From Candidatus Latescibacterota bacterium (GTDB lineage Bacteria > Latescibacterota > UBA2968 > UBA8231): a DNA stretch of 64,000 nucleotides. This document shows, piece after piece, positions 1-64,000 of this stretch; positions within the stretch are counted from its first letter, which is position 1; every line of letters starts with the position of its first letter. The notes under the pieces were generated by a model. It searched no databases. It was not told where the DNA came from and saw only the letters and a program-made list of their open reading frames with translations. The position numbers and the translations under genes were made by a program. Location: contig OZ241362.1 in assembly GCA_965200315.1 (NCBI GenBank), forward strand, positions 4,288,001-4,352,000, given 5' to 3'.

Positions 1-35
1 CGCTGTAACCCAATCCATGCGACAGGCCGGGTGTA

Positions 36-878
36 TCACCCCCGCGACGGCTCGGCGTTTTCCCGCCGGTGGCGCTGATGCACCTCCGCCATCTTGAAGT
101 CGTTGTCTATGACCTGCTGCAAATGCACCATGCGCTCTGGCCCGGCCGTGCGCAACATGGCCTCGCCGTGGATGCGGTCAATCCAGAACCGCCCCTCGTT
201 GGCCAGCGCGTTCTGGAAGTCCTCTAGGCGCTCGTCGGGCACGTGTTCGTAGAAATTCATGGTGTACATGCGCCGCCGCTGCGAGCCGCCGAAAGCGGCG
301 TGCTTGGTATTGTGCCAAAATACGACGATGTCGCCTGGCTGGGTCTCCACCACTTGGCACGGCACTTGGTTGGGCGCTACTCCCCATGCTGCGTCGCTGT
401 CGGGCAGGGCTTCTTGCAGGCCGTCGGCATAGGCATCGCCGCAGTGATGACTGCCCGGAATGATGCGCACTGCGCCCGTGTCCCGGGTCAGGGGATCTAG
501 GTAAAAAGCGATCTTAATGCTGGTGATGCGCTCGCCGCTGTACCCATCCGAATGCCAGCGCGTATCGCCGACGTAGAAATTGCCGTCGCCGCTGGTGTAG
601 TTGAAATCATCGCCCAAGATGCTGGCGGCAATGTCGTGGATGCGCGGATCGTCGAGTAAGCTGCTCAAGTATTCACTCTGGTCGGGGAAGGGGACAATAC
701 ACGAGCGCGCCTGCCCGGCGTGTTCTTTGCCTTGGTGCCCCCCGCCGTGCGCGGCCCACACCGCCTCGAATTCCTCGATGATGCGGTCGGTGCAGTCGGC
801 CATTAGGCCGGGGAAATACAGGTAGCCAAAAGTATTGAAATAATTGAGCTGTTGTTCGCTCAGGCGCGTCTCGGACAT
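36..878 (-). CDS. Phytanoyl-CoA dioxygenase (PhyH) family Fe(II)/2-oxoglutarate dioxygenase
   Basis: N-terminal YFNTFGYL, WHSD (HxD) iron motif, IPGSH, and QPGDIVVFWHNTKHA with distal His. Confidence 0.85.
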   Translation of the reverse strand: MSETRLSEQQLNYFNTFGYLYFPGLMADCTDRIIEEFEAVWAAHGGGHQGKEHAGQARSCIVPFPDQSEYLSSLLDDPRIHDIAASILGDDFNYTSGDGNFYVGDTRWHSDGYSGERITSIKIAFYLDPLTRDTGAVRIIPGSHHCGDAYADGLQEALPDSDAAWGVAPNQVPCQVVETQPGDIVVFWHNTKHAAFGGSQRRRMYTMNFYEHVPDERLEDFQNALANEGRFWIDRIHGEAMLRTAGPERMVHLQQVIDNDFKMAEVHQRHRRENAEPSRG

Positions 879-893
879 GCTATTTCCTTTAGG

Positions 894-1313
894 TTACTCA
901 CAGTACACTCGGACCTTGTCGTCGCGGTCTTGGACGTTGATCTCGATCTCGCTGAGTGCATCTATTAGCTGCTCTAGGTCTTGGGTTCGCAGGTTGTCTA
1001 TGTCGACGTCAATGCCGTTGTCTTGCAGAGCCGCATTGATCCCGGTCGCGGCCTGCGCTGGAAGCAGGGTGTGCAGCTTGACGCCGGCCTTGATCAGTGC
1101 CAGCGGCACTCGGACGTCGACGTGCTCATCCTCGTCCGAGTCGACGGTAACTCTCAGATACCGGGCTGATCCCGTGCGTGGGGGCGCTAGCGACTGCACC
1201 ACTGCGGTCGCCTCTGGCCCCTCGTCGACGAGAGAGAGCAGGCACTCGGCCTCATCGACGGACACCTTGCCTTCGGATAGCATCTCCAGTACGCGTCTGC
1301 TGTTTTCGTTCAT
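894..1313 (-). CDS. SHOCT-like domain protein (YvlB-like, DUF2089-associated)
   Basis: RRVLEMLSEGKVSVDEAECLL SHOCT-like N-terminus; C-terminal VDVRVPLALIK...KVRVYCE; AGGAGG RBS. Confidence 0.75.
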   Translation of the reverse strand: MNENSRRVLEMLSEGKVSVDEAECLLSLVDEGPEATAVVQSLAPPRTGSARYLRVTVDSDEDEHVDVRVPLALIKAGVKLHTLLPAQAATGINAALQDNGIDVDIDNLRTQDLEQLIDALSEIEINVQDRDDKVRVYCE

Positions 1314-1340
1314 GGCAGTCCTCCTGTTTGTCTCGTTTGG

Positions 1341-2333
1341 CTAGTGAATGGCAATGGAGCCGTTTATGGTTTCGGCGGTCAATTCGGCCTCGCCGTTGCC
1401 CACCGTTCCCTTTAGCTTGTGGCGCTCGTTGACCGACGCGACAAAGCCCGGCACTTCGCAGCGGACTCGCCCGTTGAGCGTAGTCGCCGTTAGCTCGAGG
1501 CTCGGCTCGGCATCCAGAGCGATTTTAATGTTGCCGTTCATGGTGGATAGTCTGTTGCCGTTTCTGGGCTCAATGCTTCCCTGAAATTTTATCGGCCCAT
1601 TGGTCGTCCGCGCATTGAAGCGGCCGTGTGCGTCTTCAAGGGACACGCGGCTGTTCGCGGTAGAAAGCTCTGCCGAGCCAGAGAGCGTCTTGACCGTGAT
1701 GGGGGCGTTCTTGGTCGTTGCGTTCAGATCGCCCTTGAATTGTTCGACCCGTATAGGCCCGTTCTTGGTCTGCACCGTCCCGCTGCTTTCCGTTCCCCGG
1801 ATCTCCACCGGCCCGTTGCTAGTCGCCAAGTCGACGCTAGTTGGGACGGGCACAATCACTTCTATATTTGCTCCAGAGTGCTGGCGAGAGAATCTGTGCG
1901 GGGGGCCCTCGGATTGCCGGTTCGGCTTGGCCTCGACCGTGATGAGATCGCCTTCCTGCGCGGCGCGGTATTTGATTCCGCGAGGTTTTTTTAGCCTCGC
2001 CCGCACGCGAATCGAGCCGGATTCGCCGGCACGGACCCGGATGCGGCCGTTGAAGCCGCGCACCACGAGGCGCGGGCTGTCGCCCACGGCAAAAGTGTCG
2101 TCGCGCATGGAGGCCCTGTCGTCCTCGTCGCTCTCTGACCACTCGGATAGCCCTTCGATTTCTTCGCCAAGCCCTTCGAGGTTTGGCGCATTGATTTTGA
2201 GCCTCTTGGTAATGCGTCTCTTGCGGGTCTCGCGGTCGGGGTCTTGCAGGGCCTCTAGGAGACGCTCGGCCTCCTCTACGGAGACCTTTCCCGCCGAGAG
2301 CATATCGAGAACTCTGCGTCGCTCTTGAGTCAT
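1341..2333 (-). CDS. SHOCT-like plus DUF4097 beta-strand repeat protein (LiaX/YvlB-like)
   Basis: N-terminal RRVLDMLSAGKVSVEEAERLL followed by repeated T-x-NG-x-I motifs. Confidence 0.8.
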   Translation of the reverse strand: MTQERRRVLDMLSAGKVSVEEAERLLEALQDPDRETRKRRITKRLKINAPNLEGLGEEIEGLSEWSESDEDDRASMRDDTFAVGDSPRLVVRGFNGRIRVRAGESGSIRVRARLKKPRGIKYRAAQEGDLITVEAKPNRQSEGPPHRFSRQHSGANIEVIVPVPTSVDLATSNGPVEIRGTESSGTVQTKNGPIRVEQFKGDLNATTKNAPITVKTLSGSAELSTANSRVSLEDAHGRFNARTTNGPIKFQGSIEPRNGNRLSTMNGNIKIALDAEPSLELTATTLNGRVRCEVPGFVASVNERHKLKGTVGNGEAELTAETINGSIAIH

Positions 2334-2342
2334 TGTATCCTC

Positions 2343-2618
2343 CTAGTCGATTGAAATGAACACGCGGCCTTCGCCAGAGGCCACGTTGCAGCGCAGGCCG
2401 CGCAGCGAGGCGAGCACGTATAGAAGCAAGGGGCCAGCCAGCAGGACGGAACGGCCCCGAGCGCGCCGCCCCGAGTGCGCCGCTACCAGCATGGCAACAG
2501 GCGTCCCCAGCATCACGACGACGATAACGAGCGGCCATAGCAGGATGAGCGGAATCCACAGCCGGATCCGGCGCTTGTCATCTTGGACTCGCACTCTCAG
2601 GAACATCGGTGGCAGCAT
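2343..2618 (-). CDS. Small membrane protein of the DUF2089 operon
   Basis: ATG at 2618 overlaps the upstream stop (TGATG); hydrophobic IRLWIPLILLWPLVIVVV segment. Confidence 0.65.
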   Translation of the reverse strand: MLPPMFLRVRVQDDKRRIRLWIPLILLWPLVIVVVMLGTPVAMLVAAHSGRRARGRSVLLAGPLLLYVLASLRGLRCNVASGEGRVFISID

Positions 2619-2986
2619 CAGGAGAGCCTCCGCAGCGCCTCTTCGACATCGATCTCGCCGCATTCCAAGCTGTCGAGCACGGCCGCCGATTGGGGATTTG
2701 AGCGCGGGCGAGTCATGGTCTCGACCAGCGGTAGCTGCTCGGCAATGGCGTCCAGTCGGTTTTTGACCGTGGGGTAGCTGATGCCAAAGATGCGCTCCAT
2801 TTCCTTGATTGAGCCGTGAACTTGGACGAAGGCCATTACGAATACTTGGTCCTCGGCGGAAAGACGCGCCAGAACAGGCGGTTCAAATTGCCCCTCGATC
2901 GCGACGGCACTGTCCGGCAGGGAAACCCGCTCCACCACGATACGCGCCCCCTTCGTCAGATCAGTCAACTCCTTCCAGTCTTTGAT
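2618..2986 (-). CDS. DUF2089 family HTH regulator (start uncertain, possibly ATC at 2986)
   Basis: HGSIKEMERIFGISYPTVKNRLD HTH and C-terminal SHOCT-like tail; GGAGG lies 7 nt upstream of the in-frame ATC. Confidence 0.8.
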   Translation of the reverse strand: MKDWKELTDLTKGARIVVERVSLPDSAVAIEGQFEPPVLARLSAEDQVFVMAFVQVHGSIKEMERIFGISYPTVKNRLDAIAEQLPLVETMTRPRSNPQSAAVLDSLECGEIDVEEALRRLS

Positions 2987-3019
2987 GGCAAAACCTCCAA
3001 AAAGTTAATTTCAGATGTA

Positions 3020-3048
3020 ACTGTAGCGATATAATTTGAAAAAATCAA
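3020..3048 (-). promoter_or_regulatory. Putative sigma70 promoter of the DUF2089 operon
   Basis: Minus strand TTGATT-17 bp-TACAGT in an AT-rich intergenic patch, with an A/T tract upstream. Confidence 0.5.
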
Positions 3049-3097
3049 TAATAAAATTTATAATTTTAATTTTTTGAAAATGGACAGGATTTAGACG

Positions 3098-4207
3098 CTA
3101 CTCTTCCACGGCCGCGGACACTGCGTTGGAAACCCGCCGCAGCAAGCTCCCGTTGGCGACCATTTGGTTGGTCAGCACCACGCAGCTTAGCTGGTGCTCT
3201 GCGTCCGCCCACGCCACCGTGCCGGTCGCTCCGGTGTGGCCGAAGGTGTGCGGCGACACCAGATCGCCCCAAAAGGCCCACACCCGCGCCCCGCACACGC
3301 CCCACCCAAGGCCCCACGGCGCGTTGAGCGTGCCGTTTTGGTCCCGCGTCATGGCCGCGACCGCGGCCCGGCTGAAGATGCGCTGGCTGCCGTATGCGCC
3401 GCGGTTGAGCATGGTTTGCAAGAGGATCGCCAGATCGCGTCCGGTGCTGTGCATCCCGCCCCACGGCGCCCCAAAGTCGCGCCAGTATGGGGAATTCCAC
3501 CCCCAACTCCGCAATTCGTCGTCCTCTTCGGTGTCTGTCCCGCACCACACGGTATCTTCAATCGCCCAGTCGCCCAGGCCTAACGCGCTGCGCTCCATGC
3601 CCAACGGCGCGAAAATTTCCTCGCGTTCAAAGTCGCGCAGACGCTGGCCGCTGACGCGCTCGACGATCGCGGCCGCCAGCAGGATGCCCTTGCTTTGGTA
3701 GCGGAAATCGGTCGCCGGTTTGTAGAGCAGAGGCGTCTTGAGCGACCGCTCGACAAAGACTTCTACCGGCTCGTGTGCCCGCCGCAGGCTGACGTTTTCC
3801 GGCAGCATGTCGGGCATACCCGATATGTGCGCCAGCAGGTGGCGGACCTTGATGTCGGGCCGGTCACCGCCGGTGAACTCGGGCAGGTAGTCGGCGGCTG
3901 GGTCTTCGAGCGAGATCAGCCCCCGGTCGACGAGGATCATCAGCGCACAAGCGGTGACCGGCTTGGTGATCGACGCGAGGAGAAAGATCGAATCCGCATC
4001 GACCGGCTGGCCGGTGTTGGGCTTGCGCTGGCCAGCGCCGCGTGCGAAAACCTCTTTGCCGTGCCGCGCTACCGTCAGCGAGGCCGCGCTGATCTGGCCC
4101 GCTTCGACAGCAGCCGTGAGCAGGCCAAAGGCCCGCTCGAGTTGTGCGGCCGACATGCCAACCGCCGCTGGGTCGCCCGTTTGCAAAACCGTTCCGTCCG
4201 TTGCCAT
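3098..4207 (-). CDS. Serine hydrolase, beta-lactamase/esterase (class C-like) family
   Basis: LASITK (SxxK), LLAHISG, FRYQS, FGHTGATG. Confidence 0.85.
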   Translation of the reverse strand: MATDGTVLQTGDPAAVGMSAAQLERAFGLLTAAVEAGQISAASLTVARHGKEVFARGAGQRKPNTGQPVDADSIFLLASITKPVTACALMILVDRGLISLEDPAADYLPEFTGGDRPDIKVRHLLAHISGMPDMLPENVSLRRAHEPVEVFVERSLKTPLLYKPATDFRYQSKGILLAAAIVERVSGQRLRDFEREEIFAPLGMERSALGLGDWAIEDTVWCGTDTEEDDELRSWGWNSPYWRDFGAPWGGMHSTGRDLAILLQTMLNRGAYGSQRIFSRAAVAAMTRDQNGTLNAPWGLGWGVCGARVWAFWGDLVSPHTFGHTGATGTVAWADAEHQLSCVVLTNQMVANGSLLRRVSNAVSAAVEE

Positions 4208-4240
4208 CGCGTTTTCCTTTCTGTAGAGGCTCTAACAAAA

Positions 4241-4268
4241 CTGGATTCCCGCCTACGCGGGAATGACA
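4241..4268. repeat. REP-like palindrome CTGGATTCCCGCCTACGCGGGAATGAC (ATTCCC-N8-GGGAAT type)
   Basis: ATTCCC and GGGAAT inverted arms, intergenic; related copy at about 52921-52978. Confidence 0.65.
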
Positions 4269-4322
4269 CCGGGCGGGCGAGAGGCCCCTCGGCCGCCCTA
4301 TTTTCAGACCGCTGCTGTTTCC

Positions 4323-5033
4323 TCAGTCGACCAACCCAACCACTTCCCACAACCCGGTCACCACTCGCACTCCGTCCTCCGTCAAAGAGCCATCCGCGCC
4401 GAGCGACCGCCGAATCAACACCGGTCGCAGCCCGGCCGCCTTGGCCCCGGCTACGTCGTCTTCTGGTGAATCGCCGACGAAGAGCGCTTCGTCTGTGGCC
4501 AACCCGGTCTGCTTTAGGGCCGGGGCAAAGATCGCCGGGTCGGGCTTTTTGACGCCGACATCGCCGGAGACGACCACTGCGTCGAAAAAGGGGCGCAACG
4601 CCAGCTCGTCTAGCAGCCGATGGACGTGCGGCGGGTGGTCGAAGTTGGAAACCAGTGCCAGCTTGTAGCGGCCTTGCAGCTCGCCCAGTACGCTTTTGGC
4701 CTCCGGGTCGAGCGGCGTGTGTGCGTGCCACGCCGCCACGCTCGCCGCGCTGATGCGCCGCAATTCCTCCACTTCCAACGCCAAGCCCAACTTGCCCACC
4801 AACTCGCGGATGCGCCGCTCGTACACTGTCAGCCCGTCGTCCTGCACCGGCGGCTCGGGTTGGAGCAAGAACTCCTCGCACACCCGGATCAAGGTTTCGT
4901 CATCAAACGCCCGGCCATAAGCGATCAGTTCGCGGCGGATGGCACGGAACCAACTCTCTCCCGCAGCTTCCATATCGCCATAGCGCAACAACGTGCCGTA
5001 GAGATCGAAGAATACACCTCGTATTTGAGTCAT
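4323..5033 (-). CDS. HAD-superfamily hydrolase
   Basis: FFDLYGTL motif I, LVSN, KKPDPAIF, FVGDSPEDDV; ATG at 5033. Confidence 0.9.
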   Translation of the reverse strand: MTQIRGVFFDLYGTLLRYGDMEAAGESWFRAIRRELIAYGRAFDDETLIRVCEEFLLQPEPPVQDDGLTVYERRIRELVGKLGLALEVEELRRISAASVAAWHAHTPLDPEAKSVLGELQGRYKLALVSNFDHPPHVHRLLDELALRPFFDAVVVSGDVGVKKPDPAIFAPALKQTGLATDEALFVGDSPEDDVAGAKAAGLRPVLIRRSLGADGSLTEDGVRVVTGLWEVVGLVD

Positions 5034-5067
5034 TGAGTGTCTTATTGGACAGGATTGTATAGGCAGG

Positions 5068-6297
5068 CTACCAGCCGCGCACCATATAGGCCTGCAACAC
5101 GCCGCTTTCATCGGAATTGAAGAAGCCCGACCCTCCGTCCGGCGAGAGGAAAGGATGGATGTGGGTGTCCTTCTGCCAAGACGATCCGGGGTTTGCGATC
5201 TGCCGCGCATTCGCGAGCGCACCGTCCTCTTCTTTGGGAAGGTCGAACAGCCAGACCGCGCCGCCCCCGTCTTTCGGGCCGGCATCCGTGATTAAACGGG
5301 TACCGTCTCGGTCTGTTGCGAAATGCCAGAAGTCGGGTCCGTCAAAGGAGCGGGACAGGTCGTTGCGCCAGCCGCCCGGCGTGTTGATGCCTTCATCGCC
5401 GACGTGCGCTACCGCCCTGCCCGAGATGAGCTGTCTTTCGTCTGGCTCGCGCACCGAGGTGCTGGTGATGGCCATGTCGCTTTTCCCCTGCCAGCACTGA
5501 TGCCCCTGACAAAACTCGTTCCCATCCCGGCCCCAAGGGAAGTCGCGCAGATCAGTGCCGTCGTCCCGGATTAGGTGGATGTCCGCGCCCAGCCCGCTGG
5601 TGAGCTTTTTCACCCGGCCATCGGCACCAATGATATTCCCGTGGTTTTCTTGGATCATGATGTCGTGGGAAGCCACGGGGTCCGTCTGACGCGTGTACTG
5701 AGGGTGCATGTTGCACCAAGTGGGACCGCGAAGGACCAATCGCACGGAGGGCTCTTCGATCTCGAAGACGAGCAGACCCCAAGGCCCCCCTGCGCTGTTG
5801 CTGTCGCCGAGGAATCCCGAGATGGCGATGCGCCGGCCATCGGATGAAATCGTCGAAAGCGGATACGGTCGGCTCAGCCTGAAACTGGTCTCTGGAATCG
5901 CGTGATCGAGGACGTAGACGATCTCTCGTTCAGATCCATCTAGCCCGACCCGCTTTAGCGTCAGCCGTCCGCCTCTCCCAAACTCTGTTTCATTGACGAA
6001 GTAGTACAAGTAGTCGCCATCTGGTGAGATAGACGGCCCCGTCGTTCCAAGCTCGGTGGTGATCGGCGTCAGGCTGCAATGGTCTTCGAGGTTGCAAATC
6101 AGAAACTGGTGCTCGGGGTCCTTGGGATCGGAGCCGTGCGGGTGCGCTGAGCGGTGGAGGATCAGCCGCTGCGAATCGGGCGTGAAGATCTGCGCTTCCA
6201 TATAGACATGCGACGAGGAGAGCGACTCATCTGTGAGCTGAATGACTTCGAGATGGTCTCGCTCGGTCGCTGGGACGAGGTCAGGTCGGATTTTCAA
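5068..6297 (-). CDS. Beta-propeller protein, oligogalacturonate lyase/TolB-like
   Basis: FTPDSQRL, ISPDGDY, C-terminal HIHPFLSPDG...FFNSD repeats; AGAGGA RBS before TTG. Confidence 0.65.
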   Translation of the reverse strand: MKIRPDLVPATERDHLEVIQLTDESLSSSHVYMEAQIFTPDSQRLILHRSAHPHGSDPKDPEHQFLICNLEDHCSLTPITTELGTTGPSISPDGDYLYYFVNETEFGRGGRLTLKRVGLDGSEREIVYVLDHAIPETSFRLSRPYPLSTISSDGRRIAISGFLGDSNSAGGPWGLLVFEIEEPSVRLVLRGPTWCNMHPQYTRQTDPVASHDIMIQENHGNIIGADGRVKKLTSGLGADIHLIRDDGTDLRDFPWGRDGNEFCQGHQCWQGKSDMAITSTSVREPDERQLISGRAVAHVGDEGINTPGGWRNDLSRSFDGPDFWHFATDRDGTRLITDAGPKDGGGAVWLFDLPKEEDGALANARQIANPGSSWQKDTHIHPFLSPDGGSGFFNSDESGVLQAYMVRGW

Positions 6298-6408
6298 TGG
6301 TTTTCCTCCTATTGATGGCGTGGCACTCCGAGGAAGAAAGGTAAAGGTCTGCCGGACCGCATCAAGATAAATGAGATGCCTCGCACTACAGCCAACCTGA
6401 TCGTCAAG

Positions 6409-7212
6409 TCAGCTTCCTGTAGAGCGGTAGTGCCGTACGCCCACTTGCCAGACGCGCAGACAGACTGCGAAAAAGAGCAAGCCCACGCCTGGGGCCAGCC
6501 ATTGAAACAACGGCCCTGAACCCAAGGGGTCGGGGCGTTCTAAAATTCCCAAGGCTGGGTAATAGCTGACGCAGGCGAGGGGGATGACGTACGTAAAAAA
6601 GCGGCGGAACCACTCGCGGTAAATTGCTAGCGGATACTGCGCTGTCTCCACGCCGCCGTAAGTTACGGTATTGACGATTTCCAAACTCTCAGTAGTCCAA
6701 AAGGCCAGCGTCGCCTGCAAGACGATGAGGCCGTAAAACAGGCAAGCACCGCCGAGAATGGTGAGCAAGGCGAGGAGCATCTTGTCCGGCGTCCAGGACA
6801 GCTCTAGAGCGTGTGCGGCCCACAACAGGACGACCAAACCTTGGGTGAGGCGGCCGATGCGCTTGAGGGTGAGTTCCTGTCCGACCAGTTGCAAGGCCGT
6901 GCTGCGGGGGCGCAGCAGCAGGCGGTCGAAGTCTCCGCTTTTGACGGTGGAGGCGAACAAGTCAAAGCCGCGTGAGAAGGCGTCGCACAGGGCAAAGGCG
7001 ATATTGATTAGGCCATAAAAAAAGGCCACTTCGGGCAGACTCCAGGTGCCGAGCGCGGCGAAGCGGTCGAAGAGCACCCAGATGCCCAAGAATTCCAAGC
7101 CGGTCATTGCGCCGTGGCCCACAGACAGCATGACAAAAGAGGCCCGGTACTGCATTTGGCTGCGGAAGGAAATGCCGATATAGCGGCCGTACAGGCGCAG
7201 CCCGTCGAGCAC
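6409..7212 (-). CDS. ABC-2 family transporter permease
   Basis: SQMQYRASF, GDFDRLLLRP, C-terminal RHYRSTGS; multiple TM segments. Confidence 0.85.
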   Translation of the reverse strand: MLDGLRLYGRYIGISFRSQMQYRASFVMLSVGHGAMTGLEFLGIWVLFDRFAALGTWSLPEVAFFYGLINIAFALCDAFSRGFDLFASTVKSGDFDRLLLRPRSTALQLVGQELTLKRIGRLTQGLVVLLWAAHALELSWTPDKMLLALLTILGGACLFYGLIVLQATLAFWTTESLEIVNTVTYGGVETAQYPLAIYREWFRRFFTYVIPLACVSYYPALGILERPDPLGSGPLFQWLAPGVGLLFFAVCLRVWQVGVRHYRSTGS

Positions 7213-7216
7213 AGCT

Positions 7217-8011
7217 TCAGCCTCCTTGGACGACCAAGCGGCGAGTGCCGCGATAGAGGAGGAAGCGGCCCAAGCTCACCAGCACTAGCGTCCACGCGAG
7301 CTGATGCCCCACCACCGACCAGACTTGCGACGCGGGAATGTGCCCCATGTAGAGGCGGAACGGGGTGTCGGCCAAGCCGCGGAACGGCATGAAGTCGAGT
7401 ATGGGTTGGAACGCGTCGGGAAACAGCGGCAAGGGGACCACCATGCCCGAAAACACGTAGATGCACACCGCCAGTATTTGCATGGACCCCTCTCCGGCGA
7501 TGGTCCACAACAAGGAGATGTTGACCAAGTTGGACAGGGCGCCGCCCAGTAGGACTGCGCCTACCATGGCCAAAGCCCAAGCCCCGGCCGCAGCCGGAGA
7601 CGCGGGAGCTTGCAGGCCGAAGAAGAGGAAGGCGAGGCAGAACAACGGCCCCGAGCGCAGCAGGGTGGGAGCGATGCGGTTGGCTAGGGCGCGGCTATAC
7701 CAAAAGGCGTACAAATCGACCGGGCGCACCAACTCGTAGGCCACTGTGCCAGTGCGCACCATGGTGCGTATGTCGGCGTCGGGATTCCAAGGCAAGAGGG
7801 CGAACAGGGCCTGACCGAGCCAGACGTAATTGACCACTTCGGCGTAAGTCATGGGCTGCGCTTGGGTCGCAGTGCGGTAAAACGCTTCAAAGATCATCAC
7901 CCGAATGAGTCCCCAAAATAGCTGCGTACTCATGCCGGCTAGCGCGGCGGCCCGGTACTGCAGCAACATGCGGATGCGGGCGCTGAGGACGGACAGGTAG
8001 GGCCGCATCAA
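7217..8011 (-). CDS. ABC-2 family transporter permease
   Basis: LQYRAAALAG, YELVRPVD, C-terminal LVVQGG. Confidence 0.85.
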   Translation of the reverse strand: MMRPYLSVLSARIRMLLQYRAAALAGMSTQLFWGLIRVMIFEAFYRTATQAQPMTYAEVVNYVWLGQALFALLPWNPDADIRTMVRTGTVAYELVRPVDLYAFWYSRALANRIAPTLLRSGPLFCLAFLFFGLQAPASPAAAGAWALAMVGAVLLGGALSNLVNISLLWTIAGEGSMQILAVCIYVFSGMVVPLPLFPDAFQPILDFMPFRGLADTPFRLYMGHIPASQVWSVVGHQLAWTLVLVSLGRFLLYRGTRRLVVQGG

Positions 8012-8988
8012 GGGCGGTCCCGGTAGAGTTGGGCGATGACTTCCTCAATGGGCGGGTTTTCCACAAAGAGGTCGCGCACCTCGTGGCGGGCCGTGATGCG
8101 GCTGATGAGGGCTGCGGCTGAAATGCGTTCGGGCGCAAAGCTGAGATGCACTCGGGGGCCGTCGCGCTGCACCACGCGAGCCGCTTCGTCGTTGATGGTG
8201 GCTGTGGCATCGACCAAATCGACGATGAGGCGGCGCTCGGACGAGACGCGGGTGCGCAGATCGGCGAGGCTGCCGTCGGAGAGGATGGTGCCGTCGCCGA
8301 TGACCATGACCCGATTGCACAGGGCTTCGATATCGTCCATGTCGTGGGTGGTGAGGATGACGGTGGTGCCCTCTCGGCGGTTGAGTTCTTTGATAAAATC
8401 GCGCATCGCCAGTTTGGCAACCGCGTCGAGACCGATGGTCGGCTCGTCCAGAAAGAGCAAGCCCGGGCCGTGCAGCAGGGCCGCCACCAGATCGCAGCGC
8501 ATGCGCTGGCCCAAGCTGAGCTGGCGCACGGGCACGTCGAGGAAGGAAGAAAGTTCCAACATGGCGATGAGCGCGTCGCGGCGGCGGTGGTAGGCATCGG
8601 TGGGGACTTTGTAGATGGCGCGCAGCAGATCGAAGGATTCAATGGCCGGCAGATCCCACCACAATTGGGTGCGCTGGCCAAAGACCACGCCAATGCGGCG
8701 GACGTGGCCAATGCGGTCCTGCCACGGGACGCGGCCTTGGACCTCGCAGCGGCCCGAATCCGGGACGACGATGCCGGAGAGGATTTTGACTGTGGTGGAT
8801 TTGCCGGCACCATTGGGGCCAATGTAGCCGACTAGTTCGCCAGTCTTTAGCGAGAAAGAGATGCCGTCCAACGCCCGAATCGTGCGGTGCGAGCGCTGCA
8901 CAATGCCCCGGAAGGCTCCCCAAAGGCCGGGGCGACGCTCGGCAATGCGGTAGGTTTTGACTAGGTTTTCAACGACGATTTGGGGCAT
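8008..8988 (-). CDS. ABC transporter ATP-binding protein
   Basis: GPNGAGKST Walker A, LSLGQRMR signature, LFLDEPT Walker B. Confidence 0.92.
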   Translation of the reverse strand: MPQIVVENLVKTYRIAERRPGLWGAFRGIVQRSHRTIRALDGISFSLKTGELVGYIGPNGAGKSTTVKILSGIVVPDSGRCEVQGRVPWQDRIGHVRRIGVVFGQRTQLWWDLPAIESFDLLRAIYKVPTDAYHRRRDALIAMLELSSFLDVPVRQLSLGQRMRCDLVAALLHGPGLLFLDEPTIGLDAVAKLAMRDFIKELNRREGTTVILTTHDMDDIEALCNRVMVIGDGTILSDGSLADLRTRVSSERRLIVDLVDATATINDEAARVVQRDGPRVHLSFAPERISAAALISRITARHEVRDLFVENPPIEEVIAQLYRDRP

Positions 8989-9034
8989 GAATACCAAATA
9001 ACGAGTACTAGTTTAACCGAAGCCATTTTCTGCA

Positions 9035-9637
9035 CTAGTCGGGGGCGGTCGCGGATTTTTCCCAGGGGCGGATAAAGGATTCAGGTTCGACGCCCAAGGC
9101 CGCTGCCACGCGGTTGATGTAGTTGAAATAGCCGATGATCTGGACGGCGTCGTGGATGCCGCGGTCGTCAAAGCCGTGCTGGCGCAATGGGTCAATGTCC
9201 GCAGCGGTTGAGTCCTCGGGCCGCTGGGTCAGTTTTTCGGCCAAGGCGCACAGAGCGCGGTCGGCCGGGGGCAGATCAGCCCGACGCCAGTCCACAGCCA
9301 ACTGATGCACTAGCTGGTCGGCCGGAAGCCCTTCTTCAACGGCAAAATCGCGAGCGACCTCAGCCCGGAGGTCGTGGGCGTGGGCGCGTATTCAGTACGC
9401 GCAATGATTCGTGGCCGAAACGACCACGGCCAGCATTTCGCGTTGGCCGCGGCTCAGGGGCGAGGGGCCATACATAAGGGTCTTATAAAAATCCATAGAG
9501 ACCTTCAGGGCCCGGGGGTTGAGGCTCATGATGGAGACAATGCCCCATACTCGCCCGGCCCGAGCGAGGGCGGCTTCGTACTGCTTTTTGAGCAGGCCGG
9601 AGGCCCGCTTTAGGGGAATGATGTCTATGTAGGGCAT
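9035..9637 (-). CDS. AhpD/CMD-family peroxidase-related selenoprotein (UGA at 9392-9394 read as Sec; CxxU)
   Basis: ORFs 9392-9637 and 9035-9310 are in the same frame, separated only by one TGA in the context NHCAY-TGA-IRAHAHDLR; downstream half has AEKLT and FNYINRVA typical of the family. Confidence 0.8.
9355..9374 (-). promoter_or_regulatory. Putative bacterial SECIS hairpin
   Basis: Minus strand CGACCTC-CGGGCT-GAGGTCG, a perfect 7-bp stem with a G-containing loop starting 17 nt after the in-frame TGA. Confidence 0.65.
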
Positions 9638-9771
9638 TTGCTAATCGCCTCTGCGGTTGGCTGCCAGCGGTAAATTTGTGACATTGTTGCGAGTTTTTTA
9701 GCTTGCAACTGGAGAATACCACCGCGTCGCCACCTAGCGCAACAGCGCACCGCATAGAAGGAGCCGTCTCC

Positions 9772-10665
9772 ATGCCCATCCGCTTCGCCTTCCTCACCGA
9801 CACCCACCACTACCCCGACGCCCCGGAAGACTACGGCGCACCCAAGATGCTCACTCGCAGCGCGGAGGTGCTCGGCGCGATACCCCCGGCCCTCAACGCG
9901 CCGGCATTCGACTTTGTCGTCCACGGCGGCGACTTCCTCTGCGGCGGGTCGTCCTTTGACCTGCCCACCGAGACCTATTTGCGTTCGATTGACGAGGCGG
10001 CTGCGGCCTTTGCGCGGCTTGAAGCTCCTTTCTACTCAATCCCTGGCAACCACGACTGCGATGCCCAGAGCGGGTCCTTCGACGGTTTTGCCGCTCGCTT
10101 CCCCTATCCCGACCCCCTGATCGTCGTCGATGCCGCCCCGCGCCTGCGCTTGGCACTGGCCAATGTCTTCCACGACTGCGATGTATTTGAGAAAGGGTCT
10201 GGCGTCTGGACCGACGCGCTCGACGAGGCTCTGCGCACGGCCGCTGCCCAAGCCCTAGCCGATGGCTGCGCTTTGCTGCTCGTTCTGCACACTTGGATTC
10301 TGCCGGATTTCGCTTGGGACCGCGGCGTGGTGGAAGGTGCGCCTCGCTTGGTCAAGACGCTCGACGAAAGCCCGGCTATCGTAGCCGCCTTCACCGGCCA
10401 CCGCCACATCAACCGCATCACCGCCTACCGCGACTATCTGGTGGTCGATACGGCCTGTTTGATCGGCTTCCCCTTGGGATATCGCAGCGTTGTGCTCTCG
10501 GACGATGGCTTTTTTAAGACGCGCTTCCACACCCTCGATCTGCCCGATCTGATGCGAGCTTCCTACGACCGCTCAACGCCCGAGGAGAATCGGGTTTGGG
10601 AAGGGCACATCTTCGACCGCGACGCGGAGATTCTGTTGCCTCGGCTGAGGGCGCTGTGGAGTTGA
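9772..10665 (+). CDS. Calcineurin-like metallophosphoesterase
   Basis: TDTH, HGGD, PGNHD, TGHRH motifs; AAGGAG RBS before ATG 9772. Confidence 0.85.
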   Translation: MPIRFAFLTDTHHYPDAPEDYGAPKMLTRSAEVLGAIPPALNAPAFDFVVHGGDFLCGGSSFDLPTETYLRSIDEAAAAFARLEAPFYSIPGNHDCDAQSGSFDGFAARFPYPDPLIVVDAAPRLRLALANVFHDCDVFEKGSGVWTDALDEALRTAAAQALADGCALLLVLHTWILPDFAWDRGVVEGAPRLVKTLDESPAIVAAFTGHRHINRITAYRDYLVVDTACLIGFPLGYRSVVLSDDGFFKTRFHTLDLPDLMRASYDRSTPEENRVWEGHIFDRDAEILLPRLRALWS

Positions 10666-10698
10666 TTCCGTTCACATCTTTCTCTGAGGAGTAATCCC

Positions 10699-11505
10699 AT
10701 GAGCCGCGAGCTTCCCCGGACCATGTTAGGCCGCACCCATCTCGAGGTTACCCGATTTGGCATCGGCGGCACGTATTGCGAGTCGGTCGATGGCTACAAG
10801 GCGGCGCTCGATTGTGGCGTCAACTATGTCGATACGGCCCGCAGCTATCGCGGCGGTGAAGACGAAAAGGTGATCGGCCAAGCGATTGAGGGCCGGCGTC
10901 ACGATCTCATCGTAGCTAGCAAGTCCGTGCGGCGCGACGCCGAAGGGACGCGCCAAGAGCTGCAAACCTCTTTACGCACGCTCAAGACAGACTACCTCGA
11001 CATTTTCCAACTCCACCATTTGAACACCGAAGAAGAACGCAACCAAGCACTCGGCCCTGGCGGAGCATTAGAAGCCGCTCAACAAGCCCGCGAAGAAGGC
11101 TTGGTGCGCTTTATTGGCGTCACCGGACACGATTGGGTGCAAGTTGAACAGGCGGTCCGCACCGGGCATTTTGATACCGTCCTTTGCTGGTACAATTGTG
11201 CGATGAAGGAGCCGGAGGAAACGGTTTTTCCCGCCGCACAGGCCGCCAATACGGGTGTGGTGATCATGAACGCCTCGCGCAACGAGCGGTTGCTAACAGG
11301 CCCCGGCGCGCCCGCTCCTGAACAGTTCTATCGCTACGTGCTCAGTCACGACGCCGTGCATACCACGCTCATGGGTTTGCGGAGTGTCGATCTTTTCGCA
11401 CGAGTGGCCGCTGGCTTGTCGGAGCGCGAGATGATCACGCCACAAGAGCGGGCTGAGCTTGAAGCTTATGGAGCGCAGCAGCGGGCGGCTGGGGAGTTGG
11501 ATTGA
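10699..11505 (+). CDS. Aldo/keto reductase
   Basis: GVNYVDTARSY, SLRTLKTDYLDIFQLH, RFIGVTGH. Confidence 0.9.
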   Translation: MSRELPRTMLGRTHLEVTRFGIGGTYCESVDGYKAALDCGVNYVDTARSYRGGEDEKVIGQAIEGRRHDLIVASKSVRRDAEGTRQELQTSLRTLKTDYLDIFQLHHLNTEEERNQALGPGGALEAAQQAREEGLVRFIGVTGHDWVQVEQAVRTGHFDTVLCWYNCAMKEPEETVFPAAQAANTGVVIMNASRNERLLTGPGAPAPEQFYRYVLSHDAVHTTLMGLRSVDLFARVAAGLSEREMITPQERAELEAYGAQQRAAGELD

Positions 11506-11534
11506 GTGCCGACAGGAGGCTCGCCTGCGTCTTG

Positions 11535-12449
11535 TCAGCTTGTGCCGTCTAGAGGCTGGGCACATCGGAGTGCGGTCTCGGTTATCTCTTGTTTTATCAC
11601 CCGGTCGTCGAAGAAGTACGCCATCCAGTTGACGAATGCGAGCCATAGGTCGTTAGTGGAAAAATCGTCTCCGGAGATTGTCTCAAGATAAGAGTGGGCA
11701 TCGGAGCGGGTGAGTGTCGTGTCTTCGGTCGCGTCGAGAAGGGCTTCAGCGATTGGTATGGCCGCGATCAGGGAACGGACCGCAGTTCGGAATTCATCTT
11801 CCTTGAGACCCGGCTGGAGATTGGAACTCGCCAAGTCAGTCAGCAGAATGCGGTCGGCAGCTTTTACGTATTCGCTCGGGGGTTGTGTGTAGAACTGATA
11901 TGCGTATTCGGGTCGTCGACTGATCGGAAACCAAGGAGCCTCAAAATCAACCGTTGATGCCGTTGAGGTAGAAAGACTGTCAGCCAAGCGACGAGCGGCT
12001 TGCGCCATGAGCCTTGTTGCTGGGCGTTTCGCTTGAGAGATTTCCTTAAGCGTCGCAGCAATTCCAGGATCGTCGATGGTCGTCTCAACGAGAACCTCGA
12101 TATTCCTGCCGCCTCCTTCCCCTAGTCCGGCAAGAGTCACGTTGGCCGAGCCAGCGAGACATCGTTCGCCGGCGATATAGAGCTTAGCATGTAGCCTGTC
12201 AACGAGGGAAATGGTGAAGTTGCCGCGTTTCTCAAGCATGTCCAAGATTTCCGGATCGGATACGCCCGCTGCAACTTCTTGGGGGAGCCATCGCGTGACA
12301 CAATGCAGATGTGCGTCCGTGGGAATTACATCGAGCAATGACCGTAGTGCATCGACCTTAATGAACGGTGCGACGACTGAAACTTCACCTACGACACCCT
12401 CGAAAAGGGCACGAATCCGTCCGCCTTGGGTGTCATTAGCTGCCGCCAT
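11535..12449 (-). CDS. PLD-like (HKD) nuclease domain protein
   Basis: VAPFIK, LHAKLYI...GSANVT...NIE half-PLD motif (canonical Asp position is Gly). Confidence 0.7.
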   Translation of the reverse strand: MAAANDTQGGRIRALFEGVVGEVSVVAPFIKVDALRSLLDVIPTDAHLHCVTRWLPQEVAAGVSDPEILDMLEKRGNFTISLVDRLHAKLYIAGERCLAGSANVTLAGLGEGGGRNIEVLVETTIDDPGIAATLKEISQAKRPATRLMAQAARRLADSLSTSTASTVDFEAPWFPISRRPEYAYQFYTQPPSEYVKAADRILLTDLASSNLQPGLKEDEFRTAVRSLIAAIPIAEALLDATEDTTLTRSDAHSYLETISGDDFSTNDLWLAFVNWMAYFFDDRVIKQEITETALRCAQPLDGTS

Positions 12450-12455
12450 GATTCC

Positions 12456-14393
12456 CTACACCAGATCCGTGGGAGCGATTGAGCCATCGTCTTCATCGAA
12501 GAACTCCTCCGCGTACTTTCCCCATTCCACACGCGCATCGCGGACCTTGCGCCGAGCGAGGTCGGTCTGTTCTTCCTCATAACGAGCCCACGAGTAAATG
12601 AGAATACGGAAGGCCGCGGCGGCTTTCTCAAGACGTTCCCGAACTTCATCTTCGGTCAATTTATCAACATCGGGGTGCATGATGTCGTAAAGGTGTGAGT
12701 ACACGGGATGGTTCGTGTTGAGCGCGACTTGAATTACGTTGGGCAGTGATTCAACATAAAAGAATGCCGCACTTTCTTGCGCCGATTGGATCCAACGCAC
12801 TCGATTCCCCGCCTCGATTGTTTCGGCCACTCGTTGAAGCGCATCGCTCTGATCGAGACGATGCGTCTCGACTAGAGATTCGACTTGCGTCTCCTTGTGT
12901 TCCTCTTCGGTCCCTGATTCACCGGCTCGATCGGACTCTCCTTGATGCCCCTCCACAATACGACGTTTTATTGCGGCCGTTGCCTTTGCATCAGCTTTCT
13001 GGTCTTCGTTGGGAACATGACGCGGACCTCGGGGCTGGATCTTCTCCTTAACGCGAGACCGCATTGCAGTAATAACATTTCTGATCTGTTTGTGAAGTTC
13101 CAAAAGATCTACACGATGATCACCATCCTCCTTCATCCGACGGCGAACATCACCGCTCGACTCTTCACCGGGTAGTGCTTCACGTCTCCAGTCATACTGT
13201 GCAAGCCGCTGGAAAGTCACCGTGCCCTGTTTATTGTTGGTAACGCCGAATACTTCATCGAGTGCCGTCGGAAAGTCGACTTCTACCGTCCACCAACGTT
13301 CGGTCGGATCGTTACCATTTACCCATGATCGGTCGATCTCGATCTCGCGATGCGCTCGTACCAGCGAGACACCCATATTATGATCGGCATGCTTCCCCCA
13401 CGGTGCGTGCCCGGCATCTCTTCCAATAAACTCTTCAGGCCAATTGGCTTCAGGGTCGGAAGAGTCGCGGACATGGGCACGAGCGTAGCTCGCTCGGACG
13501 TAAACCTGATACTGCTGATCTTTATAGCTCACGGGCACTGGGAAAGGGCTTGCATCGAGTTCCTTGAACATTGGACCGACTCCGAATTGTTCAGGGCATG
13601 AAGTACCGGTCATAAGATAGAGGGGATCATTCGGCCTTACTTCGATGATACCATCCTTCTGTACCTCACTCGTACCTTCGTTTTCTTGAATGGGTATACA
13701 TGTGATGGTTCGCCGGGGTCCAATGTCTTCAGTTCTTGGATCATCCGGACACAGTCTCTCCGATGGCTTCGCGAGAAAACGCCGGTATATCCGTCCAAGG
13801 AGGGTCTCGGTGTGCTTGAAAGTCGTCGATGCCTGCTTCCATTCAACTCGGTCGAGCTCGCTCCATACTACTAAAGTGCCGGAATCGCCTAAAGTGCGGC
13901 TCGCCTCGAGGTAAACTTTTGGGATGGGTTGCAACTTGGGTTCACGGATTTCACGGGCACCGCGCTCCACATCGTCGATGGAAAGCTTCGCGTGGAAGGC
14001 ATTCGTGGCTCCTGATTGCCATGACCAGACATCTACCTGTCTTGCCTGCGACATCGATGAATTAGGAAGTCCAAGGCCAAAACGGCCGATTCCCCGTCTC
14101 TGTTGGCGAGTCCCATGACCGTAACGGAGGCTTCCTCGGAGCGTGTTTTGGTCCATGCCCTCGCCGTTGTCGAGGACAGCCAATTCCTTGAGGGTAAATC
14201 TTCCGGTGTGGCTATCTTGCCGACTTACTCCAAATATCTCGATTGTTGTCGCTCCACTCTCTATCGAATTGTCGATAAGCTCTGCAAGCGCATGTGTGGT
14301 GGACTTGTACCCGCTGTCGCGCATTGCCTCGACCGTCATTCTGGTATCAACGATTGAGAACTCCAGTTGTCCATCGAATTCAGTCACTGCCAT
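12456..14393 (-). CDS. MORC-type GHKL ATPase
   Basis: ALAELIDNS (N box), LDNGEGM (G1), GIGRFGLGL (G2), SGTLVVWSELD; GGAGG RBS before ATG 14393. Confidence 0.85.
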   Translation of the reverse strand: MAVTEFDGQLEFSIVDTRMTVEAMRDSGYKSTTHALAELIDNSIESGATTIEIFGVSRQDSHTGRFTLKELAVLDNGEGMDQNTLRGSLRYGHGTRQQRRGIGRFGLGLPNSSMSQARQVDVWSWQSGATNAFHAKLSIDDVERGAREIREPKLQPIPKVYLEASRTLGDSGTLVVWSELDRVEWKQASTTFKHTETLLGRIYRRFLAKPSERLCPDDPRTEDIGPRRTITCIPIQENEGTSEVQKDGIIEVRPNDPLYLMTGTSCPEQFGVGPMFKELDASPFPVPVSYKDQQYQVYVRASYARAHVRDSSDPEANWPEEFIGRDAGHAPWGKHADHNMGVSLVRAHREIEIDRSWVNGNDPTERWWTVEVDFPTALDEVFGVTNNKQGTVTFQRLAQYDWRREALPGEESSGDVRRRMKEDGDHRVDLLELHKQIRNVITAMRSRVKEKIQPRGPRHVPNEDQKADAKATAAIKRRIVEGHQGESDRAGESGTEEEHKETQVESLVETHRLDQSDALQRVAETIEAGNRVRWIQSAQESAAFFYVESLPNVIQVALNTNHPVYSHLYDIMHPDVDKLTEDEVRERLEKAAAAFRILIYSWARYEEEQTDLARRKVRDARVEWGKYAEEFFDEDDGSIAPTDLV

Positions 14394-15997
14394 ACGTCCT
14401 CCCAATTCAGAAATGCTGCCGCGACGTCACCGAATCCCGGCAGGCTTGAATCAACGACGGTTACGATTTCGCAGGCGTCCGTGCCACCTGCCTTTGGACC
14501 GCGGATCGCACGCCCGACCATCTGGCTGTATAGCACTAGGGACTTTGTCGGACGAGCAATGACTACCGCACTTGCCTTGGGTGCATCAAAACCAGTAGTC
14601 AACACACCGAAATTGACGAGGACCATCGGGATCTCGTCATCCGACTTGAAGGTACGGATGGCGTGGTCCCTCTCGCGCCCCGGCGTCAAACCGGTCACCG
14701 CCTTGCTTCGGATGTCGCGAGCGACGAGAATCGCCGTCAGGACTCGCGCATGTGCGACTGTGGCGGCGAAGACGAGCACACGCTGATGACCTGCGCCAAG
14801 CAGTTCCTCAATCGCGCCAAGTACTGCCGTCACATACTGTTCACTCATCGACAAGGTGGATACGATCTCTTCAGGGATGTCCAAAGCCCCTGAGATGCGA
14901 TTCAACTCGCTATCATTGATACTGAGGCCCGGTTTGGAAAAAAGCGTTTGGAAGGTAGGTCGGGCAAGAAAGCCGTTGTCTGTGAGATACTCAATCGGGT
15001 TATCACCGGGGACCTCGAGTGTGATCTTGTTTCTGGAAAAGAAGTCGGCGAGCTCACCGTCTTTGTCAATATCATCCCATGTTCGCCCTGGTGTGGCAGT
15101 AAGTCCCAAAAGGGCGCATCGGAAATCGAGGGTGAGATCGTTTGTGATCTGCCTGTAGGTTCTAGCAATGCTCTGGTGAGCTTCATCAAAGACCACTAGC
15201 CGGACCCGTGGGGAGAGTCGCACCGCCCAATCCGGGTCAGTTCGTGAGATTACAGACCAGCCTTTTGCCAGCCCGACGGCGAGGAATCCGTCGGAGAAGC
15301 TATCGAGTTCCGGCATTCTGTTGCCCCACATGGTTCCAATCTGTAGCGGTCTTGTGCCTAGATGTTTCCAAGCCTCCTTAAACGCCACCACCGCTTGCTC
15401 AAGCAGTTCTTTTCCTGATGCAAGCCAGACAACGACCGAGGGCTCATGGGTACGTAACGAATCCGCCACCACGTGCATAGCCGTGCGAGTTTTGCCCACC
15501 CCAGTAGGTAAGTGAAGAACCGCTCGGCGTTCATCGCAGGACAATAACGGTGTCAACTTCCGAACAGCCTTCCTCTGATGCTCGAACAAGCTGTATGCAG
15601 GGGTGATCGTAGCCGTTGGTGGCCCCGCCGGTGGCACGATCCGTTCTTCTACTAGGCCGAAGAAATCACGCAGCAGTCGCACTTCCGCCTCGGTCCAATC
15701 GCCTGCGTCAGTGGGGTGAATGCTTCGCCCGACGCGGCTTTCCAACTCGGGTCGCTTCTGTTCGGGGACCAAGCTCAGGACAAGCCTCCGTCCCTTCGCC
15801 TCTCCGATCAATATGTCGAAATCGACAAGTGTTCGAGCGACCCGCCGCAGATCGTCACCGGCAATGCTTCCACCAAAGATCGCATCCAGGACCGAAAGGA
15901 CATTGGAGTCTAAGAACCGCCGGATGTCCTGATCCGACAGCAATTCTAGGAATCGAGCGAAAGTCAAACCGGGGCCATCAAACATCGTTGATCTCAA
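14384..15997 (-). CDS. SF2 DEAH-box helicase/translocase (ResIII-like)
   Basis: LPTGVGKT, FDEAH, LTATPGR, LTTGFDAP, QMVGRAIRG. Confidence 0.9.
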   Translation of the reverse strand: MRSTMFDGPGLTFARFLELLSDQDIRRFLDSNVLSVLDAIFGGSIAGDDLRRVARTLVDFDILIGEAKGRRLVLSLVPEQKRPELESRVGRSIHPTDAGDWTEAEVRLLRDFFGLVEERIVPPAGPPTATITPAYSLFEHQRKAVRKLTPLLSCDERRAVLHLPTGVGKTRTAMHVVADSLRTHEPSVVVWLASGKELLEQAVVAFKEAWKHLGTRPLQIGTMWGNRMPELDSFSDGFLAVGLAKGWSVISRTDPDWAVRLSPRVRLVVFDEAHQSIARTYRQITNDLTLDFRCALLGLTATPGRTWDDIDKDGELADFFSRNKITLEVPGDNPIEYLTDNGFLARPTFQTLFSKPGLSINDSELNRISGALDIPEEIVSTLSMSEQYVTAVLGAIEELLGAGHQRVLVFAATVAHARVLTAILVARDIRSKAVTGLTPGRERDHAIRTFKSDDEIPMVLVNFGVLTTGFDAPKASAVVIARPTKSLVLYSQMVGRAIRGPKAGGTDACEIVTVVDSSLPGFGDVAAAFLNWEDVWQ

Positions 15998-17307
15998 GGA
16001 TGATCATCATCCGACATGGGTTGAGTACTTGAATCCGCAAAGTAGTGGGGAAGACTGACATTCTGGAGTTCCCGATTCAGTAGTCCTGCTAGTTCTTTTC
16101 TTACATTTTTTCTGGATGTCTTGAATGGAGCCCGAGTTAGATCGCCTCCGAGTGCGTTGAAAAGTAATTGGCGAGCAACTTTCTGATTCTCCTTTGTCGT
16201 CAACATACGTTTGTTCGTATTATCCCAAAGCAACCCCATCCAAGGGGCCTCAGCAAGGTTGGTCGGAGTATGTCCAACCGCCTCGATCGCCTCCGCGAGA
16301 CTCATGTCCGCACTTGAACGCAAATCGGCGACGACGCGTCCAATTAACATCAGTCCGACAGGTCGAAACAGCAAATTTCCACCATTAGAACTCCTGTACT
16401 CACCAGCAACGTTGTCTGCCGGAGAACTGTCAAGAAGTTCCTTGAGCGGAATAAAATTGTTGCATAGAGCGTCCCAAAACTTGCTTGCCGTTTGATAAAA
16501 TATCTCGACCTTTGACTCCGGCGGTCGCCAACGTTTATAGTCTCTCCAGCCTCGCTGACCGTTGCTTAGCACTATGTCCACGACGTCATACACTGTGACG
16601 ATAGTCGTCAGATTCGTCCGATCAGTGGGACTTATAGATTTTGACATGCCCATATCCACTTTGTCCACGAGGAGAGGGTGTTCTTCCAATAGCCTTCGCG
16701 TAATGATTGCGATGATGTCGTCTTCATCAAGTGCAATAATGTCACGTTTACGAACGGGTTTAGCGTAGCGATTTAGGGTCGAAAAAAGACGCCTCGTGCG
16801 CTGAAAACCATCTGGATCATGGCCGCGCCTACTTGCGATAACTCCTTGGATGAAGATCGTACATACTTTTTCATTCTTTAGAGCATTGTTCTTACCGATA
16901 GCCCCCATGATGCCTTTCACACGATGTTGTCCATCAATTGCGAACAGAGTCTCATCGCCGCTAAGTTCTAGGAGACCTATAGTCCCTTCAATTTTCTCCG
17001 GTACCGCGGCAAAATTTCGCCCCTTCACGGATATCTCGTGCCAATTAGGATGACCTCCATAGGTTCCGACCACAATCGCGTTGAATAGTCTCTGTTCTTG
17101 GCCAAGTAAGTAATTAGTGATTTTCACGGAATTGTCTGTGAGGCCCCTCTGCAACCACTCCTTCAAAGATTCGCTTGAATGGATATCGTCAACAACGCTA
17201 ACACGAGTTGCAATATCCTCCATGCTCATGAAGGATATATAATACACCCAATCGCCCATTGTTGCCCGAAGGGCGGGTAGGAAAAGTCGCTCATGAATAT
17301 CAACCAT
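15994..17307 (-). CDS. DGQHR (ParB-like, DndB-family) domain protein
   Basis: WLQR, LFAIDGQHR, RRLFSTLNRYAKPV. Confidence 0.85.
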   Translation of the reverse strand: MVDIHERLFLPALRATMGDWVYYISFMSMEDIATRVSVVDDIHSSESLKEWLQRGLTDNSVKITNYLLGQEQRLFNAIVVGTYGGHPNWHEISVKGRNFAAVPEKIEGTIGLLELSGDETLFAIDGQHRVKGIMGAIGKNNALKNEKVCTIFIQGVIASRRGHDPDGFQRTRRLFSTLNRYAKPVRKRDIIALDEDDIIAIITRRLLEEHPLLVDKVDMGMSKSISPTDRTNLTTIVTVYDVVDIVLSNGQRGWRDYKRWRPPESKVEIFYQTASKFWDALCNNFIPLKELLDSSPADNVAGEYRSSNGGNLLFRPVGLMLIGRVVADLRSSADMSLAEAIEAVGHTPTNLAEAPWMGLLWDNTNKRMLTTKENQKVARQLLFNALGGDLTRAPFKTSRKNVRKELAGLLNRELQNVSLPHYFADSSTQPMSDDDHP

Positions 17308-17771
17308 CAGAACGCTCCTTGTGCACGTTGCACTTCTCCGGTGAATCTTGTATTACAAGGAGGAACGAAAGCATTGATCAATTCCTCCTCTATATTGTCA
17401 AGTATTTCTTTATCGACCTTAGAATAAAAAAACATTATGAAGCCACCATACATTTCGAGGAGCCGTACGACTTTGGGACGTCTGACCCGTTCTCTGGTCA
17501 AATAGTCACCAAAGCGCTTATGGAGGTTCTTCGCTTGGCCGACGTACATGAGATAAGAGCAACCTAAGTGCCCCGCAATCCTAGGTTGGATCACTAAGGA
17601 ATAAACTCCGGTAGTATGAGGCACCTTGGACTTGCTATTGTCATTTAGTACGACGTTGTGCCATTTTAAGCGTACGTTACAAGTTTTCCATTGTTTTGGC
17701 CAAAGGCAAATAGACCAAATGTGCTTTTTGTATTCGTCCTGAGATGCTACAATATCCGCAGGTGAGGCCAT
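17307..17771 (-). CDS. GIY-YIG nuclease family protein
   Basis: GVYSL...YVGQAKNLHKRFGDY...IEEELI...PPCN; visibly AT-rich. Confidence 0.8.
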   Translation of the reverse strand: MASPADIVASQDEYKKHIWSICLWPKQWKTCNVRLKWHNVVLNDNSKSKVPHTTGVYSLVIQPRIAGHLGCSYLMYVGQAKNLHKRFGDYLTRERVRRPKVVRLLEMYGGFIMFFYSKVDKEILDNIEEELINAFVPPCNTRFTGEVQRAQGAF

Positions 17772-17834
17772 TAAGTCTTTTCCGGCGTTGAACTTATCAA
17801 TCTCTGGCGGTTCATTTCCTCGGGTCTTCCCGCA

Positions 17835-18683
17835 CTACAGAGCACACACCGTGCAGGGCGTGGTGTCGTCATCCTCGTCGAGGGCTTCGGAGAGTGCTTC
17901 GATCAGCGGGATGTTTGCCCGGGTCTTACTGGCGCGGGACACCGCTGCCTCGTGGCGTTTGAGAATCTCGTCTCGGCGGGACCGAAGCTCTGGGAGGGTT
18001 TCCCTTCCTGACCATGTGTACTGGCGACCACGCATAGCTTGATTTCCGAAATCGGCGTCACCGTCAATGCCAGCGTCCTGCAGCACCTTCCTTTCAATGG
18101 CGACCGCTCGCTCGAATAACTCAGGGTGGCGTTCGGCCAACCCGATCCATTCCGCCTTGCGTTGATAGAAGCAGAAGTAGCAGCCTGACCTTGTTCTCCA
18201 CTCATAGTACGCTGGGAGGCCTACGCCGGCATCCGCGAGAATCCTCATCACGCCATCGTGGTCAATTCCATCTTCGATGAACGGAAATCGGGTTTGGATA
18301 TTAGGCTTGGTGGAGATGTATCCCTTGCGGTTCGACTCATCAGCGCGAATCGCAACGTAGGAAAGTGCCGGAGCGTCACCGATCCATTCCTCGATCGGCT
18401 TAATCTTCATGTTCTTGGTGCACCATCGCATCTGAGGAGAGGGCAGCGTCCCACGGAACACCTCAAACCAGTGGTCAAAGCCACGTTGAGCGTTGAGACG
18501 GGCAATCGACTTGCCGAGGATCACTTCAAGACGGGTGAGGTACTCATAGGTTTCGGGAAGCTCGGCACCGGTGTCGCAGAAAAAGTACTCCATCTCGGGC
18601 ACCTTGTCCCGAAGGTAGATGGCGAGTGCACTGGAGTCTTTGCCGCCTGAGATGCCGCAGATGTGGCGGATGATTTCAGCCAT
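17835..18683 (-). CDS. sspD: PAPS-reductase-family ATP pyrophosphatase, SspD-like
   Basis: SGGKDS PP-loop, RWCT, RSGCYFC, C-terminal CTVC; directly follows the DUF4007 and ATPase genes. Confidence 0.78.
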   Translation of the reverse strand: MAEIIRHICGISGGKDSSALAIYLRDKVPEMEYFFCDTGAELPETYEYLTRLEVILGKSIARLNAQRGFDHWFEVFRGTLPSPQMRWCTKNMKIKPIEEWIGDAPALSYVAIRADESNRKGYISTKPNIQTRFPFIEDGIDHDGVMRILADAGVGLPAYYEWRTRSGCYFCFYQRKAEWIGLAERHPELFERAVAIERKVLQDAGIDGDADFGNQAMRGRQYTWSGRETLPELRSRRDEILKRHEAAVSRASKTRANIPLIEALSEALDEDDDTTPCTVCAL

Positions 18684-21600
18684 GCTGTGCTTTCCTTTCG
18701 ATTAAATTGACTCCCTCTCTATCGTCGCTACCGGTCAGTTCGGACAGCAGCCGTTCGCTGAGAAGGGCAAGCAATGCCTTATGAGCGCGATGCGGTGAGC
18801 CAATGCTCTGGGTCAGTTCTTTAAGGACGCTATCGAGGGCTTCGTCGGCATATTGGCGTTGATTCTGGTCAATATCGACCAAGCCGACATGTTCGTAGCC
18901 GTCTGGGCGGGTGATAGTCACGCGGAACGCGTTGAACGGGCCACCGCCATCAGCCCGGTGGTCCGCGTGGAGGGCGACGAGGCGCTGAAACGCGGCAATC
19001 TGCTGCGGAAGCTCATGGCGGAATCGTAGCAGATCGTCGTCTGTCCACTCCGCCGGTGCCTTCTTGGCCACCACTGTGGCGATGGCCTCGATCCAGTCAG
19101 TGTCGGTATCCACGCCGTTGTTGGCCAAGGTGAGGACGAACGCCCGAACCGTAGGATTAAGGACTTCGTTCTCAAGGGCAGCAGCTTGGCCAGTGATTGC
19201 TAGGCGATTAGTCTCTGCACTTGTCTCAAGGAGAAAGTCGAAGAGATCGTTGAGGAGTTGATCGTAACATCCGGCGAGTTCGTTTAGTACAGCACCGATT
19301 TTCCCTGCGTAAGCGTCGGCCTTCTCATAGGTTTTCTTGTCGGCAGGGATGGGCTGAAATCCGAGGGCCTTCGGCAGGCTATCGAAGAGCAGTTCGTCTG
19401 GTTCTACCGCAGCTATAAGGGTATCCCGCGCTTTCAGCGTGGTGGACGTGAGGTTGCTGGTAAGTAGAGTATAGTTGTCGAGAGTCCTCATCTGAGAAAC
19501 TAGATGACCGACAATGGATAGGACATTTGTGACCCGGTGCTTGCGGAACCCCGGCCTCACTCCGAGGTGTGCGGCAATAGCATCGATGACTTGCCGACGG
19601 GCACCAGTGGTGTTGGCGAAGTGCTTGATGTCGAAGTGACTAGGGTTGCGAACCATTCGTTCCGACAAGTCGGGAGTAAGAAGCGGCTTGAAGGTACCGT
19701 GCTCATAAATGGCAATCTCGTCTCTGAAAGCAAGCAGTGCCGCCGTGCCAAATACCGGGATGACTGCGGCCTTCATTCCGACCGGAGGTGAGAGCAGTGC
19801 GGCATAGACATCGCGGAGGTTGATGCGGCGGATTTTGGCTCGTTTGAATTCGTCGTTGAGGATTTCCCAAGCCGGCTGTAGAGAGTGATCGGTAGGCCTG
19901 CGAAAAACCATGGTGTCGTTTCGGACATCGCGGGCGTGGAGCCCGGTCCGTTCCAAGAACGCCCGATACATGGCCACTTCCGGCCCATAGCCATCAAACC
20001 CGAGTCCCGGACTGGTACCACGCTCGATCATGGCCTCGAGCAAGAGACGCCGGGCTTTGGAACCTTGGGTGGTGGGATTGGTACGGTTGAGCATTTCATT
20101 GCAAATCGTCGGCGTGGATGGGTACGCAAGATCGGCCGCCGCTGACAGCGCGGTGCTACCCCGACCGGTGGGCAGTGGGGTTTCACCGGAGGCGTCGAGC
20201 AAGATCCATCGACATGAGTCAGTGCTGAACGTGGTGCTAATGGCGTGTTCAAGTGCGACTCGCGCCTGCGCTAGCCGCTCTCCCAACTCACGGCGGGCTA
20301 CCCAATCAGTTTCGACGACCGGATGCTCCAGAACGGCGGTGACGGCCGCAACTTCCCGAGCGGCCCGGTCGAGTTCGGTCACTTCGTTCGGAATTGCGGC
20401 CACAACCGGTTTGACTGTAGCCGCTGACTGAACCAAGCTCGGTACTGTCCGGTCTGAGCTGATAACGAGCAGAACCTCGCCATCATACGGGGAGAATGCG
20501 TCGAGTGGTTCGACATGCTCACTACCGCCGGCATAGCGCCTAGCAAATACTCGGAGTACGTCGTGTTCTGCACTGTGTCGCGCCGCTACTACGGGTGGAG
20601 GCTGCTCCATGGCCGCTAGGATCTCGACGAGTGGTTGCCTTTGCCCTCGTTCATGGGCCGCGTCAAGGAGATGGCGGATGTCGACATCGGTTCCTTGCCA
20701 GACCCGGTACTCGTCGGCAAAGTCCCGATAGGTGATAACACCGGCTTTCTCAAGGTCAACCAGATCGTCATTCACGTCAGGATCGATGAGGGCGAGTATT
20801 TGACGCGATGCTCGAATCGTTCCAGTCGTCGCCACTAGATTGAGTAGGGCGATGGACTTGACTAGTCGCACCTGTCGTTTTGAGAGACCGTGAATGTCGC
20901 GGATTCGGGTGGCGATCTCAGTCCATCGACTCGACTGGCCGGCAGATAGGACTGCTAATGCACCTCTATCGACAAAATAGTCGAAGATAGCCTCAAGGCC
21001 CAAAGAAGGAAGGGAGCCGCGGCCCGGTAGCTTAGTGGTTGCAAGGAAGGACGCTGCGCTCGCCGGATCAGAGCTAGTTAGGAATGAGAACAACGTCCGT
21101 TCGTGCTGTCCATACCGGTTGCATAGCTCGGGTAATACCATCGCAGCTATGGGGTGCAGTGGGTAGCAAGCAGTTATGACCTCTGGGTCTGCAAGGTCCA
21201 CGATACCAAGTGAACGCATCGTCTTGGCGTGGCCTTGAGCCCAATGAGCAATCCGGTCCCGCAGTTTATCGTCGCCAACCTCAAACACAGTCCCAATTAG
21301 GGATCGTGCTTGGTTGGCCGATTCGACATAAGAGATGTTCTCAAAGCGGCCTTGCACCTTGGCCCATTCACGGTGCTGCGGACCGTCGGTCCCTGTTAGA
21401 TAGTCCTCAAATGACAGATGCTGCAAAGTCAGCATGAAGATGGGTAATCCTGAGCCTTGGCCCGCCTCCGCGATCTGTTGTAACAGATAGGGATCGGCGT
21501 CGTTGCCACCCCGGATCGCTTCGAGGTTCTTGCCAAACTCATCAATGACTAGTAGCAGCGGCGCATCCTCTGCCAAGCACCGAGCGATCTCGACTATCGC

Positions 21601-22149
21601 AGCCGGGGACGGCCCGGTGCGGCGGGGATCATCTGTCGCTGCATCTTCAAGAGCCCCTCTCAGTGTCTTGGCCGCTTGGAACCTGCTGGTGGGAGGAATT
21701 TTGCCGTAGCTACGGAGTACAGCCGCGTGGAGTGCCCGGAGTACGGTGTGGCTGAGTGGTTCACGGTTCGCGGTAACTAGACCACGATAGAATCCCATGT
21801 CTTGGGTCTGGTGGCGTTGGTGAGTCTGTCGGACCAACGCGCCCACCGTCGAAGAAACCTCGTCAATAAGATCCCAAGCGACCGCTCGTGTCGGCGTGGC
21901 TGGACCTAGGGCGGCGTCGAGCAACAAAGCGAGCGACGATTTACCCGAGCCGTAGGGTCCAATCAGTGACCATGCTCCTCCTGATGGTCCCGTCACAGCA
22001 GTCGCGGTTATGCGCTCCACCACATCAAGAGTGCGCATCGTAACGATGTATCCGTTGAGCGGCTCGAATCGATTGACGTCACGTTCGAGGTTTGCTGAGC
22101 GAGCGAAGCGGCCGCGGACGGAGAAATAGTCTGCAAGGACGGCCATCAC
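18676..22149 (-). CDS. sspC: Large P-loop ATPase, SspC-like
   Basis: RFARSANLERD, GPYGSGKSS Walker A, VIDEFGK Walker B, EWAKVQGRF, YPLHP, QHERTLFSFL. Confidence 0.78.
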   Translation of the reverse strand: MMAVLADYFSVRGRFARSANLERDVNRFEPLNGYIVTMRTLDVVERITATAVTGPSGGAWSLIGPYGSGKSSLALLLDAALGPATPTRAVAWDLIDEVSSTVGALVRQTHQRHQTQDMGFYRGLVTANREPLSHTVLRALHAAVLRSYGKIPPTSRFQAAKTLRGALEDAATDDPRRTGPSPAAIVEIARCLAEDAPLLLVIDEFGKNLEAIRGGNDADPYLLQQIAEAGQGSGLPIFMLTLQHLSFEDYLTGTDGPQHREWAKVQGRFENISYVESANQARSLIGTVFEVGDDKLRDRIAHWAQGHAKTMRSLGIVDLADPEVITACYPLHPIAAMVLPELCNRYGQHERTLFSFLTSSDPASAASFLATTKLPGRGSLPSLGLEAIFDYFVDRGALAVLSAGQSSRWTEIATRIRDIHGLSKRQVRLVKSIALLNLVATTGTIRASRQILALIDPDVNDDLVDLEKAGVITYRDFADEYRVWQGTDVDIRHLLDAAHERGQRQPLVEILAAMEQPPPVVAARHSAEHDVLRVFARRYAGGSEHVEPLDAFSPYDGEVLLVISSDRTVPSLVQSAATVKPVVAAIPNEVTELDRAAREVAAVTAVLEHPVVETDWVARRELGERLAQARVALEHAISTTFSTDSCRWILLDASGETPLPTGRGSTALSAAADLAYPSTPTICNEMLNRTNPTTQGSKARRLLLEAMIERGTSPGLGFDGYGPEVAMYRAFLERTGLHARDVRNDTMVFRRPTDHSLQPAWEILNDEFKRAKIRRINLRDVYAALLSPPVGMKAAVIPVFGTAALLAFRDEIAIYEHGTFKPLLTPDLSERMVRNPSHFDIKHFANTTGARRQVIDAIAAHLGVRPGFRKHRVTNVLSIVGHLVSQMRTLDNYTLLTSNLTSTTLKARDTLIAAVEPDELLFDSLPKALGFQPIPADKKTYEKADAYAGKIGAVLNELAGCYDQLLNDLFDFLLETSAETNRLAITGQAAALENEVLNPTVRAFVLTLANNGVDTDTDWIEAIATVVAKKAPAEWTDDDLLRFRHELPQQIAAFQRLVALHADHRADGGGPFNAFRVTITRPDGYEHVGLVDIDQNQRQYADEALDSVLKELTQSIGSPHRAHKALLALLSERLLSELTGSDDREGVNLIERKAQHG

Positions 22150-23141
22150 TGACTCCCCACCAACGGTGCTGCTGTCGGCCTTTTACTCTTATGATCGACT
22201 CGAATGTCGGATGTCGGAAATCCGTAGTAATGGTTGAGGACTTCGGTGGCGACCTCGCTGGGATCTCTTGACCATGAAAGCTGGGATGCTCCTGTAGTGC
22301 TAACTAGCCTGAGCGCGTCTGTTTCATCAATGGTCGGTTCGATGGCTGCGAGAATTTCACCTTCGGTAAGTTTGAAAGCCTTTCCGGGGGCACCTAACTC
22401 ATAAGCAAGGCGACTGAGCATGATCGTGTTCCCCCCGGTGTTGGTACGGGTGATATAGTCTAATACAGAGTAGGTCAATATGGCCGATGGCAGAGTAGGC
22501 TTCGCCCCCAGTGTGAACCGGTATTGACCCGCTGCGGACGAGCGTCCAATCAGATTCAGTTCCCGGAGAGGACAATCCAAGAGGTCGTCAATCCCACTAC
22601 TCCCCGACCTTTCCGCCGGTGCATAGGTGCGCAACAGAACGCTGATGTCCTTCCTGACGGAGGACGGATGAGGCTTAGGCCACTCGGCAATGGCTTCGAG
22701 TTGCGTGGTGATCACCATCTCGAGGTCGTCGTCAGTGAACTCAACGGCGTGAAATTCGTTGAAGGCGAGCCACCACACCGGCAGCCGGGAGGGAGGCGCC
22801 AACAACAACCAATGCAGCAGCCATAGAGTCCCCGGGTCCTCCATATACCGATCCCATCCAGAGTCTCCGAAGAGGGTCTCGCCCAAGATAGTCGGGACCA
22901 GATCGGGAGTCCGGCGGTTGGGAAACTGTGGATCCACTTCGATCAGCTTGGACGCGAGTCCCCAAAAGCGAATCGCTCGGACCATATTCTTGCCAACCCC
23001 AATCTGTACCGGGGCGTCCTCTTGGATGAAGATGCGAGGGGCTTCGGCTACGAAGGTATATGCCTTCCGAAACCATCCGTATCGGGGGTGGAACGTCTCA
23101 TGCCGAGCAAAGATCGGCTCGGCCGCTTCGACTATGCGCAT
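22146..23141 (-). CDS. sspB: DUF4007 family protein, SspB-like
   Basis: FARHETFHPRYGWFRKA, GVGKNMVRAIRFW, DRYMEDPGTLWLLHW, CPLRELNLI. Confidence 0.82.
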   Translation of the reverse strand: MRIVEAAEPIFARHETFHPRYGWFRKAYTFVAEAPRIFIQEDAPVQIGVGKNMVRAIRFWGLASKLIEVDPQFPNRRTPDLVPTILGETLFGDSGWDRYMEDPGTLWLLHWLLLAPPSRLPVWWLAFNEFHAVEFTDDDLEMVITTQLEAIAEWPKPHPSSVRKDISVLLRTYAPAERSGSSGIDDLLDCPLRELNLIGRSSAAGQYRFTLGAKPTLPSAILTYSVLDYITRTNTGGNTIMLSRLAYELGAPGKAFKLTEGEILAAIEPTIDETDALRLVSTTGASQLSWSRDPSEVATEVLNHYYGFPTSDIRVDHKSKRPTAAPLVGSQ

Positions 23142-24308
23142 CTATACCCCTTCCTTTTCCTTGGTCATAGCTCGAACGTACTCAACGGCTGCTATAGTTC
23201 TCTCTACAGCGAGCTCAATGTCCTCCTGTGTGGTGAAACGGCCCAAGCTGAACCTAATCGACTCGAACGCTGCATCACGTGGGATACCCATGGCGAGGAG
23301 AACCTCAGAGGGTTCGATCGAGCCGAAGTTGCAAGCGCTACCCATCGACACCGCAACAGGGTCCATGTTGGTTATGACCGCCTCCGCATCGGCACTCTCG
23401 AAGCGAACATTGGCCGTATTCGGGAGTCTTCGGGTGGTGTCTCCGATGTCGTAAACGCCGGAGAGTCCCGATTTCAAGGCAGAGATCAGGTGCTCGCGGA
23501 GCGTCGCGACCCGTGCTGACTCAAGGATGCGTTCCTTAGTAGCGATGTCGGCGGCAGCCCCGAACCCGAGGATGCCAGCGACATTCAACGAACCCGACCG
23601 CAGCCCTCGTTCGTGCCCGCCGCCGTGGATGATCGGGCGCAATCGTTTCAGGCTATGGCGGGTTCCGACGAGAGCCCCGACACCGGTCGGGCCACAGATC
23701 TTGTGGCTACTTATCGACACGAAATCGGCCCCAACCTGATCGATGTCGAATAGCAGCCGGCCCACCAACTGCGTGGCGTCACAGTGGAACAATGCGCCGG
23801 CTGCATGCACCTGCTCGGAAATCTCCTCTAACGGGTTCAGCACACCGGTCTCGCTGTTTGCCGCCATTACTGACACTAGCAGCATGTCAGTGCCGACAAG
23901 AGCTTCCATTGCATGAGGATCGACGAATCCTCCGTTAGTCACGGGTATAATATCCAGATTTGCCAATTTCTGATCTCTGAGCCACCGTGCGGTCTGACAG
24001 ACTGAAGCATGCTCGACTGCGGAGATCGCGATTCTCGACCGGTCGGTTGGCGCGTCTTCCACCGCCCCTCGTAGTGCCAGATTGTTAGCTTCGGTTGCAC
24101 CCGACGTGAACACCACATTCGATGGGTGGCCGCCGACCATGGCCGCGATGTGCTCACGTGCTTCATCAACTGCGGCGGCTTGGCGGCGGCCAAAGCGGTG
24201 CATAGAGGCTGCATTCCCGACTCTCTCAGTAAGGGCTGGTACCATGACCTCAGCGACACGAGGGTCAAGTGGGGTTGAGCCGTTGTAGTCGAGGTAAACC
24301 TCTCTCAC
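23142..24308 (-). CDS. sspA: IscS-like cysteine desulfurase, SspA/DndA role
   Basis: YLDYNGSTP, FTSGATEANN, HCDATQ, SSHKICGP (PLP Lys), GSAC (catalytic Cys); AAGGAAGG RBS before GTG 24308. Confidence 0.85.
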   Translation of the reverse strand: MREVYLDYNGSTPLDPRVAEVMVPALTERVGNAASMHRFGRRQAAAVDEAREHIAAMVGGHPSNVVFTSGATEANNLALRGAVEDAPTDRSRIAISAVEHASVCQTARWLRDQKLANLDIIPVTNGGFVDPHAMEALVGTDMLLVSVMAANSETGVLNPLEEISEQVHAAGALFHCDATQLVGRLLFDIDQVGADFVSISSHKICGPTGVGALVGTRHSLKRLRPIIHGGGHERGLRSGSLNVAGILGFGAAADIATKERILESARVATLREHLISALKSGLSGVYDIGDTTRRLPNTANVRFESADAEAVITNMDPVAVSMGSACNFGSIEPSEVLLAMGIPRDAAFESIRFSLGRFTTQEDIELAVERTIAAVEYVRAMTKEKEGV

Positions 24309-24462
24309 GACGCCTTCCTTTCCGTTTTGTGCTTGGAACGCGAGCCAACTCCCCTTGGCTACCGCCAAAGTATCAAGACCCAGCTTTATAATGTAAAGCT
24401 AATATACAGACTACTGATAATGCGCCGCCCTATCTCCGACGGTGCATTTCGAGCCAAAGGGT

Positions 24463-24785
24463 CATGGCTAGCGGCTAAAGGCGACCACACATAGCGGTTG
24501 AGTACCCGGTGATAGGTCTGAAAGGTCGGCTGCTGACTCAAGCCCAACACCGCCAACACCGCACGGACCGTGCGTTTACCCGGTTCTAACAGGGGCCCAA
24601 CCAACAGTAGCTGATCCTGTGGCCAAACGCGGCGAGAAAAAACAGGGGCAAACGGCGACAAAATCTTTATTATCTTGTTGGGCAGAGGGCGCATCGGTTC
24701 CTTCTAGGCGGTCGATGCTTGGATACCATCAACAGTACGGACCATACCGGCCTCCTGCTACATCTTTGGATAAAGTCGGGCTCAG
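24463..24785 (-). mobile_element. Truncated IS remnant (IS701-like DDE transposase N-terminus plus left end)
   Basis: FAPVFSRRVW...PGKRTV...FQTYHRVLNRYVWS, truncated after about 77 aa; putative terminal sequence CTGAGCCCGACTTTATCCAA (minus strand) upstream. Confidence 0.65.
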
Positions 24786-24808
24786 AGTCAAGGTCGGGAT
24801 GCTCGGCC
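24781..24808. repeat. 28-bp direct repeat, copy 1 (27/28 identical to 26457-26484)
   Basis: CTCAGAGTCAAGGTCGGGATGCTCGGCC versus CTCAGATTCAAGGTCGGGATGCTCGGCC. Confidence 0.85.
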
Positions 24809-24827
24809 TTTAGGACGCAGCAGCCGA

Positions 24828-26363
24828 TCAATGTAAGCTGGCGATAAAGGCATTGAGAAACGGCAAGAGCACACCAACCAATCCCCCCAGTACCGCCCCC
24901 AGCAAATTGATATAGCGCAGTTGGTCGCTGATGATACTTTTGATCAGTTGCTCCACTCGCAACAGATCGAACTTCATAATGTTGGCGTACACCATGCTTT
25001 GAATGTCGAATCGTTCAATCAGTGCGGGTACTTGCGTCTCCATGATTTTTGTCGCTTTGTCCTGCGCCCACTGCACTAGTGCTTTCTCGTCATCGCGTCT
25101 CAGGCCGGTCCACTCCCGCAACGGTGTGCGACTGTGCTGTAGGCGTTCCCGCAAGAAAGTGCTCAACTGTACACTCCAAGGTTCAATTTTGTCGCTGGGC
25201 AGTTGCAAAGCCTTTGACAGGCGCTGGCGCATGGTGCGCTTCACCTTCTTTGGGAGCATCTCGTCGAGTTGACGCTTGTGGTGCTGGTGGTACTGATGGC
25301 GCAAAAAGCTCCCTAGTGCGTCTTGGGCCTCGGTGCTCGAAATCCAAGTCGCGGCAATAGAGCCGACGCGCTGGGCCAAAACATGGCGATGCTCTCCCAC
25401 CACTTCTGCCACCGGCTTGCGCAACAAGTCGTTGACGCTGTCGATTAGCTGGTTAGCGAACTTCTCGCGCACTTCCTCGCTGTGCAAAAACTCTCGGGCC
25501 AACTGGGGAATGCGCTGGCGCAATGCTTGGGTAATCTCTTCCCGAAAAAAGTGTAATCCCAAGCTGGCAATCAGGCTCTTGAGCCAATTCGCTTGGCCGG
25601 AGTACGCTTCAAGAGCTTTCAAAATTCGCTCGACTAGAGACTCTACATTTTCCGGGTCTCTCAGCCAGCGGGCTATGCGCACGAGGATTTCCGGGATTTC
25701 GCGCTGCAAACGGTCATGTAATACGTCGCGCAATTCCGCCGGGACGATTTTCTCTAGCGGCGTATCCGATCCGAGATAGCCCTCCAACCGCTCCTGCAGG
25801 ATGCGAGTCAAGTGCTCTCGCGTTTCCCGCTTGGCCAGTACGCCGCTGGCCATGTCGATGAATTCGTCGAGCTGCTTTGCCGATAGCACCTGTCCGACTT
25901 GCAGTGCGCCCAAGCGCGCTTCGAGGGCGTCTAAAAGCCACCGCTTCGACTCCAGTCCGGCCTTGCTTTCGCTCCAGTCGGCGATCCATTCGAGCAGCCG
26001 GCGCGTTGCTTTGTCTAGGCCAGCGCCGCGCCAGTCCGGTGGCAGTTGGGCAAAGCCAGAGGCCAAGCTGGTACTTAACAACCGATTTATCTGAGCGGCA
26101 ACCCAGCAATGCAAACTCTTCTGAAGAGTCGCGTTCTGTAGCTGCTCTAACAAGTAGTCTCTGGCCAACAAATCGGTCCCCACAACCTTGGAGATATTGC
26201 TGGCTAGTTTCTCCTTATTGCGCGGAATAACCCCTTGCCAGCCTAGGCTGTACCAGCGCGGTCGCAGCGGACGGAACAGGGACTTGATGGCCATCCAATT
26301 GGTGCCAAAACCGATGAGTGCCCCCAGCGCAGCACTGGCGACGATTTGGATTATAGTGATCAA
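24828..26363 (-). CDS. DUF445/UPF0754 (YheB-like) membrane-anchored protein
   Basis: GALIGFGTNWMAIKSLFRP...QGVIPRNKEKLA; C-terminal QLRYINLLGAVLGGLVG. Confidence 0.85.
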   Translation of the reverse strand: MITIIQIVASAALGALIGFGTNWMAIKSLFRPLRPRWYSLGWQGVIPRNKEKLASNISKVVGTDLLARDYLLEQLQNATLQKSLHCWVAAQINRLLSTSLASGFAQLPPDWRGAGLDKATRRLLEWIADWSESKAGLESKRWLLDALEARLGALQVGQVLSAKQLDEFIDMASGVLAKRETREHLTRILQERLEGYLGSDTPLEKIVPAELRDVLHDRLQREIPEILVRIARWLRDPENVESLVERILKALEAYSGQANWLKSLIASLGLHFFREEITQALRQRIPQLAREFLHSEEVREKFANQLIDSVNDLLRKPVAEVVGEHRHVLAQRVGSIAATWISSTEAQDALGSFLRHQYHQHHKRQLDEMLPKKVKRTMRQRLSKALQLPSDKIEPWSVQLSTFLRERLQHSRTPLREWTGLRRDDEKALVQWAQDKATKIMETQVPALIERFDIQSMVYANIMKFDLLRVEQLIKSIISDQLRYINLLGAVLGGLVGVLLPFLNAFIASLH

Positions 26364-26364
26364 T

Positions 26365-26397
26365 GGTGGAGATAGGAGCGTCGAGCCAAAGGATCAT
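26365..26397 (-). pseudogene. N-terminal stub of a DUF5615 PIN-like toxin
   Basis: ATGA overlap with the DUF433 stop; reads MILWLDAPIS, then similarity ends and the DUF445 gene begins. Confidence 0.55.
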
Positions 26398-26618
26398 GCA
26401 GCGAGAACTGGATGATTCAGCCGTTCACTGGCAAAGCGCAGACAGGCGCGAATATCCTCAGATTCAAGGTCGGGATGCTCGGCCAAAATCTGTTTAGTAG
26501 TCAAGTCGGCGGCGAGCAAATCCAGTACATCCGTGACGCGAATCCGCATCCCCCGAATACAAGGACGTCCCCCACATTGCTTGGGATTTACCGTGATGCG
26601 ATCGGCTAGAATAGCCAT
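26394..26618 (-). CDS. DUF433 family antitoxin
   Basis: RITVNPKQCGGRPCIRGMRIRVTDVLDLLA...HPDLESEDIRACLRFA. Confidence 0.9.
   Translation of the reverse strand: MAILADRITVNPKQCGGRPCIRGMRIRVTDVLDLLAADLTTKQILAEHPDLESEDIRACLRFASERLNHPVLAA
26457..26484. repeat. 28-bp direct repeat, copy 2 (inside the DUF433 gene)
   Basis: Matches 24781-24808 at 27 of 28 positions. Confidence 0.85.
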
Positions 26619-26651
26619 AGCGGTCCTTTCTTACACAGTTCTATTTCAAGT

Positions 26652-28847
26652 TCAAAACCGCCAAGGAATAGTGGCGAAAAAATTTTTGATCTCCTCGTAG
26701 CGTTCCACTCTCTTTTTAAGTACCTGGAGGTCTTCTTGGCTGCCTTCAAAAGCATCTTTAAGCTCCTTGATATACTTCTTGTGCTGCTTATCAAGGTTAT
26801 CTGCGCCATTATTGAAAGCAGTCAGAGTTTCCTTCCAGAAGGATTCGGAACTCTTCTCAATACTTGAAAGTACGTTCTTCTCATCAAACAAGCCTTTGAT
26901 TTTTTTGGCCAAACGTAGTTGCCAACTGTCTCCAAAAAGCATTTTAATAAACACTCCCACCGCAACGGCTACCCCGAGTGCCAAGATAATTGGTCCTCCC
27001 AGTGCCGAGACAAGTGCAGCGGCACTAGCCGTACCGCCCGTAGAGATTCCTATAGCAGATAGAGCACCAACTCCCTTTGCGACGATCACATATCCACCAA
27101 GGTTGCCCAAGGTAGCCGCCCAAACACCAAGGGCACCAAGGGTACTAAGCCCCGCTAATCCCCCGATAAATGCCCCCTTTGTATCAAATGGTGTGGAAAA
27201 TTCTTCTTCTATATTCGCATTGTCGAACTTTCTCATTTGCTCATCGTAGCTTTCTACAAATTTCTTAATGATATCGCTAGTCTCATTTACTAATTTCTCC
27301 CGACGACCCGCCGTCTTATATTGAATTTCTTCAAGGACATAAGCAGAGGCATACTTCTGAGCGTCTTTCTTATTTTGATAGCGTCGTTTTATCATCGCCT
27401 CCAGTTCTTCGACCTTCGTTTCTTGTTGAAAAACTGCTCGTATATTTTTCAGATCTTCTTCCTTGAATGCGGTAATTTTCTTTTTTATTCGCGTCACCTC
27501 TTTATTATGGTTCTTCTTTCTTTTAGGTTCCCCCATTTCCAGTCGTTTATAGTAGCTTCTTGCTTCTTGCTTATCTCTCAGAATTTTCTCATATCCGCTG
27601 ATTGCCTGCGCGTAAATGGCTGTTCCCTCCTCCTTAAATTTGAGGATTTCTTTTTCTGCAAGAATCCTCTTAATAGACGGCATTTTTTGCTTCAGCAAGT
27701 CTTTTAGTTCCTTTTCCAGCTTTTTTCGCCTTATGGGATTTTCTTGGTAAAAGCTGAAAAAACGAGCGTCAACATCCTTACTCGATATTAGCCGTCCGTG
27801 ACTGCTTAATTTTTTAAAGAGATTGCCTTCAAGGTGGTTATAGAGTGCCTCACTTCCCCCCTTTAATATCTCATCCTCAAGCTGGGATGTTTTTATACCT
27901 GAATGGGCGTGCGAAGCGATGATGAAAAGATTGCCGAGAATGGGAAAGTTCTCATCAATTGCTCCATAAGGTGGGATGCTGCGTAATAAATAGCTAAGAC
28001 GTGCGAGGTCTCCACCATCGATAAATCCTTGAGCAGGACAAAGATACAATAAAACATCTGCACGACGGCTTAGCCGATCAATAACAGAGGCATTTGTCAT
28101 CGCGTCGTCGTATCCAGGCAAATCTACTAAGACGCACGAGTGGAGCAATGGAGCTTTGATAAAAGCCAAGACGACTCCTTCCTCACTGTTATCCTTTTCA
28201 CCTCTTAGGTGGCCTTTTGTGCGTAGCGTATCCCAACTCCCGGCCAAGACGCGATTATCGGTACAGTACTCTTCCTCGTTCCATCTCTCAGGATCAAAAT
28301 CAGGTCCCATGAGCCACAGATCTTCCTTAAACCATTTGGGCTGGTCAGAGGTATGACGAACAAATGTTGGGTACCTTGTTACTGGACGGTAACCAGTGGG
28401 AAGTTGATCCACTTCTAGGTAGAAATTGCAGAGATGGGACTTCCCCGCATCAAAGTGCCCGGTGAGTACTACCCATGGCTTTTCTTTTAGAGCAATAACA
28501 CGGTCGCGGAACTGCTCAACAGTTGGGCTAACTGATTCATCCGACAGCCCTTCAAGGTGGGGAAATTGGTCAATGTACTGCACCAGTAGATTTAGGTCTT
28601 CTGTGAGAGACCCATATAGACTGCTATCGAAGTCAAAGATCGTTTCTTCTGACTCTGACGGGGGTGGAACAAGCTCGTCAATTGTGCATCCTATGGCTCT
28701 CGCCCACGCTCTCAACAGATTACTAGGAATTTCTCCGTCGGCCTCGTATTTGGATATTTGGGCCTGGGTACTATTAATGCTTTGAGCTAGATCAGCTTGG
28801 GTCAATTTTGCTTCTTTTCTAAGTGCCGCTAAGTCCTTGGCAGACAT
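26652..28847 (-). CDS. XRE-HTH fused to a dynamin-like GTPase with C-terminal hydrophobic hairpin
   Basis: LRKEAKLTQADLAQSINSTQAQISKYE (HTH), GHFDAGKS (G1), LPTGYRPVT (G2), LVDLPGY (G3), coiled coils, Gly-rich hydrophobic segment; AT-rich; AAGGAGG RBS. Confidence 0.75.
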   Translation of the reverse strand: MSAKDLAALRKEAKLTQADLAQSINSTQAQISKYEADGEIPSNLLRAWARAIGCTIDELVPPPSESEETIFDFDSSLYGSLTEDLNLLVQYIDQFPHLEGLSDESVSPTVEQFRDRVIALKEKPWVVLTGHFDAGKSHLCNFYLEVDQLPTGYRPVTRYPTFVRHTSDQPKWFKEDLWLMGPDFDPERWNEEEYCTDNRVLAGSWDTLRTKGHLRGEKDNSEEGVVLAFIKAPLLHSCVLVDLPGYDDAMTNASVIDRLSRRADVLLYLCPAQGFIDGGDLARLSYLLRSIPPYGAIDENFPILGNLFIIASHAHSGIKTSQLEDEILKGGSEALYNHLEGNLFKKLSSHGRLISSKDVDARFFSFYQENPIRRKKLEKELKDLLKQKMPSIKRILAEKEILKFKEEGTAIYAQAISGYEKILRDKQEARSYYKRLEMGEPKRKKNHNKEVTRIKKKITAFKEEDLKNIRAVFQQETKVEELEAMIKRRYQNKKDAQKYASAYVLEEIQYKTAGRREKLVNETSDIIKKFVESYDEQMRKFDNANIEEEFSTPFDTKGAFIGGLAGLSTLGALGVWAATLGNLGGYVIVAKGVGALSAIGISTGGTASAAALVSALGGPIILALGVAVAVGVFIKMLFGDSWQLRLAKKIKGLFDEKNVLSSIEKSSESFWKETLTAFNNGADNLDKQHKKYIKELKDAFEGSQEDLQVLKKRVERYEEIKNFFATIPWRF

Positions 28848-28904
28848 CAGAAACCTCCTTTATGATTCCTGTGATGTTTTCCGCGATCGAGTTGTTAAGT
28901 TAAG

Positions 28905-29210
28905 TTATCGTTTCGCCAACCCCTTCTGCCGTCCGAGGCGTAGTGTGCGTTTCTGATCCGCCAGCCGTGAGGGATAGGCGGTGATGATGTGCTCGCCGCG
29001 CACCACGACCTTGTGGTTCGCAAGGCGTTCCAGCACTTGTATCTCCCGCTTGCGGATAGCGATCTCGCGGGCGACATCCCGGTTGAGCATAAACCAAGTC
29101 TCGTCGTCGACCTGCATTCCCAACGCGATAATGAGTGAAATATCCCTTTCGCGAATGCCCCGCTGCTGCAGGCGTGTCTCGGCATGGCGGGAATAAGTGA
29201 TATCCGTCAT
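28905..29210 (-). CDS. DUF4258-like small protein (putative RelE/BrnT-fold toxin)
   Basis: YSRHAETRLQQRGI...KVVVRGEHIITAY. Confidence 0.6.
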   Translation of the reverse strand: MTDITYSRHAETRLQQRGIRERDISLIIALGMQVDDETWFMLNRDVAREIAIRKREIQVLERLANHKVVVRGEHIITAYPSRLADQKRTLRLGRQKGLAKR

Positions 29211-29445
29211 TGAGCATCTTCTCCTTTTTTCATTTAGGAGTTAGTCGTTTGGGATTCAGCCTCTCACTTACTACTCGTTCCTCAAACGCTACGTAATATA
29301 CGATCCTAGATATTCGTATCAAGACTTATTTTATAAATTTTATTCAAAATAAGAATATTTCAAGTTGTAGACAAGCGAATCCAGCATATTTCCCAAAAAA
29401 TTTACTAGACCCGCGATGCAGGCGGTGCTTATGGGTAAATACCTT

Positions 29446-29994
29446 ATGAGCGATACCGATCTTTCATCTCTCGTCATCCGCGCCCAGACCGGCGACCGCG
29501 TAGCCTACGACGGCATAGTCCGCCGCTTCCAAGACATGGCGGTGGGCTACGCGTCTGCATCGTTGGGCGATTTCCACTTGGCTGAAGACGCGGCGCAGGA
29601 GGCCTTTGTCGGGGCCTGGACTGAATTGCCGCGCTTGCGGGAACCGGCGGCCTTTCCGGGGTGGTTCAAGCGGATTGTCTTTATGCGCTGTAGCCGCTTT
29701 TTGCGCCGACGGCATCCGGTGGTGGGACGCGAGATAGAGGAGGTATGGCCGATGGCGACCAGTGATCCGGGGGAGGAACTTGAGTCGCACGACGAGAAGG
29801 CCAAGGTCTTGGGTGCGATTGGGCGGCTGCCCGACCAAGAGCGGATGGCGACGATGCTGTTTTACATTTCGGCCTATTCGCACCAAGAAATCGCCTCGTT
29901 TTTGGGCTTGTCCGCGGCGACGGTCAACAACCGGCTGCGCTCAGCTCGCAAACACCTACGCAAGGAGATGGTGAAGCTTGAATATCATCGCTGA
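29446..29994 (+). CDS. ECF sigma-70 factor (possibly C-terminally truncated)
   Basis: DFHLAEDAAQEAF, FPGWFKRI (region 2); YSHQEIASFLGLSAATVNNRLRSAR (region 4). Confidence 0.85.
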   Translation: MSDTDLSSLVIRAQTGDRVAYDGIVRRFQDMAVGYASASLGDFHLAEDAAQEAFVGAWTELPRLREPAAFPGWFKRIVFMRCSRFLRRRHPVVGREIEEVWPMATSDPGEELESHDEKAKVLGAIGRLPDQERMATMLFYISAYSHQEIASFLGLSAATVNNRLRSARKHLRKEMVKLEYHR

Positions 29995-30005
29995 TAGCGA
30001 ATATA

Positions 30006-30034
30006 TTGACACTTTGTTATCTGATGGATATGTT
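30006..30034 (+). promoter_or_regulatory. Sigma70 promoter of the TA operon, likely giving a leaderless mRNA
   Basis: TTGACA-17 bp-TATGTT ending 5 nt before ATG 30040; inverted repeat TCGCT-GAT-AGCGA at 29988-30000. Confidence 0.6.
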
Positions 30035-30039
30035 TGTCC

Positions 30040-30297
30040 ATGTTCACGGTGATGATTGCCAAGGAGGCAAGGCGGCGGCTCCGTGCGATGCCAAACAATG
30101 TGGAGAGAACAATTATCAGCAAGATTGAGCAACTGGCCGCCGATCCCTTCGCCGCGAACAACAACGTTACCGCGCTGAAGGGAAGCGCGGGATTTCGGCT
30201 CCGAGTCGGCGATTGGCGGGTGCTATACGTCCTAGATTTGGAAGCTGAAACCATTACCATCGCTGCCATCCTGCCACGTGGAGAAGCCTACCGATGA
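30040..30297 (+). CDS. RelE/ParE family toxin
   Basis: NNVTALKGSAGFRLRVGDWRVLY...ILPRGEAYR. Confidence 0.9.
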   Translation: MFTVMIAKEARRRLRAMPNNVERTIISKIEQLAADPFAANNNVTALKGSAGFRLRVGDWRVLYVLDLEAETITIAAILPRGEAYR

Positions 30298-30662
30298 CCA
30301 GTGCCCCTCAGATCGTCGTCTTGGCCGGCGAGGAATATGCTATCGTCCCTCGCGCCGAATACGATGCACTGCGCACCGCCGTTGACGAAGACGCTATGGA
30401 TGCCGCTATCATCCAGCACGTTCTCGATGACCCGGATCAGGAACTCGTGCCTCTCGAACTCGCCAAGCGCATCGCCGACGGAGAACATCCGGTCCGGGCG
30501 TGGCGCGAGTATCGCGGCATGAAGGCCAGTGAACTGGCCGCTGCCGCCAATATCGCGGCCTCTTATTTGTCCGATATTGAGCACGGGAAGAAGCCCGGAT
30601 CGATCAAAGCAATGAAGCGCATCGCGACGACGCTCAACCTCACAGTGGACGATTTGATTTAG
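30294..30662 (+). CDS. XRE-HTH antitoxin (HigA-like)
   Basis: ATGA overlap with the toxin; HPVRAWREYRGM...ELAAAANIAASYLSDIEHGKKPGS. Confidence 0.88.
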   Translation: MTSAPQIVVLAGEEYAIVPRAEYDALRTAVDEDAMDAAIIQHVLDDPDQELVPLELAKRIADGEHPVRAWREYRGMKASELAAAANIAASYLSDIEHGKKPGSIKAMKRIATTLNLTVDDLI

Positions 30663-30698
30663 TTTCGATCCGCTCCCCTGCCGAAACGAGGAATAAAT

Positions 30699-30950
30699 AT
30701 GGAAGAGCAGACTGGTGTAATCATCGAGCAGGGGCCGGCGGATTGGCAGATTGTGCAGCAGGACGGGTGCGGGAACTGGCAGGCTGTGCCGACCGAGGAA
30801 AATGGTACTTGGAAGGGTGCTTTGGAACACATACCGGCGGGCGGGCTTTATCGGCTGGAGACGCGGTTGCGGACCGCGGACAACCCGGCTGGAGAGTGGT
30901 CGCCGCGAGGAGATATGCGGCACTTTTTGGGCGTAGGCGGCTGGTCTTAA
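30699..30950 (+). pseudogene. N-terminal fragment resembling sialate O-acetylesterase
   Basis: GVIIEQGPADWQIVQQ...IPAGGLYRLET...RGDMRHFLGVG stops where the GD-x-W-xx-AGQSN catalytic motif would follow; GAGGA RBS. Confidence 0.5.
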
Positions 30951-31094
30951 AGCGGCCCTTGCAAGGGGCGGCTACGGCAAGGCCCCGGCGACCGTGCCGG
31001 CCGATATGGAACGCTTTTTGCCGATGTTGGGCTTCTGGGGTGTGGAGATCGTCTGATCTAAAAACACCACATGCTGCCGCGCCTGCTAGTGCAA

Positions 31095-32876
31095 CTATCC
31101 CTGTACCGGCTGCAGATTGAGCAACACCAACAGCCACACCCGGTGCCAATAGGCGCTGTTGATGTACGGGCTGTGTTCCGAGGGCCAGTTGCGCCAGTAG
31201 GTTTGGTTGTGGGGGATGCGGTGATACCACTGCAAGATCGGAATCGACGGCAACTCGGCGAGCCAGATTTCCATGGCTTGGCGATACAATTGCACTAGCT
31301 GTGGATCGCGCGGCGAGATGGCCGCCATTTGATCGACGATCCGATCATATTCCTCGTTCTGCCAGCGCCAGAAGTACTCGGCGGGCGTGCCGGTTGGCTG
31401 CACGAAGCGGCTGTGGTAGAGGCGCAGCGTAAAATACGGATCGCGCACGCTGCCGCCGTGCCCGTTGATAAAGGAGCGGGCCGTGCCGTGCGCCATGCGG
31501 GTATAGGTGTCTGGGGTGTTGCGGAAGTCCGCGTCAAAACCCGCTTGCTCTAGCTGGGCGACTAAGACCGGCGTGATGTCTTGGAAAATCGGCGAGATGT
31601 CGATGACCATCTTAAACGGCTCGCCATCCTTAGTCCAATAGCCGCCTTCGGGCCGCTGCCAACCCATTTTCTTCATCAGCGCGGTGCTCTTGGCTAGGTC
31701 AAAGACCCCGATCTCGTATTGCTCTAGCAGATCTTCGACCTCGCTGAAGTACGGTCGGAGCGCCGGATACGCGGGAAAGGGCAGGAGCGTCGAGGTGCCC
31801 GCGCCTTGCCAGCCGATCTCCACGAGCTGATCGCGGTTGATGGCGTAGTTGATAGCGCGGCGCACGTTCACGTCTGAGAAGGGAGCCTCTAGGTTGTTAA
31901 AGCCCAGCGAAATGGGCCAAAAATCCACGTAGCCATACGGCGTTGCCCGCCCGGTCCACGTCGTCACTTGGGGGTTGCGGTCGAGTACGGTCTGGATGTT
32001 GGGCGGCCGCAGGTCTAGGCAGGTATCCATGTGATTGGTGATTAGGTTCTGGACGCGCTTGGATTCCTCCATGTAAGGCAGGTAGATGATGCGCTCGACT
32101 TTGGGCAGGGATTGGAAGCCGGCGGTCGCGGCCCACCAATCCGGCCGCAAGTCCCAGATGCGCTGCTGAGGCGTGGATAGCGCCAGCTTGTAAGGCCCGG
32201 AAAACACGGGCCAGCCCTTTTGCGGATCGAAGTTGGTAAAGGTGTCTGGCGACTGCCCTTCCCACACGTGCTTGGGCACGATCGGCACCCCATTGCCGAA
32301 GTTGTGGGTGAAATACGAAAAGACAAAGCGCGGGTTGGGGGCCGTCAGCGCGATGCGCGCCGTCAGGCTATCGACGGCCACGGCCTCTTGGACCCAGTTT
32401 TCCATGTCGGTCGAATAGGATAACAAAGGGGCGTTGTCTTTGAGCATGTTGATCGTAAAAACCAAGTCATGCACTGTCCACGGCTTGCCGTCGCTCCACT
32501 GGACCCCCGGGCGAATGGTGATTTCCACTTCGGTATAGTCGTCGTTGAAATGGTGATCTGTGGCGATCCAGGGAATTAGCTGGCCCTTGAAGGCATTGTA
32601 AAAATACAGCGGCTCAAAAACGAAATTGTACCCCGTGCGCGAAGTGGTTTCTGGCAGATAGGGGTTGAACGAATTGTAGTCTTGGATCTGCCCGGCACAG
32701 GTGCCGCTTTCGGCGCAATCCATGATCAAGGTGCGGTTGCGTGGAACCTCTACAAGCGCCGGTTGTTCGGCATCCCCGCGTTGGCCGGCCGCATCCGATG
32801 GCTGTTGGTCGGAAGGGCTATCGCCGCAGCCGCTGATCAGCCACGCACTGAGCAATGTGCAAATGCTGCGTTTCAT
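31095..32876 (-). CDS. ABC transporter substrate-binding lipoprotein, family 5 (peptide/oligosaccharide)
   Basis: Lipobox LISGC, IRPGVQWSDGKPWTVHDLVFT, VRRAINYAINR. Confidence 0.9.
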   Translation of the reverse strand: MKRSICTLLSAWLISGCGDSPSDQQPSDAAGQRGDAEQPALVEVPRNRTLIMDCAESGTCAGQIQDYNSFNPYLPETTSRTGYNFVFEPLYFYNAFKGQLIPWIATDHHFNDDYTEVEITIRPGVQWSDGKPWTVHDLVFTINMLKDNAPLLSYSTDMENWVQEAVAVDSLTARIALTAPNPRFVFSYFTHNFGNGVPIVPKHVWEGQSPDTFTNFDPQKGWPVFSGPYKLALSTPQQRIWDLRPDWWAATAGFQSLPKVERIIYLPYMEESKRVQNLITNHMDTCLDLRPPNIQTVLDRNPQVTTWTGRATPYGYVDFWPISLGFNNLEAPFSDVNVRRAINYAINRDQLVEIGWQGAGTSTLLPFPAYPALRPYFSEVEDLLEQYEIGVFDLAKSTALMKKMGWQRPEGGYWTKDGEPFKMVIDISPIFQDITPVLVAQLEQAGFDADFRNTPDTYTRMAHGTARSFINGHGGSVRDPYFTLRLYHSRFVQPTGTPAEYFWRWQNEEYDRIVDQMAAISPRDPQLVQLYRQAMEIWLAELPSIPILQWYHRIPHNQTYWRNWPSEHSPYINSAYWHRVWLLVLLNLQPVQG

Positions 32877-32930
32877 GTTAGACCTCGTATCGGTTTAGAG
32901 GGAGATGATACCAGACGCGCCGATTGTTGC

Positions 32931-34658
32931 TTAACCGCGCGTTGGTTGCAGGTTCAACAATACTAAAAGCCACGTTCGGTGCCAGTAGGCTGTATTGATA
33001 TACGGATTGTCCGCCGATGGCCAGTTGCGCCAATAGGTTTGGTTGTGCGGCAAGCGGTGGTAAAATTGCAACAAGGGTACGGCTGGCAGCGCACGCAGCC
33101 AAATCGCCAGCGCCTCTCTGAACAGGCCCACCAAGCGCGGGTCGTCGGGTGCGGTTTGGCCCATTTGATCGACGAGTGCGTCATACTCGGGGTTTTTCCA
33201 GCGCCAGAAGGTCGGCGTCGCCGTGCCCGTGGGCTGGGCGAAGCGACTGTGGTAGAGGCGCAGCGTAAAATACGGATCGCGCACCGAGCCGCCGTTGCCA
33301 AAGATATAGGCTTTGGCCGCGCCGGTGGTCATCCGCGTGTAGTTGTCTGAGGTCATTCGCATGTGGGCCGCAAAGCCCGCCCGCTGCAACTGCTCGACCA
33401 AGATCGGTGCGATGTCTTGGAAGGTCTGGCTGATGTCGAGCAGCATTTTGGCCTGCACCCCGTCCCGCGTCCAGATGCCTTCGGCGTTCCGCTGCCACCC
33501 AGACTCCTGCATCAGGGCCGCGCTGCGGGCCGGATCGAACAGCCCCACTGGATGTTGTTCCAGCAAGTCTTGGGCTTGGGTCGTGTAGTGCCTGAGCCGC
33601 GGGAAGTCGGGGAACGGCAACAAGGTTGGTCGCCCCGCTCCCTGCCAGCCGACCTCCACTAGCTGCTCGCGGTTGATGGCGTGGTTTACGGCCCAGCGGA
33701 AGGCTGGCTCGTTGTAGGGAGGCTCTTGGGCGTTGAAGCCCAGCGAAATAGGCCACCAGTCGAGATAGCCATAGGGCGGCTCTTGGCCACTCCAAGTCGT
33801 CGCATTGGGGTTTTGCTCTAGAACAGTGCGGATGTTGGGCGGCAGCATGTCGGCGCACAGGTCCATGGCATTGGTCGCGAGGTTCTGGACCTGTTTGGCC
33901 TCTTCCATGTAGGGCAGGTAGATCAGCCGTTCCACTTGCGGCGGCTGGCGGAAGCCGATTTTGGCGGCCCACCAGCCTGTGCGCCGATCCCAGATCCGCT
34001 GCTCTGGGGCCGAGTGCGCTAGGCGGTACGGGCCGCTTACTACGGGCCAGCCCCGCACCAAATCGAAATTGGCAAAGGTCTTTGGGTCGTGGCCCTCCCA
34101 GATGTGCCGGGGCACAATCGGCACGCCATTGTCGAAGTTGTGGGTGAAATACGTGAAGACGAAGCGCGGATTGGGGGCCGTCAATGCAATGTGAGCCGTT
34201 AGGCTGTCGCTGGCTACGGCCGTTTTAACCCAAGTCTGCATATCGACCGCAAAGGTGAGTTCCGGCGCATGGTCGCGGAGCATGTTGATCGTAAAGACCA
34301 CGTCGTGCGCTGTCCACGGCTGCCCGTCGCTCCACTCGACTCCGGGCCGAATTTTTATGGTGACTTCGGTGTAGTCTTCGTTGTACTCGTGCCCCGTGGC
34401 GATCCAAGGGATGATTTCGTCGCGATAGGCGTTGTAAAAGTAGAGCGGCTCGTAGAGGAAGTTGTACCCCGTGCGCGAGACCTTGCCGGGCAGGTAGGGA
34501 TTAAAGGCGTCGTAGTCTTGGAACTGGCCGCTGCACGTGCCTTGATCGACGCAGTCGGTGATCAAGGTGCGCTCGCGCGGCACGTGTTGCAGGCTAGCTT
34601 CGCCGCTACAAGCAGCGCAGACCAAAGCGAGGATTAGCGAGAAAGCGGGGCGCGTCAA
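32931..34658 (-). CDS. ABC transporter substrate-binding lipoprotein, family 5 (tandem paralog)
   Basis: Lipobox CAAC, IRPGVEWSDGQPWTAHDVVFT; shares GGSVRDPYFTLRLYHSRF with its neighbour. Confidence 0.9.
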   Translation of the reverse strand: MTRPAFSLILALVCAACSGEASLQHVPRERTLITDCVDQGTCSGQFQDYDAFNPYLPGKVSRTGYNFLYEPLYFYNAYRDEIIPWIATGHEYNEDYTEVTIKIRPGVEWSDGQPWTAHDVVFTINMLRDHAPELTFAVDMQTWVKTAVASDSLTAHIALTAPNPRFVFTYFTHNFDNGVPIVPRHIWEGHDPKTFANFDLVRGWPVVSGPYRLAHSAPEQRIWDRRTGWWAAKIGFRQPPQVERLIYLPYMEEAKQVQNLATNAMDLCADMLPPNIRTVLEQNPNATTWSGQEPPYGYLDWWPISLGFNAQEPPYNEPAFRWAVNHAINREQLVEVGWQGAGRPTLLPFPDFPRLRHYTTQAQDLLEQHPVGLFDPARSAALMQESGWQRNAEGIWTRDGVQAKMLLDISQTFQDIAPILVEQLQRAGFAAHMRMTSDNYTRMTTGAAKAYIFGNGGSVRDPYFTLRLYHSRFAQPTGTATPTFWRWKNPEYDALVDQMGQTAPDDPRLVGLFREALAIWLRALPAVPLLQFYHRLPHNQTYWRNWPSADNPYINTAYWHRTWLLVLLNLQPTRG

Positions 34659-34794
34659 GAGCTTCTCCTTTCGGCGGTGGTCGCCAAAACGTATTAACGC
34701 ACGTTGGGAGGGTCAACCGTCTTGAGCAAAGCCACTAGCCCGCCTATACTACCCTCATTCAATGCCAAACTCCATCAACTACCGAGGAAAAACC

Positions 34795-36414
34795 ATGTAC
34801 GATTTGTTAATCCGCAACGCCCAACTCCTCGACGGCAGCGGCCAGCCGGCTTTCCGCAGCGACATCGCCGTTGAGCAGGGCCGCATCGCGGCTATCGGCA
34901 ACCTTGCTGTCGCCGAAGCGAGTCGCACTATCGACGCCGAGGGCCGCATCACCTGCCCCGGCTTTATCGACATCCACACGCATTCGGACTTGACCATTGC
35001 CCTCGACGGCCGTGCGCTCAGTTCCCTAACGCAGGGCATCACGACCCAAGTCATGGGCAACTGTGGCGTCTCGGCCGCGCCCACCCGCGACTACGAGCCG
35101 TACTACGGTCCGCTCGACCCGGCCATGACCCGTGGTTTGGAGTGCGATTGGACTCATTTTGGCGACTATTTCCAGCGGCTCGAAGCCAATGGATTGGGCA
35201 CGAATACTGCGACCTTAGTAGGCCACGGCAACGTGCGCGTCGCCGCTATGGGTTACGACGACCGCCTGCCGACTGGGGCTGAAATGGAGCAGATGAAGGC
35301 GCTCGTCGCCCGCGCGATGGAAGACGGCGCGATGGGGCTGTCGTCGGGCTTGGCGTACGCGCCCGGCCCGTATGCGGCGCTGGAAGAACTGGTCGAGCTG
35401 GGGAAGGTCGTCGCTGAATACGGCGGCATCTACACCTCGCACATCCGCAACCAGACCGAGTCGATTGCCCAAGCTGTCGGCGAGGTCATGGCCGTCGGCG
35501 AGCAAGCCTCGGTGGCCGCCCACGTCTCGCACATGCAGCCCGGTGCGCCGATGATTGGCGCGACCCGCGACCTGCTTGCGGCCATCGACGAGAAGCGCCG
35601 CGAGGGCTGCGACATTAGCTGCGACGCCATTCCCTATACAGTTGGCAGCACCACCCTCAAATCATTGTTGCCCCCTTGGGCCTTGGCCGGCGGCGACGAG
35701 GCCCTGCTGAGGAGGCTGCAAGACCCAGAGACCCGCGCCAAGATCGAACAGGACACCGCGCAATACGGGGCCGAGAGCGGCGGCAGCCGCAAGCGCAACT
35801 TGGCGCGGGATGGGCAATGGGACAAAATTTGGCTGGGCAGTGCCGAGCAAAACGCCTCCCTAGTCGGTTTGAGCTTCGCCGAGATTGGCCGGCGGCGCAG
35901 TCAAACTCCTCACGACGCGGTTTGCGACATCCTCGTCGAAGAGTGTGCGCGGCCGTGGATGCTGGCCGAGGACGTGTCTGAAGAGGATTTCCTCAACATC
36001 GCCCGGCACTCCACTGGCGGCGTGATCTCCGATGGCTTCTCGCTGGTGCCCGAAGGCACCTTGGCCGAGGGCAAGCACCACCCCCGCTCCTATGGGGCGT
36101 TCCCCTACTTCTTGCGCCGCTTCGTCCGCGAGCAAGGCGCACTGCGCTGGGAAGAGGCCATCCACAAGCTCACTGGTCACCCCGCAGGCCGCTTCCGCTT
36201 GCGCGCACGTGGCCTGTTGCGCGAAGGCTATTGGGCCGACCTCGTGGTCTTTGACCCTGAAGCCATCGGCGAGTGCGCTGACTTTGCCGATCCCTACCGC
36301 TATCCGCAGGGCATCGACTGCGTAATTGTCAATGGACGGGTCACCGTTGAAGGAGGAGAAATAGCCGATAGCCGCGCCGGACAGATCGTCCGGGCCGCGC
36401 CGACTGCGCCCTGA
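34795..36414 (+). CDS. N-acyl-D-amino-acid deacylase (D-aminoacylase)
   Basis: PGFIDIHTHSD, GNCG, YTSHIR, HPRSYGAF, ADLVVFDP; GAGGA RBS. Confidence 0.9.
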   Translation: MYDLLIRNAQLLDGSGQPAFRSDIAVEQGRIAAIGNLAVAEASRTIDAEGRITCPGFIDIHTHSDLTIALDGRALSSLTQGITTQVMGNCGVSAAPTRDYEPYYGPLDPAMTRGLECDWTHFGDYFQRLEANGLGTNTATLVGHGNVRVAAMGYDDRLPTGAEMEQMKALVARAMEDGAMGLSSGLAYAPGPYAALEELVELGKVVAEYGGIYTSHIRNQTESIAQAVGEVMAVGEQASVAAHVSHMQPGAPMIGATRDLLAAIDEKRREGCDISCDAIPYTVGSTTLKSLLPPWALAGGDEALLRRLQDPETRAKIEQDTAQYGAESGGSRKRNLARDGQWDKIWLGSAEQNASLVGLSFAEIGRRRSQTPHDAVCDILVEECARPWMLAEDVSEEDFLNIARHSTGGVISDGFSLVPEGTLAEGKHHPRSYGAFPYFLRRFVREQGALRWEEAIHKLTGHPAGRFRLRARGLLREGYWADLVVFDPEAIGECADFADPYRYPQGIDCVIVNGRVTVEGGEIADSRAGQIVRAAPTAP

Positions 36415-36430
36415 AGCTCAGAGTCGGTAC

Positions 36431-36464
36431 AAGCCCCGTCTCCCTCGTTGGAGCGGGGCTTTTT
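36431..36464 (+). terminator. Rho-independent terminator
   Basis: AAGCCCCG...CGGGGCTT followed by a T run, just after the D-aminoacylase stop. Confidence 0.7.
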
Positions 36465-36493
36465 AGGTACGCGACAAACGACGAGAACAAAAT

Positions 36494-38116
36494 ATGCCTA
36501 ACCAGAGGAAGGCGGTCAAAGTTGCTGTAGCTTCGAGCACACTTGATTTGCACAGCGTTCGCAATCCAACGGAGGTTACTCTGTTTACAGAATTTCGGGC
36601 GGGTGGACGGCTTAGAACTGGTGAGTGTGCTGTCCTACAAATGTGCTATGTGACTGCCTTGCACGGGAATATTTGGAAATTTGTAGGGGTTCAATATTCC
36701 GGTGAATATCCCCACACTTATTTATGGGAGACGGAAAAGGCGATTGGAATACTACTCAGTACCTGTGCAAGAGTTAATCAGGTAAAACAAACATGGCAAA
36801 TCGCCCATGAATGTGTTCATATTCTATCACCAGTGACACGTGGAAATGCAACAGTTCTCGAAGAAGGGATGGCAACTTTATTTCAAATGAAGTATGCAGA
36901 GGATGGTTCTATATGGGTGTCAATTGACGACAACGAGGCGCACTACCTTAAGGTCATAATGGACGAAGTGTTCGGGCGGAAAAACTTCATAACTAATGTG
37001 GTTTGGCGAAAGAATTACGCGCCAAAGTCAAGCGCAAGGCATTTCTCCGAAGACCACGACCATATTCTGGTTTACGCTCGTAATGGGGATGCCTGGATCC
37101 CCAACCCCATGCCGCGTACCGATAAACAAAACAGGGCGTACAGAAATCAGGACAACGACCCGCGAGGGCCTTGGCGGCCCAATAACCTTGCTGCGCGCAA
37201 TTACTATAGCAGAGGGACTTATAGTATTCGCTGCCCCGGCGGACGTTTAATTGAAGGACCACCTGCTGGTTCATATTGGCGAATTTCGGAAGAAAAATTT
37301 GGGGAAATGGATCGCGACGGGCGTATATGGTGGGGTAAGGATGGCAATAACGTCCCTGCCCCCAAGATTTATCTGAGCGAGGTCAAGCAGGGCATAGTTC
37401 CACAGACATTATGGAACTACGAAGATGTTGGTCACACGCAGGACGCAAAAAAGGAAACTGTGAAGCTATTTGGTAGTGAAGTTTTCGGAACACCAAAACC
37501 CGAACGTCTCATTCAACGCATCCTCCACATCGCCACCAACCCCGGCGACCTCGTCCTCGACTCCTTCCTCGGCTCCGGCACCACCGCCGCCGTCGCTCAC
37601 AAGATGGGCCGCCGCTACATCGGCATTGAAATGGGCGAACACGCCGTCACCCATTGCGTCCCGCGCCTGCACAAAGTGATTGACGGCGAACAAGGCGGCA
37701 TCTCCAAAAGCGTCGGCTGGCAAGGCGGCGGTGGCTTCCGCTTCTATCGCCTCGGCCCACCCATATTCGATGAGGAAGGACATATCCGCTCGGACATTAG
37801 CTTTTCCGTGCTCGCCGCCCACGTCTATTTTAGCGAAACCGGACGTCCGTGGCGTGGCCACACCGCTTCTCCCTTCCTCGGCCTGCACGACGGCCGCGCT
37901 TATGCCCTGCTGTACAACGGCATCCTCGGCGACAAAGGCAACGTCTTGACCCGTGCAACGCTCGCTGTGATTCGGGAAGAAATTGCTCACCAGGATGCCC
38001 ATTTCTCCGGGCCGCTCACGATCTACGGTGAACAATCCCGCTTGACGCCAGCGACGCTCGACCAGCAAGGCATCGTCTTCAAACAGACGCCCTACGATAT
38101 CAAAGCACGCACCTGA
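36494..38116 (+). pseudogene. mod: Chimeric ORF: HEXXH metallopeptidase-like N-terminus fused to a 5'-truncated Type III Mod methyltransferase
   Basis: WQIAHECVH...LEEGMAT, then EDGSIWVSIDDNE, TPKPERLI, DSFLGSGTT; no DPPY motif; junction about 36896. Confidence 0.7.
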
Positions 38117-38132
38117 CGAAGGAGCCAGCCAA

Positions 38133-38270
38133 ATGACAACGGAACGAACCCCATTGGGTCGAGAAATCGGGACGGCGCTGAGAGAAGTGCTCGCCCACGT
38201 GCATGGTGAGATCGATCTTCCCTGCCGAAGCGTCATAGAGGAGACTAGCGAACCTGATCCATGCAGCTAA
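38133..38270 (+). pseudogene. Short remnant resembling the N-terminus of an HTH antitoxin
   Basis: GGAG RBS, MTTERTPLGREIGTALREVLAHVHGEIDLPCR, no HTH follows. Confidence 0.4.
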
Positions 38271-39492
38271 AACAATACCAAGCCGATACCCTCTCCGTCC
38301 TGCGCCGCTTCTTCGAGGAAGCGCGTATCGCCGGACCCAAGAACGCCTACGAAACCATACCGTCGAGGCACTCAAAGAAGGATGGGACTGCTCCTTCGCC
38401 TACATTTTCTGCTCAGTATCGCGCATCCAAAGCGCGACAGACGTCGAGCAATTACTCGGCCGCGTACTGCGGATGCCCTACGCCAAGCGGCGTCAAACTG
38501 CTGATCTCAACAGAGCCTACGCTTTCCTGTCTGAGCCGTCTTTTGGCGCGGCGGCACGTGCCTTGGCCGACAAATTGGTGGATATGGGCTTTGAGGAAGA
38601 CGAAGCCCTCGACAACATCGAGCCGGTGGAGCGCACGCTCGATTTTCAAAAAGATTTATTCGGTCCACAGGAAAAGCCGGAACCATTATTCAAATATGCG
38701 ACTCCGGCGACCCCAGAAATCCTGTCTGAACTTAGAGGGTCAGCGCACGATGGAATGCTGGTGCGCGAAACCGCTGAAGGACAGGTCGAAATCGCACTTA
38801 CCGGCTGGATTAATCAGGACCGCGAGCAGGCGATTGCGGAGGCATTGCCCGAGCAAGAGCGAAAAAGTTTTGCTACGGCCGTTACCCAATACCGCGCCGC
38901 AGTCAAGGAGCAAATATCCCCTGCCGAACAGGAGCAGCCATTCAAAAACAAGATCGCGGCCATTCGCCAGCAGGAACGGAGTGGCGTCTATCAACAGTAC
39001 CTCTTGGCACCTCAAGCCAACACAAAGGTTTCGTTCGACACGGCCTTTACATTTGTGGACACCATGTACTGGGATCAACGGCGCTATCGCGGACACTGGA
39101 AACCAAGCAAGCACTTTTTAGGCCAGGATCGCGTTCCCGCCTTTGACGGCGCAGACGACGGCGAGGAAATGCAATGCGCTCAGGTCATCGACAGTCTGAC
39201 GGCGATGAAGTACTGGATTCGCAATGTAGCGCGCCATCCCAATTCGTTTTGGCTGCCAACCGCAACAGACAAATTTTATCCAGACTTCGTCGCTTTGCTA
39301 AACGACGATCGTCTCCTCGTCGTCGAATACAAAGGCGCACATATCGCCGAAGGGACCGACACCAACGAGAAGCGGACCATTGGCGCTCTTTGGGAAAAGT
39401 CGAGCGACGGCAAGGGCCTGTTCCTCATCGCGGAGCAAAAGGTCGATGGCAAAGACGTGCGGCAGCAATTAGTAGAAAAGATCGGAACTTGA
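38261..39492 (+). pseudogene. res: Type III Res subunit, internally deleted and frameshifted
   Basis: MQLKQYQ start, then in another frame TVEALKEGWDC...EQLLGRVLRMPY and C-terminal FYPDFV...VEYKG nuclease; Walker A and DEAH region missing. Confidence 0.8.
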
Positions 39493-39616
39493 AAGATCAC
39501 CTCGGCGGACGATTGAAGTTAATCTACACCGCATCGTTACTTTTGCGGGACGTACAACTTTACTACGCTCACCTCGGCAACGCCTTTGTCGCTGCACCTC
39601 ACTTTCGGATGAGCAT

Positions 39617-40891
39617 ATGAGCTATGCTCAGCTAACGCGCTTCATGTTGCCCTTGGTGGTGACAGCGCTGGTGCAAGAGCTCAGTGGCCAGTTCCTCAAC
39701 GGCGGCATGGCGCGGATGCCGCGGGCGGTCGAAACGCTGGCCGCCTTTGGCTTGGCCTTTGGCTTGGCGCTGTTTCTCGCCGGCACCCTGTCTCAGGTGC
39801 GGCAGCTCGGCTTGGTTCTCGTCGAGCACACCCAAGGCTACCGAGTCTGCTGCCGCTTTGTGCTCGTCGCTGGGCTGCTATTGGCCGGCATCTTAGCCAG
39901 CTTGGCACTGACGCCGCTGGGGACTTGGATCATCAACGATCTGCACGGGGTTGATCCTGCGCTCGGCGACGCGGTGCGCCTCGCTCTGCTGTGGCTCGTT
40001 CCCTTTCCCGTGCTGCACGGGATGACGCGCTTTTACAGCGGCGAGCTCATCCGCGTCCGCCGCACGGACATCCCCGCCTACGCCACCACCACCGGGATCG
40101 GGCTCAGCATCCTCGCGGTCTTTGTGCTGTTACCGCTCGGCTTCGTCCGCCAGACTCCCATCTTACTGCCGGTCCTCGCCACGTACACGGGTGTCCTTGC
40201 CGAGCTTGGCGTGGTCGCGTGGGGCCGTAGGTGCTTAGTGTGCTGGCCAGAGCCGGGCAATGCGCCAACCCTAACCTATTTCTACGTCCTGCGCTTCTTT
40301 TGGCCCTTGGCGCTGATCATGGCCGTGCAGGCCGGTACTCGACCGCTGATCAACGTGTTCGTCGCCCGCAGCACCGACGGCACCGAAGCACTAGCCGTGC
40401 TGACCATCGTCTATGCGCTCGGCCACATTCCCTATGGATGGCTCAACGAACTGCGCAACCTGCCGACGGCCTTCCGCCAAGAAGAAGATTTGGCCAAGAT
40501 CCGCCGCTTCTGCTGGGGCTGTTGTCTGTTTTCCTGTGCGTGGATGGTGGCACTGTTTTGGACGCCGGCTGTCGATTACATCCTCGGCACTTGGATCGGC
40601 ATCGGTCCCGAATTGATCGCTTACTGCAAGGTGCCGCTGCTCCTGTTTACGGGCTTTCCCTTTGTCGTCAGCCTACGCAGTTACTGGCACGGCATTGGCT
40701 TACTCCAGCACCGCACCCAAGCTATGGCACCGAGTGCCCCGTCGCGCGTAGCGACCGTCTTACTGATGCTAGCCCTGCTGGCCAATTTCGAGATCCACGG
40801 CGCGACCCAAGCCGTGGGCGCCTTAATCAGCGGCCACACCGTGGAGACCTTGGTCGTCTGGTGGGGCATCGGGCGCGGGCGGCGAGGCTGA
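39617..40891 (+). CDS. MATE/ANKH-like multi-pass membrane transporter
   Basis: RFMLPL and second-half RFFWPLALIMAVQ internal duplication, many TM segments. Confidence 0.65.
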   Translation: MSYAQLTRFMLPLVVTALVQELSGQFLNGGMARMPRAVETLAAFGLAFGLALFLAGTLSQVRQLGLVLVEHTQGYRVCCRFVLVAGLLLAGILASLALTPLGTWIINDLHGVDPALGDAVRLALLWLVPFPVLHGMTRFYSGELIRVRRTDIPAYATTTGIGLSILAVFVLLPLGFVRQTPILLPVLATYTGVLAELGVVAWGRRCLVCWPEPGNAPTLTYFYVLRFFWPLALIMAVQAGTRPLINVFVARSTDGTEALAVLTIVYALGHIPYGWLNELRNLPTAFRQEEDLAKIRRFCWGCCLFSCAWMVALFWTPAVDYILGTWIGIGPELIAYCKVPLLLFTGFPFVVSLRSYWHGIGLLQHRTQAMAPSAPSRVATVLLMLALLANFEIHGATQAVGALISGHTVETLVVWWGIGRGRRG

Positions 40892-41044
40892 AGTGCAGGC
40901 CGGGGGAAGCCCAATATCGCACTTGGTCTTGGGATGGCTATCCATTATAATTCAATACACCTACCCCGGGCCACTCCACTGCTGCCGCCAAGCATAAAGT
41001 GAAGATCGGCCAACAGTTGCAGGATTATCTAAAGCAGGCCTGAT

Positions 41045-41539
41045 ATGATGCGCGATGAAGTTTGGAACCAGCTAGTGGACGCAGAACGCCTAGTCCGGTA
41101 TTATGGCGATCTGGCTCAGCATTATAATAGATGTAGTTGGATTCTTCGAGGGATTATTCTTCTGTTCTGCATGGCAGGCATAACTGCACTACTAGAAAGG
41201 ATCCCTGAGTGGGCTAATCTCATAGTATATGCCGTCTTAGCTGGGGCTATTGTTGCGGAAGCCATTATGAATTACGAGAAAAAGGCAGCACTGGTTGGGA
41301 TCATCTATATCCGATGCGATAAACTGCTGGATCAGTGGCGCGATTTGTGGAATGAGATTGATCGCGAAGAGCCTGTGGATGAGGATAGCATACAAGAGAA
41401 ATATCGTCGTCTGAGGAACGAGCTAACGGATGTGACGGGATGGGTTGCCCTATGTGGTATTTCAGAACATAAACGCATTCATAAAAAGGCAACAAAAAAG
41501 GCCTACGAAACTATTCAAGGGTACTATGCTCATGTCTAG
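41045..41539 (+). CDS. SLATT-like two-TM protein
   Basis: Two hydrophobic helices, then YEKKAA...WRDLW helical tail; AT-rich relative to flanks. Confidence 0.5.
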   Translation: MMRDEVWNQLVDAERLVRYYGDLAQHYNRCSWILRGIILLFCMAGITALLERIPEWANLIVYAVLAGAIVAEAIMNYEKKAALVGIIYIRCDKLLDQWRDLWNEIDREEPVDEDSIQEKYRRLRNELTDVTGWVALCGISEHKRIHKKATKKAYETIQGYYAHV

Positions 41540-41660
41540 AGAAGGCCAAACTAGGAATAGCCAGCCACCTCGACCGTCGAATCCGCCGCCGCCGAAGCCA
41601 CCACCGCGCAAGCCACCCCCGAGGAATTCGCCGGCTCGAAAACCTAGGCACTCGAGGTAA
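41532..41660 (+). CDS. Proline/basic-rich micro-protein (42 aa)
   Basis: MSREGQTRNSQPPRPSNPPPPKPPPRKPPPRNSPARKPRHSR; start overlaps the upstream gene end. Confidence 0.35.
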   Translation: MSREGQTRNSQPPRPSNPPPPKPPPRKPPPRNSPARKPRHSR

Positions 41661-41663
41661 AAC

Positions 41664-41701
41664 AAAAAGTGCCCTGCCTGCAAAGGGTTAGGGCACTTTT
41701 T
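41664..41701. terminator. Bidirectional terminator-like hairpin
   Basis: AAAAAGTGCCCT...AGGGCACTTTTT perfect 12-bp inverted repeat. Confidence 0.7.
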
Positions 41702-41750
41702 ACTGCTCAAAAGAGCCTTTAATTTGTTTGAAACGGAAAAAGGAGATTCC

Positions 41751-43385
41751 ATGAACGGCAACCAAGCCATTGCCCACATCCTCAAGGCCGAAGGCGTCGA
41801 GTGGCTGTCGGCTTTTCCCAACCAGCCGCTGATTGACGAGGCGGCGCGCGCAGGTATCCGCCCCATTATCTGTCGCCAAGAGCGGACGGGCGTCAACATG
41901 GCCGACGGCTTCAGCCGCACGGCTAATGGCCGCCCCTTTGGCGTCTTCACTATGCAGACCGGGCCGGGCGCTGAAAACGCGCTCGGCGGCGCAGCCCAGG
42001 CCTACGCCGATGCCATCCCCTTGCTGCTTTTGCCCGGCGGCGTGTCCACGGCCCGTACGCAAGTGCCGCCCAACTTCGACGCGGTGGACAACTATCGCGG
42101 CATCACCAAATGGGCCGCCAACATCAACCAAGTCGAGCGCATCCCCGAGCTGATGCGCCGCGCCTTTAGCCAGCTCGCCCACGGTCGCCCCGGGCCGGTG
42201 CTGGTGGAAATTCCCAGTGATTTAGGTACTGCCGAGTTCTCAGGCGACCTAGACTACCAACCGGTCAAAGCCTACAAGTCGGGGGCTGACCCAGACGCGG
42301 TGAGCGACTTGGTCGCCGCGCTGGTCAAGGCTGAATGTCCGGTCATTAACGCTGGACACGGCGTGTTATGGGCCGAAGCCACCGACCAACTCGTGGCCCT
42401 CGCCGAGCTGCTCAATGTGCCCGTTATGACCACCTTAGCCGGCAAGAGCGCGTTTCCAGAAAACCATGCGCTCGCGCTGGGCACCGGCGGCCACACTGGC
42501 ACGCTGATGGTTGATCGCTTCTTGCAAAAGACCGACTTCGTCTTGGGCGTAGGCACCAGCTTTACCATCTCAGTATTCAATGCGCCCATGCCCGCCCGCG
42601 CCGTCTTGGCGCAAGTGACCAACTGCGCCGAGGATCTCAACAAGGACTACCGGATCGACTTCGGGGCCGTTGGCGATGCGCGGATTGTGTTGGAGCAGAT
42701 CATCGAGGAAGCCCGTCGGCAGCTCGGGGCTGACGGGCGAGGAGACGGCGGAGTTGCGGCCGAGATCGCAGCCATCCGCGCCGAGTTCAACGCCACATGG
42801 GCGCCGCGATTCCGCTCGGACGAGGTGCCGATAAACCCCTACCGGGCCTTTGCCGAACTCGCCCGCGCCGTGGATGTGCCCAACACCATCGTTACTCACG
42901 ACTCGGGCTATCCCCGCGATCAGCTCGTGCCGTTCTGGCGGCCCCAAAAACCCAGAGGGTACATGGGCTGGGGCAAATCGACCCAGCTCGGCTACGGCTT
43001 GGGTTTGGCCTTGGGGGCCAAGTTAGCCGCGCCGGACAAGCAGGTCATCAACATCATGGGCGACGCGGCTTTTGGCATGGCGGGCCTCGACATTGAGACC
43101 GCAGTGCGCGCAGAGATTCCCATTCTCACAGTGGTGCTCAACAACGGCGTGATGACGCACTACGACCACTACATGCCCTACGCCACCGAGCACTATCAGA
43201 GCCACCAACTCGGCGGCCACTACGCGCAGGTGGCCGAGGCGCTTGGTGCCCACGCCGAGCGCGTTGAAGCGATCGCGGACTTGGCACCGGCCATCCAACG
43301 CGCCCTTGCGGCCAATGGCGAGGGCCGAGCCGCTCTGTTGGAGGTGATGACCAAGGCGGAAGAAAACGTGCCCAAATTTTGGTAA
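41751..43385 (+). CDS. Thiamine pyrophosphate-requiring enzyme (acetolactate synthase-like)
   Basis: RQERTGVNMADGF, GPGAEN, GRPGPVLVEIP, MGDAAFGM...LNN TPP motif; AAGGAG RBS. Confidence 0.9.
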   Translation: MNGNQAIAHILKAEGVEWLSAFPNQPLIDEAARAGIRPIICRQERTGVNMADGFSRTANGRPFGVFTMQTGPGAENALGGAAQAYADAIPLLLLPGGVSTARTQVPPNFDAVDNYRGITKWAANINQVERIPELMRRAFSQLAHGRPGPVLVEIPSDLGTAEFSGDLDYQPVKAYKSGADPDAVSDLVAALVKAECPVINAGHGVLWAEATDQLVALAELLNVPVMTTLAGKSAFPENHALALGTGGHTGTLMVDRFLQKTDFVLGVGTSFTISVFNAPMPARAVLAQVTNCAEDLNKDYRIDFGAVGDARIVLEQIIEEARRQLGADGRGDGGVAAEIAAIRAEFNATWAPRFRSDEVPINPYRAFAELARAVDVPNTIVTHDSGYPRDQLVPFWRPQKPRGYMGWGKSTQLGYGLGLALGAKLAAPDKQVINIMGDAAFGMAGLDIETAVRAEIPILTVVLNNGVMTHYDHYMPYATEHYQSHQLGGHYAQVAEALGAHAERVEAIADLAPAIQRALAANGEGRAALLEVMTKAEENVPKFW

Positions 43386-43392
43386 GGATATT

Positions 43393-46335
43393 ATGATTTT
43401 TTTTGCTGGCATTCTCTTCTTTCTTTCCGGTGCTGCCGCTCTGGCGTACGAGGTGGTGTGGGTGAAACTTCTCACCCTCCAGTTCGGCAGCGCGGCGTGG
43501 TCAATTTCGACGGTGGTGGCCAGTTTCATGGCGGGTCTGGGAGCGGGGGGTGCTTGGGCCGGCCGTCGCGCCGACCGCATCCGCAGGCCCCTGAGAGCCT
43601 ATGCCCTCCTAGAGCTGGGCATCGCTTTCTTTGGCCTAGTCTCGGTGCCCCTCCTACGGAACATGGCCGGCGTCCTCGATCCCCTGTACCACCTCACCGA
43701 CGGGTACTTCGCCCTCTTCGTGCTACTGCAGTTTCTCCTCTCCGTCGCCATGCTGGCGGTGCCGACCTTCCTCATGGGTGCCTCCCTACCTCTGCTCATC
43801 GTGGCGGTTACAGAGGAAGCGGCCTTCCGCCGGAGCGTGGCCCTCTTCTACGGAATCAACACCCTTGGGGCGGCGGCCGGCACCCTCGTAGCAGGGCTCG
43901 TCCTGCTGCCCGTTCTCGGGATCTCCGACACGGTGTGGGTCGCCGTGGCCGCAGGCGTCTTGGTTGCTGCCGGGGGTTACCTCCTCGATCTCCGCATGGC
44001 CCCCCGGGACGCGACCGAGGAGCATCCAGCACCGACCGGCGGCACCCAGACCCCCCGGCTGCTGCTGGCTGCGGTGGCCATGGCCGGATGCTTGGGGCTC
44101 TTCTATCAGATCGCTTGGACGCGCCTACTCATCCCGGTGGTGGGATCCTCGGTCTACGCCTTCACCATCATCCTCACGACGGTCCTCCTCGGCATCGGCA
44201 TCGGCTCCCTGCTGGCCGCCGTCCCCTCCTTCCGGGAGAGCTCCTGCTGGCGGGCAGTGGCCGTCACGCTGGGGCTGGGCTCGTGCTCGGTCCTCGCAGG
44301 GCTGTTCGCCGTGAACGAGCTGCCGGCGATGTTCACGGCCATGGCCGAGGGCACGGGCGACCGCACTTGGCTTCTCTTCCTCTCCCAGGGCACTCTGGCG
44401 GCTTCCATCGTCCTCGTTCCCGCCTGCGCCATGGGGGCCGCCCTGCCCTTGGGCATCGCCGCGTGGCGGAACGAGGTGGGATCGAGAGGTTGGGCGGTTG
44501 GAGGCATGTACGCCGCCAACACCATAGGAGCCATTGTCGGCTCTGTATTGGCGGGCTTTGCGTTACTACCGTGGCTTGGAGCGACGGGGTTAATCCGCCT
44601 CGGTGCCACCCTCGGCATGGTGGTCACTGTCGTCCTTTTTCTATTGGACCGCACCAGCCCGCAACGACAGCGGCTCGGCTGGGCGGGCCTCTTCGCCGCA
44701 ATGCTTGCAGCATTCGCCTTCACGCTGCCCCAGACCGATATAAAAAACCTTCAGCGGGGCGTTTTCCGCAGGCTCCAAGCCAGCGAGGAGCGCTCGCCGA
44801 TAGGAAGTTTCCTGCTCTACGCACGGGAGGGGACCAACGCCACAGTTACCGTGTTTCGCACGCCCAACTCTACCGTGCTCAAGGTCAACGGCAAGGCGGA
44901 TGCCTCGACCGGTGGGGATATGGACTCGCAGTATCTGCTCGGACACCTGCCGATGTTCCTCCATCCAAGGCCGAAGGAGATTTGCATCATTGGCTACGGC
45001 AGTGGTGCCACGGTGTACGCAACAGCAACGCACCCGAATGTGACGGCCGTCGACGTGGTCGAAATTGAACAGGCGGTACTCGATGTTTCCGAGTACTTCA
45101 ACTCGGTCAACCACGGCATTCTTAAGGATTCGCGCGTGAGACTGCACACGGAAGATGGGCGCAATTTCCTCCGCCACCAGAAGAAGACGTACGACGTCAT
45201 CCTCTCCCAACCTTCCAACCCCTGGATAGCGGGTATCAGTTCCCTATTTACGACAGAGTACTACCGGGCCGCGTCGGCGCGGCTCAAGCCGGGTGGTCTT
45301 TTTTGCCAGTGGATGCAGGCCTATGAGACCTCTGCGGAGACGGTGCGCGTTGTGCTCCACACCCTAACATCGGAGTTTCCCTACGTGGCGGTGTTCAAAG
45401 TCTCCGATGACCTCATCTGCGTTGCCTCCCACTCCCCCATTGCAGGCTCTGCACGGCGTTACTCGGAGTACTTCTCGTTGCCGGGGGTGCGCAACTCACT
45501 CCGGCGAATCCAGATCGAGACCCCGTTCGACCTTTTCGCAAGTGCCTTCTTGCGATTTCCAGAAAACGCAGACGCGTTCAGGTCGCCGATCAGGAACACG
45601 GACGACAACCTCTGGCTGGAGTATCGAGCACCCATCGAGATGTACCAAGGGATGGAAGAGAACGTCGCGTCTATATTAAGCACCGATTACCTGCGCATGC
45701 TCCAACATCTTTTTCCCGAGCTAGCTCTCCGGGACATCGTCCTTGGGGTCGCCCAAAGCATCGCAACTAAACACTCTAATTTGTGGTATGTCATCCCCGC
45801 CTGGCAGGAGATGTTTGCAGAGGATGAGCCGTTGGCCTTGCGACTTGCGGAACTGGCCGCGCTGGCCGATTCGAGAAAGCGTGCGCTCGACGGCAACGAA
45901 GCACGGGAGAAAGCGGCGTTGCGCCTGATTCAAGAGCAGCGGTATGCCGAGGCGATTCCCATATTTGAGTCCGTACTTGCCGCCGAGCCTGAAAGCGTTT
46001 CCGCCCATCGCATGCTCGCTTGGGCCTTGTCGCATACCGGCGACAACAAAAGGGCGTGGCGGCACTACCTAAAGGCCATCCAGTACAATCCCGACGATTT
46101 TGAGTCGTACACTAATATGGCGGCCATTGCTCTTTCAAACGGCCTTTCCGAGGGAACCAAACTGTTGGACCGCGCACTTGCAGCCAATCCACATCACTTT
46201 ACCGCTTGGCGCGTCTATGTTGAGTACCTCGTGGATCAAAAGCAATACGATCAGGCTCGAGAACTCCTCAAAAAGACCGGGGAATCAATGGAAGGGGAAA
46301 AACTGAAAGCTCTCAAAAGCATGATCCCCGGATGA
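43393..46335 (+). CDS. Fused MFS-like/spermidine synthase-like protein with C-terminal TPRs
   Basis: FLSGAAALAYEVVW, YAANTIGA, IIGYGSG, VVEIE, EDGRNFL, SQPSNPW; TPR-like tail. Confidence 0.85.
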   Translation: MIFFAGILFFLSGAAALAYEVVWVKLLTLQFGSAAWSISTVVASFMAGLGAGGAWAGRRADRIRRPLRAYALLELGIAFFGLVSVPLLRNMAGVLDPLYHLTDGYFALFVLLQFLLSVAMLAVPTFLMGASLPLLIVAVTEEAAFRRSVALFYGINTLGAAAGTLVAGLVLLPVLGISDTVWVAVAAGVLVAAGGYLLDLRMAPRDATEEHPAPTGGTQTPRLLLAAVAMAGCLGLFYQIAWTRLLIPVVGSSVYAFTIILTTVLLGIGIGSLLAAVPSFRESSCWRAVAVTLGLGSCSVLAGLFAVNELPAMFTAMAEGTGDRTWLLFLSQGTLAASIVLVPACAMGAALPLGIAAWRNEVGSRGWAVGGMYAANTIGAIVGSVLAGFALLPWLGATGLIRLGATLGMVVTVVLFLLDRTSPQRQRLGWAGLFAAMLAAFAFTLPQTDIKNLQRGVFRRLQASEERSPIGSFLLYAREGTNATVTVFRTPNSTVLKVNGKADASTGGDMDSQYLLGHLPMFLHPRPKEICIIGYGSGATVYATATHPNVTAVDVVEIEQAVLDVSEYFNSVNHGILKDSRVRLHTEDGRNFLRHQKKTYDVILSQPSNPWIAGISSLFTTEYYRAASARLKPGGLFCQWMQAYETSAETVRVVLHTLTSEFPYVAVFKVSDDLICVASHSPIAGSARRYSEYFSLPGVRNSLRRIQIETPFDLFASAFLRFPENADAFRSPIRNTDDNLWLEYRAPIEMYQGMEENVASILSTDYLRMLQHLFPELALRDIVLGVAQSIATKHSNLWYVIPAWQEMFAEDEPLALRLAELAALADSRKRALDGNEAREKAALRLIQEQRYAEAIPIFESVLAAEPESVSAHRMLAWALSHTGDNKRAWRHYLKAIQYNPDDFESYTNMAAIALSNGLSEGTKLLDRALAANPHHFTAWRVYVEYLVDQKQYDQARELLKKTGESMEGEKLKALKSMIPG

Positions 46336-46384
46336 TGCTTTCTTGCGAGGTTATCCCGACAAACCCTTACATCAGGAGCAACGC

Positions 46385-47467
46385 ATGAGCCAATACAAAG
46401 CCGTCCTCATCGGCTGCAGCCGCATGGGGGCTTTCATCGACAACGAAGTTCCGGCCGATATGCGCCCGTACTCCCACGCCGCTGGGTACGAGGCTTGTGA
46501 GCGCACGGACCTCGTCGCCTGTTCGGACTTACGCCCCGAGGTGATGGAACGGGTCGGCGCGCGCTACGGCATCCCCGTGGACAAGCAGTACACTGACTAT
46601 CGCGAAATGCTCGCCCGCGAAAAGCCGGATATCGTCAGCGTCGCCACTCAGCCCGAGCACCGCGCCGAGATCGTCATTGCGGCAGTCGAAGCGGGTGCCC
46701 GCGCCATCTACGCGGAAAAAGCGTTCTCGGCCTCGCTGGAGGAAGCCGACCGCATGGTCGAAGCCTGCCAGCACCACAACATCGCGCTCAACATGGGCAC
46801 CAATCGCCGCTTCTATCCCGGCTACGACCAGATGAAAGCCGTCATCGACTCCGGGGAAATCGGCGCGTTGCAAACCCTCATCATTCACCAGACCAGTGCG
46901 CTGTTCAACGGCGCCAGCCACAGCTTTGACCTGCTCCAGCGCCTCAACTCCGACGCCCCGGCCGCTTGGGTACAGGCGCATTTGCCCAATGGCGACGAGA
47001 TCATCGACGGCCATATCCTGCGCGAGGACCCGACTGGGCACGGCATGATCCAGTTCGCCAATGGGGTTACTGCGTACGCGCTCAATTCGGGTCGGGGATT
47101 GGAAGTGGAGGCCGTCTGCGAAAAAGGCGTGGTGACGGCATTGGGCAATGATAGGGAGTGGCAGTTGCGGGCACCGGTAGCACGCGATCACCGGGGCCGC
47201 AATAAACTGGGCTTGGTGGAATTCCCTGCTTTCGAGCACCGGGCTTCAACGCTCTGCTTGGTCGAGGATTTGGTCCGCGCACTTGATACGGGCGAGCCTC
47301 CGCGCGGCGGTGCCGAGCTGGCGCGGGCTAATACCGAGCTGATTTTCGCGTTTGTCGAGTCGCACCAGCGCGGCGGTGCCCGCGTAGAGTTGCCGCTTGA
47401 CGGGAGCAAGTATCGACTAGAGCGGGATCGCGGGCCGAGGCAGCCCAAGTACGAGCCGGATGCTTAG
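46385..47467 (+). CDS. Gfo/Idh/MocA oxidoreductase
   Basis: LIGCSRMG, YTDYREML...PDIVSVAT, YAEKAF; AGGAG RBS. Confidence 0.88.
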   Translation: MSQYKAVLIGCSRMGAFIDNEVPADMRPYSHAAGYEACERTDLVACSDLRPEVMERVGARYGIPVDKQYTDYREMLAREKPDIVSVATQPEHRAEIVIAAVEAGARAIYAEKAFSASLEEADRMVEACQHHNIALNMGTNRRFYPGYDQMKAVIDSGEIGALQTLIIHQTSALFNGASHSFDLLQRLNSDAPAAWVQAHLPNGDEIIDGHILREDPTGHGMIQFANGVTAYALNSGRGLEVEAVCEKGVVTALGNDREWQLRAPVARDHRGRNKLGLVEFPAFEHRASTLCLVEDLVRALDTGEPPRGGAELARANTELIFAFVESHQRGGARVELPLDGSKYRLERDRGPRQPKYEPDA

Positions 47468-48459
47468 GTCCTCAGAGCACGACCGTCGGTTATGCCACAG
47501 CCCTTGAACAAGGTCCGCTGCACGGCGCGGTCGTGCGCGAGGGCAAAGTCCGGCGTCTTTTCGCCGCGGATGCACGCGGCTAGCTCCCGCAACAAGCTCG
47601 GCGGGGCCGGCCCCGGATCGAGCTCCACGTCCTGCCACTCGCCGACTTGGTACCCCTCGGTTTCCTGAGCCAAGAAGACGCGCAGCTTGTTCGAGCCAAT
47701 CGGCTCGTGCAACAGGGTCCCTTGGGTTCCGTGGGCCTCGATCCGCCGGTCCATGCCGATCTGCATGGCGGTCGTGTCCACGATGCCGATTCCATCTCGA
47801 CACTCGTGGACGACCACCGCGTTATCGACTTCGGCCCGCTCCCCGTAGTGCTTGCCCAACACGCCGCGGACGGCCACTGGCTCGCCCATCATCGCCACCA
47901 TTAAATCCACCAAATGCCCGGCCATCTCGAAGTAAACGCCGCCGTGATAGGCGGTAAACTCCCCGTATAGCTGCTTGTGCCAGTTGATCGGTTTGGGAAT
48001 GTGCCCGCGATACATAAAGACCTGCCCTAGGGAGCCTGATCCGACCAAGCGCAACATTTCGGCCACCGCCGGATTGTAGCGCCACATATAGGCCATTTGC
48101 AGCATCAATCCCGCGTCCTCGGCGAGCTTGTGCAGCCGCTCCAATTGGGCTAGATCGACGCCGGCCGGCTTCTCCAACAACACGTGCTTGCCGGCGGCGA
48201 GCGCCCGCTCGGCATAGTCGAGGTTTTGATATACGTGTCCTTCTACGACCACGGCCTCCGCTCGGCTGTTTAACACATCCTCGACGGAGGCAAAAACTGG
48301 AATCCCGTATTCCGCCCACCGCTCCAGATTCTGCTGAATCACTGCGGGATCGGCATCGTACATCCCCACTAGCTCCACTTCGTCCGGCCTTGCCGCGGCC
48401 TCCCGCACGTGCATGGCTGCGTGACTGTGCCAAGCACCTAGGAATGCAAACTTCAACAT
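47464..48459 (-). CDS. Gfo/Idh/MocA oxidoreductase
   Basis: AFLGAWHSH, ALAAGKHVLLEKPAG, EMAGHLVD. Confidence 0.88.
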   Translation of the reverse strand: MLKFAFLGAWHSHAAMHVREAAARPDEVELVGMYDADPAVIQQNLERWAEYGIPVFASVEDVLNSRAEAVVVEGHVYQNLDYAERALAAGKHVLLEKPAGVDLAQLERLHKLAEDAGLMLQMAYMWRYNPAVAEMLRLVGSGSLGQVFMYRGHIPKPINWHKQLYGEFTAYHGGVYFEMAGHLVDLMVAMMGEPVAVRGVLGKHYGERAEVDNAVVVHECRDGIGIVDTTAMQIGMDRRIEAHGTQGTLLHEPIGSNKLRVFLAQETEGYQVGEWQDVELDPGPAPPSLLRELAACIRGEKTPDFALAHDRAVQRTLFKGCGITDGRALRT

Positions 48460-48473
48460 GTGTTTGTTTCTCC

Positions 48474-49235
48474 TTACCAGCTATCCACAAATTCGTCCAC
48501 GCCAAAGCCGGCGGGCATTTCGCTGTTAAAGGTGCGCAGGGGCCGGGATTCAAAGTTCGGCGGATCGGCTGCGGGCCGCAGAGAGGCGTACATGTCGCTG
48601 TAGTGCTGGTGGACGCGGGCCTCGTCTTGCTGCAACCGCTCGTTGAGCGCGGCCAAGCGGCTTTGCAGGGCCTCGGCCTCGGCAACGGTAAAACGCCGTG
48701 CCATGTCCTCGGCGTAGTACGCGGGTGGCGATCCGTCGACTAGCGGTTTGCGTTCTTGCACGGACATCTGGGCGATCTCTGGTCGGTGTAGGAAGACGAC
48801 CTTGTTGGCGATCCGGCACAATAGGACCACGCTCACCATGCGGCCGAACTCGCCCGGGTGCAGCTCGGCCAAGCAGGTGCGGAATTTTGGCTCGTCGCGG
48901 GCAATTAGTGCGCGGAAGAGCGTCTCAATCTGGTCGCGTTCCTGATCGTAGCACTCGGTCCAGTGGGCAAACTGGGCCTCGGCCGCGGGCGAGAGGTATT
49001 GCCGGAAGCCGTTGGTCTCGGCGTCAATCGAATTTATGTTCAGCCGCGGATGGATTTTTTCGTACCAAGCACCACCGAGCGGATCGCCGGGTTGGCGTGC
49101 GGCCGCGGAGCGCACCTTTTCTCGGTCCACCATCCACTCGATGGCGAGCCGCATCGCGTCCAACCGCTCGGGCGGCACTACGTGGCGCAAGATCAGATAG
49201 CCTTGGCGGCGGAATTGTTGCAGATCGACGGGCAT
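48474..49235 (-). pseudogene. PhyH-like protein apparently lacking its catalytic core
   Basis: N-terminal QFRRQGYLILRHVVP typical of PhyH, but no HxD or PGSH motifs before the C-terminal region. Confidence 0.45.
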
Positions 49236-49336
49236 GACGTTCTCCTATGGCAATCCTACGCCATTGATAAGATAATCCGCAGGTGGACGCAGATGGACGC
49301 AGAATAGCAGAAACAAGACAATTCGCCGCTCCTATA

Positions 49337-50743
49337 TCAGTTGGGAGACCGCCGTGAGGCTTGTTCGATCAAGAGTCGGTCCTGCTGGCTTTGTCGCACC
49401 TGTGCCTCTATCGCGACCGGGTCCCACTCGGACAACAGCCGCTCTTGCAGGTCGGCTAAGGTGGCCGCGTGGGCTGGATGGTCCGCTAGGTCGTCGAATT
49501 CGTTGGGGTCGGCCTCTACGTCGAATAGCTGGGGTGGGTCCCCCAAGCTGTAGTGGAGCTTGTAGCGGCCGCGGCGCAACATGGCCGTGGGCCGCTTCAC
49601 GCCGTGGGCGAGGTATTCGGAAAATGCTTCGTCCTTCCAGTTTGCGTCTTGCCCTTGCAGCAATTTCAGCAGGCTATCGCCGTCCAGCGGACCTGCGCTG
49701 GGCGCGTCGGCCATGTCGACGATGGTCGCTACTAGATCCACTAGCGACACTACTTCGCTGATGCGCCGACCGGCTGGGATATGTCCGGGATAGACCATTT
49801 GCAGCGGCACCCGTGCGGACGCCTCGTACATGCTCGACTTCCGCCACATGCCGTGCTCGCCGTTCATTTCTCCGTGGTCGCTGAAGTGTACTATGAGCGT
49901 GTTGTCGCGCTGTCCGGTTTCCTCTAGGACGGCGAGTAGGCGGCCGATCTTCTCGTCGAGATAAGTAATGAGTCCGTAGTAACCGGCGCGGGCGCGGCGC
50001 ACTTGTTGTGCGGGAAAATCGACTCCCCCGAACATGGCCCGCATCCGCTGGTGGACGGGGTGCTGGCTTTCGAGGTGGCCGGGGGGAATCTCCGGCATGT
50101 CGATTTGGTCGAGGGGATAGAGGTTGAAAAACCGCTCGGGCACTACGAGTGGAAAATGCGGCGCAATAAACGAGACATTCAGCGCCCAAGGCCGCTCCTT
50201 GCGGGCCGCATCGCGTAGATACGCCAACGCTCGTTCCTCCACCAGATCATCGACTTCTATCTCCAAGGTCGTCCCCGGCCCGGCCTCGGCAACCCCACCC
50301 CAAGGCTTGTCGGCTGGTGGCGTACCCTTGCTCCAGTCGGGCGTGCCGCGCAGGACGCCATCTTTGGTCCACAGTTCGGCGTGCAAATCGCGCGCTAGCT
50401 GGGCGCGGAAGCCGTGCAGTTGGTCGGGGCCGCAAAAGTGCTGTTTGCCCGAGAGGACCACATCGTAGCCAACGGCGCGCAGCCGATGCGCCCAAGTGAC
50501 CGCATCCGACGGCAGGGGGCTGGCGTTGTCAAAGGCCCCGATCTGGTTGATGTAGCGGCCGGTCATAAACGACATCCGCGACGGCAGGCAGAGTGGAGAG
50601 TTGCAATAGGCGTTGGCAAAGGTCGCGCCCTCGGCGGCCAATTGATCCATACAGGGCGTCTGCACAAGCGGATGTCCGTAGGGGCCGCTGTACATGGGCG
50701 CGTGCTCGTCGGTCATAATGAGCAGGATGTTGGGGCGGTTCAC
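49337..50743 (-). CDS. Sulfatase (choline-sulfatase-like)
   Basis: PNILLIMTDEH, CLPSR (CxPxR), GKQH, FSDHGEM...WRK; GAGGAG RBS before GTG 50743. Confidence 0.9.
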   Translation of the reverse strand: MNRPNILLIMTDEHAPMYSGPYGHPLVQTPCMDQLAAEGATFANAYCNSPLCLPSRMSFMTGRYINQIGAFDNASPLPSDAVTWAHRLRAVGYDVVLSGKQHFCGPDQLHGFRAQLARDLHAELWTKDGVLRGTPDWSKGTPPADKPWGGVAEAGPGTTLEIEVDDLVEERALAYLRDAARKERPWALNVSFIAPHFPLVVPERFFNLYPLDQIDMPEIPPGHLESQHPVHQRMRAMFGGVDFPAQQVRRARAGYYGLITYLDEKIGRLLAVLEETGQRDNTLIVHFSDHGEMNGEHGMWRKSSMYEASARVPLQMVYPGHIPAGRRISEVVSLVDLVATIVDMADAPSAGPLDGDSLLKLLQGQDANWKDEAFSEYLAHGVKRPTAMLRRGRYKLHYSLGDPPQLFDVEADPNEFDDLADHPAHAATLADLQERLLSEWDPVAIEAQVRQSQQDRLLIEQASRRSPN

Positions 50744-50806
50744 GGGTTGCTCCTCGGGGGTGTTGAGTGCGGGTGGCGACTCGGAAGATAAACCAACCGC
50801 CCGCAC

Positions 50807-51235
50807 TCAGCCACCGGCCCGGACGCCGAGGCCGTGGACATAGACCAATTCGCCGCCGCAGTACCCCGTCCACAAAACCAAGCCACCGATCACGACGCCG
50901 ACGGCGGTCCACGCATAGAGCGGCCATCCTGCCAGCCGCCCCTTCAGATGCAAGGGCAAGCGCCCGAGAACGGCACCCAACCCCAGCAGCAAGGTCCAAG
51001 TAGCGAGGGATTCGTGCGTGGCTAGCGGCTCGGCGGCTGGCCCGTCCCAAGCCTCGGTTGCGGCCGCATTGCCGCTGAGCACGGCGGCGGTCGCTGATAG
51101 TACGCCTAGCACCAGCAAGGCGTAGGCGAGGTGGTGTCCGGCGCGGCGATCTAGCCACAGTGCGCCTAGATCGCACAGTGGGCTAAGCGACAGGAGCGCG
51201 ATGGGGTAGTGGACGATGAAGGGATGCCAATCCAT
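50807..51235 (-). CDS. DUF2231-like membrane protein
   Basis: HPFIVHYPIALL...TGYCGGELVYVHG. Confidence 0.8.
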   Translation of the reverse strand: MDWHPFIVHYPIALLSLSPLCDLGALWLDRRAGHHLAYALLVLGVLSATAAVLSGNAAATEAWDGPAAEPLATHESLATWTLLLGLGAVLGRLPLHLKGRLAGWPLYAWTAVGVVIGGLVLWTGYCGGELVYVHGLGVRAGG

Positions 51236-51543
51236 AGTAGCAGTGGTTAGTGGTAGGGGCAGGGGAACGGACTGCGAAGACAGCACGAGGCATTTTGAGA
51301 AGGCTGCTAACGCTAGAACACCCGCTCGAAACGGTTCTTGCCAAGATCGCATTAAGGTGGGTTTTTAACAAACAAGAAACGCAAGCGACCACATCAGAAG
51401 CAGTCTGAGAACGCTAGGGGCCATTCCCCACGGGCAGCCTTGGGATGGGCGGGCGTCGCGCCCGCAAAAAACGGAGCCTCTTGACTACGGAGCAACGCAG
51501 TCCGACGGGGTTTTCAGACCACTTCTCAAACAGGAGAACGACC

Positions 51544-52839
51544 ATGGCTACGGACTTGTGCCAACACATCGCAAACACGCTGCTGATCGACACCCATGAG
51601 CACCTGCGCAAGGAGCACGACTGGGTCGAGAACGGCCCGGACATTTTGCAAGACCTTTTTGGCAACTACGTGCCCGCCGACCTGATTGCGGCCGGCGCTA
51701 CTCCCGAGGACCTGCACAAGCTCAACGACGCTTCCGACCCGGACTTGGGAGTGCGCTTTGACCGCATCCGCTCGGCCTTTGCGGCCATCCGCTTCACTGG
51801 CTACGGCGAGGCCGTGCGCATCCTCGCGCACGCGGTCTATGGCATGGCCGATTTTAGCGAAGACGAGTTGCACAAGGCGCAAGAAAAGCTCAGCGCTTGG
51901 CGGCAGCCCGGCGGGCGGCACGAGCTGCTCAGCCAAGTAGGCCGGCTGGACCACGTGCAGACCGACGACTTTTCTTGGCCCTGCCTGCCCGACGAGTCCG
52001 GCGTGGACTTTTTCCTCTACGACTTGTCGTGGGCCACCTTTTGCAACGGCCAAGTCGATGCCGAGGCGATTGAGCGGGAAACGGGCGTGGCGGTCACCGA
52101 CTTGGCGAGCCTCAAGCAGGGTATGGAGGCGATTTTCGCCGCGCATGGTCCGGGGGCCATCGCGGTCAAAGCGCAACACGCGTACAATCGCACGCTGCGC
52201 TGGGAAGAGCGCGCCGACGCCGACGCCGAGCGCGTGCTCCAACGCCTGCTTCAGGGCGCGGCGCTCGACGAGCCGAGCCGGTTGCTGTTGGGCGACTGGT
52301 GCTGGGCGCGGGGCACCGAACTGGCGATCGAATACGAGTTGCCGTTCAAAATCCACACCGGCTACTATGCTGGCAACGACCGCATGCCCGTCGATCGCAT
52401 CAAAAGCGGCAACCTCTGCCCCTTGCTGGCCCGCTACCTCGATTGCCGCTTTGTGTTGATGCACATTGCCTATCCCTATTCCAACGAATTGGTCGCGCTG
52501 ACCAAGCACTACCGCAATGTGTACGCCGATCTCTGCTGGGCGTGGTCGATTGACCCGTATAGCTCGTGCGACTTTGTGCGCCGCTTTATCCACGCGGCTC
52601 CGGCGTCCAAGCTCTTTGCCTTTGGCGGCGACACTGGTTGGCCGACTAGCTCGGTAGCCTACGCGATTCAGGCGCGGCGCTGGCTCGCCCGCGCCCTGCA
52701 AGGCGAGATAGACGACGGCCTGCTGACCGAGGCCGAAGCTATCGAGTTGGCGACCCGCTTCATGCGCGGCAACCAAGAGGCCTGTTTCGACTTGGCTGGG
52801 ACGCGGCAGGTGCTGCGCCGGTCGCTTTCAGCCGCTTAG
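51544..52839 (+). CDS. Amidohydrolase family protein
   Basis: IDTHEH, KIHTG, LMHIAYP, FAFGGD; CAGGAG RBS. Confidence 0.85.
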   Translation: MATDLCQHIANTLLIDTHEHLRKEHDWVENGPDILQDLFGNYVPADLIAAGATPEDLHKLNDASDPDLGVRFDRIRSAFAAIRFTGYGEAVRILAHAVYGMADFSEDELHKAQEKLSAWRQPGGRHELLSQVGRLDHVQTDDFSWPCLPDESGVDFFLYDLSWATFCNGQVDAEAIERETGVAVTDLASLKQGMEAIFAAHGPGAIAVKAQHAYNRTLRWEERADADAERVLQRLLQGAALDEPSRLLLGDWCWARGTELAIEYELPFKIHTGYYAGNDRMPVDRIKSGNLCPLLARYLDCRFVLMHIAYPYSNELVALTKHYRNVYADLCWAWSIDPYSSCDFVRRFIHAAPASKLFAFGGDTGWPTSSVAYAIQARRWLARALQGEIDDGLLTEAEAIELATRFMRGNQEACFDLAGTRQVLRRSLSAA

Positions 52840-52920
52840 GTTGCGCCAGGGTAGATCGGTTGGCGAGAAGAACGGAGCCGACAGAACAGGTCGCGTCGCC
52901 AGTAATCGGAGACAGCAAGT

Positions 52921-52978
52921 ACCGTCATTCCCGTGGAAGAACGTCACCCCGTGCCCCGACACGGGGCGGAAATTCAGA
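52921..52978. repeat. REP-like element with nested palindrome
   Basis: CGTCATTCCC...GGAAATTCAG enclosing CCCCGTGCCCCGACACGGGG; related in opposite orientation to 4241-4268. Confidence 0.55.
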
Positions 52979-53188
52979 GTGGTCAAGAGCAAACGCGATC
53001 TAAGAATGTGTCGCTTCGTATGACCGATTACTTGTCTCGTTTTTTCCATTTATAAGTAATTGTTTTCAAATAACTAATATAAATTAGTATCATAAAAAAG
53101 CATAAAAAATGTCAGCAATTTTGACAAGAAAAATGACAGCGGTGTCCGGCGTGCTTGACCTATTGAGACCTGCACGGGAGGCAAACAG

Positions 53189-53510
53189 ATGAAGAAGGAA
53201 CAGATGGTCGGCACTAGGCTCCCCTCGGAGTTGGTCCGCGAATTAGCGTTTATCGAGGAGGTTGAGCAGTCCGATCGCTCAACTACTGTGCGCCGGCTAC
53301 TCTCGAAAGCGATCCAGCAATGGCAGCTTGAGCACTACGTCCGGCTGTATGGAGATGGAAAGCTCACGCTGGCGCGAGCTGCGGGCGATGCTGGAGTCTC
53401 CTTGTGAGAAATGATGGATTATGCCCGTGCCAGATGCCTGCCCAATACGATATCGAAGAGCTCCAGCGCGACTTGGGAACCATCCACGGAAGTCTGGACC
53501 AATAAATTAT
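53189..53510 (+). pseudogene. RHH/UPF0175-like antitoxin with premature stop
   Basis: MVGTRLP...DRSTTVRRLL...GKLTLARAAGDAGVSL-TGA-EMMDYAR continues past the stop (likely TGG to TGA). Confidence 0.65.
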
Positions 53511-53754
53511 AGCAGTCTGGAATGATTTAAGAGCATGGAACGTTCATCGGCACCGTCTTCTCTGAGTTACCTGCCTGTAGGCCGACGGGCGAGACGCCCT
53601 CGGGTAGTGCGTCAGTTTGAAATTCGACCCTAAAAGATTAAAAATAGGTACAGATGTTGCCTTAGGTGCTGCTAATTTTTTCTTGCACCCTTCTATCCTA
53701 TCCAGTACTTTCCAAGTACACCTCCGCAGGTGAATCAACGGAGAGTAGAGACCA

Positions 53755-53949
53755 ATGGCCACCACCCGCCCACCGACCTCGCTTCCGGTCCGCCGTCCTG
53801 CACGTCGAAAAGCCGATGCGGTTGGCTCTGCCGTCGAGATTGGCCAGATCGCCACCCGCCAGAAGGCCGATCCTTACCCCATAGATCAATCTGAGTCTGT
53901 GCTACACGCCCTTTGTAACGAAGAAAAAAAGCGGAAAAATTCAAACTGA
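53755..53949 (+). CDS. Small basic protein inside the element
   Basis: GGAG RBS; RRKADAVGSAVEIGQIAT; its stop lies in an internal IR-like TTCAAACTGA. Confidence 0.4.
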   Translation: MATTRPPTSLPVRRPARRKADAVGSAVEIGQIATRQKADPYPIDQSESVLHALCNEEKKRKNSN

Positions 53950-53989
53950 AATAGTTGAGTTTACCCTTGTTTTTTCGTAACTTAGGGAC

Positions 53990-54579
53990 ATGAATAGGCT
54001 GCCGCTACACACCCGTAAAATCCTTTTATCTATGCTTGTGGAAGGCATCGTCGATGCGCTCGATTAGCCGGACACTGGATATATCGTTCAATGTTAAGAA
54101 GATGCTAGTAGATAGCGGAACTGTCTGTGCTACTTACCACGAGTAGACGGTTCGCAACGTGTCTGCTCGCCGTGTTGAGTGTGATGAGATATGGTCATTC
54201 TGTTACGCGAAGGGAAAAATCATAGCGACAGAGGGCCGGTTGGGTCTCCCGAGGCCGGGGATGTGTGGACATGGACGCGATAGACCCGGAAACCAAATTG
54301 CTGATTGCTTGGTACGTTGGGGACCGTTCGATGAAGAGCGGAAAAGTGTTTTTAACCTATCTCCGGTTGAGACTAGCTAATAAGGTTCACTTGACCTCGG
54401 ATCAATATGGAGTTTATATCGAGGCCGTCGATGACGTGTTTGGAGCCGATGTTGAGCACCATCAACTTGCCAAATACGCCGAGGGGCCAACGAAACTTGC
54501 AAGCACGTCCCGCGTCGAACGGCATAACCTGACGATGCGAATGGGGATGCGACGATTCACGCGGCGAAAGAGAATGTAA
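53990..54579 (+). pseudogene. IS1-family transposase, frameshifted and truncated
   Basis: MNRLP...SMLVEG, SMRSISR, VECDEIWSFCYAK, AIDPETKL, LTSD, STSRVERHNLTMRMGMRRFTR spread over several frames with stops. Confidence 0.85.
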
Positions 54580-54596
54580 AAGGAGATAACCCCGAA

Positions 54597-54869
54597 ATGT
54601 CCATCTTCGTTGTTGTTCTAAATCAAGAGGCTCCCGAACTCTTTGAGGACAAAATAAATGAGTTATATCCACTTAGTTATAGGTACGCAGATAATGTGTT
54701 TTTTCTTGAGGATGATAATATACCTGAGACCATAGCTAATCGTCTTGGTATAAAAGTAGAAGACGAAAACCAGAGAACGGCTACTGGGGCGGTGTTTGGT
54801 CTCGATGGTTCGTATTCGGGATATACTGCAAAGGCCCTTTGGGACTGGTTGCGGAGGGTAGAAAAATGA
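54597..54869 (+). CDS. Passenger gene, small alpha/beta protein
   Basis: AAGGAG RBS, AT-rich, C-terminal YSGY...LWDWL. Confidence 0.65.
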   Translation: MSIFVVVLNQEAPELFEDKINELYPLSYRYADNVFFLEDDNIPETIANRLGIKVEDENQRTATGAVFGLDGSYSGYTAKALWDWLRRVEK

Positions 54870-55183
54870 GCGACTCTCCAGAGAGAGATATTGGCAGTAA
54901 TCCTCCTGAACCAGGATCGAGAGAAAACGGAGGCCGTAAGGGTGGATTAAATCCTGAACTTGTTGAGCACAGACTTAATCAGATTGAAGGATCTACCAAG
55001 AAAATCGAAGAGGATATTTCTGATCTTAGGGTTTCGGTTGGAAAAATCGAAGAAGGTATGAAGCATGTCGCCACAAGGGGTTGGGTTCTCGGTGGTGTTA
55101 TAGGCGGTATGACTATTGCTGTCGCTATTGCTGGAGCAATACTGAGATTTTGGCCTGTTGTTAGTAGTAGCGGAGGCGGTTAG
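54866..55183 (+). CDS. Passenger gene, coiled-coil plus C-terminal TM helix
   Basis: ATGA overlap with the previous gene; heptad VEHRLNQIE...ISDLRVSVGKIE; WVLGGVIGGMTIAVAIAGAIL. Confidence 0.65.
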   Translation: MSDSPERDIGSNPPEPGSRENGGRKGGLNPELVEHRLNQIEGSTKKIEEDISDLRVSVGKIEEGMKHVATRGWVLGGVIGGMTIAVAIAGAILRFWPVVSSSGGG

Positions 55184-55204
55184 ACTCCAATGAATATCAC
55201 AAGC

Positions 55205-55240
55205 AACCCCCATGCCAAACATGCTGGCACGGGGGTTTTT
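55205..55240 (+). terminator. Rho-independent terminator of the passenger operon
   Basis: AACCCCCATGCCA...TGGCACGGGGGTT followed by a T run. Confidence 0.65.
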
Positions 55241-55381
55241 CGTGTACTTTAGCCCGCCTCAAAAAAATTATTTTCAAACTGACGCACTACCCGCCCTCGC
55301 ACCCATATACGGAAGGAGACGCGAAGGAACAGGTGGTACTTCCGTTTCACTCATGCTGTTATTTCCTCCAAGTCGCGTTCG

Positions 55382-58183
55382 TCACAGACGAGGGTTTTTT
55401 GCACGTCTCTTCTTTCGCTTCCCTATCGCTTCCGCTGCCAACGGTGCTTGCAACTGTTCATACAGCGCAAAGAGATGCTCCACGCGCTCTCGCTCGGCGG
55501 CAAAGCGTGAGCGGCGATAGAGGCTATCCACAGCACGGTCGAGGGCTGAGTGCGCCCGGCGCAAATCGGGCGGCATCGCGTCTGGGTCGTAGAGATCGGC
55601 GAGCGTGGCGTTTGGGTGGTTGGCCCGAGCCGCGAGCACCGCGTCGGCGTGGGGCGCGAGGCGTTGTAGCCTTTTCGTAGGGATTGACGGCAGCGGAAAG
55701 GTATTGTACACGAGACCACTGGAATAGCGATAATCGCTTTTTAGCCGCCCGCCGACATACCTCAGCCAAGCCATGTGCATGGAGGAAGTCAAAATAGCGA
55801 ATTGCCAAAGTTCCGTATTCTCCACGACCAGCAATTGATTGCTCGGAATAGAAGGCGGTTCCAACCAGCCAATCGGGACGTACTGACGGCGCTCCGAACT
55901 GACTTCGGGAATGACCAAAAATTCGGCCTCTGGAATGACGGAGACGTGATACTCAGTAGGACGCTCAGCGAGCGACTGACCTAACCGACCAGCTTGATTC
56001 GCTCGATAATGCCTGACCGCTTGGATTTTGTCCATGACGTTGGGCAGTGAGCGCAGGAGTGTCGGCGATTGACCGGAGACGTGAAGAATCCAGCGCTCCC
56101 TATTGTTAATGTATTCAGCGCCGCCGACAAACGGCCTCAGCAAGCCGGCTGCTCGCGGCTCCCGTGCAACAAGGTCCGCTTTCTCCGTTTCCTCCAGAAT
56201 GTAGTGTCCACCATCAACCGGCTTGGTTCCAACGCCAATTTTTGGAAGATGGCCAATAGAGGCTCGCTCTCTCTTTACCACCAGATGCGAATTCGCCAAA
56301 TGGCCAGCATCAATAAGGTACGGACTGATGGCCGACACTCGAATCTCGTCAGGAGGCTCTGTCGGCTTTGGGTATGTGAATAGACGCCGTTCATTGGATA
56401 TGGAGTTCCTGTCAGATAGCCCGATAACTACAACATGTACGTGCGCGACTCCCCGCGCATCAGAGCCCCAAACGAAGGTGCGGTGCGCGAAGGCGATTTC
56501 CAATTTGTAGCGCTCAAACAAGGCAGGCCATAGTTGGGCGACTTGTTCGCCCTGTGTGATGGAATTAGTCGCCACAAAGCCAACCCGTGCGTGATTCTCG
56601 CGAAGATACTCACCGGCCTTGAGAAACCATCCGGCGACATAATCCAGCCGCGATCCCGATGCGCCAAGTCTCGCCATGAGTGCTTTGGACTGCGTTTGCT
56701 TTTTCCTAGTCCGCATGACAAAGCCACTAAACGGCGGATTGCCGAATACGTACGAACATTCCTCCGGCGGCAGCAGTTCGGCCCAGTCCATTGTTAGCGC
56801 GTCTGCGTTGCGGATGTGCGGCGACTTCTCCAGCGGAATGCGCGCATAGGTCTGGCCGAACTCCAGGCTCAGCCGATTGTTCATGATGTGGTCCATCATC
56901 CACAGCGCGGTCTCAGCGATGCGCACCGGAAACTCGCTAATCTCAATGCCATAGAACTGATCGACGTCGACTACAGAAAGCAACTCGGCGAAGGCCGAAA
57001 GCTGGCCGGATGGGTGCAACTCGCGCAACACCTCGATTTCAAGCTGCCGCAACTCGCGGTAGGCGATGATGAGGAAGTTTCCGCAGCCGCACGCCGGGTC
57101 GAGAAACGTCAACTGCCCTAGTTTTTGTTGGAACGTGTGCAAATCGGGGATGCGGCGGCTGTCTCGTCGGGCCTTCAGCCGTGCAAACTCGGCCCGTAGG
57201 TCGTCTAAGAACAGCGGTTCAAGCACCTTGCGGATATTCTGTTCGGTGGTGTAGTGAGCACCCTGAGCGCGGCGCTCGGCTGGTGCCATCACCGCTTGGA
57301 ACAGGGCGCCGAAGATGGCCGGGGAAATCGCGGTCCAGTCGAACAAGCAAGCGTCGAGCAGACTCTGGCGCATTGCCGCGTCGAAGTCGGGGATGCGCAG
57401 CGGCGCGGCGAACAACTCGCCGTTGATGTATGGGAAGCGCGCCAAGTCCTCGTCGAGCGTAGTCTGCCGCCGCTCCTCTGGCGTGTTCAAGACTTGAAAC
57501 AGCCGCGCTAGATAGGGGCCGAGGTCGCGGCCATCGGGTGCAGTGCGCTCCTCAATGAACTGCAAGAAGATGTCGCGCGGCTCGAAGATGCCGGTGTCGT
57601 CGGCAAACAAGCAAAACACTATGCGGACGAGGAAGATCTCCAAGTCGTGGCCGTTGTAGCCAGACTCCGCGAGCGCGTCGTGCAGGCGAGCAATGCGCTC
57701 GGACGCCTCGATGTTGACCGGGTCTTGGTCGCGGAATGTGCGCCGCTGCACTCCGATGATGAAACCAAACTTTTCGACGTGCTGCGGCAGATCGGCGAGG
57801 GCAAAGCGCGTCTCCTCGCGCTCGTCCCGGTCGAGCAGTTCAAAGGTCTGAAAGTCGCAGAGCAGTTGGTAGCGGGGGCGGTTGCGCTCGGGCAGTGCGT
57901 CGAAATAGGCACCGGCCTGTTTACGTGCGGCGATAAGGTCGCGGCCGGCACTCTTTTGCTCGACTAGCAATACGCCCGGCCAGAACAGGTCAATAAAGCC
58001 GGACGAATCGTCTAAGCGACGAACATGCTCCTCATAGCGTGCAACCGTGCGGCGACGTACGCCGAAGATCTCAAAAAAGTCGTTATAGAAGCTCTGAGTC
58101 TCGCCCCTCTCATAGGTCGCGTCTTTCCATTCTGCGGCGAATCGGGCGGCGCGGGTGCGGATTTCATTCCACGAAAGGCGCAT
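55382..58183 (-). CDS. MmeI-like Type IIL restriction-modification enzyme (REase-MTase-TRD)
   Basis: FIDLFWPGVLLVEQKS nuclease, GAHYT, LDPACGCGNF, GNPPF, LADLYDPDAMPPDL C-terminus. Confidence 0.9.
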   Translation of the reverse strand: MRLSWNEIRTRAARFAAEWKDATYERGETQSFYNDFFEIFGVRRRTVARYEEHVRRLDDSSGFIDLFWPGVLLVEQKSAGRDLIAARKQAGAYFDALPERNRPRYQLLCDFQTFELLDRDEREETRFALADLPQHVEKFGFIIGVQRRTFRDQDPVNIEASERIARLHDALAESGYNGHDLEIFLVRIVFCLFADDTGIFEPRDIFLQFIEERTAPDGRDLGPYLARLFQVLNTPEERRQTTLDEDLARFPYINGELFAAPLRIPDFDAAMRQSLLDACLFDWTAISPAIFGALFQAVMAPAERRAQGAHYTTEQNIRKVLEPLFLDDLRAEFARLKARRDSRRIPDLHTFQQKLGQLTFLDPACGCGNFLIIAYRELRQLEIEVLRELHPSGQLSAFAELLSVVDVDQFYGIEISEFPVRIAETALWMMDHIMNNRLSLEFGQTYARIPLEKSPHIRNADALTMDWAELLPPEECSYVFGNPPFSGFVMRTRKKQTQSKALMARLGASGSRLDYVAGWFLKAGEYLRENHARVGFVATNSITQGEQVAQLWPALFERYKLEIAFAHRTFVWGSDARGVAHVHVVVIGLSDRNSISNERRLFTYPKPTEPPDEIRVSAISPYLIDAGHLANSHLVVKRERASIGHLPKIGVGTKPVDGGHYILEETEKADLVAREPRAAGLLRPFVGGAEYINNRERWILHVSGQSPTLLRSLPNVMDKIQAVRHYRANQAGRLGQSLAERPTEYHVSVIPEAEFLVIPEVSSERRQYVPIGWLEPPSIPSNQLLVVENTELWQFAILTSSMHMAWLRYVGGRLKSDYRYSSGLVYNTFPLPSIPTKRLQRLAPHADAVLAARANHPNATLADLYDPDAMPPDLRRAHSALDRAVDSLYRRSRFAAERERVEHLFALYEQLQAPLAAEAIGKRKKRRAKNPRL

Positions 58184-58232
58184 GACGATGGGTTCTACGC
58201 TGGGTTGCTATGTGTTGCTGGTGATGTGGCTT

Positions 58233-58871
58233 CTAGGCGTCATTCACTGGGCGTCCTGCTGGAAACCAAGCTGTTAGGACCCTTTTGAGTTCCAAGAACG
58301 ATGGATCATTGCAGCGGCGCAGGGAAACCTTTTCTGCAAGCTGCCGATACAAGGAGGCACTACGAGGTTTCCGCACTGTGCGTAAAGCCGCTTGTAATGC
58401 TTCCTTGGGGCGTTCGGGTTTGGTTGCTCTTTCTTGTAAATAGCCCTGACTGATCAGCCACCGACGCAGCGGCGGTCGTCGATCCTTCCATCCCACAACG
58501 GCGTCAACATGAGGCGAACTGCTCCAGACCCACGACTCCAGTTCTGGGTCGAGTACGATGGTGCTCGCTCGTTTGCCCCACGCCGAGTTCTCGAACTCAC
58601 GGTTGAGTTCTTGCTGCACTTCTTGGGGCTGCTTCTGTTCCATGCCACTGCCTTCGTGATCGAAAATGAGTAACCCATGACGATACTGTTCCGAGTATCT
58701 GGAAAGAAACTCAACGCCGTTTAGAGCACAGCCGGGATCGTGTTGCGGATGAACGTAAATTTCTTCGTCAATTGGGCGAATACCCAATGCCTTTGGTCGC
58801 CTAAACAACCCAACCAGTGCCTGTTCTATATTGGAGTCGGCTGCGAGAATAACGAGGTCTTGCTCGTTCAT
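58233..58871 (-). CDS. TOPRIM-like/DUF4276-type protein resembling MADS MAD4
   Basis: DLVILAAD...LGIRPI...HPQHDPGC...IFDHEGSG...PELESWVW...RPKE; ATGA overlap with the ATPase. Confidence 0.55.
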   Translation of the reverse strand: MNEQDLVILAADSNIEQALVGLFRRPKALGIRPIDEEIYVHPQHDPGCALNGVEFLSRYSEQYRHGLLIFDHEGSGMEQKQPQEVQQELNREFENSAWGKRASTIVLDPELESWVWSSSPHVDAVVGWKDRRPPLRRWLISQGYLQERATKPERPKEALQAALRTVRKPRSASLYRQLAEKVSLRRCNDPSFLELKRVLTAWFPAGRPVNDA

Positions 58872-60115
58872 CCCAAAACCCCAGAGGCCAGTAGTGTGCC
58901 AAGGTCGGTTTGGCCTTGCCATTGCCTCAGCTTGGGGTGCTCGGTGCCAAGAACAATGTCAGTCGAGCCGTCGTCATTCTTGGCAAAGCACAATACGTCA
59001 TCCATGCTAGCCGCGCTCAGCACTACCGGCGAATGCGTCGCTAACAAGACTTGGGCCTCATACATTGAAGAAAGCGAATCATACACCGTGGCGACCGCTC
59101 GTGGATGTATCCCGTTCTCGGGCTCCTCTATTAGATAGATGCCCTGTAAGTCGGTTAGATATGCGGGTAGCGTGAGTGCCGTCAGCCGCAACGTACCGTC
59201 GGAAACCATCCACGAAGGCACCTTTAGCCCACCTTCATACTCGTAGATCATGTAACAATGCCGGTCCTCTGGGCGCTCGAATGTCTCGATGTTGACCAAG
59301 TCGGTCAGGGCCGTGCGCAGATGTGCAATCCAGTCTTGATGCCGTTGCGGAGCTTTTTCTTGCAAATGAGAGACCACCCAAGGCAGGTTTGAACCGTCCG
59401 GCAAAAAGCCAGCCCCCCTCATTGGAGAACTGGGGCGCTTAATGGCATAACTGTTCAGTACGAACTCTTGGACGCCGCCGGTCAGATACGCTAGAAACCA
59501 TCTGGCAACGGGAAAGCGCTCTATATCAGCAGGCAGGTTGCCGAAAGCCGACGTATGCGGTCCTAACTTGAACGACGGAGACCAGCCTTTATCTGTTTCG
59601 CTATAAAAGCTGTCGTTGCCTCCGGCTGTCTTATTGATGACGACCTTGCTGTCTTTCCGCCTAATGCGCTCCAATAGTGAATTCGGGGCGTCGGCCGGCA
59701 CCGGAAATAAAGTGCGCTGTGGAATTGCAAAATCCGCAGATTTTTTTAGTAAAACCGTCTCAGACTTGAACTCGAATTGGCGGTTTGTTGCGTCAAAGCC
59801 AATCGCCACCTGATACCGCGCTGTGTCCAATTCTGGTCTCATTGTCAGAGGACGCAGGTTGTCGGGGATTCGTGCCTCTACCGCTATCTCTAGCCTATCG
59901 CCCTGACGCCGAAAGAGGAGGTCTTGGGGGTTCTGAGTGCGCTTTGAGATCGCCGTATCCAACCCGTCATACAACAAATCACAGAGAAAACCAATAACGT
60001 CCAAAAAGGTGGTTTTACCAGACGCATTCGGCCCGACGAGGACGTGAAAAGGGCGCAGCGGCCTATGCACATAGCGCAAACAGCGATAATTCAAGGCTTC
60101 AACTAGCGTTATCAT
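58868..60115 (-). CDS. AAA_21/ABC-type ATPase resembling MADS MAD3
   Basis: NYRCL, GPNASGKT, VSDGTLR, LIEEPENGIHP, ATHSP. Confidence 0.8.
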   Translation of the reverse strand: MITLVEALNYRCLRYVHRPLRPFHVLVGPNASGKTTFLDVIGFLCDLLYDGLDTAISKRTQNPQDLLFRRQGDRLEIAVEARIPDNLRPLTMRPELDTARYQVAIGFDATNRQFEFKSETVLLKKSADFAIPQRTLFPVPADAPNSLLERIRRKDSKVVINKTAGGNDSFYSETDKGWSPSFKLGPHTSAFGNLPADIERFPVARWFLAYLTGGVQEFVLNSYAIKRPSSPMRGAGFLPDGSNLPWVVSHLQEKAPQRHQDWIAHLRTALTDLVNIETFERPEDRHCYMIYEYEGGLKVPSWMVSDGTLRLTALTLPAYLTDLQGIYLIEEPENGIHPRAVATVYDSLSSMYEAQVLLATHSPVVLSAASMDDVLCFAKNDDGSTDIVLGTEHPKLRQWQGQTDLGTLLASGVLG

Positions 60116-60159
60116 CCGTCGGTTCTATCTCCGAGGCCGCAGTTAGCCACTCATCCGCC

Positions 60160-60891
60160 CTACTGAAACAACTGCGCCGTCGGCTTGATCACCAACAGGG
60201 GCACGCAGGCGCGGGGAGGGAGCGCGGCGACGAAGAGCGCGGCTTGGGCCAGCTCTTCGGGTTGCAGCATGGCGGCCCGGCGTTGGGCACTGACAGGTTC
60301 GGGCCGCTGGGCCAAAATCGGCGTCTCCACCTCGCCGGGGCAAATCGCGCAGGCGCGGATGCCGGACGCGACTTCCTCCTCGTTGATCGAGTTGGTCAGG
60401 GCCACCGCTCCGTGCTTGGAGGCCGAATACGCGGCACCGGCCAACTTGCTGGCGCGCAGCCCGGCGATGGACGAAATGGTGATGATGAGGCCGTCGTTTT
60501 GTTGCCGCATCCCCGGCAACACCGCCCGCACCATGTTGTACACTCCGGTGAGATTGATGGCGATGGTTTGGTCCCAGTCCTCAGGGGCTACGGTGCCGAC
60601 CGACCGCGGATTGGTGTTGATGCCGGCGTTGTTGACTAGCACATCGACGGCTCCCCACTCGGCCTCGACTGCGGACGCTAGGGCCGCGACCGCGGCGCGG
60701 TCGGATACGTCGCAGGCGTGGAGCAGGACCCGCTCGGCATCGAGACCAGCGGCCGCAGCGGCGAGCGGTTCAGGACGCCGCCCAACAAATGCCACCCGCG
60801 CCCCGGCGTCGGCAAAACCGCGCGCGATGGCCGCGCCGATTCCGGTGCCAGCGCCGGTGACTACCACAACTTTATCGGTGAATTGCCTCAT
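60160..60891 (-). CDS. SDR family oxidoreductase
   Basis: TGAGTGIG, VNNAG, YSASK; TAATG coupling to the upstream gene. Confidence 0.92.
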   Translation of the reverse strand: MRQFTDKVVVVTGAGTGIGAAIARGFADAGARVAFVGRRPEPLAAAAAGLDAERVLLHACDVSDRAAVAALASAVEAEWGAVDVLVNNAGINTNPRSVGTVAPEDWDQTIAINLTGVYNMVRAVLPGMRQQNDGLIITISSIAGLRASKLAGAAYSASKHGAVALTNSINEEEVASGIRACAICPGEVETPILAQRPEPVSAQRRAAMLQPEELAQAALFVAALPPRACVPLLVIKPTAQLFQ

Positions 60892-62342
60892 TATTCCGCT
60901 CCCTTTTTGAGTTCCTGCAAGCGCTGAGCTTCCTCGCGCTGCTTGTAAAACGAATCGAGGGGAAAGCAACCCGAAATCATGCCGTTGCGCGGCGCGGTCG
61001 TGCAATCGGAAAACGTGCGGCAGATGACGCGGCGTTGCAAGCGGCCCGTTTGCAGCACGTCGCAGGGCAGGTCGGAATAGGACAAAACCATCCGCCCCAA
61101 GCCGATAAAATCCACCATGCCCGCCCGCACGAGCCCCTGCCCCACGTGCGGCAGGTACTCCTGCAAGTAGGAATAACCCGACCCGACGAATAGGCTGTGC
61201 GGGAAGCGCGCCTTGAGCCGGGCGACCATAGCCACTTGCCGCGCTACCCCGCATAGCGGGTCTTCCGGCGGCAGGTACCCATCGGAAGGGGGAAAGAGCG
61301 CTGGCCGCTGAATGTGCGGATTGTAGTAGGGGCTGCCGCAGGACAAGTTAATTAGGTCCACTCCCAAGCTCTCCAACAAGGCGATGAACTGCTCGGCTTC
61401 GCCTAAGTCCATTTGCCGTGGGTCGCCTTGATCGACGCCAAAGCCGTACTGGTAGGGCAGGCAGTTTTGGTACGGCTCGGGCACCCCGCGTCTGGCGTCT
61501 GGGTCGGGCCGGAAGGGCACGAAGTCGAAAGCACTCAGCCGTACGCCGATGCCGAGCCCGGGTGCTCGGTTGCGGATCCCCTCGATGATGGAGCGGACAA
61601 AGCGCGTGCGGTTGGCAAAGGAGCCGCCAAAGGGGCCGGGCCGCGTAAACGCGCTGAGGAATTCGTGCCCTAGGTATCCGTGGCAATGCTTAATATCTAC
61701 GAAGTGGTAGCCTAGTTCATGGGCGATTTGTGCGCCGGCGACGTAGCGGTCGATCAAGCCCTCGATATAGGCGTCCGTCAGAAGCGGATAGTCAGCGTCA
61801 AGGCCGAATTTGCGGTCCAAGATCGGGTGGTGATAGAGGATAGCCGGCGCGGATTGGTCCTTGCGGTAGGGCCGGCAAAACCGCCCCGAATGCGTCAGTT
61901 GCAGGCCGAGAAGCAGGTCGTCGGTGGTGCCGAACCGCTCGCTGTGCGCCGACAGGAGGATGTCGCGCAGCTCGGCCATGCCGGTGCGGTTTTCCTCGCG
62001 CGCCATGAGCTGGTTCGGGTTGGCGCGGCCCTCGGGCACCACGGCAAACGCCTCTCCACCCCAGATGAGCTTGGCCCCGCTGCGCCCGAAATTCTGCCAA
62101 CGCCGGCGCGTCAAATCGCTCGGCTCGCCGTCTTCCGTCCCGTCCCATCCTTCCATCGGCTGAATGGCAAAGCGGTTGCCGATGCGGTTGCCGCCGCTAT
62201 GGGCTGGTTGGGCCAGCGGAGAAGAGGGAGCGGTTTCGATCTGGTCGTCGCAGGGCATTTCCGCGCCCAAATGGGCCAGATGGGCGCGGAGGTCCGCGGC
62301 TTGCTTAAAGCTGGAGATGCGCGGATAGCGCGTCTTGGCCAT
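60891..62342 (-). CDS. NADH:flavin oxidoreductase (Old Yellow Enzyme family)
   Basis: [43 protein letters not shown]. Confidence 0.88.
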
Positions 62343-63094
62343 CAAGAGGCCTCCCGGCGTTGCAGATACAGCATCAGCCCCAAGCCGAAGGCGATCATGA
62401 CTATGCTGAGAAGCTGGGCTTGGCTCAGGCCCCACAGTGCGTGTGGATTGATCCGAATGAACTCCACAGCGAACCGCGCCAGCCCGGCGAGGATGAGATA
62501 GAAGCTGAACGACAGGCCCGGAGGCTCGAAGCGAGTGCGCATTTTCCACAAGAAGGCCGCGATCCCCAAGTGGGAGAGGGTTTCGTACACGGGCGCGGGA
62601 TGAACCTTTTCGGTGGTCGGCACCACTCCGTTGGGATAGGCCATGCCCCACGGAAGATCGGTCGGCACCCCATAGTCGCCATCGCCGGCGAGCTGGCAGC
62701 CGATGCGCCCGATCCCGTAGCCCACGGCAAGGGCAATGCCCACCGCGTCGGCGACGTGACCGAGCGGCGCATGGTGGCGGCGAATTTGCCACAGCACGCC
62801 AGCCGCGGCAACGACAAACCCCCCGTACCAAGTCAGGCCATAGCCGGAAAACAGCAGGTCGAACACCTGGTCCCAAGTCTCAGGCGACTCTTCAAATAGC
62901 ACAAAGTAGAGCTTGGCCCCGACTAGCCCGCCGACCATGCAGGTGGTGACGATCGTCGATCCCAACTCGTCGTGCAGCCCTTGGCGCTTGAACTCGCGGT
63001 TGAGCACGTGCAGGGCCGCTAGGAAACCAAGGGCGACCATGAGGCCAAACGTGCCAATGCTAATGGGGCCGATCTCGAATAGGTAGGGGTACAT
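62342..63094 (-). CDS. lgt: Prolipoprotein diacylglyceryl transferase
   Basis: [34 protein letters not shown]. Confidence 0.88.
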
Positions 63095-63096
63095 AA

Positions 63097-64000
63097 TCAG
63101 ATGTTTTTGCGGCCGAGCGCCTCGATCTGTCGCTTGAGCGCTGCGGCGATCTCGTAGTATATCTCATAGGGGCTCAAGGCTTCGGCGGATTCCTTAAAAG
63201 AGGTCGTTTCTAGAGGAGAGCCAAAGAGCAGGCGCAAGGGATGGCGCGATGGCGTGCGCGTCCCCTTGGGCAAGGCTTCGTGGGTGCCGGCAATGTGCAG
63301 GGGCACTACGGGCGCGCCTAGCTCGTAGGCTAAAAGCCCCACGCCCGCCTTAAACGGCTGCAGCTGGCCGTTGACTGAGCGCGTACCTTCGGGAAAGACT
63401 AGCAGCGGGCGGCGCACTCCCACCGATTGCCGCGTCCGCACTAAGCCGGCGGCGAAGTTGTCGTGGCCGTCGAAGGGGATGGCATTGACAAAGGTGGACA
63501 TAAACCAGTGCAGCTCGGAGTCGGCGAGGTAGTGCTCGCTGGTTGCGATATTGAGGTGATCGACATGGGAGTGCACAGCCGCGTACACGCAGGCACCGTC
63601 GAGGTGGCTGGCGTGATTGGAGGCAATCAGGTAGGGCCGATCTTGGGGCAAGTGCTCTAGGCCGCCAGCCCGGAAATCGAAAAAGCGGCGGAACAAAGGG
63701 CCGCCGGTCTCCCACAGGATTTCTTGTAGCATATTTTTGCCGGCCTCGTTCTCTGGCTTGGCATTCGGCTCGGCGTGCAAGATGCTCGACCAGTACGCGG
63801 GCGACTGCTCCACCTCCCAGTCCACCCCGTCTTGCAAGTGAGCCTCTATCCGCGCCAAGACGCTGCGGAGCGTGTCCTGTGGCTGCAAGAGTCCATCGAC
63901 TTGGGTCCCCAGCCGCTGGCCGAGCCACGCGGCGAATTCCACGGCCATCAGTGAATCCAACAAGGTGTTGAGCGGCGCATCTATGTGAGCGGCTACCTCC
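63097..64000 (-). CDS. C-terminal part of an acyl-carrier plus 1-acyl-glycerol-3-phosphate acyltransferase fusion (starts beyond the window)
   Basis: LDSL phosphopantetheine site, NHASHLD, FPEGTRS; frame open to the window edge. Confidence 0.8.
   Translation of the reverse strand, partial: EVAAHIDAPLNTLLDSLMAVEFAAWLGQRLGTQVDGLLQPQDTLRSVLARIEAHLQDGVDWEVEQSPAYWSSILHAEPNAKPENEAGKNMLQEILWETGGPLFRRFFDFRAGGLEHLPQDRPYLIASNHASHLDGACVYAAVHSHVDHLNIATSEHYLADSELHWFMSTFVNAIPFDGHDNFAAGLVRTRQSVGVRRPLLVFPEGTRSVNGQLQPFKAGVGLLAYELGAPVVPLHIAGTHEALPKGTRTPSRHPLRLLFGSPLETTSFKESAEALSPYEIYYEIAAALKRQIEALGRKNI

What the first reader, a model, noticed from the sequence alone, without database searches (positions are those of the whole stretch)
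11535..24308. Candidate new phosphorothioate defence system: SspABCD coupled to GIY-YIG, DGQHR, SF2 helicase, MORC ATPase and PLD nuclease
Seen: nine co-oriented genes with abutting or overlapping junctions (TAG-ATG at 23142/23141, TGATG at 22146, 8-nt overlap at 18676-18683, TGATG at 17307, overlaps at 15994 and 14384-14393, 6-nt gap at 12450-12455). All look intact, unlike many decayed accessory genes nearby. Established: cysteine desulfurase + DUF4007 + ATPase + PAPS-reductase-like protein is the SspABCD single-strand PT module, whose characterised partners are SspE or SspFGH. I recognise neither, nor DndFGH or BREX PglZ/BrxL. Inference: the five downstream genes are an alternative PT-sensing effector, with a MORC clamp and SF2 translocase delivering PLD/GIY-YIG nucleases to unmodified DNA and the DGQHR protein as regulator or nucleotide sensor. 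Novelty must be checked against published PT-locus surveys.
Basis: partly seen in the sequence, partly recalled or inferred. Interest (0 to 1): 0.9.

Follow-up and report, generated by a model that had tools for sequence, protein, structure and literature searches.

The report
Sulfur-DNA defence with MORC nuclease module
A gene cluster that marks the cell's own DNA with sulfur is joined here, as in many unrelated microbes, to an undescribed three-protein DNA-cutting module that probably attacks invading DNA.

Summary
Nine intact, co-oriented minus-strand genes lie at 11535-24368 with abutting or overlapping junctions.

- **Modification module:** four genes are full-length SspA, SspB, SspC and SspD by PADLOC models.
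- **No known effector:** none of the five downstream genes matches an SspE, SspF, SspG or SspH model. PbeA is matched only weakly, over the helicase core.
- **Core effector candidate:** an SF2 helicase, a MORC-like GHKL ATPase and a single-HKD PLD nuclease form a conserved trio.
  - All 29 related loci with 8 kb or more on both sides carry at least two of SspB, SspC and SspD.
  - The linkage survives at least 11 rearrangements on the MORC tree and pairing with divergent Ssp lineages.
  - The unit shared between phyla runs exactly from sspA to the PLD gene.
- **Accessory cassette:** the GIY-YIG and DGQHR genes are optional. They fill a swappable slot that elsewhere is empty or holds a DUF262 protein with a partner. 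The slot is polymorphic in the community that holds this DNA.
- **Exceptions:** one orphan trio, and a sister clade paired only with a distant SspD-like gene.

No paper in the held library links MORC to Ssp. This scan met the same trio before on other DNA (e1-1115387, e1-1213914). PT dependence and defence are untested. I rate it a new variant of a known kind.

The parts
23142..24368 (-). sspA, cysteine desulfurase (sulfur donor). The likely true start is the GTG at 24308.
   Evidence: PADLOC SspA 3.2e-127 and Pfam Aminotran_5 4e-72. Homologues align from residue 20-25. The RBS and GTG were read.
22146..23141 (-). sspB, a DUF4007 protein that recognises and nicks DNA in the modification module
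   Evidence: Pfam DUF4007 4.3e-86 and PADLOC SspB 1.8e-104, both full length.
18676..22149 (-). sspC, a BrxC-like ATPase of 1157 aa
   Evidence: PADLOC SspC model PDLC02781, E = 0, 1024.7 bits, profile positions 2-1104 of 1104. BrxC scores weaker, 1.6e-93.
17835..18683 (-). sspD, a PAPS-reductase-family PP-loop ATP pyrophosphatase carrying SGGKDS
   Evidence: PADLOC SspD 2.2e-109 and Pfam PAPS_reduct 4.6e-10. SGGKDS is at residues 12-17 and conserved in 23 sequences.
17307..17771 (-). g5, a small GIY-YIG-fold nuclease of 154 aa. It is the first gene of the optional cassette.
   Evidence: - Pfam GIY_YIG_2 scores 21.5 bits, below the 22.4 cut-off.
- Y57, Y76, R86 and E128 are invariant in 40 sequences.
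- The AF2 model has pLDDT 73.9.
- The best Foldseek matches are the UvrC GIY-YIG domain (E 1.3e-3, TM 0.71 by target length), T4 EndoII and Eco29kI.
- The family is small, with 54 clusters found.
15994..17307 (-). g6, a DGQHR-domain (ParB/Srx-superfamily, DndB-like) protein of 437 aa. It is the second gene of the optional cassette.
   Evidence: - NCBIfam TIGR03187 DGQHR scores 101.9 bits against a cut-off of 58.85.
- The DndB equivalog TIGR03233 scores only 52.4 against 328.
- Pfam DndB 2.1e-26.
- The DGQHR motif is at residues 125-129 and invariant in 6 sequences.
- GC drops to 0.48 over 16001-18000.
14384..15997 (-). SF2 (RadD/Rad25-like) DEAH helicase of 537 aa, with an N-terminal extension of about 128 aa. 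Core trio.
   Evidence: - Pfam ResIII 1.3e-18 and Helicase_C 1.2e-14.
- PDB best matches are RadD 2.6e-24, SauUSI 5e-9 and Rad25.
- GVGKT, DEAH, TATPGR and QMVGRAIRG are conserved in 27 sequences.
- The N-terminal part is absent from the lone-SspD cassette form, which aligns from residue 130.
12456..14405 (-). MORC-like GHKL ATPase of 649 aa (645 aa from the ATG at 14393). Core trio.
   Evidence: - Pfam HATPase_c_3 8e-21.
- The only PDB sequence matches are human MORC2, E 1.2e-6, over the GHKL part.
- ELIDNS, DNGEGMD and GRFGLGLP are invariant in 25 sequences.
- There are 499 representatives at E <= 1e-30 in the 50%-identity library.
11535..12449 (-). Single-HKD PLD-superfamily nuclease of 304 aa: a PLD domain at about 1-160 and an unassigned helical domain at about 180-280. 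Core trio.
   Evidence: - No Pfam hit. PADLOC ZacB 8e-10 and DrmC 5.7e-6.
- L86, H87, A88, K89, G100, S101 and N103 are invariant in 23 sequences.
- The AF2 model has pLDDT 81.6.
- The best structural match is the SauUSI nuclease domain: Z 12.8, rmsd 2.9 over 138 residues.
- BfiI follows at Z 11.0 and Nuc at Z 10.3.

Best explanation
The locus is a phosphorothioate (PT) restriction-modification-type defence operon. It has three layers.

**1. Modification (established for the family, inferred here).** SspA takes sulfur from cysteine. SspD activates with ATP. SspB and SspC choose and nick the site, which gives single-strand PT marks on the host DNA.

**2. Core effector (inferred).** The helicase, the MORC-like GHKL ATPase and the PLD nuclease act together as an ATP-driven restriction machine.
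- The helicase translocates on DNA.
- The MORC protein closes as an ATP-dependent dimeric clamp.
- The nuclease has only one HKD motif and needs two copies to build one active site. I propose that clamp closure brings two nuclease copies together, so that cutting depends on ATP and on DNA engagement.
- Host PT marks are the self signal. Most likely they block loading or translocation, so that unmarked DNA is cut, as with DndFGH and SspFGH.

**3. Plug-in slot between sspD and the helicase (inferred).** Here it holds a GIY-YIG nuclease plus a DGQHR (ParB-fold) protein. In relatives it holds a DUF262 (ParB-fold) protein plus an unknown partner, or nothing. I read these pairs as split analogues of SspE (ParB-fold NTPase sensor plus nuclease) that add a second arm. 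A DndB-like regulator of PT level is the alternative reading.

**What is shown and what is not.** Shown: gene content, intact catalytic motifs, folds, and conserved linkage. Not shown: the PT marks, any binding, the direction of discrimination, or any defence.
For: **Module identities**
- SspA-D are full length by PADLOC.
- Catalytic motifs are intact and conserved in helicase, MORC, PLD, SspD, g5 and g6.
- The PLD domain is closest in structure to the nuclease domain of the helicase-coupled restriction enzyme SauUSI (Z 12.8). The helicase also matches SauUSI by sequence (5e-9).

**Linkage**
- Genome loci with both flanks of 8 kb or more: 18 of 18 have at least two of SspB/C/D next to the MORC gene.
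- Metagenome loci down to about 30% MORC identity, same flank rule: 11 of 11.
- Loci with one long flank: 5 of 6 and 17 of 20.
- Six genome loci pair a trio of 51-78% identity with Ssp proteins of only 22-49% identity. Three have the ssp genes inverted.
- On the MORC tree the Ssp arrangement changes at least 11 times, yet the linkage stays.
- Nucleotide homology to 13 loci starts and stops at 11534-11565 and 24296-24429.
- In 14 of 27 genome loci the helicase gene follows sspD within 30-314 nt.
- In the window's phylum, DUF4007 is in 45 of 168 genomes, and 10 of 26 MORC-family places lie within about 13 kb of it.
- A cultured strain has the same order on an annotated plasmid, Trichormus variabilis ATCC 29413 plasmid A.

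**No other effector**
- No SspE, SspF, SspG or SspH model hits in the operon.
- No true SspE or SspH in the genome.

**Slot**
- GIY-YIG plus DGQHR, or DUF262 plus a 229-239 aa protein, or empty.
- Contigs of a community run show a second form that replaces 15895-17841 with 1142 other letters.

**From papers**
- 2,211 of 2,678 sspBCD loci lack sspE and sspFGH (PMC8092258, passages read).
- Prokaryotic MORCs with Rad25-like helicases and HKD or REase nucleases were predicted to be restriction systems (PMC2292703, section 4 read).
Against: - No experiment of any kind exists. PT marks, nuclease activity and phage defence are all untested here.
- The trio family is not strictly tied to SspBC.
  - One intact orphan trio sits between housekeeping genes and an IS (L144). 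That genome does have two SspB loci elsewhere.
  - 12 places in 11 genomes of the same phylum hold a four-gene cassette: a 289-aa distant SspD-like protein (25% identity, no SGGKDS), a shorter helicase, MORC and PLD, without SspA, B or C.
  - 7 of those genomes have no DUF4007 at all.
- In some loci the trio, or the MORC gene alone, sits beside a known effector. SspE lies directly upstream of MORC in L089 and L091. SspH or SspFGH lies beside the trio in L059 and an Agrobacterium plasmid. It may therefore be an add-on rather than the cognate restriction partner.
- Nothing shows which protein reads PT.
- The loci were found through the MORC gene, and many are near-copies spread by gene transfer. 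The raw counts overstate independence.
- The Ssp, helicase and PLD calls in the loci rest on HMMs that I built from the window and its relatives. Only a few were checked against PADLOC.
Confidence: 0.6

Rival explanations
1. The trio is PT-activated rather than PT-blocked. Like SspE, it needs PT marks on host DNA to switch on its NTPase and nicking activity, and then damages phage DNA. It would be harmless without the modification genes.
For: - SspE works this way in the same Ssp family (PMC8092258 and PMC9646914, abstracts and passages).
- Strict co-location with ssp genes fits this as well as it fits the main reading.
- SspE itself lies directly upstream of a MORC relative in L089 and L091.
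Against: - The trio has no ParB-fold (DUF262) domain, which is the PT-sensing part of SspE.
- Helicase-coupled PLD nucleases such as SauUSI, and the predicted PbeA, cut DNA after translocation.
- The lone cassettes without SspB and SspC would have no activator.
Confidence: 0.15
2. The trio is a self-standing MORC-type restriction or abortive system. It lies beside ssp genes only because defence genes cluster and travel together. It neither reads nor needs PT.
For: - The orphan trio L144, and the clade of 12 cassettes without SspA/B/C.
- MORC-helicase-nuclease operons exist with methylases or alone (PMC2292703).
- Several other defence-type genes lie in this island.
Against: - 29 of 29 loci with both flanks long carry Ssp genes.
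- Linkage survives at least 11 rearrangements and a swap of Ssp lineage.
- The shared unit ends exactly at sspA and the PLD gene.
- The helicase start lies within 30 nt of the sspD stop in many loci.
- Even the lone cassettes keep an SspD-family gene first.
Confidence: 0.12
3. The trio serves the modification side. It would remodel or nick DNA so that SspBCD can write or maintain PT marks, or remove misplaced marks. It would not attack invaders.
For: - The lone cassettes pair the trio with nothing but an SspD-like PP-loop enzyme. There, helicase and MORC could stand in for SspB and SspC.
- SspB itself is a nickase (PMC8092258).
Against: - IscS-SspBCD alone writes PT in E. coli without any such genes (PMC8092258, passages).
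- Most sspBCD loci lack the trio: in the window's phylum only 10 to 12 of 45 genomes with DUF4007 have it nearby.
- The PLD domain is nearest to restriction nucleases.
Confidence: 0.08

Closest known systems
SspABCD-SspE (Xiong et al. 2020, not held: recalled; described in PMC8092258 and PMC9646914)
   Same: The same four modification genes. The effector is encoded directly downstream. The optional g6 protein shares the ParB/Srx fold class with the N-terminal sensor of SspE. PMC10853773 calls SspE the equivalent of DndB.
   Different: No DUF262-DUF1524 protein in the operon or the genome. The core effector is three separate proteins: helicase, GHKL ATPase and PLD nuclease.
SspABCD-SspFGH (PMC8092258)
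   Same: A three-gene effector next to sspBCD that includes a DNA-motor protein. SspFGH is said to damage non-PT DNA and to be toxic without modification, which is the behaviour I predict here.
   Different: No sequence match to SspF, G or H models. The motor and the nuclease differ. In L059 and an Agrobacterium plasmid both modules sit side by side, so they are not variants of each other.
PbeA of PbeABCD, and TIGR04095 'DNA phosphorothioation system restriction enzyme' (HKD nuclease fused to an SF2 helicase; PMC10853773)
   Same: An HKD nuclease working with an SF2 helicase beside PT-modification genes. There are weak helicase-core matches: PbeA 1.7e-19 and TIGR04095 6.6e-10.
   Different: Nuclease and helicase are separate genes with a MORC ATPase between them. 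There is no PbeB, no PbeC (CxC ABC ATPase) and no PbeD (DndE). The partner is Ssp, not Dnd.
Prokaryotic MORC restriction-modification operons (Iyer, Abhiman and Aravind 2008, PMC2292703)
   Same: A MORC-type GHKL ATPase beside a Rad25-like SF2 helicase and an HKD nuclease. The family is spread by lateral transfer. This is the same architectural class.
   Different: That paper links the class to DNA methylases. PAPS, Dnd and desulfurase are absent from its text, and 'sulfur' occurs only inside the genus name Sulfurovum. Here the modification partner is the Ssp sulfur machinery.
SauUSI (PDB 7clg), an ATP-dependent type IV restriction enzyme
   Same: It holds the best structural match of the PLD domain (Z 12.8) and a helicase sequence match (5e-9). 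It couples a PLD nuclease to an SF2 motor.
   Different: SauUSI is one polypeptide with a target-recognition domain and attacks modified DNA. Here there are three polypeptides and a GHKL clamp.
DndB (DGQHR family regulator of Dnd systems)
   Same: g6 carries the DGQHR domain above the NCBIfam cut-off, and Pfam DndB.
   Different: It scores 52 bits against the DndB equivalog cut-off of 328. It is paired with a GIY-YIG nuclease. It sits in an Ssp locus, not a Dnd locus.

Membership tests
SspABCD PT-modification module | Four genes together: cysteine desulfurase SspA, DUF4007 SspB, BrxC-like ATPase SspC, PAPS-reductase-like SspD | tested here: met
   Full-length PADLOC matches at 3.2e-127, 1.8e-104, E = 0 and 2.2e-109. 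The genes are adjacent and co-oriented.
SspABCD PT-modification module | SspD PP-loop motif SGGKDS | tested here: met
   Residues 12-17, conserved across 23 sequences.
SspABCD PT-modification module | Single-strand PT marks in genomic DNA | not testable with these tools
   Needs LC-MS/MS or iodine-cleavage sequencing.
SspE effector | DUF262 (GmrSD_N) plus DUF1524 (GmrSD_C) protein of about 700-800 aa matching SspE models | tested here: not met
   No SspE hit among the nine proteins or the flanks. In the whole genome the best hit is 31.9 bits in a 581-aa frame, and the model also rings in 5 of 14 control genomes.
SspFGH effector | Matches to SspF, SspG and SspH, including the FtsK-like SspH of about 1800 aa | tested here: not met
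   No hits in the operon. The genome-wide SspH model matches only the FtsK-like C-terminus of a 781-aa frame at 2.44 Mb, and rings in 8 of 14 controls. SspF and SspG were not searched genome-wide.
PbeABCD | PbeA as an HKD-SF2 fusion, plus PbeB, a CxC ABC ATPase PbeC and a DndE-like PbeD | tested here: not met
   Only the helicase core matches PbeA (67.9 bits, profile 248-435 of 672). The nuclease is a separate gene. No PbeB, C or D hit.
BREX type 4 | PglZ and BrxL together with BrxP and BrxC | tested here: not met
   BrxC and BrxP models score far below the SspC and SspD models. No PglZ or BrxL hit among the nine proteins or the flanks.
Prokaryotic MORC (Iyer 2008) | GHKL ATPase with the four nucleotide-binding motifs | tested here: met
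   HATPase_c_3 8e-21. E42, D45, N46, D79, G83, G107, G110 and G112 are invariant in 57 diverse relatives. The only PDB sequence matches are MORC2.
Prokaryotic MORC (Iyer 2008) | S5-fold domain with the GhXhhpXXRhl motif that separates MORC from paraMORC | tested here: inconclusive
   GVSLVRAHREI at residues 345-355 resembles the motif. G345, S347, R350, R353 and E354 are invariant. I neither modelled the fold nor made a comparison with paraMORC families.
Prokaryotic MORC (Iyer 2008) | Neighbouring SF2 helicase and nuclease | tested here: met
   My HMMs found a helicase in 26 of 27 genome loci and 66 of 80 metagenome loci, and a PLD in 27 of 27 and 51 of 80. Most misses are on short contigs.
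PLD/HKD nuclease superfamily | PLD fold with HxK and GSxN | tested here: met
   H87, K89, G100, S101 and N103 are invariant. Fold matches: SauUSI Z 12.8, BfiI Z 11.0, Nuc Z 10.3. The classical D of HKD is a G here.
GIY-YIG (URI) nuclease | GIY...YIG motifs, catalytic Arg and Glu, and the fold | tested here: met
   GVY57, YVG76-78, R86 and E128 are invariant in 40 sequences. The top fold matches are UvrC GIY-YIG domains (E 1.3e-3, TM 0.71 by target), EndoII and Eco29kI. Pfam is just below its cut-off. The model is of medium confidence (pLDDT 73.9).
DndB | NCBIfam equivalog TIGR03233 at or above 328 bits | tested here: not met
   52.4 bits. Only the broader DGQHR domain model passes (101.9 against 58.85).

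The most novel reading that the evidence does not exclude
Helicase-MORC-PLD is an unnamed, widespread third class of effector for Ssp phosphorothioate systems. It would be the missing partner of many 'orphan' sspBCD loci.

In it a MORC clamp gates a half-site HKD nuclease: ATP-driven dimerisation assembles the active site on unmarked DNA.

The slot next to it takes interchangeable pairs of a ParB-fold sensor and a nuclease, which are SspE taken apart.

The sister clade with only an SspD-like enzyme would then mean that a PP-loop enzyme plus this trio is a minimal self-marking immune system.
Probability: 0.35. Interest if true: 0.85.

Novelty: new variant of a known kind. Interest (0 to 1): 0.72.

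Why it matters
**Orphan sspBCD loci.** Only two effector types are described for Ssp systems, SspE and SspFGH. The paper that defined SspFGH found that 2,211 of 2,678 sspBCD loci have neither, and asked whether other partners exist (PMC8092258). The trio found here is a concrete candidate for some of them. It has about 500 family representatives at the 50%-identity level and occurs in at least nine phyla.

**Prokaryotic MORC function.** The trio would give a testable role to prokaryotic MORC ATPases, the relatives of eukaryotic chromatin-silencing MORCs. Their function in bacteria has rested on gene neighbourhoods since 2008.

**A place to test it.** The same gene order sits on a plasmid of a cultured cyanobacterium, so the experiments can be done.

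**A question about the mark.** The sister cassette with a lone SspD-like enzyme raises the question of how little machinery is needed to mark DNA.

Tried and rejected
- **Complex prediction of MORC (A3) with PLD (A1):** no answer (score 0.00). This says nothing either way.
- **Expression:** contigs of three RNA-library runs (X5-X7) cover all of 9000-27000 evenly. The flanks are covered too, so DNA carry-over cannot be excluded and no transcript, start or end can be read. I make no claim of transcription.
- **Protein Atlas:** for the 239-aa partner of the DUF262 protein (L002) it returned only unnamed clusters.
- **Protein Atlas:** for the helicase N-terminal 130 residues the best score was 0.77, below the useful range. 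That domain stays unassigned.
- **Promoter and terminator scan:** no more sites than in shuffles.
- **C-terminal helical domain of the PLD protein (about 180-280):** it drew no structural match of its own. I did not model it alone, so I cannot say the fold is new.
- **HEPN motif in g6:** I looked for one by eye and saw none. This was not a test.
- **Xiong et al. 2020:** not held. What I say of it is recalled or taken from later papers.
- **Considered and rejected:**
  - BREX type 4, because there is no PglZ or BrxL.
  - DISARM, because DrmC matches only as a generic PLD.
  - Mza, because MzaB matches only the GHKL domain, 67 bits against a cut-off of 850.

Full report
**Observation**

The window holds nine co-oriented minus-strand ORFs between 11535 and 24368. 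I read each junction directly.
- sspA/sspB abut (TAG followed by ATG).
- sspB/sspC, sspC/sspD, g5/g6, g6/helicase and helicase/MORC overlap by 1 to 10 nt.
- MORC/PLD are 6 nt apart.
- Only sspD/g5 has a real gap, of 63 nt.

The island has a lower GC content (0.48-0.58) than its flanks (0.60-0.62), with the minimum over g5-g6.

**Gene identities**

PADLOC models give full-length matches to SspA (3.2e-127), SspB (1.8e-104), SspC (E = 0) and SspD (2.2e-109). The five downstream genes match no SspE, SspF, SspG or SspH model and no Dnd restriction or PglZ/BrxL model. PbeA matches only over the generic helicase core.

| Gene | Main evidence |
|---|---|
| g6 | DGQHR-domain protein (101.9 bits against a cut-off of 58.85), but not a DndB equivalog (52 against 328) |
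| Helicase | ResIII plus Helicase_C; nearest to RadD, SauUSI and Rad25 |
| GHKL protein | HATPase_c_3 domain; its only PDB sequence matches are human MORC2 |
| Last gene | No Pfam hit, but an invariant HxK...GSxN motif; model (pLDDT 81.6) best matches the SauUSI nuclease domain (Z 12.8, rmsd 2.9, 138 residues), then BfiI and Nuc |
| g5 | Below Pfam's GIY-YIG cut-off, but invariant Tyr, Tyr, Arg and Glu; model (pLDDT 73.9) has top matches to UvrC GIY-YIG domains, T4 EndoII and Eco29kI |

All catalytic motifs of helicase, MORC, PLD and SspD are conserved across 23-27 homologues. The genome has no true SspE or SspH elsewhere.

**Recurrence in public genomes**

The MORC protein has more than 120 clusters at 75-94% identity. 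It has 499 representatives at E <= 1e-30 in the library clustered at 50% identity.

Twenty-seven genome loci from MAGs of at least nine phyla carry a relative at 68-84% identity. In all of them the helicase, MORC and PLD genes stay together. The exception is L027, whose contig begins inside the MORC gene.

I searched all ORFs of these loci, and of 80 metagenome loci reaching down to about 30% identity, with HMMs that I built myself.

| Flank condition | Genome loci with Ssp genes | Metagenome loci with Ssp genes |
|---|---|---|
| Both flanks 8 kb or more (at least 2 of SspB/C/D) | 18 of 18 | 11 of 11 |
| One long flank (at least 1 of SspB/C/D) | 5 of 6 | 17 of 20 |
| Any flank length (at least 1 of SspB/C/D) | 24 of 27 | 51 of 80 |

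Most of the remaining loci are on short contigs.

**Why the linkage is not one inherited block**
- Six genome loci combine a trio of 51-78% identity with Ssp proteins of only 22-49% identity. In three of them the ssp genes are inverted.
- A tree of 105 MORC proteins needs at least 11 changes of Ssp position or orientation (FastTree, with some long branches).
- Nucleotide homology between the window and 13 loci begins and ends at the PLD stop and the sspA start. Only one locus, L002, also shares a flank.

**Survey of the window's own phylum**

DUF4007 occurs in 45 of 168 genomes. The MORC family occurs at 26 places in 24 genomes.

| Context of the MORC-family place | Places |
|---|---|
| Within about 13 kb of SspB | 10 |
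| On a short contig, so context unknown | 3 |
| Intact orphan trio between housekeeping genes and an IS (L144), in a genome with two SspB loci elsewhere | 1 |
| Four-gene cassette without SspA, B or C | 12 |

The four-gene cassette consists of:
- a 289-aa distant SspD-like protein (25% identity, PADLOC SspD 2e-13, no SGGKDS);
- a helicase that lacks the first 128 or so residues;
- MORC;
- PLD.

Seven of the cassette-bearing genomes have no DUF4007 at all. This cassette forms one clade on the tree. The trio family is therefore always next to an SspD-family gene or, once, alone. The window belongs to the large branch that is tied to full SspBCD.

**Variants**

| Locus | What is there |
|---|---|
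| L047, L059, Agrobacterium plasmid | A different 360-376-aa endonuclease replaces PLD |
| L059, Agrobacterium plasmid | SspH or SspFGH lies beside the trio |
| L089, L091 | SspE lies directly upstream of the MORC gene |
| L107, L095, L063 | HNH proteins, and no helicase |
| Trichormus variabilis ATCC 29413 plasmid A | DUF4007, SspC, PAPS reductase, two small genes, a 768-aa 'DndB', helicase, MORC, PLD, cysteine desulfurase |

**The slot between sspD and the helicase**

| Slot content | Loci |
|---|---|
| Helicase follows sspD within 30-314 nt | 14 of 27 genome loci |
| GIY-YIG plus DGQHR | the window, L003, L015; L001 holds the DGQHR gene but its contig starts there |
| GIY-YIG plus DGQHR, downstream of PLD instead | L018, L025 |
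| GIY-YIG plus DGQHR in distant relatives | L064, L081 |
| DUF262 (GmrSD_N) protein plus an unknown 229-239-aa protein | L002, L005, L010, L012 |

DGQHR, DUF262 and the sensor domain of SspE all belong to the ParB/Srx class. PMC10853773 calls SspE the equivalent of DndB.

Contigs of one DNA run and two RNA-library runs show a second form in which 15895-17841 is replaced by 1142 other letters. In the DNA run its depth is 59, against 89 for the window's form. The slot is therefore polymorphic within one community.

**Mechanism**

What is shown is gene content, intact motifs, folds and linkage. The rest is inference from established families.
- SspABCD writes single-strand PT.
- The trio resembles the helicase-coupled PLD restriction enzymes SauUSI and PbeA, taken apart with a MORC clamp inserted.
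- A single-HKD nuclease must dimerise, and GHKL ATPases dimerise on ATP. I therefore propose that clamp closure assembles the nuclease.
- The direction of PT discrimination is open.
- The helicase N-terminal domain, which is present only in the SspBC-linked branch, is my candidate for the link to the modification module or to PT.

**Literature**

Eight full-text searches, and passages of PMC10853773, PMC12839542, PMC12914056, PMC8092258, PMC3632139 and PMC2292703, gave no paper that links MORC, GHKL or HATPase_c_3 to Ssp. They also gave no Ssp effector name beyond SspE and SspFGH. Subscription papers and supplements were not seen. In particular I did not open Table S2 of PMC8092258 or the supplementary neighbourhood data of PMC10853773, and those may list such loci.

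Two earlier notes of this scan describe the same trio on other DNA.

**Verdict**

This is a real and recurrent gene system: an SspABCD module with a new, conserved three-gene effector candidate and a swappable accessory slot. I rate it a new variant of a known kind. Its function is untested.

Noticed in passing
window 15895-17841: Contigs of runs X3 (DNA, depth 59 against 89 for the window form), X5 and X7 join 15895 to 17841 with 1142 other letters between. A co-existing strain carries a different insert in place of the GIY-YIG plus DGQHR cassette. The swapped stretch includes the first 100 or so nt of the helicase gene. The tool did not show the other sequence.
   Followed up: partly
L145-L156 (G134, G145, G085, G084 twice, G138, G140, G082, G051, G088, G133, G089): A four-gene cassette of a distant SspD-like PP-loop protein (289 aa, no SGGKDS), a short helicase, MORC and PLD, set among housekeeping genes without SspA, B or C. 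Seven of these genomes have no DUF4007. It forms one clade on the MORC tree. It may be a minimal marking-plus-cutting system.
   Followed up: partly
L144 (G134:C1:3812000-3831999): An intact helicase-MORC-PLD trio with no ssp gene within 7-8 kb. Dehydrogenase genes lie on one side and an rve-type IS on the other. The genome has two SspB loci elsewhere.
   Followed up: partly
L089 2560-9043; L091 1-6160; L090: SspE lies directly upstream of a MORC relative. It is followed by a 166-aa protein and a methyltransferase-HNH fusion (mad2-like), with no helicase or PLD. This is another MORC-containing Ssp variant.
   Followed up: partly
L059 2975-12933; L158 (Agrobacterium tumefaciens plasmid NZ_CP039925.1): A helicase-MORC module with a different 360-376-aa endonuclease lies next to SspH/SspFGH-like genes and ssp modification genes. 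Two effector modules share one PT locus.
   Followed up: partly
window 24828-28847 (-): A DUF445 protein (511 aa) and an HTH-dynamin-like protein (731 aa; weak PADLOC LeoBC hit, 6.2e-9) lie in a stretch of GC 0.46 just beyond sspA. This may be a separate defence-type pair in the same island.
   Followed up: no
window 24386-24694 (-): A 102-aa fragment with weak DDE_5 transposase similarity lies directly upstream of sspA. It is a likely remnant of the element that brought or moved the operon.
   Followed up: no
window 36494-38116 (+): A 540-aa N6_N4_Mtase DNA methylase lies about 12 kb from the operon.
   Followed up: no
genome-wide, window's phylum: DUF4007 (SspB) is found in 45 of 168 genomes of the window's phylum, against 3.0% of genomes with sspBCD in a general collection (PMC12914056). 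The window's MORC sits in a tight clade (99*) of 27 rows whose record titles name nine phyla. That points to recent transfer between phyla. The DNA run that holds the stretch is labelled sponge metagenome in the run listing.
   Followed up: partly
L157 (Trichormus variabilis ATCC 29413 plasmid A, NC_007410.1 323000-340500): A cultured strain carries the same order of ssp genes, a ParB-class gene, helicase, MORC, PLD and desulfurase. A 'DNA phosphorothioation-associated putative methyltransferase' lies divergently upstream.
   Followed up: partly
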